From contig CM000155.2 of assembly GCA_000004695.1 (NCBI GenBank), positions 1-64,000 of the forward strand: a DNA stretch of 64,000 nucleotides. The letters run 5' to 3'. The translations under genes and the position numbers were made by a program. The notes under the pieces were generated by a model. That model was not told the DNA's origin. It did not search any database and saw only the letters and a program-made list of their open reading frames with translations. Of this stretch, positions 1-64,000 are shown one piece after another. The stretch's first letter is position 1, and each line of letters starts with the position of its first letter. This stretch comes from Dictyostelium discoideum. Lineage: Eukaryota.

Positions 1-110
1 NNNNNNNNNNNNNNNNNNNNNNNNNNNNNNNNNNNNNNNNNNNNNNNNNNNNNNNNNNNNNNNNNNNNNNNNNNNNNNNNNNNNNNNNNNNNNNNNNNNN
101 ATAAATCAAA
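1..110. other. Assembly gap (N run) at window start
   Basis: 110 consecutive n characters. Confidence 0.99.
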
Positions 111-420
111 TTGTTTTTTAGTTTTTAGTGCTACTATTTATACGTTTTTATTTTCTTAAAAATTTCGCAAAACTCAAAAAAATAAGAGTTTTCGACCCTT
201 CACAACTTTGTGCATAGTGTCGGTTCGGAATTTTTCAGTTTTTCGACCTTGCGCAATTATCGCGTCATTGTGCCGGTTCGAAATTTTTACTTTTCTTTCG
301 AAAATTTTTTATTCTTCGAATGTTCTAGAACATTCTAAAAAATTATCTTAAATATTTGGGAAATTCAAATAAATAAATGTTATTCATAATATATATATAT
401 ATATTTAATATAAAATATAA
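111..420 (-). repeat. DIRS-like terminal repeat (copy A, 3' end in element sense)
   Basis: Near-identical to 2394-2716 in the same orientation, and to 5101-5412 and 7573-7873 as reverse complement. Confidence 0.8.
316..336. promoter_or_regulatory. Heat-shock-element-like alternating GAA/TTC array inside the DIRS terminal repeat
   Basis: The sequence 'ttcgaatgttctagaacattc' recurs at 2638-2658 and 5175-5195, and in mutated form at 7645-7665. DIRS-1 ITRs are known to carry heat-shock promoter elements. Confidence 0.55.
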
Positions 421-437
421 TTTAATAAATTAAATTT

Positions 438-1220
438 TTAAATTTCCTTGATGACACTTTTCTTCTTTTCTTTGGGAACAAGAAGCTTCATTGATACCGA
501 ATCGATTTGTAATCCGAGAAACGTAATTGATTGAGTTGGTTCGAGAACACTCTTTTCTAGATTTAACTTGAAGCCTAGTTTGACAAGTAAGTCCATAGTC
601 TTTTTGAGGTTGGATAAACATTCTTCTTTTGTTGAACCGACGATTAATAGATCGTCCAAGTAAGCGATGACGGATACGTTGATATCTCTCAACATTCGAA
701 GTACAGGTCTTAGCAGCATTGTAAAGATACGAGGAGCTGTCGATAACCCGAACGGCATTGTTTTCCAACGGTAATGCGAACCTTTCCACACGAAGCGGAA
801 TAAGTCTCTGTATTGTGGGTCTACTAACACGTGGAGGTAGGCTTTCTTGATATCGAGTTTTACCATGTAATAACCTTGTTTGACCATTGACGGTAGATTC
901 TTGATTCCTTCCATCTTGAATGATTGGTTGTTGATGAAGGTGTTTAACCTTTTTAAATCTAGAACTGGACGATGTAGATTCGTTCCAGGTTTTGGAACCG
1001 TAAACACGTTGGAGTAAAAAACGCGCTTTGAATAACGGTTTGGAAGTACTTGTTCGATAGCATCGTCTAATAACAAGTCTTGTACTTCCTTTGTGATGCA
1101 ATCTGATTTCGGACCCTCTGGAATTGAAATCGGAATTGGGTTTAGCATCGGCTTGAAATTTGGAAGCAGATGGACTTTTAATCCATTTACGACCTCTTGA
1201 CAAAAGTTTGGAAGACCCAA
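438..1220 (-). CDS. DIRS-like reverse transcriptase fragment (RT domains 1-7, YLDD). The upstream part continues in another frame (ORF 430..1458) after a frameshift.
   Basis: Motifs seen: PKPGTNLHRPVLDLKRLN, KLDIKKAY, FGLSTAPRIFT, YLDDLLIVG, LGFKLNLEKS. Confidence 0.75.
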   Translation of the reverse strand: MGLPNFCQEVVNGLKVHLLPNFKPMLNPIPISIPEGPKSDCITKEVQDLLLDDAIEQVLPNRYSKRVFYSNVFTVPKPGTNLHRPVLDLKRLNTFINNQSFKMEGIKNLPSMVKQGYYMVKLDIKKAYLHVLVDPQYRDLFRFVWKGSHYRWKTMPFGLSTAPRIFTMLLRPVLRMLRDINVSVIAYLDDLLIVGSTKEECLSNLKKTMDLLVKLGFKLNLEKSVLEPTQSITFLGLQIDSVSMKLLVPKEKKKSVIKEI

Positions 1221-1270
1221 TTCTTTCCAAACTTGTTTGTGGTGGAACAGACGTCCACCTACTGGTAAGT

Positions 1271-2278
1271 TTACTTCTTGTTCTTCTGAAAACGGTTGTT
1301 GGTACCGTTGGCAGACTTGGTATTGTTGCTACCTGATGCAACATTACTTGGTGATCCATTGAAGTTGTTAGATCGGCCATTACTCCCACTACTGGATTTA
1401 CTATTGCTACTGTTTCCTGTAGTGTTATTACCACTTGAGTTAACTGATTTCTTGACATTGGACTTGGAATGATAATTCAATTTTAACAATGATTGTTTAG
1501 CTTCGTTGTTCTTTCTGATTGACTTGGCTAGCTTTCTTACACGTTCAGTTTCAGATTCATCAAACATCTTTAGTGTATCCTTGATCTTAATTGGTAAGAG
1601 TACTTCAGAACCATAGATTACTTTAGCGATGTTGTTACGACGGACACGACTAAGCGATGCTTGAGCATTAACGGCTAAGACGATTGCACTCTGAGTTAAA
1701 TAACTAATAAGTTCTACATCGACATTAGAGCTATCAGATGATAACATACTTGACATGAGAAGCAAAGGTTTCAAGCTATCGTTGATTCGCTTTTCGACAA
1801 TCAACAAGTCAGTATCATTGTTCTTGACGTTGGATGATACAGTAATACCTTCAGGTGTACCGAATGGAGCGACATTCACTTGGAAGTTGGATGGAAAGTT
1901 GAATACTTTATTCAATTCGGATATCTCATCTTTCTTGAGGATACATTCTTCTTCGACAAGTAAACCTTGATTGTTTACCATATGTTTGTACTGACCAAGT
2001 AAGGTATCGGATAATTGATAATCGGTTGGAACATCGACATTGTTACTTGATTCATCTTCACTTTGTTCATTCTCGGTGTCAGAGTTATCATGAGAAGGTT
2101 GGCTACGTGAATTGGTATTAGAAGAGAACATAGGTTCTTTCATGAATCTAGTAAAGGCTAAGGAAAGGTTGTTGATTTGATCCTCCATTGATTTCATTCT
2201 TAAATCAAAGGATTCAGCGCTATTAGAGGCAGAGGTACTACTACTAGAGGCATCATTATTATTAACAGTGGTAGACAT
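1271..2278 (-). CDS. DIRS-like ORF1 (GAG-like), 335 aa, intact in this copy
   Basis: Open frame starting MSTTVNNNDASSS, immediately downstream (element sense) of the terminal repeat. A paralogous ORF1 is in copy B. Confidence 0.7.
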   Translation of the reverse strand: MSTTVNNNDASSSSTSASNSAESFDLRMKSMEDQINNLSLAFTRFMKEPMFSSNTNSRSQPSHDNSDTENEQSEDESSNNVDVPTDYQLSDTLLGQYKHMVNNQGLLVEEECILKKDEISELNKVFNFPSNFQVNVAPFGTPEGITVSSNVKNNDTDLLIVEKRINDSLKPLLLMSSMLSSDSSNVDVELISYLTQSAIVLAVNAQASLSRVRRNNIAKVIYGSEVLLPIKIKDTLKMFDESETERVRKLAKSIRKNNEAKQSLLKLNYHSKSNVKKSVNSSGNNTTGNSSNSKSSSGSNGRSNNFNGSPSNVASGSNNTKSANGTNNRFQKNKK

Positions 2279-2393
2279 ATTTTATTGTTGATATCTAAAA
2301 TTATAATATGAGAAAAATAATAATATTAAAAATTAATAAAGAGAAATAATTATTTGTATAAAATTTGTGTGTGTGTGTATCTTAAATATATAT

Positions 2394-2716
2394 AGGAGGA
2401 ATTCCCAAATAAAATAAATCAAATTGTTTTTTAGTTTTTAGTGCTACTATTTATACGTTTTTATTTTCTTAAAAATTTCGCAAAACTCAAAAAAATAAGA
2501 GTTTTCGACCCTTCACAACTTTGTGCATAGTGTCGGTTCGGAATTTTTCAGTTTTTCGACCTTGCGCAATTATCGCGTCATTGTGCCGGTTCGAAATTTT
2601 TACTTTTCTTTCGAAAATTTTTTATTCTTCGAATGTTCTAGAACATTCTAAAAAATTATCTTAAATATTTGGGAAATTCAAATAAATAAATGTTATTCAT
2701 AATATATATATATATA
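2394..2716 (-). repeat. DIRS-like terminal repeat (copy A, 5' end in element sense), with HSE-like motif at 2638-2658
   Basis: Direct copy of 111-420. Confidence 0.8.
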
Positions 2717-2813
2717 TGATAATATAAATAAAAATTAAAAAAAGATTTGAAAAAAAAAGAAAAAATTAAAGTTGAGTATGTGAAATCATATTAATTTTTT
2801 TTATTTAAACGAT

Positions 2814-3127
2814 TTAATTTAGTGGAGCATAAAGAGGTATTGAAGTGAATTCAAAAGCAACCTTTTCAGTGAAAGTAAGTTCATCAAGAGAGTCAATGAA
2901 CTTTTGAGAAACACCACGCAATGCTTTAACTAATAAGGAAATAAGAGGTTTGGAACCGCTGTACCATTCTTTTTCTTCAATTGTAAAGCATTGAGACACT
3001 AAGAACTTTACAAGAGGATCGGAGTCAAAAGCCTCTAAGGTAACTGTATCGATAATAAGAGTGGCCAAATCAAAAGGAGTTATCTAAATAATAATTAAAT
3101 AATTAAAAAAACAAATTATTAATAATT

Positions 3128-3195
<68 letters not shown>

Positions 3196-3325
3196 CCGAT
3201 TCATACTCCATTAATGCTGGAACCTGAGAGAGCAAATCTCTGAATTGTTCTACTTTATTTCTAACTAAAAATCTAAGGGTATTAATACGTGTGTTACCAC
3301 GTTTATTGTTGACCCATTTAACCAA
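2814..3325 (-). CDS. Two unassigned minus-strand ORFs (84 aa and 68 aa) between the DIRS copy and the gypsy fragment. They may be an orphan gene fragment or LTR/UTR-derived.
   Basis: ORFs 2814..3068 and 3119..3325. The second runs into a 61-nt poly(T) tract, read as K-run. No recognisable domain. Confidence 0.15.
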
Positions 3326-3447
3326 TTTGGATAGAACGACTTTATTTTCATTTGAATTTGTACCGCCAGAATTTAATATACAGGTCCTAATAAAACGAGA
3401 GGAAATCCTATGTAATATTTTTGTTTATTTAATTTAATTAGTCTCAT

Positions 3448-3487
<40 letters not shown>

Positions 3488-4066
3488 TCTTACCAGTTGC
3501 ATAGTATTGAGAAACACAATTTCTGTGCAATGTTTCATACACCAATATTTTTTCTACAATATTTGTTTTTGTGGATGACCTGCATTTGGTCTTTGAGGTC
3601 TTTGTTGTCTTCTGTAAAAGTTACTCACACTAATCTTCAATCCATTGTCACATTTGTTCAATCTTTAATCGAACTAGTCCAATCTTTAATCTAATGTCAT
3701 TTTTTAATTAATTCCACATAAAGGATAGAAAGAGTGAAAGGTTAATATCATAAAAGTAAACATACATAAAACAGATAATTAAAAGTAAGGGCGTTTTGAA
3801 ACTAAACCGAAAATCAGAATTTTTATTATTTTTTTTAAATTTTAATTTAATTTAATTTTTTTAATTTAATTTTTTATTTTTCGACTGAAAAAATAAAAAA
3901 TTAAAAAATAAAAAATTAAAAAATAAAAAATAAAAATTAAATGAAATATTTTTACATGGAGATGCGCGAATTTGTTATGTTGTTGAGCTCATACTAACTT
4001 TAAATTAATTTAGTTTTGAGTCTCTAACACCTTCCCCTTCCTTCTTTAGGCTAGCTCAGAGGTGGA

Positions 4067-4737
4067 CTATAATCTCTTGGGTGTAACTTTTCTCCCTGAT
4101 CTAGTTGTTTTAATTTGTAAACTAAGATCAAGTTCATCATCATCACTTGAAGTATCTTGATTTCTTGATTTTCTTTTCTTTGATTGGTTTCTTTGATTTG
4201 AGTTGGAGTTTTGTTGTCTTGGAGTAATTGGTTGCAATGTTTGAGAACTTTGAACTTCTTGGGAGAGTGGAGATGACACAATTGGCTTAACGGCTTCTGT
4301 AGTTACATTCTCTCTTTCTCTTCTTGAGTTTAATTGTTTCTTCTGCACCTTATTCCAATACTCTCTGACTAACTCTTCACAGTCTGTGTCGACTTCTTTG
4401 ATCCATTCAGGTTCTGGGTAACCTTTGGATAACCATGGAGTCTGAACACATGATTCAACAATAATTGAGCGGTATGTTGGGGCATCTATTGTCTTGTAGC
4501 ATGGAACTATATGAACCATTTATATAATCTACAAACAATGATACAAACTTGATCGACATCAACTGTAAATCCGTTTCGTGCATACATTGTTTTTGGTAGA
4601 GATAAGAAATCGATTGATATATCTCTCCAAACTTCAAAGGGAATTTCTAAACTTTGGAGTATACCTTTATCTTTACGGTTAATGTTCAATTGACATGTTG
4701 CACAAGACTTTATGTACCTCTTGATAATTGAAAACAT
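4067..4737 (-). pseudogene. Integrase/chromodomain coding remnant of the gypsy-type element
   Basis: Overlapping ORFs 4507..4737, 4455..4637 and 4067..4519 in three frames. Confidence 0.5.
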
Positions 4738-5100
4738 TTCTTTGAAATAGTAATCTTGTCTTATATTATTGTATGTGATATCTAAAGCGTGATGACCACT
4801 ATATTTGGTATCGTGATATTCTCTAATTAGGGTACGAATAGTTTCTTTATCTATGATGATTAATTTTTTGAACCATCTTCACTAAGGTACCAGATATCAT
4901 TAATTTCTTCAATGCATAAATTTGGATTCTTTTTCATCTCTAATAGCCACTGAGAATTGATTTGTTCTTCCTTAATTTTATTTAAAAACGATTCATCCCA
5001 TTGGAAATTATCATATTTACGAGATAAGAAATCAGCTATACCATTCTTTTTACCACTTATTTGTCTTAATTCATAATCAACTTCTTTATTTATATTATCA
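4067..5100 (-). mobile_element. Ty3/gypsy-type (Skipper/DGLT-like) pol 3' fragment: RNase H-integrase junction, integrase zinc-finger and core remnant, C-terminal chromodomain. It is frameshifted and internally deleted.
   Basis: Minus-strand translation shows GIADFLSR (ADALSR-type motif), C-x2-C followed by LQSLEIPFEVWRDISIDFL (integrase core start), and WLSKGYPEPEWIKEVDTDCEELVREYW (chromodomain-like). There are multiple frame changes. Confidence 0.55.
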
Positions 5101-5412
5101 TATATATATATATATATATATTATGAAAAACATTTATTTATTTGAATTTCCCAAATATTTAAGATAATTTTTTAGAATGTTCTAGAACATTCGAAGAATA
5201 AAAAATTTTCGAAAGAAAAGTAAAAATTTCGAACCGGCTCAATGACGCGATCATTGTGTAAGGTCGAAAAACTGAAAAATTCCGAACCGACACTATGCAC
5301 AAAGTTGTGAAGGGTCGAAAACTCTTATTTTGCGAAATTTTTAAGAAAATAAAACGTATAAATAGTGGCACTAAAAACTAAAACAATTTGATTTATTTTA
5401 TTTGGGAATTCC
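5101..5412 (+). repeat. DIRS-like terminal repeat (copy B 5' end) with HSE-like motif at 5175-5195
   Basis: Reverse complement of 111-420 and 2394-2716. Confidence 0.8.
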
Positions 5413-5529
5413 TCCTATATATTTAAGATACACACACACACAAATTTTATACAAATAATTATTTCTCTTTATTAATTTTTAATATTATTATTTTTCTCAT
5501 ATTATAATTTTAGATATCAACAATAAAAT

Positions 5530-6537
5530 ATGTCTACCACTGTTAATAATAATGAAGCCTCTAGTAGCAATACCTCTGCCTATAATAGCGCTGAATCCTT
5601 TGATTTAAGAATGAAGTCAATGGAGGATCAAATCAACAACCTTTCCTTAGCCTTTACAAGATTCATGAAAGAACCTATGTTCTCATCTAATACCAATTCA
5701 CGTAGCTAACCTTCTCATGATGACTCTGACACCGAGAATGAACAAAGTGAAGATGAATCAAGTAACAATGTCGATGTTCCAACCGATTATCAATTATCCG
5801 ATACTTTACTTGGTCAGTACAAACATATGGTAAACAATCAAGGTTTACTCGTCGAAGAAGAATGTATCCTCAAGAAAGATGAGATATCCGAATTGAATAA
5901 AGTATTCAACTTTCCATCTAACTTCCAAGTGAATGTCGCTCCATTCGGTACACCTGAAGGTATTACTGTATCATCCAACGTCAAGAACAATGATACTGAC
6001 TTGTTGATTGTCGAAAAGCGAATCAACGATAGCTTAAAACCTTTGCTTCTCATGTCAAGTATGTTATCATCTGATAGCTACAATGTCGATGTAGAACTTA
6101 TTAGTCATTTAACTCAGAGTGCAATCGTCTTAGCCGTTAATGCTCAAGCATCGCTTAGTCGTGTCCGTCGTAACAACATCGCTAAAGAAATCTATGGTTC
6201 TGAAGTACTCTTACCAATTAAGATCAATGATACACCAAAGATGTTTGATGAAACTGAAACTGAACGTGTAAGAAAGCTAGCCAAGTCAATCAGAAAGAAC
6301 AACGAAGCTAAACAATCATTGTTAAAATTGAATTATCATTCCAAGTCAAATGTCAAGAAATCAGTTAACTCAAGTGGTAATAACACTATAGGAAACAGTA
6401 GTAATAGTAAATCCAGTAGTGGGAGTAATGGACGATCTAACAACTTCAATGGATCACCAAGTAATGTTGCATCAGGTAGCAACAATATCAAGTCTGCAAA
6501 TGGTACCAACAACCGTTTTCAGAAGAACAAGAAGTAA
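5530..6537 (+). pseudogene. DIRS-like ORF1 (GAG-like) interrupted by an in-frame TAA at 5708-5710 (CAA in copy A)
   Basis: 5530 atg..MSTTVNNNEASSS, then 'cgt agc taa cct', versus copy A 'cgt agc caa cct'. The downstream ORF 5827..6537 is in frame. Confidence 0.7.
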
Positions 6538-7554
6538 ACTTACCAGTAGGTGGACGTCTGTTCCACCACAAACAAGTTTGGAAAGAATTGGGTCTTCCAA
6601 ACTTTTGTCAAGAGGTTGTAAATGGATTAATAGTCCATCTGCTTCCAAATTTCAAGCCGATGCTAAACCAATTCCGATTTCAATTCCAGAGGGTCCGAAA
6701 TCAGATTGCATCACAAAGGAAGTACAAGACTTGTTATTAGACGATGCTATCGAACAAGTACTTCCAAACCGTTATTCAAAGCGCGTTTTTTACTCCAACG
6801 TGTTTATGGTTCCAAAACCTGGAACGAATCTACATCGTCCAGTTCTAGATTTAAAAAGGTTAAACTCTTACATCAACAACCAATCATTCAAGATGGAAGG
6901 AATCAAGAATCTACCGTCAATGGTCAAACAAGGTTATTACATGGTAAAACTCGATATCAAGAAAGCCTACCTCCACGTGTTAGTAGATCCACAATACAGA
7001 GACTTATTCCGCTTCGTGTGGAAAGGTTCGCACTACCGTTGGAAAACAATGCCGTTCGGGTTATCGACAGCTCCTCGTATATTTACAATGCTGTTAAGAC
7101 CTGTACTTCGAATGTTGAGAGATATCAACGTATCCGTCATCGCTTACTTGGACGATCTATTAATCGTCGGTTCAACAAAAGAAGAATGTTTATCCAACCT
7201 CAAAAAGGCAATGGACTTACTTGTCAAACTAGGTTTCAAGTTAAACCTAGAAAAGAGTGTTCTCGAACCAACTCAATCAATTACGTTTCTCGGATTACAA
7301 ATCGATTCGGTATCAATGAAGCTTCTTGTTCCCAAAGAAAAGAAGAAAGTGTCATCAAAGAAATAAGAAACTTTTTAAAACTAGATTGTTGCTCCCCAAG
7401 AAAGCTTGCTGGTTTAAAAGGAAAGTTAATCGCACTGAAAGATGCAGTCATCCCATTCAGACTTTACACTCGTCGAACAAACAAGTTTCACTCTCAGTGT
7501 CTGAATCTAGCCAATGGAGATTGGGATCAATCATTTAAAAATTTAAATTATTAA
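6419..7554 (+). CDS. DIRS-like reverse transcriptase, overlapping the ORF1 end. RT domains lie in frame 6419..7366 and a thumb-like continuation in frame 6706..7554.
   Basis: YLDDLLIVG and the same motifs as copy A. The 3' ~190 bp (IRNFLKLDCCSPRKLAGLKGKL...) is absent from copy A. Confidence 0.7.
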
Positions 7555-7572
7555 ATTATATTTTGTATTAAA

Positions 7573-7873
7573 TATATATATATATATATATTATGAATAA
7601 CATTTATTTTTTTGAATTTCCCAAATATTTAAGATAATTTTTTAGAATGTTTAAGAACATTCGAAGAATAAAAAATTTTCGAAAGAAAAGTAAAAATTTC
7701 GAACCGGCACAATGACGCGTAAGGTCGAAAAACATAAAAATTCCGAACCGACACAATGCACAAAGTTGTGAAGGGTCGAAAACTCTTATTTTTTTGAGTT
7801 TTGCGAAATTTTTAAGAATATAAAAACGTATAAATAGTGGCACTAAAAACTAAAACAATTTGATTTATGGAAT
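7573..7873 (+). repeat. DIRS-like terminal repeat (copy B 3' end), same orientation as 5101-5412. The HSE is mutated to 'gaatgtttaagaacattcgaa' at 7645-7665.
   Basis: Sequence identity to the other three repeat copies. Confidence 0.8.
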
Positions 7874-7975
7874 TCCGACTAAGGGCGGGTGGGATGGGAT
7901 TAATATATCACAGCGGCGAAAATCAACACTTTAAAGCACCTTTAAATCCAAGTACTCTTTTTAATATATATTAAT

Positions 7976-8130
7976 AAGTATACTTAATAAGTAATACTTA
8001 ATAAGTACACTTAATAAGTATACTTAATAAATATACTTTATAAGTACTACTTAATAAGTACACTTATTAAGTATACTTATTAAGTGTACTTATAAAGTAT
8101 TACTTTTTAAGTATACTTATTAATATATAT
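7976..8130. repeat. Subterminal palindromic tandem array of about 13-bp units (tacttaataagta / tacttattaagta)
   Basis: About 11 units. The first half is the reverse complement of the second half. Confidence 0.8.
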
Positions 8131-8175
8131 TAATAATTAATTATTTTTATTTTTTTTTTTAAAAAATGTTTTGTG

Positions 8176-8290
8176 TGGGAATTGAACCCGTGACCTCCCT
8201 TCCTGAAGTTCCGGTGAAAAAATGTTTTATATGGGAATCGAACCCTTGACCTCTACCTTATTAATTTATCGCATTTCTATGTAAGCTATA
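8176..8290 (-). other. Two tRNA-derived 3'-half-like fragments with B-box-like motifs (gggttcaattccc, gggttcgattccc). Neither is an intact tRNA.
   Basis: Minus-strand reads '...gaggtcacgggttcaattccc...' and '...ggtagaggtcaagggttcgattccc...'. No complete cloverleaf can be drawn. Confidence 0.35.
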
Positions 8291-8379
8291 GACACTTTGA
8301 TAATTTTCATTGGAAATAGCTATAATATGAATGTTAAAAAACTTCCAAGTAAAAAAAAAAAAGAATGTGAAATAACTCT

Positions 8380-8815
8380 GTGGTTGTTGTATTATTATTG
8401 TTGCTTTATTATTGCTGTTGTTCTACTATTGATGTTGCTGTATTATTGATGTTGTATTATTATTGTTGCTTTATTATTGCTGTAGTTGTACTATTGATGT
8501 TGCTGTTTTATTGATGTTGCAGTCCTACCTGTTGTTGTGTTGTTATTATGTTGTAATTATTGTTGTTGTCGTACCTGTTGTGTTCAGCTACAGTGTTGTT
8601 ATTGTGTTGTTATTGTGTTGTAATTGATTTTGAAGTTGTTTTGTTATTGTGTTGTTATTGTGTTTGTTGTGTTGTTATTGTGTTTGTTGTGTTGTTATTG
8701 TGTTTGTTGTGTTGTTACTGTGTTGTTATTGTGTTTGTTGTTGTTTTATTTGTTTTTTGTGTTGTTATTGTGTTGTTATTGTTTTTTGTGTTGTTATTGT
8801 GTTGATTTCATTTTT
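8380..8815. repeat. Minisatellite of about 11-12-bp units (tgtgttgttat / tgttattgtgttgt)
   Basis: Dozens of tandem units. It generates spurious Cys/Val/Leu-rich ORFs (8560..8805, 8624..9079). Confidence 0.85.
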
Positions 8816-8980
8816 CAATTGATTTTGCAGTTGTTGTTGTACCTGTTATTGTTTTATTGTTTTATGGTTGCACCTGTTGTGGTTTTTATTATTGTTGCTA
8901 AAATTGTTGGTGTGTGTTGTAGTTGTTTGTTCTGTGTATATATTCATATGAATTCTATATTTTTAGCAAATTTACCTATA

Positions 8981-9660
8981 GATGGTCACTTTTTGAGTTA
9001 CAAATATTATGAAGAGTCAATTTTTTATTATGAAATTTGTTCAGTTGTAAAATTATTAATTGAAAAAAAAATTTTTTAGAATATTTAGATTTCTCAAAAG
9101 ACTATGAGCAAGGTATTTATAAAAATTATAAATCTGGAGAACAATTCAAAAAAATAAAAAATTCAATTTCAGATAAATTTATTTTATTAAGAATATTTAG
9201 TGACGGAATGAGTCATCAAGGTAGATCAGATTATACTATAATGGTGGATTTTGAAAATTATAATGGTCCATTTTTTAAAAATAACAAAATTGTTTTATTT
9301 ATTGTTCCAAAAGAATGGTTTCACAATATACATCAAACAATTAAAAAATTATTTTCAGCGCAATTTAATAATAAATTAATAATTAAAGATAATAATGGAA
9401 ATGATTATGAAATTATACCATATGGATTAACAATGGATATACCAGAATTTAGATCATCTTGTAGGATTAACCATTATAATTGCAATGAGTTCTCATGTCA
9501 TACATGTGATAAACTAAGAGGTGTCGATTATTTATTAAAAGAAGGAAATTATAGAAATCAAAAAGACATTATTGACTTTCACAATTCAAAACTAAATAAA
9601 CAAGATTTTTTAAATCCTCAAAATAAAATTTTAAACACAGCGAAGAAAAAACCACTTTAA
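8981..9660 (+). pseudogene. 5'-truncated, frameshifted paralog of the zinc-finger gene at 14428-15898 (C-terminal ~225 codons). The stop codon lies inside the TIR at 9636.
   Basis: The region DGHFLSYKYYEESIFYYEI..KKIF / EYLDFSKDYEQGIYKNYKSGEQFKKIKN..DYTIMVDFENY..GLTMDIPEFRSSCRINHYNCNEFSCHTCDK aligns to the 446-aa protein. There is a one-base frame change in an A10 run at about 9079. The final codons 'aac aca gcg aag aaa aaa cca ctt taa' are TIR sequence. Confidence 0.6.
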
Positions 9661-10391
9661 AGCAAATTTAAATTTAATTTAAAGCGAATTTAAAGTCCTG
9701 AATTAAAGCAATTTTTAAGGTAATTTTAAAGGTAATTTTTAAGGTTACTTTAAAATCACCTTAAAAATTACCTTTAAAATTACCTTTAAAATTACCTTTT
9801 TAATCGCTTTAAAAGCGAGGTCCTGAGTTCGAAGCCGTTATTTAACGGATAAAATTTTTAAAATTTTTTTTTAATTTTTCAAAAATTACCAAAAGGGATT
9901 CGATCCCCCGACCCTCTATCAAAGGATAGTCTCATCAACCATTACACCATTTGATTGCTTTGATGAAAATTTAAATATGATAGAATATTTTATCCCCATT
10001 TTTTTGATCTAAAATTAGATCTTTTTAATTAAAAACCTTAAATTTATACTTAAAGGAAATTTAAATTCACTTTAAATCTACTTTAAATCTACTTTAAATC
10101 CTATTTAAAATTAATTTAAAATAAATTTTAAAGGTATTTTTAAATATCTTAAAAATTATCTTAAAAATTACCTTAAAAATCACCTTTAAAATCACCTTTA
10201 AAATCACCTTTAAAATTGCTTAAAAATTTATTTTCAAGCAAATTTTAAAGGCATTTTTAAATATCTTAAAAATTACCTTAAAAATTACCTTAAAAATGAA
10301 TTTTTTAAAAGCGGCTTTAAATTCAATTTAAATCCAATTTAAATCAACTTTCCTTTAAATTTGCTTTAAAGGTGCATTTTTCTTTGCTGTG
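9636..10391 (+). mobile_element. MITE-like non-autonomous TIR element (756 bp) with 29-bp terminal inverted repeats and subterminal direct-repeat arrays
   Basis: The 5' end is 'cacagcgaagaaaaaaccactttaaagc' and the 3' end is 'gctttaaaggtgcatttttctttgctgtg'. The arrays are (ggtaattttaaa)n near the 5' end and (cacctttaaaat)n and (ctactttaaat)n near the 3' end. A second full copy is at 11946-12859. Confidence 0.7.
9889..9965 (-). other. Degenerate tRNA-Gln(UUG)-like module inside the MITE (anticodon-loop-like CTTTGAT, B-box-like gggggatcgaatccc). There is a second B-box-like 'gagttcgaagcc' at 9826-9837 on the plus strand.
   Basis: Minus strand reads 'gcaatcaaatggtgtaatggttgatgagactatcctttgatagagggtcgggggatcgaatccc'. 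It resembles the tRNA-Gln D-arm and anticodon arm, but the stems do not pair fully. Confidence 0.3.
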
Positions 10392-10474
10392 AAATTAGAA
10401 ACAGAAAAAAAAATGAAAAAAATCGGCATTAGAGATATGACAGATCTTGGGTAGAAAATTTAAAAATAAATTAT

Positions 10475-10879
10475 TTGTACTTACAACCTGATATTTTACA
10501 CAACATATTATTGGGTATTGTACAATGGGTTTTAAATTATATTTTCAAAAAATATAAGGATCAAATTACAATTTTTATAAAAAAATTAAAAGAAGCTAAA
10601 ATCATTCCAGATCATTTACCACCATCAGAATCTTTATTTGGTGTAAAAACAAGAAAAGGTAGAGAGAATAGAAGCATATTATATTATATTTTATTTTTTA
10701 CTAAATCAAATGTATCAAATGATGATTTCTTATTATTAGAAGAAATGTTTCAGATTACTTTTTTATTATATCAAGATTCTTTCGACGAAGATGATTTGGA
10801 TAAAATAAATTATTTAGTTAAAAATAAGTATACTTTATATGTATATTTAAAAAGTATACTTTATAATAATACTTATTAA
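10475..10879 (+). CDS. Orphan 134-aa ORF inside the TIR element interior. Possibly a fragment of an element-encoded protein.
   Basis: ORF MYLQPDILHNILLGIVQWVLNYIFKKYKDQ...; no recognisable domain. It is preceded by a short disrupted ORF (MKKIGIRDMTDLG*). Confidence 0.2.
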   Translation: MYLQPDILHNILLGIVQWVLNYIFKKYKDQITIFIKKLKEAKIIPDHLPPSESLFGVKTRKGRENRSILYYILFFTKSNVSNDDFLLLEEMFQITFLLYQDSFDEDDLDKINYLVKNKYTLYVYLKSILYNNTY

Positions 10880-10950
10880 GTACACTTTATAATAGTACTA
10901 TTTACATTCCTACTTTAAAGATGCTTTTAAGTATTTTTTTCGCCCCTGTG

Positions 10951-11945
10951 ATATATATATATTTAATATAAAATATAATTTAATAATTTAAATTTTTAAT
11001 TTATATTATCATATATATATATATATTATGAAATTTGGACGACAGTATTTAAGAAACCACCAGATTTTTCACCAATGATTCTTTTATCGTAGAAGGTATC
11101 TACAGTATCATTTGATTTCCAACGACCCATCTTCTTGACAACGTGGAACGGAACGTTATTGGACAACAGCAGAGAAGCCATAGCGGAACGGGTAGAGTGA
11201 GATTTGAACTTGCAATATCAATACCTGACTTTGAGAGTGTTGATAGTACAATTGAGTTAATATCATTAACTTGGAGCGGTTCACCCTCATTCTTAATAAA
11301 GACAAAGTCACCCGAATGGGGCTTTCTTCTTCCTTTAGAGGCTCTAAGGTATGTTGCAAGGTGGCGAACAGGGCATACTTGAGAGTTAGTATCATCTAAC
11401 GATGTTAATTCTAAGATTGAAACAACACCACTTCTTTGTTCTTTAGCATTAATAACTGGACCCTTGATTGAGTCAGGAGTAATAATGAGACCTTTGAACG
11501 ACCACTTCACCAAGTCTGATGATCTTGCTAAACCAAACATTTTACAGAGAACAAGTGTCTTGTTTAATAGCGCAGTGTATGTGTACTTGGGGATGACTTT
11601 GATAGTAGATAAGTGCTTGAATACTTGATTTGCATCCCATATCTCTTTATACTTTGCAGATGAAGGGCGCAACTTGTGAATACCAGTCATAATTTTTGTG
11701 ATGAATGGATCATTAACAATATCAGTTTGATTCCTAAGGAGTAACAACTGATTCAACATAGAACGATGACCGTTAATTGTGGAGAAGGCTAACGGAGGTT
11801 TGTGCTTGAACAGATGTGTAAGATAATCCATGACAACAACTAAGGTAATGTTTGCTGGATTCAAAGAGTTCAAAGTACAAAAATTGCGGAATCTTGTATA
11901 ACTGGAGCTATATACTTTGAGAGTTGAAGGTTCCCAAGACTTCAT
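10951..11945 (-). mobile_element. DIRS-1-like 3' fragment: tyrosine-recombinase ORF remnant plus an internal-complementary-region-like segment. It lacks a terminal repeat.
   Basis: 10955-11000 matches the ICR-like segment of copies A and B (395-433). 11001-11028 resembles the terminal-repeat tip. The minus ORF 11100..11945 has LVLCKMFGLARSSDL (recombinase box-I-like R) and then changes frame. Confidence 0.55.
11100..11945 (-). pseudogene. DIRS-like tyrosine recombinase (ORF2/YR) remnant, frameshifted near its 3' end
   Basis: 281-aa ORF with GLARSSDL. A downstream alternative frame (11156..11395) carries the ...YALFATLQHTL... and ...SLYPFRYGFSA... segments. Confidence 0.45.
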
Positions 11946-12859
11946 TACACAGCAAAGAAAAAACCACCTTTAAATTCGCTTTAAATTAAATTTAAATTTG
12001 CTTTAAAGTCCTGAATTAAAGCAATTTTAAAGGTAATTTTAAAGGTAATTTTAAAGGTAATTTTTAAGGTTACTTTAAAATCACCTTAAAAATTACCTTT
12101 AAAATTACCTGTACAATTACCTTTTTAATGGCTTGAAAAGCNNNNNNNNNNNNNNNNNNNNNNNNNNNNNNNNNNNNNNNNNNNNNNNNNNNNNNNNNNN
12201 NNNNNNNNNNNNNNNNNNNNNNNNNNNNNNNNNNNNNNNNNATTACCTTTAAAATTACCTTTTTAATGGCTTTAAAAGCGAGGTCCTGGGTTCGAAGCCG
12301 TTATTTAACGGGTAAATTTTTTAAAATTTTTTTTTTTAATTTTTCAAAAAAATTACCAAAAGGGATTCGATCCCCCGACCCTCTATCAAAGGGTAGTCTC
12401 ATCAACCATTACACCATTTGATTGCTTTGATGAAAAATTTAAAAATGATAGAATATTTTATCCCCATTTTTTTGTTCTAAAATTAGATCTTTTTTATTAA
12501 AAACCTTAAATTTATGTTTAAAGGAAATTTAAATTCACTTTAAATCTACTTTAAATCTACTTTAAATCCTATTTAAAATTAATTTAAAATAAATTTTAAA
12601 GGTATTTTTAAATATCTTAAAAATTATCTTAAAAATTACCTTAAAAATCACCTTTAAAATCACCTTTAAAATCACCTTTAAAATTGCTTAAAAATTTATT
12701 TTAAAGCAAATTTTAAAGGCATTTTTAAATATCTTAAAAATTACCTTAAAAATTACCTTAAAAATGAATTTTTTAAACGCGGCTTTAAATTCAATTTAAA
12801 TCCAATTTAAATCAACTTTTCTTTAAATTTGCTTTAAAGGTGCATTTTTCTTTGCTGTG
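11946..12859 (+). mobile_element. Second MITE-like copy of the CACAGC-TIR element. It contains a 99-nt assembly gap at 12142-12240.
   Basis: It starts 'cacagcaaagaaaaaaccacctttaaattcgc' and ends 'gctttaaaggtgcatttttctttgctgtg'. The interior is collinear with 9636-10391, including the tRNA-like module at about 12350-12430. Confidence 0.7.
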
Positions 12860-12978
12860 TAACAGCTCAGCTGTTTTTGTATTTGTTGTACGAGCGAAGG
12901 ACATTACATGAGATTGGAAAGTTGAATAATCCCCAGTTTCCAACGTTGTTGAATCTGGATTGGTATCGACTCTACTGA

Positions 12979-14060
12979 CACAGCAAAGAAAAATGCACCT
13001 TTAAAGCCAATTTCAAGCAAATACAATTTAAATTTGCTTTAAATTGGCTTTAAATTTGCTTTTTAAAAAGGTAATTTTAAAGATATTTTTAAGGTCATTT
13101 AAAATTACATTAAAAATGACCTTTTAAATTTATTATAAAGCGGTTTTTAAATAATGTTTTAATCACTTTATAATAAATTTAAAAAAGTTATTTTTAATGT
13201 AATTTAAAATTACTTATCAATCCTTTTTTAAGCTTTTATTAATTATATTTTTTAAAATACATTTTAAATGCATTTTAAATACATTTCAAATCAATTTTTA
13301 CACTATTTATTTCAAATTTATTAAAAAAAAAAAAATAAAAATAAGAAAATAAAAAAAAAAAAAAAAATTAAGAAAATTAAAAAAAAAAAAAACTAAAAAG
13401 ATAACCAAATTAATTTTAATTCTTTATTTATTTGTTTCAGTGGCAATTGAATTCTATTATTATTATTTTTATTAATTAATAATAAAAAAGTGTTTCAGTT
13501 GCCTTGGGTTTTATATTATTTTATTTTAAATTTTACTTCTCATTTCAAAAAGCGAAAAATATCAAAAAAAAAAAAAAAAATTTAATTATTTGTTTTGCAT
13601 ATTTATATTATAAGTATAAACATACATATAAAAAAAGATTTTTTATTTTTTATTTTTTATAATTAATAAACAATTAACGAGTGCACATGTATATTATTGC
13701 ATTAGTGTAGTTTTACAATAAATTGGGCAGATTTTATAGTTTTTTTTTTTAATATTTTAAAAAGAAAAAGGTATAGACAGGGTCATAGGTTCCCCGTCAT
13801 TTTTTGAAAATGGGGTATATCCCTCTAAATATAAAATTTTAAGTACTAAATCATATATCTACTTGCTATAATGCTAAAATTTGAATTAAATGAAAAAAAA
13901 AAAAAAAAAAACGTAAAAACTCGAGGAAAAAAAAAAAAAAAATATTATTTTTAATTTCCAGCCAGCAAACAAAATGAATTTAAATAACATATCATGCATT
14001 AATTGCAGAGAAAAATTAAAGAATTTTAAAAATATTATTATTCATTATATTATGCATAAA
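12979..14060 (+). repeat. Left long inverted arm (includes duplicated gene start ATG at 13975 and upstream region)
   Basis: Reverse-complement identity to 15813-16894 as read by eye over several stretches. Confidence 0.65.
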
Positions 14061-14464
14061 TTTTATCCCCATTTTTTTGTTCTAAAATTAGATCTTTTTT
14101 ATTAAAAACCTTTAATTTATGTTTAAAGGAAATTTAAATTCACTTTAAATCTACTTTAAATCTACTTTAAATCCTATTTAAAATTAATTTAAAATAATTT
14201 TTAAAGGTATTTTTAAATATCTTTAAAATAAATTTTTAAGCAATTTTAAAGGTGATTTTAAAGGTGATTTTAAAGGTGATTTTTAAGGTAATTTTTAAGA
14301 TAATTTTTAAGCAAATTTTAAAGGCATTTTTAAATATCTTAAAAATTACCTTAAAAATTACCTTAAAAATGAATTTTTTAAACGCGGCTTTAAATTCAAT
14401 TTAAATCCAATTTAAATCAACTTTTCTTTAAATTTGCTTTAAAGGTGCATTTTTCTTTGCTGTG
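14061..14464 (+). mobile_element. MITE 3' half (collinear with 9975-10391) ending in TIR 14436-14464. It abuts the zinc-finger gene 3' end.
   Basis: Sequence 'ttttatccccatttttttgttctaaaattagatc...gctttaaaggtgcatttttctttgctgtg'. Confidence 0.65.
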
Positions 14465-15898
14465 AAGGGTTCGACCCACCCTCTGTCCACACCTTTGATA
14501 CCAATATCTTTTGCTTTTTTTTCCCATACTTTTTTTAATTCTATATCAGCATTTAGTTCAGCATAATTTGGTTTGGTGGAGTGAAAATTTGTAATATCTT
14601 CTTGTTTTCTTAATGCAAATAAATAAACCATCTCTTGGTTTGTCACATGTGTGACATGCATATTCATTTGAATTATGTCCATTAAGTTTACACGATGCTC
14701 TAAATTCTGGAATATCCATTGTCAGTCCAAACGGTACAACATCTATTTGTTCATTTTCAATAATTAAATTAAAGCCATTACCAATAAAAGATGAAAACAA
14801 TGCCCTAATTGTTTGATGAAAATTAAGTAACCAATCATTTGGTACTACAAATAATAATAATTTATTATTTTTAAATTCATTTCCAATATAATTTTCTATA
14901 TCCAGCATTATAGTATAATCTTTCTTGTTTTGACACTGCATACTATCAGTGAATATTCTAAGTAAAACAATTTTATTTTTATTTTTATTTTTTAAATCTT
15001 TAAATTGTTGACCACTTTTATAATTTGTATAAATTCCAGTTTCAAAATCTGTATCAAAATCTATTCTTTCAAAAAATTGCTTTTTATTTAATAAAGTTTC
15101 TAATACTTTTTTAATTTCAAAATAAAAAATTGAGTGATCATAATTTTTATTTATAAATGTTTCTCCTTTTATTTGAAAATCTTCCATAAATAATTTATCC
15201 ATATATTGAGGTGTGTATCTTATTTGATTTAAATTGGTTTTATTTTTGTCAATAAAACTTTTAAATTTTTCAAGTAGCTTTAAACTTATTGAGTTTTCAA
15301 TTCCCAACATTAAAAATTCAATTTCAGTTTCATTTAATTTTTTTTTTGATTTTTCATTATCTAAATTATTATTTAGATTATTATTTATTGGTTCGTTTTG
15401 AGCATTTTCATTTTCATTATTTTCATTATTTTCATTATTAATGTTTGCTTCATTTTCATCTATTCTAATTTCATTGTTTTCATCTTCACTATTTACCAAC
15501 CCAATTATATCATGATTTTCTTCATTATCAATTGTTTGATTATTTTCATTATTTTCATTATTTTCTTGATAAAAAATTTCATCTTGGTTTTGGTTACATA
15601 AATGTTTACATGGGTCATCTGGATCATTTGTTGGATATTTTATTTTTTCACCAGTAATATCCATTAATTTTTTATAAAAGCTATCTCTTTTTTGATTATT
15701 TGTAATAATTTTATTTTGTTCATTTTTACATTTTTTGGTGTTTAAATGTCCATTTACATCATAAAATTGTTTATAAGAACGGTAACATGCAAGACAAAAT
15801 GGACATATATTTTTATGCATAATATAATGAATAATAATATTTTTAAAATTCTTTAATTTTTCTCTGCAATTAATGCATGATATGTTATTTAAATTCAT
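14428..15898 (-). CDS. Zinc-finger protein of the TIR element, about 490 aa when reconstructed. The N-terminus has C2H2/BED-like fingers (C-x2-C-x12-H-x3-H, then C-x2-C..H-x5-C), then an acidic Asn/Glu-rich linker, then a conserved C-terminal domain ending ..CHTCDK. There is a +1 frameshift near 14640. The last 11 codons and the stop are encoded by TIR and subterminal sequence.
   Basis: ORF 14558..15898 (446 aa) plus alternative frame 14428..14682. The frame switch is supported by alignment to paralog 8981-9660 (VDYLLKEGNYRNQKDIIDFHNSKLNKQDF versus VYLFALRKQEDITNFHSTKPNY). The terminal codons are 'aca gca aag aaa aat gca cct tta aag caa att taa'. Confidence 0.55.
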
Positions 15899-16894
15899 TT
15901 TGTTTGCTGGCTGGAAATTAAAAATAATATTTTTTTTTTTTTTTTTCCTCGAGTTTTTACGTTTTTTTTTTTTTTTTTTTTCATTTTATTCAAATTTTAG
16001 CATTATAGCAAGTAGATATATGATTTAGTACTTAGAATTTTATATTTAGAGGGATATACCCCATTTTCAAAAAATGACGGGGAACCTATGACCCTGTCTA
16101 TACCTTTTTCTTTTTAAAATATTAAAAAAAAAAACTATAAAATCTGCCCATTTTATTGCAAAACTACACTAATGCAATAATATACCTGTGCACTCGTTAA
16201 TTGTTTATTAATTATAAAAAATAAAAAATAAAAAATCTTTTTTTATATGTATGTTTATACTTATAATATAAATATGCAAAACAAATAATTAAATTTTTTT
16301 TTTTTTTTTTGATATTTTTCGCTTTTTGAAATGAGAAGTAAAATTTAAAATAAAATAATATAAAACCCAAGGCAACTGAAACACTTTTTTATTATTAATT
16401 AATAAAAATAATAATAATAGAATTCAATTGCCACTGAAACAAATAAATAAAGAATTAAAATTAATTTGGTTATCTTTTTAGTTTTTTTTTTTTTTAATTT
16501 TCTTAATTTTTTTTTTTTTTTTTATTTTCTTATTTTTATTTTTTTTTTTTTAATAAATTTGAAATAAATAGTGTAAAAATTGATTTGAAATGTATTTAAA
16601 ATGCATTTAAAATGTATTTTAAAAAATATAATTAATAAAAGCTTAAAAAAGGATTGATAAGTAATTTTAAATTACATTAAAAATAACTTTTTTAAATTTA
16701 TTATAAAGTGATTAAAACATTATTTAAAAACCGCTTTATAATAAATTTAAAAGGTCATTTTTAATGTAATTTAAATGACCTTAAAAATATCTTTAAAATT
16801 AACTTTTTAAAAAGCAAATTTAAAGCCAATTTAAAGCAAATTTAAATTGTATTTGCTTGAAATTGGCTTTAAAGGTGCATTTTTCTTTGCTGTG
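15813..16894 (-). repeat. Right long inverted arm (contains the gene 5' end, promoter region and terminal TIR)
   Basis: Reverse complement of 12979-14060. Confidence 0.65.
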
Positions 16895-17141
16895 TACCTT
16901 AAAAATCACCTTTAAAATCACCTTTAAAATCACCTTTAAAATCACCTTTAAAATCACCTTTAAAATTGCTTAAAAATTTATTTTAAAGCAAATTTTAAAG
17001 GCATTTTTAAATATCTTAAAAATTACCTTAAAAATTACCTTAAAAATGAATTTTTTAAACGCGGCTTTAAATTCAATTTAAATCCAATTTAAATCAACTT
17101 TGCTTTAAATTTGCTTTAAAGGTGCATTTTTCTTTGCTGTG
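16895..17141 (+). mobile_element. MITE 3' fragment (collinear with about 10170-10391) ending in TIR
   Basis: The (cacctttaaaat)5 array, then '...gctttaaaggtgcatttttctttgctgtg' ending at 17141. Confidence 0.6.
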
Positions 17142-17290
17142 GTAATTTTAAAGGTAATTTTTAAGGTGATTTTAAAGTAACCTTAAAAATTACCTTTAAA
17201 ATTACCTTAAAAATTGCTTTAATTCAGGACTTTAAATTCGCTTTAAATTAAATTTAAATTTGCTTTAAAGGTGGATTTTTCTTCGCTGTG
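17142..17290 (-). mobile_element. Inverted MITE 5' fragment ending in TIR (17262-17290). It abuts a gene-3'-end-like ORF.
   Basis: Reverse complement of 9636-9790. The adjacent minus ORF 17265..17468 ends ...NQPTQRRKIHL*, with its last 8 codons in the TIR. Confidence 0.55.
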
Positions 17291-17938
17291 TTGGTTGATT
17301 AATTTCGTCCAATATCTTTTGATCAATCCTTTTATTGAATGTTTTTAGAAGTTCGTGGTGAGTGTCTTCGTTGCATTCTCTCTTCTGGTACAAGTTCTCG
17401 TATTTTGAAAAAGATCGAGTTATCCCGGAAAAGATCAATCTTTTCGCGAAAAATTTTTCACTGGCCAAATTATTTTTTTTTTAAAATTTTTTTTTTATTA
17501 ACAATTAAAATAAATAAAATAAAAGAATGATTTACAAAAAAATCAGAAATACTGGGGCTCAAATAAAGGATTTATTTTTTATATGTAATTTTTTTTTTTT
17601 TTGAAGTTCCTTTTTTTTCGAAGTTCATTTTTTTATATATTTTCTTTATTTCTCTTAACTACATACTAAATTTAATTCTACGATAGGTCTTAACAAATAT
17701 TGTTTAAAACAAAAATTTTATATAATATTAAATAATGCATTTTATTAAAAAAAAAAAAAAAAAAAAAATATGAAAAGTGAAAATTTTTTCAAAAAAAAAA
17801 AACTTTTTTCGAAACAACTCAGCTTATTCCCGGATAACTCGATCTTTTTCAAAATAACTTTATTTATTCAGAATTAATTCAATTATTCACTGATAGGTCC
17901 ATTATTATTTAAAAGTTTTGTTTTAAATCGTGCATTCC

Positions 17939-18002
<64 letters not shown>

Positions 18003-18205
18003 CAGAAAAGAACCTTTTGGGGAATAAATGAGTTATTTATTTTTTTAAAAAAGATTTAGTTTTTTGTTAAAGAAAAGAATTGTTTCAAAAAAAGGTTTTT
18101 TTTTTTTTTTTTTTTTCTTCATTTCCCACATATGTTTTTTTTATTATAAAATGCATTTTAGTGAATAAATTTATTTTTTTATTATTATAAAAGGTTCATT
18201 TTTGG

Positions 18206-18238
<33 letters not shown>

Positions 18239-18450
18239 AAAGCACGATTTAAAACAAAACTTTTAAACAATAATATTAAACAATATTTGTTAAGACCTAT
18301 TTTAGAATTAAATTTAGTATAATTGTAGAAATAAAGAAAAAAAAATGAACTTCAAATAAAAAAAAAGAACTTCAAAAAAATCACATATGAACCTTGTATT
18401 TCTGATTTTTTTTTTTTTTGTAAACTATACTTTTTATTTTATTTTATTAT
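17291..18450. repeat. Large imperfect palindrome (inverted duplication) centred on a 60-nt poly(T) at 17941-18000
   Basis: 17400-17428 is the reverse complement of 17822-17850. 17683-17708 is the reverse complement of 18276-18300. 17720-17750 is mirrored at 18120-18160. Confidence 0.6.
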
Positions 18451-18720
18451 TCCTCAAAAATATTTTTTTATTTAATTTTTTTTTGAATTGGATAACTCAA
18501 TTTATATTTTTTTATTTAGTATGTAATTAAAAAAAAAATAAAAAAATAAAATTAAAAAATGAAATAAAATTAATACCTATTCAGCTTTAAACAAGCTAGT
18601 GTTCTAAAAATTTACCATTATTATTTACCGGTAAATAATAATGAAAACGAATTAATTTATTTAATTTATTTAAATTTATTTAAATTTATTTAAATTATTT
18701 AAATTTATTTAAATTTATTT

Positions 18721-18766
<46 letters not shown>

Positions 18767-18891
18767 AAGGTAAAAATTTTAAATAAAATTTTATATTTTT
18801 TTTTTTATTATTTTTTATCATTCATTTTTTTATTTTTAATTTACACATATACATATAAATATACAATTAAATTTTTAATTTACTTTCAAAA

Positions 18892-19057
18892 ATGGATGAC
18901 ACAAAAGCTGAAATTTCGTTTGACGTTATTTATGATGATTTACCATTACCAATTAGTTTACCATTGAACGCCACTGTATTGGATTTAAAAAATCAGCTCG
19001 AGCAATATACTGGGATACCTTCAAACCATCAGCTTATATTAAATATACCTGATAATG
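18892..19057 (+). CDS. FAF1-like UBX-domain protein, exon 1 (ubiquitin-like N-terminus)
   Basis: MDDTKAEISFDVIYDDLPLPISLPLNATVLDLKNQLEQYTGIPSNHQLILNIPDNG, then GTGGGT and an AT-rich intron. Confidence 0.5.
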
Positions 19058-19092
19058 GTGGGTTGTTTATTTTTTTTTTTAATAATTTTTTA

Positions 19093-19190
<98 letters not shown>

Positions 19191-19255
19191 CAAAAATAAA
19201 ATATTTAATATTAATTTTTTTTTTTTTAAAAAAAATAATTGAACAATAAAAAAAG

Positions 19256-19405
19256 CTAAAGATAATAGTGTATTAGCCTCAATAGATTTAAAGAATATTG
19301 AAATGATTCAAATACCACCAGAACAACAAAGTTCTGAAAAGCCACAAGATGTAAATACAATGATTGAAAGAATAGCTGTTGATGATGATAATGATGATGA
19401 TAGTA

Positions 19406-19466
<61 letters not shown>

Positions 19467-20297
19467 TAATAGTAGTAATATTGAAAATAGTATAAATAAT
19501 GTTGAAGATGATAATGATGATGATGATGATGTTTTTATGCAAGGATCGAATGGTTATGAAAGAATAGGTAGTAATTTACAACATAACCTACAACACACAA
19601 CACATACATCCACCACAACAAATAATGGTATCACAACAACAACCACCACCACCACTATAACAACACCCAATGGTGTACAACAACAACAGCAACAAACAAC
19701 CTATTCAACATACTCAAATACAGGCTCACCATTGTTGGTGGGAAATAACCCTACAGCAGGATTAACAACTGCATCTGGTTATGTTCCATCTCCTTTTGCA
19801 ACTAATTTCTTCCCAGAAACTGACCAATTGTCAGCACAAAATTTAATAGATTTTTTGGACCAACTTTATTATCCAACCTTCTCTAATGATATATTTCAAC
19901 AGTATTCTGTTGTTGTACCAGATTCATTTAGTGGAAGTTTCAAAGATGCCCTTAACTTTGCAAAGAAAAGTGGCAAGTTGGTTTTAACTTATTTACACAG
20001 TGATAACCAAATCTCTCTCTCCTTTATTTTGGATATACTAAGGAGTGAGGAGGTTTTAGAATTCATTAAAGAAAACTTTGTATTTTGGGTAGCAAAAATT
20101 ACACCAGAGGCTGAATCTTTCCTATTTTCATTGGTACAATTTGAAAGCTATCCTATCGTTGTCACTCTTTCAAATTTAGGTTCACCAGAGATATTGGAAG
20201 TATCTCAAGGTTGTACAGAAAAAGAAGTATTTTTCCAAAATATGGTAAATCATTTGACTTCAAACCAAGTAGATTTAGATAGAGTTAGATTAGAAGA
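19256..20297 (+). CDS. FAF1-like UBX protein, exon 2 (N/D-rich linker, UAS/thioredoxin-like domain). The 3' splice site is ambiguous (19256 or 19262).
   Basis: ...KLVLTYLHSDNQISLSFILDILRSEEVLEFIKENFVFWVAKITPEAESFLFSLVQFESYPIVVTL (UAS-like). Exon ends ga|GTGAGT. Confidence 0.55.
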
Positions 20298-20367
20298 GTG
20301 AGTAATTTTTAAAAAAAAAAAAAAAAAAAAAAGAGTCCAAATTTACTAATGTATTATTATTAAATAG

Positions 20368-20629
20368 AGAGGAAAATGATAGAGCCAGAATGATTGTTCA
20401 AGAACAAGATGAAGCATATGAAGAATCTTTAAGAGCAGACAAAGAGAAAAAAGAAAAAGCAGAAAAAGAACGTATTGATTTTGAAAATAAAAAGATTGAA
20501 AAGCTTAGTAAAGGTGCTTTGGTTCCTGAAGAGCCAGCAAAAGGACCAAATTCTACTCAAATAGTTTTTAAATTACCAGACGACTCAAAATTAGAAAGAA
20601 GATTTAATTCAGATGATAAAATTGAAATG
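20368..20629 (+). CDS. FAF1-like UBX protein, exon 3 (coiled-coil and UBX N-terminal half)
   Basis: EENDRARMIVQEQDEAYEESLRADKEKKEKAEKER...FKLPDDSKLERRFNSDDKIEM, then GTATTA. Confidence 0.55.
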
Positions 20630-20711
20630 GTATTATTTTATTAAAATGATTATTATTATTTATTAATTATTATAATTAACATATATATATATATATTTTT
20701 ATTTTTATTAG

Positions 20712-20873
20712 TTATGTAATTACTTAGATGGTCAAGGATGTGAAATAGATAATTATCAATTCGTTACAATGTACCCAAAAAAAGTATTCAAGAAACCAGA
20801 CTTTAATCAAACCCTCAAAGAAGCAGGTTTATCTCCGCAATCAATTTTAAATGTTAGATCTGCTGATGATTAA
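20712..20873 (+). CDS. FAF1-like UBX protein, exon 4 (UBX C-terminal half)
   Basis: LCNYLDGQGCEIDNYQFVTMYPKKVFKKPDFNQTLKEAGLSPQSILNVRSADD*. Confidence 0.55.
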   Translation, partial: LCNYLDGQGCEIDNYQFVTMYPKKVFKKPDFNQTLKEAGLSPQSILNVRSADD

Positions 20874-21628
20874 TACTTTTTTTAATTTATTAAATAAAAA
20901 AAAAAAACCGCATACAAAATAGTGCCTGTATATCTAAAATTATTAATTATAGTTATCTTATTTTTTGTTTTTTTAAAAAAAAAAAAATTTTATTTAATTT
21001 TCCGAATATATGCACAACTGATTATTATTTTTTTTTTTTTTTTTTGAAAAATGATTTAAATGGATTTAGTAGATAAATAAAGCTCAAAATATAAGAAATC
21101 ATATAAAATACAAAAAAACAATCAAATCAATTTTTTTATTTTTTTTTTTGAAATCTATTTTTTTATATAAATTAATTCTCTACGAAATAAAAAAAAACAA
21201 AAAATGAAATATAAATAATATTCTCAAAATAAAAGTTTTGGTTGAAAAAAAAAAAAAAAAAAGAATGGCTACATTCAATTTTTATATTTTATATCATTTT
21301 GTGTATTTTTGAGTGCTTTATTTTTAAAAACTAAATTCATGTTAAAAATAAATAAAAATAAATGATTGTTAAAAAAAAAATAAAAAAAAAAATAAAAAAA
21401 AATGAAAATATTTTTTTTTTTATGTGTCAGTATATTATTTTTAATTTTGTTTTTATTTTTATTTTTCAGTTTTTTTGTTATTTTTATTTTTATTTTTATT
21501 TTTATTTTTATTTTTATTTTTATTTTTTTTATCCACTCTGTATTATCCTCAATTATATTATTAGTTCACTATTTTGATTACTATTCTTTTTTTATTTTTG
21601 GAAAAAAAAAACAAAAAAAAAAAAAAAA

Positions 21629-21967
21629 ATGCAAGAAACAATTAATCACATGGATATAATTATTTCTACAGCAGATGGCGCATCACCAATTAAAAGAGAT
21701 TCTTATAAACCAAATTTGGAGAATCCAAGAAGAATTATAATGTTTGACGGAGTTTGTAATGTTTGTGATGGGTTTGTACAATTTGTGTTTCCAAGAGATA
21801 TTGCCAAAAGATTTTCATTTCAAGCACTTCAAACTGAAAAAGGAAAAGAAATATTGGATTACTATGGTATACCATGTGACATGTCATCAATTATTTTAGT
21901 CGATGAGGCTGATGGTAAACACTATACCAAATCGACTGCAGTTTTAAATATTTTATTTTTTTTAAAG
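21629..21967 (+). CDS. Thiol-disulfide oxidoreductase DCC (DUF393) family protein, exon 1
   Basis: IMFDGVCNVCDGFVQFVFPRDIAKRFSFQALQTEKGKEIL matches the DCC family signature (FDG-C-LC---V-F). Exon ends aag|GTAAAT. Confidence 0.6.
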
Positions 21968-22044
21968 GTAAATTTATTTATCAAACTTTGAAAAAAAAAA
22001 AAAAAAAAAAAAAAANAACCTTATTATTTATCTTTAAAAAAAAG

Positions 22045-22263
22045 GCACCATATAGCTACTTTTATTCATTCTATTTTATCCCACCAATAATTCGAGATTT
22101 TGGATATGATTTTTTTGCAACTTATAGATACTTAATTTTGGGAAAAAAAGATTCTTGTTTTTTTTCACCTTCCATGGCCTCACGTTTTATCTGTTTCAAA
22201 AGTAAAATGATGGATTTGACCCAAAAAAATTTGTTAAAAAAAAAAAAAAAAAAAATTAATTAA
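22045..22263 (+). CDS. DCC (DUF393) family protein, exon 2. The intron contains an 'n' at 22016.
   Basis: APYSYFYSFYFIPPIIRDFGYDFFATYRYLILGKKDSC... matches the DCC C-terminal motif (RD-Y---A--RY---G). Confidence 0.5.
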   Translation, partial: APYSYFYSFYFIPPIIRDFGYDFFATYRYLILGKKDSCFFSPSMASRFICFKSKMMDLTQKNLLKKKKKKIN

Positions 22264-22275
22264 TTAATTAATTAA

Positions 22276-22327
<52 letters not shown>

Positions 22328-22451
22328 AAAAATTGGAAAAAAAAAAAAATCCATTTTTCTTTGACATCGACGATTATGATCAATCACAATGCAAATTTTA
22401 TTGTAATTGTTTTGATCCAAAAAAAAAAAAAAAAAACCCCAAAAATTTTTT

Positions 22452-22483
<32 letters not shown>

Positions 22484-22613
22484 TTTTTCTGTATTGTTAA
22501 AAAAAAAAAAAATTTATTAATCAAAAACAAAAATTCATCACATTTTTGATATATATTATTTTAATTATATCTTTTTTATTATTGTCAATATAAACTGACA
22601 TTTGGCAAAATTT

Positions 22614-22648
<35 letters not shown>

Positions 22649-22759
22649 ATAATCACACTGTCAGTTATATTTTTATTTTTCTTTTCTTTTTAATTTTTTA
22701 ATTTTTTTTTTTTTTTTTTTTTTTTTAATGCCACATGCTGGGGAAAGAGATTAAATATA

Positions 22760-23117
22760 ATGATTGAAACATTACCAACCTTACCAAAAGTTGGCGGGGA
22801 CGAGGAAATAACAAATAAAAAGGTTATACAACCAATTCCAATAAAAGAAAAAAGTAATGTAAGAGAGCTTAAAAGATTATTTGAATCAAAAAAATCCTCT
22901 GTAAGCTCCCCACTGAAAATATTACCCAACTTTAGTAAGAAAAATAAAGAAAATGGAGAGGAGTTAGCAATTAATGATAGTCTTTTACCCCCACCAGCAA
23001 CACCAACATCCAAAACACAAACCATTACTACCAATAACACAACCACAGTTAATTTGGATAACATTATCTCACAGGCTGATAGAAAGTATTATTTTTATGT
23101 TAATGAAGCAATAAGAA
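22760..23117 (+). CDS. RNI-type leucine-rich-repeat protein with long Asn-rich tracts, exon 1
   Basis: ORF MIETLPTLPKVGGDEE...EAIRS, then GTATGT. The intron holds a 96-bp (ATT)n tract. Confidence 0.5.
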
Positions 23118-23132
23118 GTATGTATCAATATC

Positions 23133-23233
<101 letters not shown>

Positions 23234-23298
23234 AGAAAAACAACAATCAAAAAATTAATTTTATCAAACAAACAATAACAACATAAATTTATATATAG

Positions 23299-27692
<4,394 letters not shown>

Positions 27693-28139
27693 GAATCATA
27701 TTTGTTTTAATAAAAATAAAATTTTGTTTTTTTTTTTTTTTTTTTTAATCAAATAATAATTAATAATAAAAAATAAATAAAAATAATGTAACAATAGTAA
27801 ATTAATAATTCTAATAAATTAAAAAAAAAAAAAAAAAAAAATTTCTTTATATAAAACTTTTTTTTTTTTTTTTTATTTGCAGTGATCACATTTTTTATAA
27901 TTTAAGCATATTTCCTTTTATTTTATTTTATTTTATTTTATTTTATTTTATTTTTTTTATTTTATTTTATTTTATTTTATTTTTTTTATTTTATTTTATT
28001 TTATTTTATTTTATTTTATTTTATTTTATTTTATTTTTTTTGTATTGACCACATTTTTTAATTTTTTTAATTTTTTTTATTTTTTTTTTAATTTTAAGTA
28101 ATTTCTTTTTTTTTTTTTTTCCATACTCTAATAACAAAA

Positions 28140-28163
28140 ATGCCTCGTATTTTACACACTATG
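28140..28163 (+). CDS. gloA: Glyoxalase I (lactoylglutathione lyase, bacterial GloA type), exon 1
   Basis: MPRILHTM, then GTATTA. By memory this matches E. coli GloA MRLLHTMLRVGDLQRS. Confidence 0.7.
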
Positions 28164-28237
28164 GTATTATTTTTTTATCTACTTATTTTTATTATTATTA
28201 TTTGTGTCAATTAACTAATTTTTTTTTTTTTTTTTAG

Positions 28238-28331
28238 CTCCGTGTGGGTAATTTAGAAAAATCTTTACAATTTTATATTGATGTTTTGGGAATGAAATTG
28301 TTGAGAAAGAGTGAAAATGTTGAATATAAAT
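28238..28331 (+). CDS. gloA: Glyoxalase I, exon 2
   Basis: [31 protein letters not shown], then t|GTATGT. Confidence 0.7.
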
Positions 28332-28466
28332 GTATGTTAGCAAATTTTATTGATTCCCACGATTTTGTAATTATAGATTAAAATAATTATCAGATCATTA
28401 ATTATTTTTTTTTTTATTTTTATAATTTTTTTTTTTTTTTTTTATCTTTTTAATATGTGGAAACAG

Positions 28467-28759
28467 ATACATTAGCATTTGTTGGATACACTAATGAGGA
28501 TGAGAATGCAGTAATCGAGTTAACATATAATTGGGGTGTTGAAAAATACGAATTAGGAACTGCCTTTGGTCACATAGCAATTGGAGTTGATGATGTATAT
28601 GAAACTGTTGAAAGAATTAGAAAGAGCGGAGGTAAAGTTGCAAGAGAAGCTGCTCCAGTTTTAGGTGGAACAACTGTCATCGCTTTTGTTGAGGATCCAG
28701 ACAACTATAAAATCGAATTGATTCAAGATGACCAAGCCACTCAAGGTCTTGGCAAATAA
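28467..28759 (+). CDS. gloA: Glyoxalase I, exon 3
   Basis: (Y)[86 protein letters not shown]. This is near-collinear with E. coli GloA ([51 protein letters not shown]). Confidence 0.75.
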
Positions 28760-29252
28760 ATAATATTGCTATCAAATATTGATCAATCGCCTTTTGATGG
28801 AGAACAAACATTAAAACCATAAAATGTTTTATTTTTACAATTTTTATTAATTAAATTTTACATATAAATAGTATTTTTATTTTATTCTTTTTCTTTTAAA
28901 AATTTTTTATATTGTCAACAATATAATCAAATAAATGTATTTAATTATCGGGTATTAAAAAAATTTATTGATATACAATTAAAATTTGTATTTATTTTGG
29001 TTAATAAAATATTTTTTATACTTTTTTTTTTTTTTTTATATTTTCTTTTTTTATAAATATATATATATTATTATTTTTTTCTTTTTTTTTTTTTTTTTTT
29101 ATTACATATAATTTAAAAAAAAAGAAAAAAAAGAAATATGAGTCTCATAAAAAAAAAAAAAAATTTTATTTAATATACAAAAACTAAAAAATTAAAAGAA
29201 AATTTTTTTAGCTGATCCCTTTTTGGAAAGGGATAGGGGATGAATTGATAAT

Positions 29253-29648
29253 TTATTGTCTCATTAAAATTCCGACAATTTTTCCACTTGCAACACCACA
29301 ACCAGTGTAATCACCACGACCACAATCTGAAATGGCGGATTTGAAATCGGAAGTTAAACTGTGGGAGTTGTGGAAAATATCGATGACTTCATGAATAATG
29401 AGTTTGATGATACCAGTTTCGTTGGTAACTTCTTTTGAAATGGCAGAGATTTCACTAATGAATTTTCCAACACCACATCTTTGGTAGGTTTTGACCAAAT
29501 CAACTAAACCAATACCAAAATCACGGAGACCACTCTTTGCATCACCTAATGATTTATGTTTCAAACCACTATCAATTAAATGGAAGGAATTTGAGAATTC
29601 ACTGAAACTTGATTCGGCTGCAGCAACACATTTATGAAGATTACCAGT
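29253..29648 (-). CDS. Small secreted protein, exon 2. Unknown family. It has 4 Cys and a helical amphipathic look.
   Basis: 3' splice site tatatag|act. TGNLHKCVAAAESSFSEFSNSFHLIDSGLKHKSLGDAKSGLRDFGIGLVDLVKTYQRCGVGKF...GDYTGCGVASGKIVGILMRQ*. Confidence 0.5.
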   Translation of the reverse strand, partial: TGNLHKCVAAAESSFSEFSNSFHLIDSGLKHKSLGDAKSGLRDFGIGLVDLVKTYQRCGVGKFISEISAISKEVTNETGIIKLIIHEVIDIFHNSHSLTSDFKSAISDCGRGDYTGCGVASGKIVGILMRQ

Positions 29649-29730
29649 CTATATATAAAATTTAATATCATTAGAGAATGTAAAATAAAATTGTATATAA
29701 TATAATTTAATATCAAATAAAAAATGTTTG

Positions 29731-29774
<44 letters not shown>

Positions 29775-29814
29775 GTTTTTGGGAAAACTATAAAATAATA
29801 AATTTTAAACTTAC

Positions 29815-29985
29815 CAAACTAATTTCAATACCCTCTGCAAAGCCGATAGCGAATGAACTAAAGTCACGAGCTGATTGTAATTCGGTTTGAGATACTTCAT
29901 TCTTGTCAACATTGATACCAAATGATGATGAGACTAAGCCCAAAATTAAAACTAAAACTAAAATGAATCTCATTTTGTAATACAA
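29815..29985 (-). CDS. Small secreted protein, exon 1 (signal peptide)
   Basis: MRFILVLVLILGLVSSSFGINVDKNEVSQTELQSARDFSSFAIGFAEGIEISL, then GTAAGT. Confidence 0.5.
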
Positions 29986-30499
29986 AAGTAAAAGTACAAA
30001 TAAAGTGAAATAAATAAATTGATTGATAAAAATATAAAATGATAAAAATAAAAATAAAAAAAGTTTTTATAGGCAACCAAATTTGCAAAAAAAAAAATAA
30101 AAAATAAAATAAAAAATAAAAATTTAAAAAAAAATAAAAAAGATTCGAAAAATACTGGTTTTTAGATATTTTATTCAACTTACCAGGGTACCAAAAACTC
30201 CATAAAAAAAAAAAAATCTTTTTGGTAAAATCATCATCTCGGGTTGTGCAACCCATAATAAATCCCAATTTTTTTTTTAAAATTAGGATATGTTTGAATA
30301 AAACATTTTACAATTTTTTTTTTTTTTTAATCAAAAACAAAAAAAAAAAAAATATAAAAATAAAAATTTTTGCTCAACAATGTCAAAAAAAATTTTATTT
30401 GAAAATTTTTTTTTTTATTACTGCTGATTAAATTTTTAAGTGATTGGGTGTTTTTTTGAAATTTTTTTATTTTATTTTTTTTTTGTTGGAGTATTATGC

Positions 30500-31450
30500 G
30501 TAAATGATACACCATTGGGACTCGTTGAATTACAACCGCGTTAACTGATAAATTTTTACCACCAAATTCATTTTTTCTTAATTGACATTGATTTAAAATA
30601 CAAATAGTTTATCACCAATCGTAATTAATGGGTCAATAATGAATTTAAAGTTGAGGATAATTTTCACCTTTGATTGTTACAATACCACCTAAATATTTGA
30701 TATTGGTGATATTGATGTTAGTATATCTGGGAAACAATGAATTTAATTATTGAAAACTATCTACAGTAATATTAGGGTCAACTCTATTAAAGTTATTCAC
30801 TTGGATTAACTGAAATAATAAAATTGGGCGATTAATACAAACCCTAACCAATTTTTTATCTGTAAAGAAGTTATCACCATTAATTGTCATTATTTGGTTA
30901 ATGAGTCTGAAAGAGTACTTGATATTTTAGGTGATTCATAAGAAAATAGTAAAGTGATATCCTCAAGACCATCATGGGACAATTCAAAAACTCCATGACC
31001 TGGTGGAAATATTACATTAATATTATTACAATCAAAAGATGTAATTTCTCTGAGAAATTAGATTTAACAACAAATGAATAAACTTCAAAGGTATTTAGAA
31101 GGAGATTTGGACCACCTATGAATTTTAAATAAGTGTCACAGTAATTACTATTTCTTCGCCAGATGTTTTTGGTTTTTTTCACTTATTTCAAATTAAATTG
31201 TAATGGAAATTTAATTAAATATGAAATCTTAAATGAACAATTATCCACTATAATTGGCACATCTTATACTACCCCATAATCTTGATAATGGCTCATCTGG
31301 TTGGAATGCACAATGTCTCTTGTTAGCAATAACTAATTGTGGTGTGGTTAATAAGAGACATAGTGTATTCCACCCAGATGAGGCATTATCTATTCATTTA
31401 ATAAGGATCGTTATATTTGCAGTTGATCTCGATTCATCCATTTTTTAAAA
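30500..31450 (-). pseudogene. Decayed coding region. The minus-strand segments look like a parallel beta-helix (PbH1-type) repeat protein and are broken by at least 4 frame changes.
   Basis: GC is noticeably higher than the flanks. Minus-frame pieces: [115 protein letters not shown]. No M-to-stop ORF longer than 60 aa exists on either strand in the track. Confidence 0.3.
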
Positions 31451-31750
31451 TTAGTAATAAAAATTATAGATTGTTAATCATAAAAAATAAATAAACATAA
31501 CTTTTTTCATATTAAAAGAAAAAAAAAAAAAACCAAAAAAAAAAATTTCAAAAAAAACACAACCATTCAAAAATTATCAGTTATTATTATTTTAGGCAGG
31601 AATAAAAAAAAAAAAAAAATAAAAATAAAAAATTTTGATTTAACAAAAATGTCAAGAATTTTTATTTGAAATTTTATTATTGTTATTATTATTATTATTT
31701 TTATTTTTATTTTTATTTTTACACTCCAATTTGTTTGGAAAAAAAAAATT

Positions 31751-32010
31751 TCAATGTTTAATAGCACAATCATAACACATTGGTTGATTTTCAATTTCAT
31801 AATAATTTAAGTTTGGGAAAACAGTTTGGCATCCACGACACACGAAACATTTACCATTGTTGTGATATTTAGATCCTAATACTTTAATGACACCATCTGA
31901 TTTTGAGTCAATCTCTTGGTGACATTGATCACATTTTTCGTATTTTGTTTTAGTTATGTTTTGAATACATGTTGCACACCATGGTTTACTTTCATATTGA
32001 TAAAATTCAT
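31751..32010 (-). CDS. WH2/LIM protein, exon 4 (completes LIM2, then LIM3, then stop). The intron contains a 60-nt poly(A) tract.
   Basis: 3' splice site aaaaaatag|at. (N)EFYQYESKPWCATCIQNITKTKYEKCDQCHQEIDSKSDGVIKVLGSKYHNNGKCFVCRGCQTVFPNLNYYEIENQPMCYDCAIKH*. Confidence 0.6.
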
Positions 32011-32052
32011 CTATTTTTTTTTTAAAAAAAAAAAAAATTAGTTATCTTTGTG

Positions 32053-32113
<61 letters not shown>

Positions 32114-32136
32114 AAATCTCTTTAAAAAATACTTAC

Positions 32137-33679
32137 TATCTGGGAAAGAAGAGTGGCAATTGCTGCATACAAAACATTCTGAATGAAAAGTATTATTCAT
32201 TGCTGAAACAACAGTACCATAGATTGGTTTTTCACAAACATTACAGATTTTGTGAACAACGAATTTTCTATCATAACAAACTTCACAAAATGGTTGACCT
32301 TCATGAGAAACAAAGTTTTGGATACCAGTATTACATTCAACACATGTAAAATGTTCAATATGCCATGCTTGATCTAATGCTTTGAAATGATTTCCTTCAA
32401 TGCCTCCACCACATCTTGCACATACTAATTCACCATTTTCACCATCCAATTTTCTTGGTGATTTATTGAGACTATTGGATGAGTTTTGATGTGAAATTGG
32501 TGGTGGATTTGGTTTATGTGAATCTTGTTCTTTATGAATATGATTTGTAGCTGTTGTTTTTTGTTGATGTTGATGTTGATGTTGTTGATGTTGATGTTGA
32601 TGTTGTATTTCAGGTGCTGGTGTTGGTGCAGAATGAGTATGTTTATGTTCTGGTTCTTTTGGAATGGTTGGTGGTGGAATTGGAACTGGTGATGGAGTTG
32701 GTTTTGCATCATTGTTTTCATTATTTGGTTGAGGTTTTGCAATTGGTGGTGGAATATTGAAAACTGCAGGTGTTTTTGGTGATGATGTATTAGTTGGAGT
32801 GGTTGGATTTGAAGTATTAGCTGGTATAGTGGATGATGCTGGCACTGGTGCTGGTGTAGAAGCATTGACAGCAGCCGGTTTTTTAGCGGATGAAACTACT
32901 GGAGCAGGTTTCATTGTTGGTGTAGCAGAAGATGTAACAACCTTCTTTGGTGGTGCCACTTGAACTGATGCACTTTGAACTACTTTACCAATTGGTGATA
33001 TTGGGCCAGAGCCTGGTTTGACCCAATTGGCTGGTGTGCCACCTGCTGGTTTTGAAATATTACTAGTTGTGGTAACTTTTGGTGGTGCAGTAGTAGTTGA
33101 TGATGATGATGATGATGTGGTATGAGTAGTGGTGGTTGGTGTATGTTTAACAGTTGTAGAAGTGGCAGTAGTAGTAATAGTATTTGTAGGAGTATGTTTA
33201 GTACCATCACCTGGTAAAATTGTATGTTCACTAACAACACCACTATCATTTGCTGAAGGTTGTGGCCCATTTGAATCATGGCTTGGTTTTTGGATTGGTG
33301 GTGGTATATCTATAACTGGTTTTGGTGGTGATGACGATGATGATGATGATGATGATGATGAAGTATTGGTGACAGGTGGAGTTGGTTTGGCAGTTGGTTC
33401 AGATGTAGTTCCAGCTGGTTTAGAAACTGGTGCACTTGGTTTAGCTGATACCTTGCTAATGACTGGAGCCTTTGAAATTACTGGTGCTGGTCTTAAAACA
33501 CCTGTAGATTGTTTAACAACTGGTTTTGAAATTGATATTGATGGTTTTGCAGTTGGTGTTGCGGTTGGTGCTGATGGCTTGAGTGGAGTTTGAATTGGTT
33601 TTGTTGTTGTGGTGGTTGTTGTGGAAGTAGTGTTTGTTGATGATACAGTTGTTGATGGTGTTGATTCTGCTGCAGTTCC
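32137..33679 (-). CDS. WH2/LIM protein, exon 3 (about 514 codons). It has a long Ser/Thr/Pro-rich mucin-like region, a His/Gln tract, and LIM1 with the first half of LIM2.
   Basis: The frame is open by manual translation from GTAAEST... through ...MAPPKKVVTSS.. (ORF 32042..32959) to ...CFVCSNCHSSFPD, then a|GTAAGT. LIM text: CARCGGGIEGNHFKALDQAWHIEHFTCVECNTGIQNFVSHEGQPFCEVC. Confidence 0.55.
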
Positions 33680-33968
33680 CTAAAAAAAAAAAAAAAATAA
33701 AAAAATAAAAATGAAAAATAGAAGAAAACTGTTAATTCCTTTCTTTTTTTTTTTTTTTCTTTATTTCAAATTATTGATTCCTATTAACTTTAGTATTATT
33801 GATTGATTATTTTGAAAAATTGGTTTTGCTGGATTTGAATTAAATTGATTTAAATTAAGAAAATTTTTGCTTTTTTTTTTTTTTTTTTTCTTTTATTTTA
33901 TTTTATTTTTTTCTTTTTTTTTTTTTTTTTTTTTTTTCTTTTGTTTTGTGGTAATTAAAATTATTTAC

Positions 33969-34099
33969 CTTTGTACTTCTTAATTTTGGCATTCCTCCTG
34001 AAAATATATCACCAAAGCCTTTTGGTCCATTTCCAGCTGGTTTAGATGATGAAACTCCAATTGATCCTGATGAAGCTCCTGAAGGTGGTGGTTTTGAAT
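33969..34099 (-). CDS. WH2/LIM protein, exon 2 (second WH2-like motif)
   Basis: 3' splice site ttctag|at. (D)SKPPPSGASSGSIGVSSSKPAGNGPKGFGDIFSGGMPKLRSTK, then GTAAAT. Confidence 0.5.
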
Positions 34100-34298
34100 C
34101 TAGAATTAAAGGAAGGATTTTGTTAACATTTTATTTTGAGAATTTTTAAAACAATAAAAAAAAAAAAAAAAAAAAAAAAAAACAGGAAATTTTTATTTTC
34201 GTTTTCATGTTTTTTTTTTTTTTTTCCAATGTCAAAAAGTCTTATTTTTTTTTTTTTTGATTTTTTTTTTTTGGATTAAATTTCAAAAAAAATCTTAC

Positions 34299-34467
34299 CA
34301 GCAGGTTTCTTTTCGTTTGTTTTAACTTTTTTTAATTTGCTTGAACTAAAACCTTCAATGGAACCCAATAAAGCTGATCTTCCTGGAGCGGATGATTTGC
34401 TTACAGGTGGTGGAGGTGGTGGTGCTGGTGCTGGTGGTGGAGGTGGAGGTGCAACTACTTCAGACAT
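34299..34467 (-). CDS. WH2 / proline-rich / 3xLIM protein, exon 1 (polyproline plus WH2 motif)
   Basis: MSEVVAPPPPPPAPAPPPPPPVSKSSAPGRSALLGSIEGFSSSKLKKVKTNEKKPA, then g|GTAAGA. Confidence 0.55.
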
Positions 34468-34544
34468 ATTGTTAACAGTTATGTATTGTTATTTATTAAA
34501 ATTTTATTATTTATTGTTATAGCCTTTAATTATTATAAAGAAGA

Positions 34545-34582
<38 letters not shown>

Positions 34583-35063
34583 AGTGAAAATAAAAAAAAA
34601 AAATAGAAAAAAAATAAATTAAAAAAATAAATAATAAATGATAGAAAAAGGTGGGTTTGTTTGTGGTGATTTGTGTGATTGTATTTTTTTTTTTTTAAAA
34701 AAATAATTTTTGAATTTTTTAAATAATTTTTTTAATTTTTTGTTTTTTTAATTTTTTTTTTTTTTATTTTTCTGAAATGAAATGGGTTTTTTAATTTTAT
34801 TTGAAAATTTTCTAATTTTAAAAATAAAAATGGAAAAAAATAATTAATCAAAAAAAAAAAAAAAATTCCAATAAGGAAATTAATAATAAAAATAAAATAA
34901 AAAATAAAAAATAAAAATAGAATTAATGACCGATTTCTTTTTAATATGACATTATTATTTATTTTATTTTTTTATTTTACACTTTATTGATTTATTTTTA
35001 TTTTATTTTTAATTTTTCATTATTATTTATTTTTTTATTATTTTATTAATTTTTTTTAATTAT

Positions 35064-36752
35064 TTATATATTAACATTAATTTCTTCATAATCTTCATGA
35101 TTAAACTCTTCCTCATCTTCTTCGTCCTCACTACCATGATAAATAACACTAACACTTTCTTCATCATATGATGCCTCTCTTTCAGAGCTTTGAAGTGGTG
35201 ATTTTTGTTGACCTATACTAATGGTACTTCTATTTACGTTATTAGTTGGTTTAATATTTAAACTACTTCCAGTTTTGGTAGTAGTTGAGGTATTGGGTTG
35301 TGTTGTAGTTGGAGTTGTTGGAGTAGTTTTCGATATATTATCACCAATTTTTTTATTTGGAGATGGTGTTGTTGGTTTTGGTGGAGGATTTTTATTATTA
35401 TTTTGTTGTTGTTGTTGTTGTTGTTGTTGAAGGAAAGGAGAGCTTACTTTACCAACCTTAGTAGTAGTATTATTATTATTATTATTATTATTAATAGGAG
35501 AGGGAGCTATAGTTCCATTGCTAACATTATTTGCAGGTGGATATCTATTTAAAACACTTTTATTACCAGGCACTCTTCTTGTTGAACCAGCAGCACCACC
35601 AGCACCGCTACTATGAGAAGGTGGTGGTGGTTGTGGATTTTTGTTACGCATGATGGAAGCGGTTTTTGTATTTGAATTTAAGATGACAACAGAACCCTTT
35701 AAAGATTCAGCGTTTCTAACATTTGTTAAAGCTTGAGAGGCTCTAGTTGGTACACTTGAGACCATTTTACTACCACTACTATTTCTTTGTTGTTCTTGTT
35801 CTTCGAGTTGTCTAATTTTTTCAGCACGCTTCTCTTTGAGTAGAGGTATTGATTCATTGACTAATTTTTGTAGAATTTGTTGAGAGGAACCTTTGAGAAT
35901 AAAAGGATGACTTAACAATTGTTGAGCAGAAGGACGAAGTGCAGGATTCATTGAGAGACATTGCTTAACAAAGTCATTAAACTCTGGTGACCAATCAGAG
36001 GGTATCTTAAGGGAAGGTGGTGGTTGATGAGGTATGGTAAAGATTACACGTGAAGGTGGTACATCGAATCTTGGTGGTACCAATTCGGCGATTTCAATTG
36101 CGGTGATACCCAATGACCAAATGTCAGCCTTTTGATCATAACCTTGACCCATAATGATCTCTGGTGCCATCCAATAGGGTGAACCAATAACAGTGTTCAT
36201 TTTTTGACCTTGTTCAGCGATCGTTGATACACCGAAATCGGCTAATTTAGGTAAACCTTCTTCGTCCAATAAAACGTTACCAGCTTTGATATCACGATGA
36301 GTGGTACGTTTTGAATGAAGATAAACCAATCCCTTTACAACACCTGCACAAACTGCTGCAATCTCTTCCTCTATCAATCTTTTACCACATAACTCTATAA
36401 TATCCAATAATGAACCACCCTTACAATATTCCATAACAATTAAAAGCATAGATGACTTTAAATAACAACCTTTATACTCTACAATGTATGGACAATCCAT
36501 TGATTCCTTCAAAATGTCAATCTCTTTCACTAAATTCAAATTGGTCTCTACATCATCTGCATTAACCTCTACAAATTTACATGCTATCAATCTATTGCCA
36601 TTGGATTCTCTATCCTTCTTTTTCATCCATCTACATGCACAAACTGTACCAAATGATCCTGATCCAACTACTTCTACAATTTGAAATATTGCTTCTGGAT
36701 CATCCTTTGATATTCTTGAAATAAATAAATTTTCAACCGAATCTGAATTCAT
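35064..36752 (-). CDS. STE20-family serine/threonine protein kinase (MST/Hippo-like catalytic domain plus S/T/N/Q-rich tail), single exon, 562 aa
   Basis: GSGSFGTV..ACKFV, HRDIKAGNVLLDEEGLPKLADFGVS, GSPYWMAPEII (STE20 hallmark), DIWSLGITAIE. Confidence 0.85.
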   Translation of the reverse strand: MNSDSVENLFISRISKDDPEAIFQIVEVVGSGSFGTVCACRWMKKKDRESNGNRLIACKFVEVNADDVETNLNLVKEIDILKESMDCPYIVEYKGCYLKSSMLLIVMEYCKGGSLLDIIELCGKRLIEEEIAAVCAGVVKGLVYLHSKRTTHRDIKAGNVLLDEEGLPKLADFGVSTIAEQGQKMNTVIGSPYWMAPEIIMGQGYDQKADIWSLGITAIEIAELVPPRFDVPPSRVIFTIPHQPPPSLKIPSDWSPEFNDFVKQCLSMNPALRPSAQQLLSHPFILKGSSQQILQKLVNESIPLLKEKRAEKIRQLEEQEQQRNSSGSKMVSSVPTRASQALTNVRNAESLKGSVVILNSNTKTASIMRNKNPQPPPPSHSSGAGGAAGSTRRVPGNKSVLNRYPPANNVSNGTIAPSPINNNNNNNNTTTKVGKVSSPFLQQQQQQQQQNNNKNPPPKPTTPSPNKKIGDNISKTTPTTPTTTQPNTSTTTKTGSSLNIKPTNNVNRSTISIGQQKSPLQSSEREASYDEESVSVIYHGSEDEEDEEEFNHEDYEEINVNI

Positions 36753-37047
36753 TTTTTTTTTTTTTTTTTTCTTTAAAAAAATTTTTTTTTTTTTTTTTTT
36801 TCCAAGTTTTATTTATCTCTTTGTTTTATTATCTCTTTATTTTATTATATTTTTATTTTATCTTTATTTTATTATATATTTATTTTATTATCTCTTTGTT
36901 TTATTTTTTTTTTTTTCCTTTATTGTTATTAAAAAAAAAAAAAAAAAAAAATTTCTTTTTTTTTTGTTTTTTTAATTTAATTAATTATTTGCTTCTATTG
37001 AATTACTATTACAATTATTATTAACACTATTGTTACAAGGAATTTTT

Positions 37048-37087
<40 letters not shown>

Positions 37088-37316
37088 CCTTTTTTATTAT
37101 TATTTTATATGTGGATTGAATTTTAAAAGATTTTTAAAATTTTTTTTTTTTTTTTATAATTTTAAAAAAAAAAAAAAATAATAATAATAATCAAAATTTT
37201 AAATAGGTTTATTGTACAAAATAGAATGATATAGTAATATATGTTACAGGTATAAAGCAATAAGTAAAGCCAAAAAAAAAAAAAAAAAAAAAATCAGTTT
37301 AAACTTGAAAAAAAAT

Positions 37317-37352
<36 letters not shown>

Positions 37353-37381
37353 TTTTATTTTTTTTTTTTGCCCACTCCTAA

Positions 37382-37414
<33 letters not shown>

Positions 37415-37773
37415 TTTTTATCACACTCATACAATATTGTACATTAAAAATAAAAAAAAATAAAATAAAATATATACATAAAAAAAATAATAAAAATCTT
37501 AAGAAGGGATAGATATTATTAATAAATAAGATAAATTCAATTTGTAATATAATATAAATAAAGAATATAATCAATCAAAATCAATCAATCAAAAAAAAAA
37601 ATAAATAAATAAAAAATAAAATAAAAAGTAAAAATAAAAAAAATAAATAGATACAATTAAATTAATATATATAATAAAAGTAATAAAAAAACTAAATTAA
37701 AAAAAAATAAAATAAAAATAAAATAAAATAAAATAAAATAAAATAAAATAAAAAAAAAATAAAAAAAAAGAAA

Positions 37774-38385
37774 ATGTCTGAAGAACAATTTACAGGATCA
37801 TCAGATACAAAAAAGAATAATGTCGTTGTTAAGGTTGGTATGGTAGGAGATTCACAAATCGGTAAGACATCATTGATGGTAAAATATGTTGAAGGTACAT
37901 TTGATGAAGATTATATTCAAACATTGGGTGTTAATTTTATGGAGAAAACAATTTCAATTCGTGGTACAGAGATCACATTCTCAATTTGGGATTTGGGTGG
38001 CCAAAGAGAGTTTGTAAACATGTTACCATTGGTTTGTAATGACGCCGTTGCCATTTTGTTTATGTTTGATTTATCTAGAAAGTCCACTTTAAACTCTGTC
38101 AAAGAATGGTATAGACAAGCAAGAGGTTTCAATAAAACTGCCATTCCATTCCTCATTGGTACCAAGTTCGATGTCTTTGCCACTAAACCAATCGAAGAAC
38201 AAGAGGAAATTACCAAACAAGCTCGTAAATTCGCTTCTGCCATGAAATCACCTCTCATCTTTTGTTCAACTTCTCACTCTATCAATGTTCAAAAAATTTT
38301 TAAAATTGTAATCAGTAAAGCCTTTGATTTAAATTGTACTATACCAAAAGTTGTAGGTGTCGGTGAACCACTTTTAGAATATTAA
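37774..38385 (+). CDS. spg1: Spg1/Tem1-family small GTPase (septation-initiation / mitotic-exit type), single exon, 203 aa
   Basis: KVGMVGDSQIGKTSLMVKYVEGTFDEDYIQTLGVNFMEKTISIRGTEITFSIWDLGGQREF...GTKFD. By memory this is near-identical in pattern to S. pombe Spg1. Confidence 0.8.
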   Translation: MSEEQFTGSSDTKKNNVVVKVGMVGDSQIGKTSLMVKYVEGTFDEDYIQTLGVNFMEKTISIRGTEITFSIWDLGGQREFVNMLPLVCNDAVAILFMFDLSRKSTLNSVKEWYRQARGFNKTAIPFLIGTKFDVFATKPIEEQEEITKQARKFASAMKSPLIFCSTSHSINVQKIFKIVISKAFDLNCTIPKVVGVGEPLLEY

Positions 38386-38474
38386 GAAAAAATAATAAAA
38401 TTTAAAAAAATAAAATAAATAATTATTTAAAATAAAATATAAATATACATATATTTAAAGTTTATAAATTAGAA

Positions 38475-38510
<36 letters not shown>

Positions 38511-38540
38511 AATTTTTATTTATTTTTATTTTATTTTATT

Positions 38541-39012
38541 TTATTCATCTTCTAAAATATCTCTAGCATCATAATATTCTTGAAGTAAACGATAGATATA
38601 GGATGGATTATGACCACCTATATTTGTTATGAATAAACTAACGAGATCTGGTGCAACATAATCAAAGGTTGGATTATAACTGTGAACATTTTCTAAAAAT
38701 TCTGCTTCTTCAAATTTTAAATATTCACCTGGTGAACCAAAATTATTGAATGTATCTTGATCATATGCATATAATGGACAGAGTTTATAAAGACCAGTAC
38801 AAACCACTATTGGTACAGAGTGATATTTAGCAGCTACAGCCAATGTATGTGTACCAGAGGTAGCAATTAAACCACCATTGGCCATTACTGCATGTGTACC
38901 AATAATAACTTTATTAACACGTGACATCATTGCAAATACTGCTGAATCTGTAATTAATGTTGTATCGATTGATGCTTTTGATAATGAAATTGCTGTTTTT
39001 TGACCTTCAAGT
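38541..39012 (-). CDS. eif2b2: eIF2B-beta-like subunit, exon 2 (IF-2B core)
   Basis: 3' splice site aaaag|a. LEGQKTAISLSKASIDTTLITDSAVFAMMSRVNKVIIGTHAVMANGGLIATSGTHTLAVAAKYHSVPIVVCTGLYKLCPLY. Confidence 0.65.
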
Positions 39013-39132
39013 CTTTTATTTTTTTTTTTTTTTTTTTTTTTTTTTATTTTTAGAATTAAAAATAATAGAGAATTAATAAATTTTTTTAAAATAAATGATT
39101 GATTATAGAATTTTAAAAATTTTGATACATAC

Positions 39133-39827
39133 GATGGAGCAGTTTCAACAACAATAACTTTAAAACTTCTTTTTCTAGCAGCTTCTTTTAAGAATTCTTC
39201 AACGGTTCTTGAACAACCTAAAGTCATGATGGTTTCATTTGAATGAATATGTTCAATTGCTTGTTCAGCAACATTTCTATGAAGACCTTCTAATTCATCA
39301 ATTAATTCATTGATACTATCCATGATTGCAGCTTTTAATCTTGGGAATGTTTCAGTGAAATCGATATCTTCTTGATCATCAATTGGATCGTCTTGTAACA
39401 TAACATTACTATATTTATTATTTTTATTGATATTACTACTACTATTAATATTATTATTATTATTGTTGTTGTTGTTATTACTGGTAGTAGTTTCAAAATC
39501 ATCATCATCATAATCATCATTATTTAAACCATTCTTTTTATTTCTAAAAAATGTTAAATATTCTTCTCTAATTATAAATAATACTCTTCTAACTATGTTA
39601 CCAATACAAAATTCTAATGGTTGTGCATTCATTAACTTTTTACCAATTATTTTGATTTGATCAATCAATGATTTTGCATTTCCCCATTTACCTTTATGTA
39701 CCCATTGTCTAAGTAATTCTGCAGAGGCTCTTGATACTTGATATGATCCAACAACTGTTTTTCTCTTTAAATGTAATATAAATGATTCTAATTGTTTCTC
39801 TAATTGTTTTTCCGCTTGTTTCTCCAT
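39133..39827 (-). CDS. eif2b2: eIF2B-beta-like translation initiation factor subunit (IF-2B family), exon 1
   Basis: MEKQAEKQLEKQLESFILHLKRKTVVGSYQVSRASAELLRQWV...VIVVETAPS, then tc|GTATGT. It has a Dictyostelium-style poly-N insert. Confidence 0.6.
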
Positions 39828-40028
39828 TCTTTTTTTTATCTATTAATAATAATAATAATAATATCCCAATATTTCTATTGTTATGAAAAATAAAAAAAAT
39901 AAAAAAATAAAAAATAAAAAAAAATAAAAAAAAAAAGTGACAAATTTGAAAATTTTTTTTTTTTTTTTTTTAAGTTTTCCATTAATTTTAACAAATTCAA
40001 TGAGAAAAATAAAAAAAATAACGAATCA

Positions 40029-40401
40029 ATGAAAGCAATTATACAAAGAGTTAAAAGTTCATCTGTAACAGTAGAGGGTGAAGTTATATCAGAGATTAAA
40101 CAAGGACTTATGTGTTTAATTGGTATTGGGAGAGATGATACCAAAGAGGATGCTGAGTACATCACCAGAAAGATATTAAATTTACGTCTTTGGAAAAATG
40201 AAGATGGCACAAAGAATTGGGATAGAAGTGTCCAACAAATGGACTATGAAATTTTATTCGTAAGTCAATTCACACTCTTTGCTCAATTAAAAGGAAATAA
40301 ACAATCCTATCATCTTGCTATGGCTCCAGAATTATCAAAACAATTTTATTTAGATTTTTTAGAAAATGCTAAAAAATCTTATAAACCTGAAAAAATTAAA
40401 G
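40029..40401 (+). CDS. dtd: D-aminoacyl-tRNA (D-Tyr-tRNA) deacylase, exon 1
   Basis: MKAIIQRVKSSSVTVEGEVISEIKQGLMCLIGIGRDDTKEDAEYITRKILNLRLW...ILFVSQFTLFAQLKGNKQSYHLAMAP (DTD family SQFTL motif). Exon ends g|GTATTT. Confidence 0.75.
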
Positions 40402-40576
40402 GTATTTTTATTTTTATTTTTATTTTTCATTTAATTTTTTGTTTTGGTTTTTTTATTTTCACAATTCTTTATTTTAAAAATAATTAATCTAACTTTTATA
40501 ATAAAATAAATAAATTTATTTATTCTTTTTTAAATAATTGTTAAAAAAAAAAAAAAAAAAAATATTTGTAAATTAG

Positions 40577-40659
40577 ATGGAAGATTTGGAGCAATGATGG
40601 ATGTTCAATTAATTAATGATGGTCCTGTTACTATTCAATTAGACTCTAAAGAGAAATAA
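40577..40659 (+). CDS. dtd: D-aminoacyl-tRNA deacylase, exon 2
   Basis: (D)[26 protein letters not shown] (the NDGPVT C-terminal signature). Confidence 0.7.
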
Positions 40660-41616
40660 TAATTTTTTTTTTTTAACAATTATTTTTTAAAAAAAAAAAA
40701 AAAAAAAAAAAAGCCAATTGATCAAAGATATTATCATTTTTATTAATTTTTTTTTTTTTTTTTTACATCAAAATAATTGTTTAAAAAAAAAACATTTGAT
40801 TTTTATTTTTCATTTTTTTTTTTTAAACAATTATTTATTTTAAATTTTTCAAAAAAATAATATTTAAAATAAAAAATATACCAATTCAATTTTTTTATTT
40901 TTTTTTTTATAAAATCTATTTTTTTATATAAATAAAAATATATTACATTTTGTTCCTCGAAATACAAAAAATGAATGGTAAATAATTAAATTCTAAAAAT
41001 AAAATTTTTGGTTTAAAAAAAAAAAACAAAATGGTTAAACTCATTTTCTTTTTTTTATATTTTATATCATTTGTATTTTTGAATATTTTACTTTTCTATA
41101 CTAAATTCATATCAAAAATAAATAAAATTAAACCATAACGTTAAAAAAAAATAAAATAAAATAAAATAAAAGAAAAATAAAATGAAAAATAAAAAAAAAT
41201 AAATAAAAATCAGCAAACTTTTAAAATTGGACCTGTTTACCAGGGTTGGGAATATTTTTATTTTTATTTTTAATTTTTTTAAATTTTTATTTTTTTTGCT
41301 ACTTTTTATTTTTTTATTTTTGTTTTTTTTTATTTTTATTTTTGAAAACCACCAGCATAGGTGAAGTAATGTTATACTAAAATCGTTAAAAGATAGTTCA
41401 CAATAAAAATAAAAAATTTTAAATAAAAAATTTTAAATAAAAAAAAATAAACAAAATAAAAATTAAGCAGTTTTAGTTATTTCTTTTTTTTTTATTTTTT
41501 TATTATTTATTTTTTTATTTTTTTATTTTAAATTTAATTTTCACACCAAAACACCAAAAAAAAAAAAAAAAAAAAAACAAAAAAACAAATAAATAAAGTT
41601 TTAAAAAAAAACAAGA

Positions 41617-41916
41617 ATGACATCTTTTAAAGGTGACAGACTAGTTGTAAATATAAACGATGATAATGATGATGACTCTAAATCTTCATTATTAGAGGAG
41701 TTTAAAAGTAGCAACAAGTTGGATGGATTTCATAATAAAAAGAAATCTAATTACAGAAGATGTTTAGATTTTTTTAAAAAGTTATTATTACCAGTTGGAA
41801 AGATGCCACATGAAGATAGATTAAATATGGATTGGTTACAAAAATGGAGAAAATATAATAGGTTCCCATTTAAATTATTAATACATTTAGCATTAACTGT
41901 TTGTTTAACAACAACT
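41617..41916 (+). CDS. mcln: Mucolipin (TRPML) cation channel, exon 1
   Basis: MTSFKGDRLVVNINDDNDDDSK...FKLLIHLALTVCLTTT, then GTAAGT. Confidence 0.65.
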
Positions 41917-42043
41917 GTAAGTTTTTTTTTTTTTTTTTTAATATTACAAATAGAAATAGAATAATAACAGTAATTTATTAATTTTTTTTTTCATATTTTT
42001 TTTAATTTTTATTTTTTAATTTTTAATTTTTTTTTTTTTTAAG

Positions 42044-44215
<2,172 letters not shown>

Positions 44216-44333
44216 TAATTAATATTAATAATTAAATTATAAATAAATAGTAATTAATAGTAATAAACTATTATTTTACAACAATAACCTTTATTTAATT
44301 TTTTTTATTTTATTTTTTTTTTTATTTTTTTTT

Positions 44334-44966
44334 TTATTTTTTTAATACAGATTGAATTGAAGTGAAAGATTCAGGTATTGAGATATGATGTTTATATAAT
44401 GATTTTGATTTTTTCCAAGTATCAAGTGTTCCACCACCAAGTGGTGCAGGACCAACAGCTCCTGTAAAAGCAACTAAAAAATCAGACTGTTTAGCGATAC
44501 TTGTGTTTCTATTTTTAAAGCCAAATTCTGAATTATCTAAAATTGCACCCAATTCTTTGGCTTTTATTAAATCAAGTATTGTATCTCTTCCAATTTGTTT
44601 GCTAAAGTTTGAATGATATCCATTGGTTATTACACCATTTGGATGTTCAACATCAAATCGATATTGTGTTATTTTCTCATCAACTTTATAACCAACGATT
44701 AAACATGGTAAATGGATAATAAGTTTACAAGTTGTTGGGTTTTTTAAAAAATAATCAACTGCAACATGATCACTCCATGCCGCACCCCCACTTATTAATG
44801 TTATATTGTTTAGTTCTATCTTGTGTTGTGTTTCTAAATTATTAAGATATTGCCGAAATGTATCACACAAATAATCAAAATGTTTACTATTTAATGGTCT
44901 TGATTTATCTCTACCTGTTGTCCCAATTACCCCAATTGTGGTTGACTTTGCTTCTAATGATGCCAT
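44334..44966 (-). CDS. SLOG-fold (LOG/DprA-like Rossmann) domain protein, single exon, 210 aa
   Basis: IGVIGTTGRD...ITLISGGAAWSDHVAVDYFL...FLVAFTGAVGPAPLGGGTLDTW. This resembles the DprA/LOG/YpsA SLOG superfamily glycine motifs. Noticeably less AT-rich than its neighbours. Confidence 0.5.
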   Translation of the reverse strand: MASLEAKSTTIGVIGTTGRDKSRPLNSKHFDYLCDTFRQYLNNLETQHKIELNNITLISGGAAWSDHVAVDYFLKNPTTCKLIIHLPCLIVGYKVDEKITQYRFDVEHPNGVITNGYHSNFSKQIGRDTILDLIKAKELGAILDNSEFGFKNRNTSIAKQSDFLVAFTGAVGPAPLGGGTLDTWKKSKSLYKHHISIPESFTSIQSVLKK

Positions 44967-45542
44967 TGATTTTATTGTTTACTTTTATTTTTGTTTTTTT
45001 TTTTAATAATGTTTTTATGTTTGCATTTATTTTAATAATAAAAAAATAAAAAAAATCAAGGTTTAAGAACAAAAAAATTAAGAAAAAAATAAAAAAATAA
45101 AAAAAATGGAATCAATTTAAATTGGTTTTCTCAAATAATTCTGAGGGGAAAAAAAAAAAAATAAAAATAATAACCAAAAAATTATAAATAAAAAAAACCA
45201 TTAAAAAATAACCAAAATCCCTGGTGAAATTTTATTTTTATTTATTTTTTTTTTTTTATTTTTTTTTTATTTTTTTTTTATTTTTTTTTTTATTTTTTTG
45301 CACTGTTTCAAACAATACTAAGTTTATTCACACCACCAAGATTTGTTTAGTTTTTTTTTTTCTGTTTTTTTTTTATATATCGAAATTTTTTTTTTTTTTA
45401 ATTAACAAAAATAAATAAAAAAAAATTAAACGAAACTATAAATAAAATAAATTAAAATAAAATAAAAAAAAATAAACTATAAATAAAATAAAAATAAAAA
45501 AAATAGAACAAATAAATATATTTATATATATAAAAAAAATCT

Positions 45543-47117
45543 ATGGGAGATGATATAGATGAATATTATTCAAGGAGATATGGAAATAATAATAGTTTAG
45601 TTAGTGGTGGTATTGATACAGGATTTAGTGAACACCGAACCATTGAAAATTATAACTATACTATCAATGATGATTCAATGATTAATGATGGAGCTAATAA
45701 TAATAATGATGATGATGACGACAATGATGAACGATTATTATTACCAAATCAAAGGGAAGGAGAGAATACATCATTTAAAGTTTATAAAACTCGTTGGTGG
45801 ATTTTATTTGTATTTATGTTATTATCATTGAACCAATGTAATTTTTGGATTACATTTGGTACAGTTGCACCAATGGCAAGTAGTTTCTATGATACATCGA
45901 TGTCAAGTATCAATTGGTTATGTGCTATTGGACCTTTAGTATTTGTGCCATTATCAATGGTATTCAGTTGGACCATTGGTAGATATGGTATAAGAAAGAA
46001 TGTTATTGTGGCAGGCTTTTTAGTTGCAAGTGGTGGTATTATAAGGTGTATACCTATGGGTGGTGATAAAACATTTTTCCTCATTGTTATTGGTCAAGTT
46101 TTAAATGCTGCTGCAGGACCAATCGTTATGATCTTACCAACTAAATTATCAGCAGTTTGGTTTGCACCACAAGAACGTACACTATCCACTGCGATTGCAA
46201 CACTTTCAAATTTCATTGGATCTGCAATTGGTTTCCTTTTAGCATTGGTTTGTACTGATGATAGAAATTTGAAGATATTACTCTATGGTGAGGCAGCATT
46301 TGCTGTGGTTTTATTGGCTGTAATACTCATTTATTTCCCAGAGAAACCAAAGACTCCACCATCTGCTACCTCTTTCTTTTCCGATATTCAATCGAGTAAT
46401 AAAAAGTTAATCGATTCAAGTGTAGTCTATAAAGAACAAAAGACACTCTTTGAAAGTTGGCGTGATCTATTCATTCAATCTGGTGACTTTTTAACTGAAC
46501 CAAGTGCTGCATTACTTTGTATAGCATGCTCTTTATGTTCAGGTGTATATGCTGGTTGGGGTGCTGTTTTCGTTGAAATCGTTCAAGATGATTACAATCA
46601 AACTCAAGCCAAATGGTTAGGTTTCTTTGGTATTATCGCTGGTATGGTTGGTGGCTTACTTTTAGGTGCAATTCACGATCGTGTTCATAATTTCAAAAAA
46701 TTACTTTTAGTCATTTTTGCTTTGAATACTGTAGTTTTCACTTTTTTTTCTTTATTAATCGATCATAAACTATTACCAGATTGGTATTGGTTAGGTCAAT
46801 TGTTAAATGTTGCTGGTGGTTTTCTAATCAATAGTTTCTATCCAATCATTTACGAAGCAAGTGTAGAATGCTCTTATCCCGTACCCGAATCCGTTGGAAC
46901 TGCTATCATCTCTATCTTTATCAATGTAATAACTTTTGTATCAATTATGGTTGGCTCAATTGTACCCGCTAAATACCTCAATTGGATATTGGTTGGTGCT
47001 TCTGGTATTGCCTTTTTCTTAATTTGTTTTGTAAAAGAAGAATATAAAAGAAGTAAAAATGATAATTTAGCTGGTTTTGAATCTTCAACTCCTCAAATTA
47101 TTCCTGGTACTGATTAA
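45543..47117 (+). CDS. Major facilitator superfamily transporter (FLVCR/DIRC2-like), single exon, 524 aa
   Basis: 12 predicted hydrophobic segments and an N-terminal acidic N/D tract. WWILFVFMLLSLNQCNFWITFGTVAP...GRYGIRKNVIVAGFLVASGGIIRCI. Confidence 0.7.
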   Translation: MGDDIDEYYSRRYGNNNSLVSGGIDTGFSEHRTIENYNYTINDDSMINDGANNNNDDDDDNDERLLLPNQREGENTSFKVYKTRWWILFVFMLLSLNQCNFWITFGTVAPMASSFYDTSMSSINWLCAIGPLVFVPLSMVFSWTIGRYGIRKNVIVAGFLVASGGIIRCIPMGGDKTFFLIVIGQVLNAAAGPIVMILPTKLSAVWFAPQERTLSTAIATLSNFIGSAIGFLLALVCTDDRNLKILLYGEAAFAVVLLAVILIYFPEKPKTPPSATSFFSDIQSSNKKLIDSSVVYKEQKTLFESWRDLFIQSGDFLTEPSAALLCIACSLCSGVYAGWGAVFVEIVQDDYNQTQAKWLGFFGIIAGMVGGLLLGAIHDRVHNFKKLLLVIFALNTVVFTFFSLLIDHKLLPDWYWLGQLLNVAGGFLINSFYPIIYEASVECSYPVPESVGTAIISIFINVITFVSIMVGSIVPAKYLNWILVGASGIAFFLICFVKEEYKRSKNDNLAGFESSTPQIIPGTD

Positions 47118-47119
47118 TT

Positions 47120-47162
<43 letters not shown>

Positions 47163-47266
47163 GTTAAACAATCAAAAAAAAAAAAAAATAATAATAATAA
47201 TAATCAATAATTAACAATCAAAAAAAAAAAAAAAAAAATAATAACAATAATTCAATAATTAACGAT

Positions 47267-47307
<41 letters not shown>

Positions 47308-48145
47308 AACTTAAATTAATTTAAATTAAATTAAATATTAAATAATTAAAAACAAAAGATAAACAAAAAATACAATTGATGGATTCTATTAGGATCTTTT
47401 TTTTAAAAAAAAATTTTATTATACTATTTTACACCCTGTTTTGCTCTTATTTTCTTGAAATTTTAAAAATTTGTGGGAAATGAAAATTTAATATGGTAAA
47501 TCTAATTCTGGTGGATTTTGTTAACTGTTAAAAAAAAAAAAAAAAAAAAATACAATTAAATAAATTTCCATATTCCACCATTTTTTATTAAAAATATTAA
47601 TTTGAAGACATAAAAATTATTCTTGAGTGATTTTGGGCATTGATAATGTGATGTTGGTTTTTATATAATCTAACACATCCATAGATTTATAATCTTTATA
47701 ATTCAGCCCAACAATTCAACGTTAAAGTAATCAAGTAAAACTAGTCCACATTCAAACAACACCAAATCAACACATCCTTCCCCTCATTAACTACCAACAG
47801 AAACATTACTTTCTAAAACAAAAATTAAATAAACAATAAGCAAAAGGTATATTACCTTACATTAACCAACAATTTGTTCATTTGAGCTGTAGATGATGAA
47901 AAGACAACGCAATCTAACGGTTGTGAGACATAAGTCTTGTGATGGAAAAGTCAGCATTGTACATTTGTATTAACTTTTCAAAGTTGGTGCACCATTCACA
48001 AAATAATTTGAATTGTGATATCAACTATGAATTTCTCTTCATTTTTTTTTTTTTTTCGCCAAATCAATGTCATTATTTTCATTTAATTAATTTGCTAATT
48101 AATTTGTCACAATTTTTTTTTGAATCGAACCAGCAAATGATTACA

Positions 48146-48190
<45 letters not shown>

Positions 48191-48285
48191 AAAAGAAAAA
48201 AAAAAAAAAATTTTTTTTTCATCTCAAAAGCTCATTACCATCAAAAATAAAAAAATAACTCAAATAATTCAAGTATAAAATAAAA

Positions 48286-48392
48286 ATGTCAACCAACAGA
48301 AGAATTTTAACCAAAAAAACTGAAAATATATCTAATTTTATAAATAACTATCATTCTGATGTTATAAATGAAGTTGAAGAATCCATTACCAA
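48286..48392 (+). CDS. Glutaredoxin-fold protein, exon 1
   Basis: MSTNRRILTKKTENISNFINNYHSDVINEVEESIT, then aa|GTTTGT. Confidence 0.4.
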
Positions 48393-48487
48393 GTTTGTAT
48401 TTGAAAAAAAAAAAAAAATATTATTACAAATATGTAAAAATAAATATATTGAAATTTTTTTTTTATTTTTATATTGTTAATTAACAG

Positions 48488-48545
48488 TAATAGAGTAGTT
48501 GTAGTTGGTATGGCTTATAATCCTCATGTTTCCAAAGTAAACAAG
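48488..48545 (+). CDS. Glutaredoxin-fold protein, exon 2. The position of the usual CGFS/CPYC active site reads GMAYNPHVSK, with no Cys.
   Basis: 3' splice site ttaacag|t. (N)NRVVVVGMAYNPHVSKVNK, then GTTTGT. Confidence 0.4.
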
Positions 48546-48651
48546 GTTTGTATTCTTGCTCGATATATATATTTATATTTTTTTTTTTTTTTTTTTTTTT
48601 TTCCCCCAATTAAACTATTTTCTAATACAATTTTTAAATTCATATTTTTAG

Positions 48652-48858
48652 GTTTTAGGTGAACAAGGAGTTCAATTTAAATACTTAGAATACGGATCAT
48701 ACTTTTCCATGTGGTCACAACGTTTAAGCATTAAGATGTTCACTGGTTTCCCAACATATCCTCAAGTATTTGTTGATGGTACTTTAATTGGTGGTTGTGA
48801 TGATACAATTAAAGAATTAAATGAAGGAACTTTGTTTAATGATTTAAAAAAAAAATAA
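48652..48858 (+). CDS. Glutaredoxin-fold protein, exon 3
   Basis: 3' splice site tttttag|g. VLGEQGVQFKYLEYGSYFSMWSQRLSIKMFTGFPTYPQVFVDGTLIGGCDDTIKELNEGTLFNDLKKK* (Grx C-terminal pattern TxPQxFxxGxxIGGxDD). Confidence 0.55.
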   Translation, partial: VLGEQGVQFKYLEYGSYFSMWSQRLSIKMFTGFPTYPQVFVDGTLIGGCDDTIKELNEGTLFNDLKKK

Positions 48859-48932
48859 TTAAATAATCCAAATAATGATTTTTTAAATAAAGTTGTAATT
48901 TTAAATTTTAATTTTTGTTAATCTTATTATTA

Positions 48933-48963
<31 letters not shown>

Positions 48964-49485
48964 CTCAGGATTACAATTCAAAAAAAAAAAAAAAAAAATA
49001 ATTTTTGAAAACTTTTTTAAATCTTAAATAGGATTTCTGACCATCAATTTAAAAAATTATCAGTAAATAAACAATAACCCTTATTAAAAATTTATTAATT
49101 TGTTAACAACTATCTCAATTGATTCATATAGTCAAAATCGATTGAAATTTGTTCTTTAACTTTTTTGTTTTTTTTTTTTTTTTTTCCATTTCCAAATTTT
49201 TTTTAAATCTATAATTATTGAGGTGTAGGATAAGTTTAACAATTTATTTATATTTTTGTTTTCTATTAATGAAACTAAAAATGAAAATATCACGAGTTGA
49301 AAAACACTCCCCACTTACACTGGATATTTTACAATTATTCCAAAGTATCATTTGAATATATAATTTAAATTTTTATAAAAATTTATTAATATTATCATAC
49401 AAAAACAATTAAATTAATTTTATTATTTTATTATTTTATTATTTTTATTTCTTTTTATTTATTTATTTATTATATATTATAAAAT

Positions 49486-50690
49486 TTATTCTTGTGGAGG
49501 TTGTTGATCACAAAATTGATGCCAATGTACTTTTTTATTTTCAACATCAATTTTCCAACGTTGATAATATTCAGTTAAAATGGTAGTATTAGCAATGGTA
49601 TATTTATCGATTTCAGCAAATTGTGGTTCAGAGAGATCAGGAGTATTCTCTAAAGGCCAACGTAAGATGTATTTTAAACGTTCAACCGATTTTTGCATAT
49701 CTAAATAGTATTGTTTATTATCTTCCCAGAATTTTGGAGATTTTGGACGAGAGTAATAGTGAAAACAAACGTTGAGAGTTGGAGCAAAGAATCTAAATCC
49801 AGCTGAATACATTCTAACACTGTATAGAATTTCTTCACCTTCGAATAGATTTGAAAGATGAGGATCAAATGGTACCAATTTAATTGCTTCACCAGAGGTG
49901 AAAAAGAAACCAGCGGCAATGTAAGGACATTCGGCAGGCTTAGTTGTTGCCTTTAGGATGAATGAATTGAAGGTGATGATACCACGAGAATTGAATTCAC
50001 CTTTACATAATCTTGGTACACCTGTTTGATCAATCACTGGTAAACCACTATCTTCAACATTGTAAGCCATTGGATAATGAGTTAATACGGTACGTGGTAT
50101 ACCATTTTCACCAATAGGTGCGTATGATTTTGTCAACCAAAGATCATTGATAATCAATGAATCCCAACCTTTAATAAAACGTAGATGACTATCGACTTGC
50201 ATGAAATATGTCTCATTGTTGTAGAGGGTTGTTGCATAATAACGTGCTAATGTTGGTCCTTTCGATTGTGCCACTGTCAATGCTATTCTTCTAACATTTG
50301 ATTGTATCAATTCGGGTGCTACCTTTAACCCCCTATAACAGTATGAATTTGGAAATGATGGATCTTGATTTGGATCTTCCTCTAAAAACTCTGATCCTTG
50401 ATCTACTATACCAATGAATATTTTCTCTGGTCGATTGGCATGATTAAATATATAATTTATAGTGTCTGAACAAAATACATCCCTATATGCTGCTAATGAT
50501 ACAAATATGGTTGGATCTATCTCTTCTCCTACCACATTCCTATTTATTCCTCCTGATATTCCACCATTTACTGAATTTTTTACATCTCTTTCTGTTAATT
50601 TTGAATCGATTCTAAAATAATAATTCATTTGAAATATTAAAACTATAATTAAAACCGCTCCAACAGCTGAATAAAAAAAAAAAATAAAAA
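49486..50690 (-). CDS. Glycosyltransferase, GlcNAc-transferase-like (GT-A fold) type II membrane protein. The main exon is given; the true 5' exon with the initiator Met probably lies upstream beyond a T-rich intron.
   Basis: ORF 49486..50628 (FVSLAAYRD..C..TINYIF.HA..P.KIFIGIVDQ...MQVDSHLRF). The frame stays open upstream through a hydrophobic anchor (...SAVGAVLIIVLIFQ) into poly-T. Confidence 0.5.
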
Positions 50691-51802
50691 AAAAATAAAT
50701 AAAAAAAAAATATATATATATTAATTAATATTTTTATTATTATTATTATTTATTTATAATTTATTATTTATTATTATTAAAGTTGAATTAAAACATACTA
50801 TAAATGAAAGGTTTCTTTGAAACTACCATTTTTTATAACTGTTTATATTTATTGCTATTATGTTATTTTTTTTATATCTTAATTTTATTTTTATTTATTT
50901 ATAGGTTTTTTTTTTTTTTTCTTTTATTGGCTTTTCATTATCAATTAACTATCTATCTGAATAAATTTATTTTTAATTTTTTGTGCGAATGATAATTATA
51001 AAACAAAAAAAAAAAAAAAAAACCAAAAATAAAAAAAAAAATAAAAAAAAAAAATTAAATTAAAAAAAAAAAAAAAAAAAAAATTAAATTAAAAAAAAAA
51101 AAATAAAATTTTATTGCAAACAAAGCGATTTATGTGTGAATTAAAAAAAAAAAAAAAAGGGGTTTAAGTTTACAAAATTAATATTTATTAACAATTTTGG
51201 TGTTGATTTTTTGTTTGTATATTCACAAAACCTTATCATTGTTTATTATTTTTTGAGACATTATTCTTGGATTTAAATTTTTTTTTTTTTTTTTTTGTTA
51301 TCATTAGTGTCGAGGCAATTAAAAAAAAAAATTGTAACCCTTAAAGATTTCTTTTTATTTTTATGAAATTACTTTGATTTTAAATTAATAGTATCAAATG
51401 GTTAATAATTGTAACCCTCAATGATTTCTTTTTATTTTTTTTTTAATTTTTTTTATTTTTTAATTTTTTTTTTTAAAAAACAATTCCCAGAGACACGAAT
51501 AGCGCCACATTTTTTTTTTTAAAATTTTTTTTTTTAATTTTTTTTTTTTATTTTTTATTTTTTTTATTTTTTATTTTTTATTTTTTTTTTTTTATTAATT
51601 ATCATACCCACCAACCTTTTACAAATAATATTATGATAAATTATCTTTTCAAATAGATTTAATGAAATAATAATAATAATAATTAATAATTGTAATAATA
51701 GAAAAAAATAAATAAAAAAATAAATTTTAAATAAAAAAAAAAAGTAAAAAATAATATTTATTATTCTTTGTCAAACACAAACCCGAAATTTCATAAAATA
51801 CA

Positions 51803-51955
51803 ATGGAAGATAAAGAAGATGTCGAGAATGTAGATGACGTTGGCTATTTACCAATTTTATTTTTATATATAGCATATGCATTTATCATTTTTAATGGTAA
51901 ACTAGCAGAATTTATTGGTAAATTAAAGGGTGAAAGATATTTACATACACCAGAG
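51803..51955 (+). CDS. sptB: Serine palmitoyltransferase subunit 2 (LCB2), exon 1
   Basis: MEDKEDVENVDDVGYLPILFLYIAYAFIIFNGKLAEFIGKLKGERYLHTPE, then GTATAT. Confidence 0.7.
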
Positions 51956-51972
51956 GTATATATATTTTATAG

Positions 51973-52012
<40 letters not shown>

Positions 52013-52156
52013 TTTTTTTTTTTTTTTTTTTTTTTTCTTCTCTGTAATTCCTTTTTAATTTTAAATTATTAATAAATTAATTTATTTTTTTTTTATTTTT
52101 TATTTTTTTTTTTTATTTTTTATTTTTTTTTTTTATATATATATATATATATATAG

Positions 52157-53476
52157 GGATATGCACCTTTATTTGTTGAATTTGAATATTTTTATCAAAG
52201 ACGTATGTATGGTAGAATTAAAGATGCATGGGATAGACCAATCAATAGTATAGCAGGAGCATGGATTGATGTTATGCCAAGAGCTAGTAAACATTATTCT
52301 CAACGTTTAGAGTTAACAGGAGGAAAGACAATCAAATGTTTGAATTTAGGAAGTTATAATTATTTAGGATTTGCACAAAATGAAGGACCAGTAGCAGACA
52401 AAGTGATCGATAGTATCTATAAATATGGTGTTTACACTGGTAGCACGAGTGCAGAGGTAGGATTAAGTGAACCACAAAGAGATTTGGAGAATTTAACAGC
52501 TCGTTTCGTTGGAAAAGAGGATGCAATCGTATTTGAAATGGGATTTGCAACCAACTCTGGTACATTACCAGCATTGATTGGTAAGGGTGGTTTAATCATT
52601 AGTGATTCATTGAATCATGCATCATTGGCCACCGGTTGTAAGAATACAGGTTGTAAAGTTAAGGTATTTCGTCATAACGATTCCAAACATTTGGAAGAGG
52701 TCATTAGAGAGTCAATCATTCAAGGTCAACCACGTACTCATCGTCCATGGACTATGATTTTAATCATTATTGAAGGTATCTACTCTATGGAGGGTGAGGT
52801 TGCAAATCTTCCAGAGATTCTTGCCATCAAAAAGAAGTACAAATGTTACCTCTACATCGATGAGGCTCATTCAATTGGTGCCCTTGGTAAAACGGGTCGT
52901 GGTATCGTCGATTACTATGGTATCGATCCAAAGGAGATCGATATCCTTATGGGTACTTACACAAAATCATTTGGTGCAATCGGTGGTTATGTTGCAAGTG
53001 ATAAATCTTTGATCGATCATCTTCGTCAATCTTCTTTCTCTCAAGTTTATGCAAATAGTATGAGTCCAGTTTGCGCTGTGCAAGCTTTGGAGGCTTTACG
53101 TGTTATCATGGGTGAAGATGGTACTGACACTGGTGCAAAGAAATTAAAACAATTACATGACAATTCAAATTACTTTAGAGAGAAAATTCGTGAAATGGGT
53201 TTCGTTATCTTGGGTAATAAAGACTCTCCAGTCATTCCTTTGATGTTATTTAATCCTGCTAAATTATCGGCTTTCTCCCGTCTTTGTCTAGAGAAACATA
53301 TTGCTGTCGTTGTCGTTGGTTATCCTGCTACACCTTTAACTGAACCACGTACTCGTTTCTGTATTTCAGCTTCTCATACCATTGAAGATTTGGATTGGGC
53401 ACTTCGTCAAATTGATGAGATTGGTGATCTTATCACTTTGAAATTCCATAAAGGAAAATATTTAAAAAGTAAATAA
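52157..53476 (+). CDS. sptB: Serine palmitoyltransferase subunit 2, exon 2 (PLP-dependent aminotransferase class II core)
   Basis: 3' splice site atatag|g. GYAPLFVEFEYFYQRRMYGRIKDAWDRPINS...LNLGSYNYLGF...GTYTKSFGAIGGYVA (Lys-PLP site region). Confidence 0.8.
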   Translation, partial: GYAPLFVEFEYFYQRRMYGRIKDAWDRPINSIAGAWIDVMPRASKHYSQRLELTGGKTIKCLNLGSYNYLGFAQNEGPVADKVIDSIYKYGVYTGSTSAEVGLSEPQRDLENLTARFVGKEDAIVFEMGFATNSGTLPALIGKGGLIISDSLNHASLATGCKNTGCKVKVFRHNDSKHLEEVIRESIIQGQPRTHRPWTMILIIIEGIYSMEGEVANLPEILAIKKKYKCYLYIDEAHSIGALGKTGRGIVDYYGIDPKEIDILMGTYTKSFGAIGGYVASDKSLIDHLRQSSFSQVYANSMSPVCAVQALEALRVIMGEDGTDTGAKKLKQLHDNSNYFREKIREMGFVILGNKDSPVIPLMLFNPAKLSAFSRLCLEKHIAVVVVGYPATPLTEPRTRFCISASHTIEDLDWALRQIDEIGDLITLKFHKGKYLKSK

Positions 53477-53774
53477 ATAAAATAAAAAAAAAAAATAAAA
53501 AAAAATTAAAAAAATTAAAAAAAATAAAATAAAATATATTTTTTTTCTTTTATTTATAGTTTTTAAATTCCAAAATTTTCAATCTTTGTATTTAAATAGA
53601 AATTGTATACGCTCTTTTAAAATAAAAAAAAATAATTCCAAAAAAAGTTAAAAACACCTAAAACAATTTTGGAAATATCTTTTTTTTTAGCAAAGAGCTT
53701 AAAAAAAAAAAAAATTTCTTTTTTTTTTTTTTCATTTTTTCAAATATTTTTTTTTTATTTCCAAAAACACAAAT

Positions 53775-53922
53775 ATGAGTAATCAAAAATCTTTAGAAAC
53801 TTTAAATTTATATACACTTTCAAAAACAACAGCAGAAAATTTTATTCAAAGGAATTTGTCAAATGATAGAAGAAATTTAGATAGTCAAGATTTTGAATAT
53901 TCAATAAAATATATATTAAATT
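53775..53922 (+). CDS. N-rich hypothetical protein (about 760 aa), exon 1
   Basis: MSNQKSLETLNLYTLSKTTAENFIQRNLSNDRRNLDSQDFEYSIKYIL, then t|GTAATT. Confidence 0.4.
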
Positions 53923-53996
53923 GTAATTATTTAAAATTTTTTTTTTTTTTTTTCTTTTTTTTTAACTAAAGTTTTTTTTTTTTTTTTTTTTTAAAG

Positions 53997-56128
<2,132 letters not shown>

Positions 56129-56192
56129 AATAAAAAATAAAATAATCACAGAAAATTCATTAACCTATTTTTTGTGTTCGAAAATATCTTCG

Positions 56193-56233
<41 letters not shown>

Positions 56234-56713
56234 AATATATAAATAAAAATATATCCACTAAAAATGTTATCTTTTTAAAAAATAGATAAAATGAGATAAT
56301 TATTAATTTTTAATTAATTATTTTATTTTATTAAAAATTTTATAAAATTATTAATTTAATATTTATTTGTATTAAAATTTGTTTGTGCACATAAATAAAA
56401 TAAAAAAAAAAAAAAAAAACCCCGACTAAATTTAATAGTTCGACTTGAATTTTCTGTTTTTTTCAACTATCTTTAAAACAAAAAAAAAAAAAAAAAAAAA
56501 AAAAGAACAGTTACATTTTTTTTATATTATTTTGTGTATTTTGATTGTTCATACATTATTGGAATAAAAAAAATTAAAATCATTGTTTCCAAACCAATTT
56601 TTTTATTTTTTTATAAAAATATAAATTATTTATATAATTTATTTACTCATTGTTCTTCAAAATAAAAAAATGATTACAAAAAATGTAAATTAATTCTTAA
56701 AATAAAATTTTTG

Positions 56714-56747
<34 letters not shown>

Positions 56748-57344
56748 ATTACATTCATTTTTTAATATTTTATATCATTTTGTGTATTTTTGGGTGTTCT
56801 ATTTTTACTAAATCCATATAAAAAATAAAAAAAATTAATCATTGTTAAAAAATTAAAAGTAATTGAAAAATAAAATGAAAAAAATGAAAAAATATTTTTT
56901 TTTGTTTTTTTTTTTTTTGTTTTTAAAGAAGATTAGGTTAGATATTTATGTGGGGTTGTACTTTTATAAAATATTTTAAATTTTTTTTTTTTTTTTTTTT
57001 TTTTTTTGTTTTTTATTTTTTTGATTTGTTTTTTTTAATGTAACCCTGGCACCACCACACACTTTGTGAGAAAAAAAAAAAAAAAAAAGAAAAAAAAATA
57101 AATTAAAAAAAAAAAAAATTCATAAATGTTTTGATAAGAAAAACATATAATACAATATATTTTTATCAATTTTATTTATATCGTTTTTTTTTTTTTTTTT
57201 ATTGTTTTAAAAATAAAAAAATAAAAAAAAAATAAAAAAAAAGAAAAACAAAAGAAATAGAAAAGTAGAAGAAAAATAAAGAAAGAAAAGAAGAAGAAAG
57301 GAAAAAAAAAAAAATATTTAGTGTGCATATATAGATTTATGTAA

Positions 57345-57604
57345 ATGACATTTGTATGGAAGGATTTCTTAAATGAAAATGTTACATTTTATCATGCGGC
57401 AATTGTAATAGGACTAATTTTATGTGTTGTAACAGTTATAATGACCTCACATCTTATTTATAAACACTTTAAATATTATTGTCAACCGGATCACCAACGT
57501 TATATTGTTAGAATCATATTCATGATTCCTATTTATAGTATATTCACAATTCTTTCAATCATTTTTCATCAATACGAAATTTATTTTGCTTTAGCAAGAG
57601 ACTG
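57345..57604 (+). CDS. TMEM184 / Ost-alpha family membrane protein, exon 1
   Basis: MTFVWKDFLNENVTFYHAAIVIGLILCVVTVIMTSHLIYKHFKYYCQPDHQRYIVRIIFMIPIYSIF...ALARD(W/C), then GTATGT. Confidence 0.6.
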
Positions 57605-57684
57605 GTATGTTTTTTTTTATTATTTTTATTATTATTTTTGTATTTTATTATTAATTTGTTTACAAACATTATTTATTTTAATAG

Positions 57685-57831
57685 TTATGAGTCTTATGTA
57701 ATTTATAGTTTTTTTGCATTATTAATTAGTTATGGCGGAGGTGATAGTAATTTGGTAACACATTTTATTGCACACGAACCAGTATCATTAAGTCCATTCA
57801 AACAAATAGAATATTTATATAAACCTAGCGA
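57685..57831 (+). CDS. TMEM184 family protein, exon 2 (the 3' boundary is uncertain)
   Basis: (C)YESYVIYSFFALLISYGGGDSNLV... matches the conserved RDCYEAFVIYNF motif of TMEM184. Confidence 0.5.
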
Positions 57832-57917
57832 GTATGATAGTTTATAATTATTTCTTATTAAAAAAAAAAAAAAAAAAAAAAAAATTTATTATTAATCGGT
57901 TAATTACAATTTTATAG

Positions 57918-58119
57918 AAAATTTTTACAAATTAGTAGAATATTTATTTTACAATATGTTATTATAAAACCATTGATGGCAATTTTAGTTATTATTTTAA
58001 CTGTTTACAATAGACAGGGTAATAGTTTCATGCAATTTAATACCTTATACCCATATAATATGACAATTACTTTTGTGTCTGTTGGTTTAGCTTTATATTT
58101 TGTAATGTTGTTTTTAAAG
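57918..58119 (+). CDS. TMEM184 family protein, exon 3
   Basis: KFLQISRIFILQYVIIKPLMAILVIILTVYNRQG...ITFVSVGLALYFVMLFLK, then GTATTT (compare human [20 protein letters not shown]). Confidence 0.55.
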
Positions 58120-58205
58120 GTATTTATTGCTTTTTTTAGTTTATATAATTTTATAATTTTATTTTCATATTTATTAATAAATAATTCATTATTATTATTT
58201 ATTAG

Positions 58206-58376
58206 ATATCTCACGATGAAGTATCACCATTCAAACCAGTTTTAAAGTTTTTATCAATCAAAATTTTAATTGGACTCATTTTTTGGCAATATATGGCATT
58301 AATTGCTTTGGATTATTTTGGTATGATACCAGAATCCCACGAATTTGATAGTGATGAACTTCTTGTTTTTATTTGT
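58206..58376 (+). CDS. TMEM184 family protein, exon 4
   Basis: ISHDEVSPFKPVLKFLSIKILIGLIFWQYMALIALDYFGMIPE...LLVFIC, then GTATGT. Confidence 0.5.
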
Positions 58377-58486
58377 GTATGTAAAAAAAAAAAAAAAAAA
58401 AATGATTTTAAAAAAAAAAAAAAAATGATTTTAAAAAAAAAAAGAAAACCTAGTACTAATAATATTTTCCAATTATATATATATAG

Positions 58487-59218
58487 AATTGTTTAATTTT
58501 AATAGAAATGTTATTTTGTGCTATATTACATTTTTATGCGTACCCATATGAATTATATAGGGTGATGACATTAAATTCAGCACCATTATTAGAGAAAAAT
58601 TTCCATAAGGTTGGTTCAATATTTAATAATGTGGCACATTCAATTAAACAAACTGATATGATTGAAGAAACAATTAAATCTATAAAGGGTACAAATATTT
58701 ATAAAAAAGATAAAAGTAAAGGAAAAGGTAAAGGTAAAAATGAAAATTATGATGGTTTAGGTGATGATGAACAATATGATGAAGACTTTGATATAGCTCC
58801 AATTGAAATGGGTGAATTTCAAAAACCACAACAATATAATGATAAATCTGCAATTATCGATTTTGATGTTAATAATGATAAACAACACCAAAATGATTAT
58901 AATTACGATATTAATGGCGGCGGTGGTGGTGGTGTTGATGATGAATACGAACTTGATCAATATATAGATCAATATATTGATGATTTTGAAAAAGATCCTG
59001 ACATCATCAATATCATTAATTCTAGTGTAAATAATAAAAATAATATCACTTCAATTGGTGTTCATAGTGGAAATGAATATAATAAATACTCAAACGATGA
59101 TAGTTACTTAACTGATGATTTCTTCTTTTCAATGATGTCAAATATTAAATCAAATAATAATAATAATATCGAACAATATAATGAAAATGATGCCGATAAT
59201 CATGGACCCATGGTTTAA
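58487..59218 (+). CDS. TMEM184 family protein, exon 5 (last TM segment and acidic/N-rich tail)
   Basis: NCLILIEMLFCAILHFYAYPYELYRV... to the stop at 59218. Confidence 0.5.
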   Translation, partial: NCLILIEMLFCAILHFYAYPYELYRVMTLNSAPLLEKNFHKVGSIFNNVAHSIKQTDMIEETIKSIKGTNIYKKDKSKGKGKGKNENYDGLGDDEQYDEDFDIAPIEMGEFQKPQQYNDKSAIIDFDVNNDKQHQNDYNYDINGGGGGGVDDEYELDQYIDQYIDDFEKDPDIINIINSSVNNKNNITSIGVHSGNEYNKYSNDDSYLTDDFFFSMMSNIKSNNNNNIEQYNENDADNHGPMV

Positions 59219-59479
59219 ATTTAAAGATAAAATTTAAAATAAATTTATTTCCCTAAATTTTAAAATTTTTTTTTTTTTATAACTTTTTTAAAAAACCCCC
59301 CATCCCCAATTCAATATTAATCATTAAATTTAATTATTTTTTTTTTTTAAAAAAAAAAAAAAACAGGGACACCTCTTTTTAATTTCTATTTTTAGTTTTT
59401 TTTATTTCCCTTTTAATGATTGTTCACTGATTTTAATTTGATAAAAATAAAATGATACTTTTGCAACATCATCATTTTT

Positions 59480-59518
<39 letters not shown>

Positions 59519-59611
59519 GTTTTTTTTTTTTTTTTTTTTTCGGTTAGGCAAACTAATTTTGTTTGTCAGTTACATTGTTTTCAAAAGCTAATTCAAATTT
59601 AATATGTAATA

Positions 59612-63790
<4,179 letters not shown>

Positions 63791-64000
63791 AAAAATAAAA
63801 AAAAATAAAAAAAAATAAAACAAAAAGAAGTAAAAACCTAAATCTCACCGATTCCATCTAATTTTTTTTTTTTATTTTTATTTTTATTTTTATTTTTAAT
63901 TTTTTTTTTAATTTTTTTTGTAGTTTTTTGGTTTTTTTTTCACAAAATTTTTTTTTTTTTTTTTCCAACGGCCATTAGGTTGTCAGTATTGTTTGATAAA

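Follow-up and report, generated by a model that had tools for sequence, protein, structure and literature searches.

Introduction

The ends of En/Spm (CACTA) transposons are cut by TnpD, and their subterminal 12-mers are bound by TnpA. Among the animal members of the CACTA-Mirage-Chapaev (CMC) group, Mirage duplicates 2 bp of its target. The duplications of Chapaev comprise 3-4 bp, and the hallmarks of the group are CAC...GTG termini and the motifs C(2)C, LH and H(4)H (PMC4079192). Hairpins that are derived from MITEs are exemplified by Made1/mir-548. For Dictyostelium discoideum, Glockner et al. 2001 (Genome Res 11:585) are said to have described the elements DDT-A, DDT-B and DDT-S and to have catalogued the repeats of the genome. 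DDT makes up about 20% of the Dictyostelium centromeres, alongside DIRS and Skipper (PMC2665215), and according to reviews the Dictyostelium DNA transposases have no significant similarity to known transposases (PMC5633606).

The window analyzed here is a stretch of 64,000 nucleotides of D. discoideum DNA (contig CM000155.2, positions 1 to 64,000). At positions 7909-10950 it contains a real but defective cut-and-paste DNA transposon copy. We are confident that this is one defective, non-autonomous copy of a DNA transposon of about 5.4 kb, here called family 2, very probably DDT; the neighboring element at 12979-16894 belongs to family 1. The window copy was compared with six related loci in other D. 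discoideum assemblies (L001-L006) and with one orthologous locus (L007). Its features are the following:

7907-7908 and 10951-10952: putative 2-bp target-site duplication AT, weak alone
7909-7950, plus strand: left TIR, CACAGCGGCGAAAATCAACACTTTAAAGCACCTTTAAATCC
7958-8136: left subterminal array, in which the 13-bp palindromic motif TACTTAWTAAGTA is repeated about 13 times, forming one large palindrome centred at 8047
8150-8310, minus strand: two tandem units of about 56 bp, each with an exact tRNA B-box/T-arm motif (8178-8188, 8234-8244)
8368-8930: TGTTGT-rich minisatellite (periods 17/34/65 and 11/20), which belongs to the canonical left arm
8946-8948: deletion junction 1 with microhomology at the joint, about 920 bp lost (L002 ~5703 to ~6620)
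8946-9635, plus strand: transposase gene fragment, about codons 206-449 of about 823
9636-10391, plus strand: nested non-autonomous MITE of 756 bp that has termini of its own, subterminal repeats of 11/12 bp and a degenerate tRNA-like module
10392-10823, plus strand: continuation of the transposase gene, about codons 449-593
10823-10825: deletion junction 2, about 2.05 kb lost (L005 9729 to 11778)
10826-10908: what remains of the right subterminal array, about six 13-bp units
10909-10950, minus strand: right TIR, read inward CACAGGGGCGAAAAAAATACTTAAAAGCATCTTTAAAGTAGG

Ends of the Element at This and Other Loci

A sequence-only reading of the window had taken the sequences at 7909 and 10950 for inverted termini that are related to those of the MITE, and both claims were borne out. 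Read inward, the two ends (CACAGCGGCGAAAA and CACAGGGGCGAAAA) match at 33 of 42 nt; CACAGCGGCGAAAA begins at 7909 on the plus strand, and its near-complement TTTTCGCCCCTGTG ends at 10950. The alignment of the two ends has a score of 21, while 5000 random 42-mers gave a background of -9.2 +/- 4.9 and a maximum of 10. When the window was searched for CACAGCGNNGAAAA with up to 2 mismatches, 12 matches were found compared to 2.0 expected, and 11 of the 12 lie within 7909-17290. The left end of the element and that of the MITE also match at 33 of 42 nt, and both carry CACAGCG..GAAAA...ACTTTAAAGCA..TTTAAAT. CACAG opens every end of family 2, family 1 and the MITE, and the termini have the CAC...GTG form of the CMC group. 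The locus contains a second genuine TIR element; it is a relative of the MITE and of the element at 12979-16894, yet separate from either.

Whether the ends recur elsewhere as a pair was examined, and pairs were found around similar content in L005 and L006, so that this check did not refute the sequence-only reading. L005 harbors a full-length element of about 5.4 kb (870-11904, with a nested Skipper), which has a transposase of about 823 amino acids and a second ORF, and L006 harbors two non-coding derivatives of 2.5 kb with the same ends (9926-12381 and 12516-15057). All three are flanked by 2-bp target-site duplications. Altogether, six left ends with the sequence seen at 7909-7950 were detected elsewhere (L001 4464, L002 2699, L004 5326, L005 870, L006 9926 and L006 12516), together with three right ends (L005 11904, L006 12381 and L006 15057) and one unpaired right end (L003 12207). 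In L001, L002 and L004, too, the gene is preceded by this left arm. For the right end of the window copy (10824-10950), the identity is 95% with L003 12080-12207, over 128 nt, and 87% with the right end at L005 11904. The left type and the right type of end are each conserved, and they differ from each other.

The AT/AT duplication around 7909-10950 is uninformative by itself, because the flanks are (AT)n. The 2-bp flanks match in 10 of the 12 element pairs of the window and the loci, the chance of a match being about 0.11 per pair, and the 2-bp rule is also backed by one precise empty site, that of the MITE. A duplication of 2 bp is within the 2-4 bp of the CMC group.

The element is located in a neighborhood of other transposons. 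It is flanked by fragments of DIRS reverse transcriptase and recombinase genes in the window, genes of DIRS or of Skipper-type LTR retrotransposons are present in L001, L002, L004, L005 and L007, and most of the loci are near contig ends. These neighbors match the mix of DDT, DIRS and Skipper in the centromeres (PMC2665215). No insertion polymorphism was found; the orthologous locus L007 has the same structure, with 99.7% identity.

Subterminal Arrays and Left Arm

Arrays had been expected inside both ends, at 7976-8130 and 10860-10915, and they are indeed present. TRF revealed a repeat of period 13 with 12.9 copies at 7967-8136 and a repeat of period 13/26 at 10826-10899. The unit, TACTTA-W-TAAGTA, is itself a palindrome, and the whole left array is again a palindrome with arms of 89 nt that are 92% complementary; folded as DNA it has a dG of -60.9 kcal/mol (z = -15.5). 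In the window, 13-bp units with at most one mismatch are confined to the element at 7909-10950. The left array is a putative protein-binding array. Full right arrays have 300-500 bp (L003 11660-12150, L005 11590-11870). The terminal 40 bp or so are common to family 1, family 2 and the MITE, whereas their subterminal units differ, which suggests that recognition of the cleavage site is separate from that of the family-specific binding arrays.

The fragments described as tRNA-like in the sequence-only reading turned out to be only partly so. The T-arm/B-box motif is present in the tandem units of about 56 bp, which are a canonical part of the left arm with 2 to 5 units in other copies, and within 8150-8310 they are followed by a stretch that resembles the 3' half of a tRNA. 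A tRNA was not found there by ARAGORN or Rfam, the latter yielding only 13-nt T-loop matches. A relaxed ARAGORN search detected a degenerate tRNA-like module in the MITE only, amid obvious false positives. The B-box units in the left arm are a curiosity. Homologues of the minisatellite were found in L001 (5111-5779), L002 (3653-4040) and L005 (7218-7707). The ORFs 8560-8805 and 8624-9079 were rejected as genes, as they are translation artefacts of the TGTTGT minisatellite.

Remains of the Transposase Gene

The homologue search resulted in D. discoideum matches only, in two transposase subfamilies that are about 43% identical, and the window fragments belong to subfamily 2 (P0013) at 99%. The interior order proposed before was right, subject to three corrections, which concern the tRNA, the gene piece and the orphan ORF. 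The piece that had been regarded as the 3' part of a zinc finger gene is the middle of the transposase gene, without the N-terminal zinc fingers. The supposed orphan ORF at 10475-10879 is the same gene continued, and 10392-10825 is 99% identical to L002 7309-7743.

The first gene piece, 8946-9635, contains the catalytic D1 (SDG, 9202-9204), D2 (TMDIPEF, 9436-9438) and the C(2)C motif (9496-9507), and it has a frameshift in a poly-A run near 9060. It is 99.1-99.3% identical to L002 6620-7310 and L003 8614-9304. The second piece, 10392-10823, contains the LH motif (PDILHN, with L and H at 10496-10501) and has lost 1 bp near 10436; it is 98.9-99.1% identical to L002 7309-7743 and L003 9303-9737. 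Deletion 1 removed the promoter and the first approximately 205 codons including both C2H2-like zinc fingers. Deletion 2 took out ORF2, most of the right array and the final third of the gene, which encodes H(3)H and the catalytic E, so that D, D, C(2)C and LH are the motifs left in the window copy. L003 and L005 both have the conserved second ORF after the transposase, and in P0028 it is fused. None of the six related loci contains an intact transposase reading frame.

The damage to the window copy comprises two internal deletions, at least two frameshifts and the insertion of a related 756-bp MITE into the gene, and the comparison with the paralogs displays the junctions and the frameshifts base by base. 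It is very unlikely that the left end and the right end are fragments of different family-2 copies that were juxtaposed by nesting or recombination. It is true that the transposon cluster is strongly rearranged, that the neighboring family-1 element is a head-to-head duplication, that junctions 1 and 2 might be recombination joints instead of deletions, and that the AT/AT flanks are not decisive. However, the order and orientation of all parts agree with those of the canonical element, both gene pieces have their 99% identical counterparts in the same two subfamily copies, L002 and L003, and junction 1 is a simple microhomology joint.

Relationship to the CMC Group

Pfam searches with the window ORFs revealed no family at E <= 1, and searches with the full-length proteins and the reconstructed full-length protein gave nothing at E <= 10 beyond noise, including no direct match to PF02992. 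A profile search detected distant relatives at E values of 1e-6 to 1e-3. When ten of them were scanned, two (P0050 and P0060) passed the Pfam threshold for PF02992, Transposase_21, and several matched the Caenorhabditis family DUF1258 below its threshold. The alignment of the Dictyostelium proteins was compared with that of the relatives by hhalign, which resulted in a probability of 99.5% and an E value of 1.8e-22 over 458 columns. The motifs DG, D...C(2)C, LH and H(3)H...WG...FE are in register, and SDG, MDIPEF, CHTC, DILHN, FHLLLHY and SAERFE of the full-length paralogs are aligned with the respective motifs of the relatives, as expected for a CMC transposase. An AlphaFold2 model from a 15-sequence alignment had a mean pLDDT of 37.8, too low for a fold comparison. 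Judged from its sequence, the family-2 transposon is placed in the CMC group by an indirect profile-profile link and by its motifs, together with CAC...GTG ends, 2-bp duplications and subterminal repeats.

The register of all catalytic and zinc-binding motifs in the hhalign comparison (99.5%, E 1.8e-22), together with the CAC...GTG termini, the 2-bp duplication and the subterminal repeats, makes it highly improbable that family 2 is a cut-and-paste transposon outside CMC, i.e., KDZ/Plavaka-like or a member of an unclassified lineage-specific superfamily. Such a position would agree with the missing direct Pfam match, with the fact that only two of the ten scanned relatives pass the Transposase_21 threshold, and with the reviews that report no similarity to known transposases (PMC5633606), but no KDZ Pfam family was matched by the relatives. 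Three further candidates were rejected. The transposon thug-S is described as intron-bearing and miRNA-bearing. A hAT element duplicates 8 bp, which does not fit with the 2-bp duplication. The transposase of Tdd/Ginger is integrase-like (PMC2836005).

The MITE within the Gene

The 756-bp element at 9636-10391 contains no ORF, its TIRs match at 36 of 42 nt, and it is flanked by the 2-bp duplication AA (9634-9635 and 10392-10393). Copies that are about 96% identical are present in the window, in L002 and in L003, so that short length, absence of coding capacity, TIRs, a duplication and multiple near-identical copies are all found, as is typical for a MITE. The empty site, ttttAAAAttag, is present in L002 and L003, and these 99% identical paralogs read straight through it.

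According to the sequence-only reading, families 1 and 2 have a canonical composite organization, with an internal TIR at the stop of the gene that renders the 3' tail independently mobile; other sub-units could then move on their own as well. In both window elements, indeed, an internal terminus lies no more than about 25 codons from the same point of the gene. The resemblance between the termini of the MITE and those of family 2 (33 of 42 nt) means that hybrid pairs of ends, e.g., 9636 with 10950, could conceivably be used. Nevertheless, the proposal is hardly credible. The internal TIRs in family 2 are those of a complete MITE, which has its own AA duplication and an empty site in the paralogs, and it is located inside the reading frame and not at a stop. 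The alleged tail is the rest of the truncated gene, which was joined to the right end by the 2-kb deletion. The internal terminus of family 1, at 14464, is part of only half a MITE. This half lies at a rearrangement junction about 25 codons farther into the gene, a point through which family-1 proteins such as P0007 read. The insertion points of the two elements differ. In L001, L003, L004, L005 and L006, which contain full-length or longer copies, no terminus was found inside the gene. In addition, MITEs are very dense in the clusters, with at least three per 6 kb in L002 and L003, and a coincidence of internal termini is expected at such a density. Lastly, an origin of the element's ends as a chance inverted repeat was rejected, because the termini recur at other loci.

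Discussion

A family-2 copy with two deletions and a nested MITE explains the locus best. The intact element contains, in this order, the left TIR, the 13-bp palindromic array, tandem B-box-like units, the TGTTGT minisatellite, an intronless gene for a zinc-finger DDE transposase of the CMC type with about 823 amino acids, a spliced ORF of about 256 amino acids, the right array and the right TIR, and 2 bp are duplicated upon insertion. From this order, deletion 1 took the promoter and the 5' quarter of the gene, while ORF2 and the 3' third of the gene were lost by deletion 2. What the analysis demonstrated of this explanation is the anatomy and the homology of the element, the 2-bp duplications, the empty site and the superfamily link. 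By analogy with En/Spm, the terminal 40 bp or so may be the cleavage and recognition site common to family 1, family 2 and the MITE, and the family-specific subterminal repeats may be binding sites of the zinc-finger N-terminus or of the ORF2 protein.

Very probably, family 2 corresponds to the DDT family already known from Dictyostelium, a name that was deduced from the species, the neighborhood and the subfamily pattern. The species is the same, DDT is the DNA transposon class that is enriched in the DIRS/Skipper centromeric clusters (PMC2665215), and the window and the related loci share this neighborhood. The naming as A, B and S fits with two autonomous subfamilies plus a short non-coding member (family 1, family 2 and the 756-bp MITE). 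No difference between family 2 and DDT is known. The accessible literature assigns DDT to no known transposase family, while a link to CMC was found here.

Family 2 has several features in common with En/Spm, i.e., termini starting with CAC and a short target duplication, short subterminal repeats in both orientations, two genes for the transposase and a second protein (ORF2 being a putative TnpA-like array binder), a DDE core with C(2)C, LH and H(3)H, and frequent internally deleted non-autonomous derivatives (compare dSpm/I). The subterminal arrays and the second gene are those of a strict CACTA element, but the terminus is CACAG and not CACTA, and the duplication has 2 bp and not 3 bp. Further differences to En/Spm are the N-terminal C2H2-like fingers, a transposase that is below the threshold of Pfam Transposase_21, the subterminal unit that is a perfect 13-bp palindrome in an array that forms a hairpin of about 180 bp, and the left arm with B-box-like units and minisatellite. 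The CAC...GTG termini and the catalytic motifs are shared also with Mirage and Chapaev, and relatives of the Dictyostelium proteins match DUF1258 below threshold. The 2-bp duplication agrees with that of Mirage and differs from that of Chapaev, and the sequence similarity to Mirage or Chapaev is remote. As in Made1/mir-548, long hairpins are formed by the folded palindromic arrays, both in the MITE and in the left arm of family 2, and these hairpins match miRNA precursor models weakly, far below the gathering scores.

Due to the two deletions, the at least two frameshifts and the MITE insertion, the window copy cannot make transposase. As both termini and a part of both arrays are retained, it could in principle be excised and reinserted by a transposase that is supplied in trans by another copy.

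A wider and rather unlikely reading is that the DDT-type elements are a deeply diverged, lineage-restricted and unrecognized CMC branch, that the B-boxes and the tRNA module of the MITE could recruit TFIIIC, and that the 13-mer palindrome could feed small-RNA or heterochromatin pathways. If true, DDT-type transposons would play a part in organizing centromeres that are built of transposons, or they would imitate the "safe havens" that tRNA genes offer to the TRE retrotransposons. TRE elements are nearly absent from centromeres (PMC2665215), which argues against the B-box units as a retrotransposon target.

Taken together, the element at 7909-10950 is a degraded copy of a transposon that resides in the genome of a model organism. 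Its setting is a centromeric transposon graveyard, of which it is an ordinary resident, and it is not a new kind of composite element. The composite architecture that had been suggested is an accident of nested insertion, in a genome the repeats of which have reportedly been catalogued already. Two modest points may be of use to specialists. One is the suggested separation between the recognition of cleavage sites and that of the family-specific arrays. The other is the placement of these transposons with CMC, as the CMC link provides a mechanistic framework for elements that form about a fifth of the centromeres and for which the literature names no known family.

Termini and subterminal arrays

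The stretch 7909-10950 is a real element, correctly spotted from the sequence, and an ordinary decayed copy of its type (family 2; the related element at 12979-16894 represents family 1). Its ends are genuine inverted repeats, matching at 33/42 nt with a score of 21, versus a background maximum of 10 among 5000 random 42-mers. The proposed kinship with the MITE, a 756-bp non-autonomous element, also held, since the family-2 left end matched the MITE left end at 33/42, as near as its own right end. The left and right ends are unlike each other, and each end type is conserved across copies.

The palindromic 13-bp subterminal arrays were found as claimed, with 12.9 copies inside the left end (7967-8136) and a remnant at the right (10826-10899). 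The unit TACTTA-W-TAAGTA is a palindrome by itself, and the whole left array is a single palindrome with 89-nt arms (folding z = -15.5). At one mismatch or fewer, the units were absent from the rest of the 64 kb. Hairpins at 7997-8097, 9702-9789, 12027-12114 and 17136-17219 matched the miRNA precursor models mir-5014, mir-548 and mir-3938; with E values of 1e-6 to 1e-3 and scores far below gathering, the array and MITE subterminal hairpins are look-alikes only.

Neighbourhood and defects of the window copy

The window has about 22% G+C, and its coding tracts contain poly-N. The transposon cluster spans 5.8-17.3 kb. Eleven CACAGC...GAAAA termini lie between and beyond its DIRS fragments, and the window total was 12 matches versus 2.0 expected. 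For the ORF at 14558-15898, an NCBI protein of D. discoideum matched at 100% identity, and all homologues in the database search came from this species or from D. cf. discoideum. The orthologous locus in a gap-free assembly (L007) was 99.7% identical, with unchanged structure. The 100-N run at 12142-12241 in the second MITE is not a true scaffold gap, and its flanks overlap by about 37 bp in L007.

Features of the window copy and its surroundings
5827-7554, plus strand: DIRS-1 gag and reverse-transcriptase fragments
8150-8310, minus strand: tandem B-box-like units of about 56 bp, family-2 left arm
8946-8948: deletion junction 1, about 920 bp gone (promoter and some 205 codons at the 5' end)
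near 9060: frameshift in a poly-A run
9636-10391: 756-bp MITE insertion, splitting the gene after ...NPQNKIL and before KLETE...
near 10436: 1-bp deletion
10823-10825: deletion junction 2, about 2.05 kb gone (3' third of the gene, ORF2, the greater part of the right array)
11100-11945, minus strand: DIRS recombinase fragment
16895-17290, minus strand: two MITE fragments directly abutting the family-1 element (right part ending at 17141; left part starting at 17290 and running leftward to 17142)

The order of the interior had been read correctly from the sequence, and some of its contents needed correction. Comparison with the canonical element revealed that the supposed orphan ORF (10475-10879) is the transposase continued and then read into the right array. 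The supposed truncated zinc-finger paralog is indeed a gene fragment, of a second transposase subfamily, and lacks the N-terminal zinc finger; both C2H2-like fingers were lost at junction 1. Cys/Val-rich ORFs at 8560-8805 and 8624-9079 are not genes, but translated TGTTGT minisatellite.

The intact family-2 element

The gene fragments (8946-9635 and 10392-10823) belong to a subfamily about 43% identical to that of 14558-15898. Full-length relatives were P0013-P0016, P0019 and P0022 (predicted 715-768 aa), and the DNA surrounding the relatives' genes was retrieved from other D. discoideum assemblies and compared (L001-L006). In L001 (4464), L002 (2699) and L004 (5326) the gene is preceded by the left terminus, a 13-bp array, B-box-like units and the minisatellite. 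In L005 the left end is at 870, and the B-box-like stretch is displaced by a nested Skipper retroelement. L003 (12207) and L005 (11904) have the right end, with its long array, 3' of both the gene and a second ORF.

The termini thus recur as a pair around similar content: L005 870..11904 is a complete, Skipper-interrupted family-2 element, and two elements of 2.46 and 2.54 kb in L006 share both ends without having coding capacity. The latter (9926-12381 and 12516-15057) are neighbours, 92% identical, with family-2 ends and arrays; they are a non-autonomous derivative family, unlike the window copy. Joined together, the left part of L001 and the right part of L005 put the canonical element at about 5.4 kb, with an intronless gene of about 823 aa. 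The transposase ORFs of L003 and L005 carry one frameshift each.

A second, spliced and conserved gene of about 256 aa lies 3' of the transposase in both families (L003 10596-11561; L005 10598-11523; also the C-terminal extension of P0028) and is deleted in the window copy. Pfam gave no match to its protein, a candidate accessory or DNA-binding protein.

The tRNA B-box/T-arm motif is matched exactly in each B-box-like unit of the left arm, by GGTTCAATTCC at 8178-8188 and GGTTCGATTCC at 8234-8244, and nowhere else in the 64 kb. Such units were also present in L001 (4740-5130), L002 (2905-3175), L004 (5440-5700) and both L006 copies (10180-10420 and 12720-12960). Their number varied from 2 to 5, and the motif was invariant in the alignment; they could be remnants of captured tRNAs, or else work as TFIIIC sites. 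Inside the MITE, at 9886-9956 and 12353-12423 on the minus strand, is a degenerate module resembling a tRNA, which combines A-box-like and B-box-like parts. It was called by ARAGORN only, with the threshold relaxed, and the second copy was typed as tRNA-Ser(tga)-like; Rfam gave no tRNA match to it.

Target-site duplication

A 2-bp flank match was found in 10 of the 12 element pairs, with a chance of about 0.11 per pair at the given base composition. The family-2 duplications were AT (window), CA (L005), and AG and TA (L006 9926-12381 and 12516-15057); those of the MITE were AA and TA (window), TT and TT (L002), GG (L003) and TT (L006). The two pairs without a match were those of an L003 MITE and of the family-1 element, which is rearranged. 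Comparison of the window sequence ...ttttAAA[MITE]AAAttagaa with the empty site of the paralogs, cctcaaaataaaattttAAAAttagaa, verified a 2-bp duplication at the MITE insertion.

The internal terminus

The sequence-only reading had proposed a canonical organisation in which an internal TIR at the gene stop mobilises the 3' tail. This model is not supported: the internal termini belong to an ordinary nested MITE, which is missing from the paralogs, and no terminus inside the gene was found in other copies of either family at the loci examined. In family 1 the internal terminus at 14464 is the end of a MITE right half (14061-14464), which fills the joint between the truncated gene and an inverted duplicate of the element's own 5' end. 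The gene breaks off at 14465, after ...VDRGWVEP and some 25 codons past the family-2 insertion point, and family-1 proteins such as P0007 continue through this point. Two neighbouring MITE insertions in paralogous genes are unsurprising, because MITEs are dense in such clusters. The internal-TIR organisation is thus an artefact of nested insertion.

Over their 1.08 kb, the two family-1 arms (12979-14060 and 15812-16894) are 93-94% complementary. The composite 12979-16894 is head-to-head, each arm being an element 5' end (TIR, leader, first 29 codons), and its flanks, GA/TA, form no duplication.

Superfamily of the transposase

Pfam found nothing in these Dictyostelium transposases. An exhaustive profile search yielded 41 proteins, the weakest 19 of which (E 1e-6 to 1e-3) all matched from the LH motif through to the catalytic E. 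Among ten weak matches, two were above the Pfam threshold for Transposase_21, which is tnp2 of the En/Spm family, and several touched DUF1258. When the Dictyostelium alignment was compared, profile against profile, with an alignment of ten weak matches, the probability was 99.5% (E 1.8e-22, 458 columns).

Aligned motifs (Dictyostelium / weak matches)
RIF-T-DG / TDG
TMDIPEF / VADAPAR
CHTC / CNTC
PDILHN / AEYLHS
FHLLLHY..WGAPKFTSAERFEAQ / IHQLTHM..WGSLSVNSAFSFEGF

These comprise C(2)C, LH, H(3-4)H and the DDE residues, which, together with CAC...GTG termini, are hallmarks of the CACTA-Mirage-Chapaev (CMC) superfamily (PMC4079192). Reviews describe the Dictyostelium DNA transposases as having no significant similarity to known transposases (PMC5633606), and a CMC assignment appears to be absent from the accessible literature.

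Mechanism and relation to known elements

Three classes of Dictyostelium DNA transposons are reviewed, Tdd, DDT and thug (PMC5633606). The Tdd transposase is integrase-like (PMC2836005), thug-S has an intron containing a miRNA (PMC4894637), and DDT elements account for about 20% of the centromeres, where they adjoin DIRS and Skipper (PMC2665215). A pair of autonomous subfamilies accompanied by a short member, in just this DIRS/Skipper setting, fits DDT-A, DDT-B and DDT-S. Judged by make-up and context, the family is very probably DDT, and would then be already known.

The ends, arrays, duplications and homology are the observed part of the mechanism. The DDE enzyme would act by cut-and-paste, recognising the terminal 40 bp or so that both families share with the MITE. 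The subterminal units are family-specific: family 2 has 13-bp palindromes, and family 1 and the MITE have 11/12-bp TTTAAAT.... and CTTAAAAATTAC units. These arrays may be where the zinc-finger N-terminus or the ORF2 protein binds, much as the subterminal 12-mers of En/Spm are bound by TnpA. The window copy encodes no functional protein and has kept both ends; at best it would be passive and mobilisable in trans.

Follow-up and report, generated by a model that had tools for sequence, protein, structure and literature searches.

The stretch of DNA that was analysed (the window) comprises the first 64,000 nucleotides of contig CM000155.2 of Dictyostelium discoideum, and it contains full copies and fragments of a miniature repeat element, interspersed with remnants of two related coding elements, as follows:

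7909..10950, plus strand: sister autonomous element, internally deleted, CACAGCGGCG...CGCCCCTGTG, flanks AT/AT; P0013 type, putative DDT-B; hosts copy 1
8173-8300, minus strand: tRNA-like B boxes of the sister element
8946-9635 and 10392-10825: transposase remnants of the sister element
9636..10391, plus strand: miniature element, full copy 1, 756 bp; flanks AA/AA (9634-9635, 10392-10393)
11948..12859, plus strand: miniature element, full copy 2; flanks TA/TA (11946-11947, 12860-12861)
12979..14060, plus strand: autonomous partner, 5' part, with the terminus, a leader of ~1 kb and the first 32 codons; P0002 type, putative DDT-A
14061..14464, plus strand: miniature-element fragment, 3' 404 bp, with an internal inversion of ~85 bp at about 14218-14300
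14465..16894, minus strand: the same autonomous element, second 5' part, inverted, with the N-terminal 446 codons of the transposase
16895..17141, plus strand: miniature-element fragment, 3' 247 bp, 97% identical to the reference copy
17142..17290, minus strand: miniature-element fragment, 5' 149 bp, inverted, 97% complementary to 9646-9784

The original prediction had recognised two full copies of a MITE-like element and three fragments in this region. The fragments were borne out as described, the last of them being inverted, and copy 1 occupies exactly the interval that was proposed; copy 2, however, begins at 11948 rather than at 11946, as the TA at 11946-11947 is its target-site duplication. 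Copy 1 lies within the transposase reading frame of the DDT-B-like element, and copy 2 is inserted where a DIRS-1 reading frame for a tyrosine recombinase begins (Phage_int_SAM_5 at 11100-11945, minus strand). A run of 100 N is present in copy 2 at 12142-12241, and since the sequences flanking it overlap by ~38 nt, this gap is an assembly artefact and the length of the copy is ~774 bp. We discarded a simple nested-insertion model for the region 12979-17290, since its flanks fail to pair. Five more full copies, 95-98% identical, were found in other D. discoideum assemblies, giving seven at this level of identity in the window and the fetched loci taken together. The full copies are 749-759 bp in length, with a consensus of 759 bp, and no ORF of 80 aa or longer starts inside the element. 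At least two miniature subfamilies, 83% identical to each other, could be distinguished, and further non-autonomous elements, ~2 and ~2.5 kb long, are present in the fetched loci; the ~2-kb subfamily lacks internal ORFs of 50 aa or longer. In the window, as in each of the five loci, these elements form a mosaic in which DIRS-1 or LTR-retrotransposon genes are interspersed. Judged from their sequences, the repeats are real copies of a non-coding, cut-and-paste DNA transposon of ~760 bp from D. discoideum.

All of the termini of these elements read CACAG, and both full copies are bounded by CACAG...CTGTG. A 15-mer, CACAGCAAAGAAAAA, occurs nine times (with no more than one mismatch) between 9.6 and 17.3 kb, where 0.72 occurrences are expected. 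The terminal and subterminal features of copy 1 are as follows:

9636..9662, plus strand: 5' terminal inverted repeat, CACAGCGAAGAAAAAACCAC-TTTAAAG
9717..9786, unstranded: hairpin of three GGTAATTTTAAA-type units and their inverted copies, with a stem of ~29 bp and more
10040..10364, plus strand: 3' subterminal arrays of 11-bp CTTTAAATNNA units and of 12-bp (A/T)CACCTTTAAAA and ATTACCTTAAAA units
10365..10391, minus strand: 3' terminal inverted repeat, reverse complement CACAGCAAAGAAAAATGCACCTTTAAA

The inverted repeat that had been noted earlier is thus present, and its measured length of 27 bp is roughly the 29 bp that had been claimed; it is imperfect, the two ends of copy 2 matching at 25 of 27 positions. 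The subterminal repeat arrays at the ends of the element were likewise confirmed. Their units of 11-12 bp are built on the core ACCTTTAAA, which is found 39 times in the window in comparison to 3.7 expected occurrences, all but three of them (36/39) between 7.9 and 17.3 kb, and start-to-start spacings of 11 and 12 nt predominate. The arrays occur in both direct and inverted orientation, and inside the fragment at 14061-14464 the strand of the motif is flipped at 14245-14277. The hairpin near the 5' end is a near-perfect structure of 70 nt, with a folding energy of -39.2 kcal/mol versus -12.4 +/- 2.9 in shuffled sequences (z = -9.1). In a permissive Rfam search of copy 1, only sub-threshold matches to miRNA families were obtained for it (the best, mir-548, with 38.7 bits against a cut-off of 90 bits), and these we read as generic similarity of AT-rich palindromes and not as family membership.

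Identical flanks of 2 nt (TA, AA, TT, GG, AG, AT, TC, and GA) are present in 15 of the 17 element pairs of this group, for which the probability of occurrence by chance is about 1e-13. For five insertions, paralogous empty sites differ from the occupied ones by exactly the element plus 2 bp. At the site of copy 1, the uninterrupted paralogues (L002 7269-7353, L004 9263-9347, and L003 9793-9877) contain four A's, versus 3+3 in the occupied site. The target-site duplication is therefore 2 bp, without sequence preference, in place of the 3 bp that had been anticipated. These footprints indicate that the miniature element is a mobile, non-autonomous DNA transposon, and with its inverted repeats, constant 2-bp duplication, near-identical copies and lack of coding capacity, the earlier description of it as MITE-like, i.e., as a small non-autonomous element with terminal inverted repeats, is upheld. 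As duplications of 2 bp are typical of Tc1/mariner and several of those seen here are TA, one could suppose that the element belongs to another superfamily that duplicates 2 bp, either Tc1/mariner or one related to PIF/Harbinger, and that its CACTA-like features are coincidental. However, the duplications are not limited to TA (GG, AG, TC, GA, AA, and TT are also found), the termini are CAC...GTG, and no domain of either superfamily was detected in Pfam scans of the window ORFs and eight full-length homologues; we consider this explanation very improbable.

The central part of the miniature element resembles portions of a tRNA gene:

9815..9845, plus strand: tRNA 3'-half-like piece with a B-box-like GAGTTCGAAGCC (GGTTCGAAGCC in copy 2)
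9893..9965, minus strand: tRNA-like core, with an A box TGGTGTAATGG at 9949-9939 and a B box GGATCGAATCC at 9906-9896, followed by TTTT

The A and B boxes of the core are separated by 43 nt from start to start, which is the canonical spacing. Between the two miniature subfamilies, no other part is as well conserved as the core, and the 3'-half-like piece is conserved too. Neither ARAGORN nor Rfam at gathering thresholds gave any hit in the window and the loci, nor was there any tRNA match for copy 1 in Rfam at a permissive threshold, and folding of the core in comparison to shuffled sequences gave no indication of a cloverleaf (z = -0.2). The core is thus not a functional-looking tRNA. The boxes at canonical spacing with the ensuing TTTT could nevertheless suggest a tRNA-derived retroposon (SINE), and the short tandem units that make up much of the element a non-mobile satellite or a segmental duplication, rather than a DNA transposon. 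A SINE should show an A-rich tail and duplications of variable length, both of which are absent; the copies lie scattered, one in a DIRS-1 gene and one in a transposase gene, and not in tandem; and the inverted termini, sharp boundaries, constant 2-bp duplication and precise empty sites speak against all such origins, which are hardly credible.

The candidate autonomous partner of the miniature transposon is an element of ~4.6 kb, whose truncated copies are found at 12979-16894. The ORF at 14558-15898 (minus strand) is frameshifted at its end, and its product is 100% identical to P0001 and 84% identical to P0002, a protein of 772 aa. The coding element at 12979 has a 5' end that agrees at 29 of 30 positions with the 3' end of the miniature element. 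Further, positions 514-756 of the miniature element match positions 248-1 of the autonomous element (73%) and positions 1-158 match positions 4582-4425 (77%), so that both of its ends correspond to ends of the autonomous element in inverse orientation. No intact autonomous copy is present within the window; the autonomous copies in the other loci contain, downstream of the transposase gene, a second, intron-containing gene for a protein of ~250 aa. The transposase-encoding relatives at 7909-10950 and 12979-16894, the hairpin and the tRNA-like boxes had no place in the original prediction.

With a cut-off of E <= 0.001, 29 homologues of the transposase were detected, every one of them in D. discoideum or D. 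cf. discoideum. A direct Pfam scan of the window ORFs and the eight full-length homologues revealed no transposase family, even at E <= 1. A profile search of the whole library, however, reached proteins carrying the Pfam Transposase_21 domain above threshold (E = 7e-5 to 2e-4). With hhalign, comparisons to single Transposase_21 proteins gave 87% and 94%, and that to an alignment of Transposase_21 relatives gave 99.6% (E = 5.7e-24, 473 columns), a value which is not fully independent, as this comparison alignment (A4) was built from matches of the query profile. The Pfam domain itself is present in only three of the 12 proteins in A4. The signature in P0013 consists of D293, D371, C391-x2-C394, L471-H472, H597-x3-H601, and E622. 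D293, D371, C391, C394, and E622 are invariant in alignment A2, the LH and HxxxH positions being gapped in one or two truncated models, and the positions with which the signature aligns in the comparison set are invariant there. The C(2)C, LH, and H(3-4)H motifs are a signature of the transposases of the CACTA/Mirage/Chapaev (CMC) group (PMC4079192, PMC12730594), and elements of the CMC/CMCT group have 5'-CA(C)...(G)TG-3' termini and duplications of 2-5 bp (PMC12730594, PMC4079192), within which the CACAG...CTGTG termini and the 2-bp duplication observed here fall. By transitive homology, the transposase is accordingly placed as a divergent member of the CMC group. An AlphaFold model of this protein, based upon an alignment of nine sequences, was too poor to use (pLDDT 38). 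The resemblance to CACTA/En-Spm that had first been suggested from the termini thus holds at the level of the superfamily only, where the profile link, the motifs and the array architecture agree with it; the termini are CACAG and not CACTA, and the duplication is 2 bp.

Three families of DNA transposons, Tdd, DDT, and thug, are known from D. discoideum (PMC5633606). The DDT family includes DDT-A, DDT-B, and DDT-S (Glockner et al., 2001, as cited in PMC5633606, PMC2665215, and PMC9012585), DDT-S being named as a DDT-family DNA transposon also in PMC4559204, and DDT elements account for about 20% of the DIRS-rich centromeres (PMC2665215). In common with this family, the elements described here belong to the same species and are enriched in DIRS-1-rich clusters of the centromere type, they have coding members of ~5 kb and a short non-coding member, their transposase has no direct match to known families, and the DDT-B-like sister carries an A/B-box motif near nt 380-390. 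DDT-S is the short element of the family. The published DDT-B fragment ends at nt 428 and TRE5-A had integrated in it 46 bp upstream of an A/B-box motif (PMC9012585), which places that motif near nt 382. In the sister element, a similar tRNA-like unit begins on the minus strand at about nt 387, which is consistent with this position without being proof. Against this identification counts the length of the sister element, which is 6245 bp in its L003 copy (~5.7 kb without an internal duplication) versus 5471 bp for the published DDT-B consensus. Judging from this context, from published work and from how well the sister element agrees with DDT-B, the miniature element is most likely the catalogued DDT-S, and we infer that the ~4.6-kb partner is DDT-A and the sister DDT-B. 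The original suggestion that the element is not among the described Dictyostelium transposons is then probably wrong. A miniature transposon of the same group that is neither DDT-S nor thug-T, and which was missed by surveys or lumped under DDT, would be favoured by the fact that the assignment to DDT-S is based upon description and not upon a sequence match, and by a diversity (the subfamilies and the ~2- and 2.5-kb types) that exceeds what three DDT names suggest. We regard such a new family as unlikely, since the element is abundant in repeat clusters that have been exhaustively surveyed (PMC2665215, PMC5633606), and DDT-S is already a named element (PMC4559204); in addition, thugS was reported with homology to Tdd-4 in one gene model (PMC3386910), a weak hint that thug belongs elsewhere.

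Taken as a whole, the best explanation is that the repeats represent a non-autonomous DDT-family transposon of ~760 bp, most likely DDT-S, with a CMC-type transposase partner, to which we assign a probability of about 0.85. The miniature element itself would then be ordinary, constituting extra copies of a catalogued transposon in a centromere-type repeat cluster. Three by-products, viz. the superfamily placement, the 2-bp duplication and the tRNA-like core, are of some value, and modest as novelty; none of them is stated for these elements in the papers on DDT that the analysis covered, and a search of the literature for text on DDT-S and DDT-A and for the AX4 identifiers of the homologous genes yielded no description of the termini. 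According to reviews, the DDT transposases resemble no known transposase (PMC5633606), and the CMC link, for which the catalytic triad and the signature motifs have been located, provides this family with a place in the taxonomy of transposons and with testable catalytic residues. The conserved A/B-box core of the short element extends the single published motif of this kind, that of DDT-B (PMC9012585), and is relevant to the question of how retrotransposons that target tRNA genes could reach centromeric clusters. A bolder proposal, which we hold to be doubtful, is that DDT elements have retained the A/B-box module by selection for a function and not as captured junk, and that DDT is the first amoebozoan lineage of CMC to be described, one with an unspecific 2-bp duplication. 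If this were true, the module would recruit TFIIIC/TFIIIB, and the many DDT copies in centromeres could serve for the entry of RNA polymerase III, as landmarks in chromatin, or as decoys on which TRE retrotransposons, which target tRNA genes, would land.

The miniature element consists of the two subterminal regions of the ~4.6-kb autonomous element, in inverse orientation, joined by a core of ~230 bp with the A and B boxes. In the scheme that we propose, the DDE transposase of the autonomous element would recognise both the CACAG termini and the numerous ACCTTTAAA sites of the inverted repeat and the subterminal arrays, presumably via its N-terminal Cys/His clusters, and it would excise the miniature element and reinsert it with a staggered cut of 2 bp, the targets being mostly other transposons of DIRS-1-rich, centromere-type clusters. 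The pairing of proteins with their binding sites and the mobilisation in trans are inferences, as would be any function of the tRNA-like core, whereas the termini, arrays, duplications, empty sites, shared ends, and the homology and motifs of the transposase were observed.

Among known systems, Tdd-4 and Tdd-5 (Ginger2) are DNA transposons of the same genome and of the same clusters. The Tdd elements are characterised by inverted repeats of 260-297 bp, 5-bp duplications and an integrase-like transposase (PMC2836005), in contrast to the 27-bp repeat and 2-bp duplication observed here, and no rve/integrase domain was found in the eight full-length transposase homologues by the Pfam scan. With En/Spm (CACTA) of maize and its plant relatives, the elements share termini that begin with CAC and continue into an A-rich stretch, subterminal arrays in which units of ~12 bp are repeated in either orientation, non-autonomous deletion derivatives, and a transposase of the DDE type that has a relationship to Pfam Transposase_21 (tnp2, the En/Spm TnpD family). 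They differ in having CACAG in place of CACTA/CACTG termini, a 2-bp rather than a 3-bp duplication and an amoebozoan host, and the similarity between the transposases is detectable only through intermediate sequences. En/Spm also has a second protein, of the TnpA type, that binds its subterminal repeats. The 13-bp terminal repeat of En/Spm had served as the original comparison. With Mirage and ESTA, which belong to CMC/CMCT, they have in common the CA..TG termini and a short duplication within the range of 2-5 bp of this group. Mirage makes 2-bp duplications. ESTA likewise makes a 2-bp duplication, which is TA (PMC12730594), whereas that of the elements described here shows no preference for TA.

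The short repeated sequences between 9.6 and 17.3 kb of the window are copies of a genuine miniature DNA transposon, as had been noticed from the sequence. Its terminal 15-mer is found nine times (allowing at most one mismatch) against 0.72 expected, and all of these occurrences lie within this region. The copies and fragments are as follows:

9636-10391: copy 1, 756 bp
11948-12859: copy 2
14061-14464, plus strand: fragment
16895-17141, plus strand: fragment
17142-17290, minus strand: fragment

The coordinates of copy 1, of the three fragments and of the end of copy 2 agree with the original prediction, but copy 2 had been started at 11946, which takes in the duplicated TA. The terminal inverted repeat described as 29 bp is present, although its length is 27 bp (25/27 matches). 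The proposed subterminal arrays are real: there are 39 occurrences of their core, ACCTTTAAA, against an expectation of 3.7, and 36 of them fall inside the elements, in units spaced 11 and 12 nt; the inverted repeat has this core as its inner half, too. A run of exactly 100 N in copy 2 (12142-12241) appears to be an unmerged contig join rather than lost DNA, because the sequences on either side of it share an overlap of about 38 nt (3 mismatches). At 9717-9786, near the 5' end, a hairpin of almost perfect pairing is formed by the 12-mers together with their inverted copies (-39.2 kcal/mol, z = -9.1), and the stretch 9714-9789 matches MITE-derived miRNA families in Rfam below threshold (mir-548, which scores 38.7 bits where the cut-off is 90 bits). 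Since transposons of Dictyostelium (thug-S) are known to give rise to small RNAs, this hairpin could be a Dicer substrate.

The mobility of the element was examined using five loci (L001-L005) drawn, through transposase homologues, from two other D. discoideum assemblies. These loci contain five further full miniature copies with 95-98% identity, a second miniature subfamily whose full-length identity to the first is 83%, and several larger relatives that also have CACAG ends. The consensus of the miniature element is 759 bp long. Identical 2-nt flanks (TA, AA, TT, GG, AG, AT, TC, and GA) were observed for 15 of 17 paired elements, for which the chance probability is about 1e-13, and five insertions, copy 1 of the window among them, have paralogous empty sites that lack precisely the element and 2 bp. 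The target duplication is thus 2 bp and not the 3 bp predicted. At the site of copy 1 the window reads ...aaaattttaaa[element]aaattagaaacag..., and the corresponding sequence is ...aaaattttaaaattagaaacag... in three copies of the same transposase gene that carry no insertion there. In turn, two insertions found in L002 have their empty sites in the window, at 8757-8814 and 8830, and as the coding region common to both is 99% identical, these sequence comparisons argue for recent transposition activity. The two sites lie within and directly after an imperfect (GTTGTTATT)-type repeat (8560-9079) in the leader of the DDT-B-like element described below, a tract which gives long spurious Cys/Val/Leu-rich ORFs of 81 and 151 aa.

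An autonomous partner of the miniature element (P0002 type) is present in truncated form at 12979-16894, where two 5' parts of a single element lie inverted to each other and both ends carry the same terminus, which agrees with the miniature element's 3' end in 29/30 positions. It contains a transposase ORF of 446 codons (14558-15898, minus strand), the fuller homologues of which (P0002) are about 770 aa long. A copy in L005 (6904-17187, flanks GA/GA) measures 4582 bp after two nested insertions are subtracted, and its ends match those of the miniature element in inverse orientation (73% over about 250 bp and 77% over about 160 bp), while the central 230 bp or so of the miniature element have no counterpart in it. 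The N terminus of this transposase shows, as read by eye, two Cys/His clusters, C-x2-C...H-x3-H and C-x2-C...H...C. Downstream of the transposase gene, autonomous copies have a further, intron-containing gene that encodes about 250 aa and is assigned to no Pfam family; it is a candidate for an accessory, possibly TnpA-like, protein:

L004, 10596-11561
L005, 10757-11667
L001, 8646-14503

The two 5' parts in 12979-16894 stand head to head, with arms 94% complementary over about 1.1 kb that are joined via a miniature-element fragment, and the flanks are not paired as a duplication. In addition, about 85 bp of the 12-mer array (14218-14300) are inverted in the fragment 14061-14464 relative to all full copies, the ACCTTTAAA strand flipping there. 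Simple nesting does not fit the arrangement of 12979-16894, the miniature-fragment joints (14060/14061, 16894/16895, and 17141/17142) or the 85-bp inversion, all of which may be due to aberrant transposition, recombination between palindromic arrays or mis-assembly.

A sister coding element (P0013 type), with about 43% amino acid identity to the P0002-type ORF of the window, occupies 7909-10950; its termini are CACAGCGGCG... and ...CGCCCCTGTG, its flanks AT/AT. This element, into which copy 1 is inserted, has an internal deletion. L003 has a complete copy that includes the gene (5978-12222, flanks TA/TA) and is about 5.7 kb long after discounting an internal duplication. Further DDT-B-like 3'-region fragments (88% identity) were seen at 2723-2885 and 3308-3613 (minus strand), amid DIRS-1 sequence. 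The fetched loci also contain non-autonomous relatives, often nested one in another, of which some (about 2.5-2.9 kb) combine (AAGTATACTTAAT)n arrays with CACAGGGGCG termini of the DDT-B type and others (about 2 kb) have CACAGCGAAGAAAATCACACC termini. A perfect 2-bp duplication flanks five of the following six:

L001, 8926-11381
L001, 11516-14057
L003, 1656-4148
L005, 9470-12325
L003, 15120-17039 (the exception, AC/GC)
L005, 13996-16076

The window is DNA of D. discoideum: assemblies of D. discoideum or D. cf. discoideum are the source of every one of the 29 homologues (E <= 0.001) found for the largest ORF in this region. The G+C content of the window is 16-35%, and its first 18 kb or so are a transposon mosaic that also includes DIRS-1. 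As the transposon cluster stops near 18 kb and ordinary genes follow from 19 kb onward, the window crosses a boundary between cluster and euchromatin:

6419-7366 and 11100-11945: DIRS-1 reverse-transcriptase and tyrosine-recombinase ORFs
19303-20301: FAF1-like gene
32042-32959: LIM gene
35064-36752: protein kinase gene
38541-39827: eIF2B subunit gene
42158-44215: polycystin-like channel gene

The interior of the miniature element contains a tRNA-like core:

9893-9965, minus strand: core, copy 1
9949-9939, minus strand: A box, TGGTGTAATGG
9906-9896, minus strand: B box, GGATCGAATCC
9815-9845, plus strand: second B-box-like piece, copy 1
12361-12433: core, copy 2
12282-12312: second B-box-like piece, copy 2

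The A and B boxes of copy 1 are 43 nt apart, which is the spacing of tRNA genes, and TTTT comes next. No other part of the element is as well conserved as this core when the two miniature subfamilies are compared: each of its blocks has 33-38 of about 40 positions in common, and the termini have 31/40. That it is a tRNA gene is ruled out, since neither ARAGORN nor Rfam detects a tRNA in the core and its sequence does not fold into a cloverleaf. It may serve as a Pol III promoter, a TFIIIC site or a target of TRE retrotransposons; no TRE element was seen beside any copy within the 150 kb examined. Two tandem units resembling tRNA 3' halves, with B boxes GGTTCGATTCC and GGTTCAATTCC, are also present in the 5' subterminal region of the P0013-type element (8173-8300, minus strand), where the outer unit begins at about nt 387 of the window copy (minus strand).

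The sequence comparisons show defined termini, binding-site-like arrays in which the inner portion of the inverted repeat recurs, 2-bp duplications, clean empty sites and ends in common with an element encoding a DDE transposase. The P0002-type (DDT-A-type) transposase would bind the ACCTTTAAA sites, cut at the CACAG ends and reinsert the element with a 2-bp stagger; insertion would be preferentially into other transposons of the cluster.

Direct Pfam scans of the transposase gave no family match. A profile of nine family members, run against 1.8 billion representative proteins, recovered the D. discoideum relatives first and then about twenty remote proteins (E = 1e-6 to 1e-3) matching over the C-terminal 250 positions, some of which carry Transposase_21, the tnp2 family of En/Spm transposases, above the Pfam threshold. 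Profile comparison gave 87% and 94% with two single Transposase_21-bearing proteins and 99.6% (E = 5.7e-24, 473 columns) with an alignment of twelve remote matches, a figure that is partly circular because the query profile itself picked the twelve. The latter alignment reaches well past the region behind the original matches and pairs the invariant residues of both sets, which in P0013 are:

D293: LRIFSDG against LNTDG
D371: TMDIPEF against VADAPA
C391-x2-C394: C(2)C motif
L471-H472: LH motif
H597-x3-H601: H(3)H motif
E622: catalytic E

The AlphaFold model of the transposase (pLDDT 38) was too poor for use. The order D, D, C(2)C, LH, H(3-4)H, E is that of the Chapaev-Mirage-CACTA group, whose members have CA..TG termini and 2-5-bp duplications (PMC4079192, PMC12730594). 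The resemblance to En/Spm that had been noted therefore holds at the level of the superfamily, by the profile link and the motifs, but not for En/Spm-type CACTA elements proper, which have CACTA termini and a 3-bp duplication, both lacking here.

The DNA transposons of D. discoideum comprise the families Tdd, DDT and thug (0.5, 0.9, and 0.1% of the genome; PMC5633606). Tdd is ruled out by its 5-bp duplication, 260-297-bp repeats and integrase (PMC2836005), and the Tdd-4 homology reported for thugS in one gene model (PMC3386910) weakly suggests that thug belongs elsewhere. DDT, which accounts for about 20% of the DIRS-rich centromeres (PMC2665215), has the members DDT-A, DDT-B and DDT-S (PMC4559204, PMC9012585). 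The DDT-B consensus is 5471 bp. In one rearranged piece of DDT-B, where nt 428-1 adjoin nt 3291-1646, TRE5-A is integrated 46 bp upstream of an A/B-box motif inside that piece (PMC9012585), which places that motif near nt 382, close to the start of the outer unit of the P0013-type element (about nt 387). Based upon these published descriptions, the P0013 type is probably DDT-B, the P0002 type DDT-A and the miniature element DDT-S (a probability of about 0.8), because of the A/B-box position, the length of about 5.7 kb and the P0002-type ends of the miniature element. The finding is therefore an ordinary one, the miniature element being very probably the already known DDT-S. What it adds to the knowledge of this family is modest: DDT transposases find a place in the CACTA/Mirage/Chapaev group, the duplication measures 2 bp, and the tRNA-like core is conserved.

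Follow-up and report, generated by a model that had tools for sequence, protein, structure and literature searches.

Positions 12979-16894 of the window (the whole 64,000-nucleotide stretch of Dictyostelium discoideum DNA analysed here) raise the question of how a zinc-finger gene came to lie between two inverted copies of its own upstream region and start. The window is AX4 sequence (P0001 is 100% identical and P0033 is 100% encoded within it), and the AX4 gene at the locus is DDB_G0291257 (P0033). The original prediction described perfect-looking inverted arms, and inverted arms are indeed present, with the right one beginning at 15812; however, they are not perfect, since six substitutions and four single-base indels separate them over ~1082 bp (~99.1% identity in a gapped alignment of one against the reverse complement of the other). 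Each arm comprises a 28-bp terminal repeat, ~1 kb of upstream sequence and codons 1-29 of the zinc-finger gene, and the spacing between the arms is 1.75 kb. The inner end of both runs from ATG to AAA, so that the predicted 29 codons of gene start are there, but with a length of 87 nt (13974-14060 in the left arm) and not 86. The inverted tips expected at 12979 and 16894 are likewise real, at 28 bp rather than 29: the exact 28-mer CACAGCAAAGAAAAATGCACCTTTAAAG opens both arms and occurs eight times in the window, against none expected from shuffled sequences.

The zinc-finger "gene" is a truncated, frameshifted transposase from a multi-copy cut-and-paste family. Every one of its 29 homologues comes from Dictyostelium, near-identical family copies are present on other contigs, and the full-length transposase relatives measure 715-816 aa. 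At the present locus the reading frame is shifted near 14610-14625 and breaks after ...GVDRGWVEP, and the second catalytic D and the E are missing, the motif positions being those of the hhalign alignment described below; the remnant cannot encode an active transposase. Autonomous copies of the family are ~4.1-4.6 kb long, with CACAG... tips, 11-12-bp subterminal repeats, 2-bp target duplications and a transposase of the zinc-finger/DDE type. Matching 2-bp duplications were found at 12 of the 12 complete family copies examined, and empty sites were seen for two. A complete autonomous-type copy at 5004-9126 of locus L008 has GG/GG flanks, terminal repeats of only ~28 bp with degenerate subterminal repeats, and no long arms. 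An exact-sequence look-up of P0033 returned no record, the literature yielded nothing on the gene identifiers of the locus, and the splicing of the NCBI model ACTFIT_012295 spans the entire left arm.

Pfam recognised no transposase when the window ORF and four full-length relatives were scanned directly. A profile search reached distant relatives, two of which carry PF02992 above the cutoff; the relatives were recruited by the same profile, while their Pfam annotation is independent of it. A1 and A2 aligned in hhalign over 403 columns at a probability of 99.4%, with LRIF[ST]D, PDILHN and ERFEAQ among the aligned positions, and A1 matched the single protein P0085 with 94%; the alignment of the transposase to proteins with Transposase_21 (TNP2) takes in the D, D and E motifs. 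The transposase is thereby shown to be a distant CACTA/Mirage/Chapaev-type DDE enzyme, one that makes 2-bp target duplications. With the CMC group (CACTA/EnSpm, Mirage, Chapaev) the family has in common the TNP2/Transposase_21 homology, the CAC... termini (tips CACAGCAAAG...) with short terminal inverted repeats and subterminal arrays, here of tandem 11-12-bp units, and a target site duplication within the 2-4-bp range at all the complete copies; Mirage is especially close on the 2-bp duplication. The homology is visible at the profile level only, and the N-terminal C2H2-type fingers and the low-complexity Asn/Glu tract of the present transposase are lineage-specific in comparison with CMC. 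An AlphaFold2 model from a 13-sequence alignment was unusable (mean pLDDT 38).

The Dictyostelium DNA transposons (DDT) include the autonomous DDT-A and DDT-B and the short DDT-S. The family described here is most likely DDT, a name assigned by exclusion and genomic context rather than by comparison with a reference DDT consensus, and applied in what we take to be the sense of Glockner et al. 2001. Like DDT, it is a high-copy DNA transposon of the same organism with terminal inverted repeats; its ORF also has no direct Pfam match, and its copies lie beside DIRS-like and Skipper-like retroelements and are fragmented by insertions of their own kind. In contrast, the enzymes of Tdd-4/5 are of the integrase type and are encoded by separate ORFs in L004 and L008; thug, for its part, is ~9 times rarer. 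No superfamily assignment of the DDT family was found in the accessible literature, and primers for DDT elements were not found in PMC4559204.

Table 1. Pieces of the composite structure and its flanks (window coordinates)
Feature	Coordinates	Strand	Content
Tyrosine-recombinase retroelement fragment (DIRS-like)	10951..11947	-	Host of the S1 and left-arm insertions
S1	11948..12859	+	Complete non-autonomous short element S; true length 774 bp; TA target duplication
Retroelement continuation	12860..12978	-	119 bp; left flank of the composite
Left arm, X'	12979..14060	+	5' end of an autonomous-type copy: 28-bp terminal repeat, 11-12-bp subterminal repeats, upstream region, codons 1-29; ATG 13974
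S4	14061..14464	-	404-bp terminal piece of an S-like element; exact 28-bp terminal repeat 14437-14464
Copy Y	14465-16894	-	5' half of an autonomous copy
Y transposase pseudogene body (DDB_G0291257)	14465..15811	-	Codons 30 to ~477, from ORFs
Right arm	15812..16894	-	5' end of copy Y: terminal repeat 16867-16894, upstream region, codons 1-29; ATG 15898
S3	16895..17141	+	247-bp terminal piece of an S copy, into which Y is inserted; remainder missing; terminal repeat 17114-17141
S2	17142..17290	-	149-bp opposite-type end of another S copy; host of the S3 insertion; terminal repeat 17263-17290

The structure resolves into pieces of several elements (Table 1). X' matches the 5' end of the L004 copy at 98.5% identity; over its whole length, Y matches L004 7005-9445 at 98.7% and positions 23-2413 of the L006 element at 97.7%. 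S is a short relative of 759 bp. S1, which has terminal repeats, is ~98% identical to three 759-760-bp copies in L004; its flanks are TA/TA, and the corresponding empty site CATTAACAGCTC is found in L006. S4 is ~90% identical to the S copies in L004 and 86% identical, without gaps, to 12455-12859. The original prediction regarded this 404-bp piece as the 3' half of a MITE with its own terminal repeat; the piece is real and does end in a terminal repeat, but the label of 3' half is mistaken, since the piece matches the S end whose tip is of the 5' type found on the autonomous element. S3 is 97% identical to 12613-12859, and S2 is 96% complementary to 12030-12109 and ~91% identical to S ends in L004. 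Within S there are tRNA-like stretches, and ARAGORN reported no tRNA gene over 9000-19000; a palindromic repeat array in S gave Rfam matches to miRNA hairpins, all of them sub-threshold. The retroelement fragment contains a frameshifted recombinase ORF (11100-11945 and 11026-11181) with a Pfam Phage_int_SAM_5 match, is 96.5% identical to L006 15860-16855, and directly adjoins 12860-12978 in L002 3434-3880, a copy without the interruption. Segment 12860-12978 is 83-85% identical to L002 3762-3880 and L001 1826-1935, while the sequence that continues it in L002 (3881 onward) is absent from the window. We also considered the left flank as a continuation of the Y coding sequence and a resumption of the retroelement on the far side of the composite, and neither was the case.

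The precise transposon tips lie at 12979, 14464, 16894, 17141 and 17290. The tip of S4 adjoins the broken transposase coding sequence, which is interrupted exactly there, and an illegitimate joint connects the inner end of S4 to codon 29 of the left arm. This joint, at 14060/14061, is non-terminal: it has ATGCATAA on one side and ATTTTATCCCC on the other, with at most 1-2 nt of shared sequence, and the sequence spanning it is …ATTATGCATAAATTTTATCCCC…. The joint is not a transposon end, and rearrangement therefore shaped the structure, as the general part of the predicted foldback-type reading had it. A similar arrangement recurs in L006, where the tip of one copy adjoins the truncated coding sequence of an inverted copy.

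Several explanations of such a structure have to be weighed. That an assembler wrongly inverted or duplicated a hairpin-forming or repeated region, as the original prediction allowed, has in its favour that the reference assembly is imperfect here: 740 bp from the composite, inside S1, it contains 100 N (12142-12241) that are a spurious gap, its flanks overlapping by 38 bp and the gap being closed in L003, a locus of the independent NCBI assembly GCA_054883475.1. However, L003 is collinear with window 12242-17967 at 99.7% and repeats both the order of the pieces and the 14060/14061 joint. Both assemblies also have the same arm-distinguishing substitutions (alignment columns 93, 717, 744 and 752), whereas artefactual duplicates would be identical. 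The same structure with the same arm-specific differences in an independent assembly means that it is not an assembly artefact, which we regard as an extremely improbable explanation. It is also highly unlikely that either the 1486-bp unit 12979-14464 or the 3916-bp whole, each with identical 5'-type tips at its two ends, is mobile as a non-autonomous or foldback-type element. The perfect inverted 28-bp tips at 12979 and 14464 (and equally at 12979 and 16894) and the ~76% complementarity of the 160-bp subterminal regions would in principle make such a unit a transposase substrate, but neither has a 2-bp target duplication (flanks GA/AA and GA/TA, respectively), as opposed to the matching flanks of all 12 real insertions, and the complete autonomous-type copy in L008 has no long arms. 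The search for further copies of the long-arm structure that the original prediction called for found neither it nor the joint in any of eight other loci (L001, L002 and L004-L009; ~125 kb of family-rich DNA), and the idea of a single foldback or composite element is not supported. A simple internal-deletion derivative of the autonomous element, with one 5' and one 3' end, was rejected for 12979-14464, the 404-bp piece being the 5'-type end of S. Foldback elements resemble the present structure in having long inverted arms bounded by transposon tips, but their arms consist of tandem subrepeats, in contrast to the unique promoter and coding sequence found here, and they transpose as a whole with target duplications. 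In "double Ds"-type pairs, too, one copy lies within or against another in reverse orientation, but there an intact element sits inside another, whereas the inner joint here is no transposon end.

The remaining alternative is that the left arm was copied locally from the 5' end of Y, through an error of replication (foldback or template switching) or through an aberrant (alternative) transposition using the ends of two elements, and that the gene thereby gained an inverted copy of its own promoter and start, as originally proposed. Rearrangements of this kind are known from cut-and-paste families such as Ac/Ds, and the arms are ~99% identical and only 1.75 kb apart. A recent local duplication would make the arms each other's closest relatives with shared derived changes, and this is not what was found among the six young copies that the comparison sampled. 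Counted from X', there are 3 substitutions to the L008 copy, on another chromosome, 4-6 to Y and 6-8 to L004. All four substitutions private to Y are missing from X' in both assemblies, and no derived site is common to X' and Y consistently across the two. By sequence comparison, then, the arms show no special relatedness to each other. Moreover, the outer tip of the left arm lies in an unrelated retroelement, its inner joint is with an S fragment and not with Y, and further events would be required beyond the duplication itself. In the window's own sequence the arms are slightly closer to each other (6 substitutions) than the average dispersed pair (8-10), with 8-9 between X' and L004 and 10-11 between Y and L004; an old local duplication, preceding the private changes of Y, could account for this, but on the whole a local origin of the left arm seems unlikely.

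Nested transposition, followed by one deletion, probably produced the structure as a by-product. The arms would then be the front ends of two separate, oppositely oriented copies of a common Dictyostelium DNA transposon, joined through a third, short element. In the scenario that we infer, the short copy S3 lay within another, S2, when the autonomous copy Y inserted into S3; later the Y coding sequence received S4, a further S-like element, after codon 477. Nearby, in the DIRS-like retroelement, another autonomous copy, X', would have inserted in the opposite orientation. A single deletion from codon 30 of X' to the interior of S4 would account for the loss of the remainder of X', of the 3' half of Y and of the missing halves of S2, S3 and S4, and would have left two 5' ends face to face. 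The order of events has no unique reconstruction, and the deletion has left no independent trace at the locus, the missing halves of S2, S3, S4 and Y being simply absent. The site is a transposon-rich, DIRS-containing graveyard, in which such a structure is ordinary for D. discoideum. DDT elements make up ~20% of the centromere regions of this organism and are highly fragmented by further insertions and clustered with their own kind (PMC2665215). For its transposon clusters the described norm is DDT copies that are nested, truncated and inserted into one another; the X'-S4-Y joint is particular to the present locus.

A different matter, compatible with any origin of the structure, is whether it could have a function. 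Convergent transcription from the arms, or read-through and folding of both 5' ends, might produce double-stranded RNA that feeds RNA interference against active copies; we see only a small chance of this, and a slightly smaller one that the head-to-head 5' ends serve as a natural double-stranded RNA source keeping the DDT family silent in D. discoideum. In maize, Mu killer, an inverted duplication of the 5' part of MuDR, silences its family through a hairpin RNA. The architecture of the present locus would suit such a role: as in Mu killer, a transposon's terminal repeat and the beginning of its transposase gene occur twice at one place in inverted orientation, here together with the upstream region. 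However, Mu killer is a direct product of duplication, whereas the arms here look like independent copies, with most of a pseudogene in the 1.75-kb spacer between them; Mu killer is transcribed and its action was shown genetically, while at the present locus promoter activity of the arms and transcription are putative. There is a precedent in D. discoideum itself, in that convergent promoters in the inverted repeats of DIRS-1 yield a Dicer substrate (PMC4482531), and small RNAs from DNA transposons exist, although at low frequency (PMC2175303). A 2017 review notes that none of these DNA transposons has had its expression or its cellular control studied in detail (PMC5633606).

In practical terms, the annotated genes at this locus are transposon remnants, and the family that they come from is given a superfamily assignment here, that of a CACTA/Mirage/Chapaev-type DDE enzyme with 2-bp duplications. 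As a structure alone, the composite matters little. If silencing RNAs are made from it, however, the locus would be of interest for transposon control in a compact haploid genome; the silencing role, if true, would make it an amoebozoan counterpart of Mu killer, from which the control of DDT transposons could first be approached.

The structure at 12979-16894 is real and was correctly described, and its explanation is an ordinary one: fragments of a transposon of known type are nested in one another, in a cluster whose type is likewise known. The coordinates of the original prediction were recovered by a repeat scan of the window, in which the inverted arms appear as three ungapped blocks, and by gapped alignment, in which 6 substitutions and 4 single-base indels separate 12979-14060 from 16894-15812 (~99.1% identity); the arms are thus inverted and near-identical, though not perfect as they had seemed. 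Each arm opens with a 28-mer, CACAGCAAAGAAAAATGCACCTTTAAAG, which occurs 8 times in the window versus 0 in 100 shuffles, and carries at its inner end, as predicted, codons 1-29 of the zinc-finger ORF, MNLNNISCINCREKLKNFKNIIIHYIMHK. An inverted copy of the 28-mer also lies at the end of the 404-bp piece that separates the gene body from the left arm.

The zinc-finger ORF is part of a multi-copy transposon. Its homologues comprise 29 proteins, all from Dictyostelium, the top match being 100% identical, and intact transposase relatives have 715-816 aa. The short relative, S, is non-coding, 747-774 bp long and abundant (ten complete copies among the loci examined), and shares with the autonomous element an exact 28-bp tip at one end. 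All complete copies have matching 2-bp flanks (TA, TA, GC, TT, TT, TT, TA, AA, TA, TA, TA, GG), a match expected by chance in this AT-rich DNA at roughly 0.1 per copy, and empty sites are visible in comparison locus L006 for S1 (CATTAACAGCTC) and in L007 for the S copy within the second-subfamily transposase. A second ORF begins in the autonomous copies ~130 bp past the transposase stop codon (MNSSANFITPNGNVSG...; L001 8646 onward, L002 ~8625, L005 ~12857, L008 7622-8596), and this two-gene layout would parallel that of CACTA elements (TnpA and TnpD).

S also holds two tRNA-like stretches in opposite orientation (L004 10490-10670, corresponding to window 12278-12440 within S1), where GTTCGAATCC resembles an RNA polymerase III B-box; ARAGORN called no tRNA genes in these stretches. 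TRE retrotransposons of this genome target tRNA genes, and given this the tRNA-like stretches could matter. Near one S end, 12-bp subterminal repeats form a near-perfect 76-nt palindrome (L004 10690-10766; window 12016-12124 and 17141-17220) whose matches to miRNA hairpin models derived from MITEs, e.g., mir-548 (42.6 bits, cutoff 90), stay below threshold.

Direct Pfam scans of the ORF and its full-length relatives gave no transposase match. When a 13-member family profile was run against 1.84 billion representative proteins, distant relatives came up at E = 1e-5 to 1e-3; two of them score above cutoff for Pfam Transposase_21, to which the TNP2 enzymes of CACTA elements belong. Profile-profile alignment with the Transposase_21-bearing relatives gave 99.4% probability over 403 columns (94% for the family profile against one single Transposase_21-type protein), and LRIF[ST]D, PDILHNILLG and NFHLLLHY...WGAPK..SAERFEAQ align with the corresponding motifs. 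The D, D and E motifs are recognisable in the family transposase (family alignment; P0013, P0037, P0002 and others; window 14465-15898, minus strand). Mirage elements make 2-bp duplications, and the family resembles CACTA/Mirage/Chapaev elements in its CAC... tips, subterminal repeat arrays and 2-bp duplications; the profile homology and these features together place it in that superfamily. We infer the family name DDT by exclusion, since the Tdd-4/5 enzymes are of the integrase type and thug is far less common (PMC5633606).

Features of the window and of comparison loci
Feature	Location	Strand	Remarks
300-700-bp repeat	window 101-415, 2414-2729, 5089-5396, 7576-7908		several copies
Reverse-transcriptase ORF	window 6419-7366		Pfam RVT_1
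Second transposase subfamily	window 8948-10825	+	95-98% identical to P0037, only ~43% to Y
Complete S copy	window 9637-10391		interrupts 8948-10825; AA duplication
Tyrosine-recombinase ORF	window 11026-11945	-	frameshifted; 281 aa + 51-aa tail with GRWKS...Y motif
S1	window 11948-12859		
Left arm (X)	window 12979-14060	+	5' end of copy X'
S4	window 14061-14464		404 bp
Y	window 14465-16894	-	transposase pseudogene
Right arm	window 15812-16894	-	5' end of Y
S3	window 16895-17141		truncated
S2	window 17142-17290		end of S copy
FAF1-domain ORF	window 19303-20301		
Complete autonomous-type copy	L008 5004-9126		4123 bp; internal deletion; GG/GG flanks
Second candidate autonomous-type copy	L006 9032-13633		4602 bp

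Y is the 5' half of an autonomous copy, since it matches L004 7005-9445 (98.7% identity) and positions 23-2413 of the 4602-bp L006 element (97.7%). Its coding sequence, frameshifted near codon 424, is cut off at 14465 behind ...GVDRGWVEP, precisely where the tip of S4 lies; S4 is ~90% identical to S. S4 had been taken for a MITE 3' half with its own TIR; the 28-bp tip is present, but the match is to the S end bearing the 5'-type tip, and for this reason S4 was also rejected as the autonomous element's 3' end. As S4 is an S end abutting Y, an S-like element transposed into the Y coding sequence. The inner end of S4, 14061, is not a transposon end and is fused to left-arm codon 29, the two sides sharing no more than 1-2 nt at the joint. 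The outer tip of the left arm lies within a 119-bp tyrosine-recombinase retroelement fragment, which becomes contiguous with 10951-11947 when S1 is removed and whose element continues nowhere in the window. At the other side, the Y tip (16894) lies within S3, and S3 within S2.

Nested insertions and one deletion most likely produced the structure. The identities of the pieces, the precise tips, the single non-terminal joint and the missing partner halves are seen directly; we infer the order of the insertions and the single deletion. A nest with S4 in Y, Y in S3 and S3 in S2 would have formed first, beside an autonomous copy X' that faced the other way and had inserted in a DIRS-like element. 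A single deletion, starting at X' codon 30 and ending inside S4, would then have taken out all between. This history would cost four ordinary insertions and one deletion, and the joint absence of all the missing halves would be due to that deletion. A comparable convergent pair of copies is present at L006 9032-15512, where the end of the 4602-bp copy, at 13633, directly adjoins the truncated coding sequence (~codon 618) of the inverted copy. The 5' tip of the 4602-bp copy is 27 bp short and bears the 3'-type terminal repeat.

The original prediction described the arms as an inverted duplication of the gene's own promoter and start, and considered a foldback-type rearrangement, a mechanism making both arms promoter-competent and an assembly artefact. 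Artefactual duplicates would be identical and not reproduced, and an artefact is thus excluded by the same locus in an independent assembly (L003, GCA_054883475.1), which is collinear with window 12242-17967 at 99.7% and has both arms, the 14060/14061 joint and the arm-distinguishing substitutions. A single composite element is very improbable as well: target duplications are absent at 12979-14464 (GA/AA) and 12979-16894 (GA/TA), and the joint and the long-arm structure were found at no other locus examined. Long arms are not a family trait, since in the complete L008 copy only ~23 of 28 terminal bases match, the subterminal repeats being roughly 68% similar.

Copying of one arm from the other by a local inverted duplication is unlikely. 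In an alignment of six young copies over their first 1.1 kb, with substitutions counted in 951 ungapped columns, the left arm differed by 3-5 substitutions from the L008 copy, on another chromosome, by 4-8 from the right arm and by 6-8 from the L004 copy, the ranges depending on which assembly's sequence is used. Four substitutions private to the right arm, present in both assemblies, are absent from the left arm, and no derived site in this alignment is common to both arms in both assemblies. Their resemblance is explained by the youth and homogeneity of the subfamily.

The independent assembly also runs through the position of the 100 Ns at 12142-12241; the two flanks of this gap overlap by 38 bp, which are copies of each other (92% identical). 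The gap is spurious, and S1 is therefore 774 bp long, not 912 bp. P0033, from AX4 gene DDB_G0291257, matches the window at 100% right through its frameshifted C-terminus, which identifies the window as the AX4 reference; the model of this gene has an extra upstream exon drawn from inside the arm. The NCBI model ACTFIT_012295 (P0001, 517 aa; window 12815-15898, minus strand; L003 8001-11083) makes an intron of the S piece together with the entire left arm and continues into the retroelement fragment and the S1 tip, a read-through that reflects faulty annotation. Given the repeat copies and the RVT_1 ORF there, the first 12 kb of the window are a retroelement cluster, and ordinary genes start at ~19 kb. 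In L001 and L006, too, recombinase sequence homologous to the ORF at 11026-11945 adjoins DDT copies.

No active enzyme is encoded here, since the Y transposase is frameshifted and has neither the second D nor the E. As the one non-trivial function, the two inward-facing upstream regions, or paired gene starts in a read-through transcript, may yield double-stranded RNA, but we consider this quite improbable. The facing 5' ends parallel the architecture of maize Mu killer; the inverted repeats of D. discoideum DIRS-1 serve as convergent promoters that generate Dicer substrate (PMC4482531), and cloned small RNAs include, at low frequency, some from D. discoideum DNA transposons (PMC2175303). DDT elements make up ~20% of D. 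discoideum centromere regions, where they cluster with themselves and are heavily fragmented by later insertions (PMC2665215). The proposed history agrees with this clustering and fragmentation, and nested transposon structures of this kind are already known in D. discoideum clusters.
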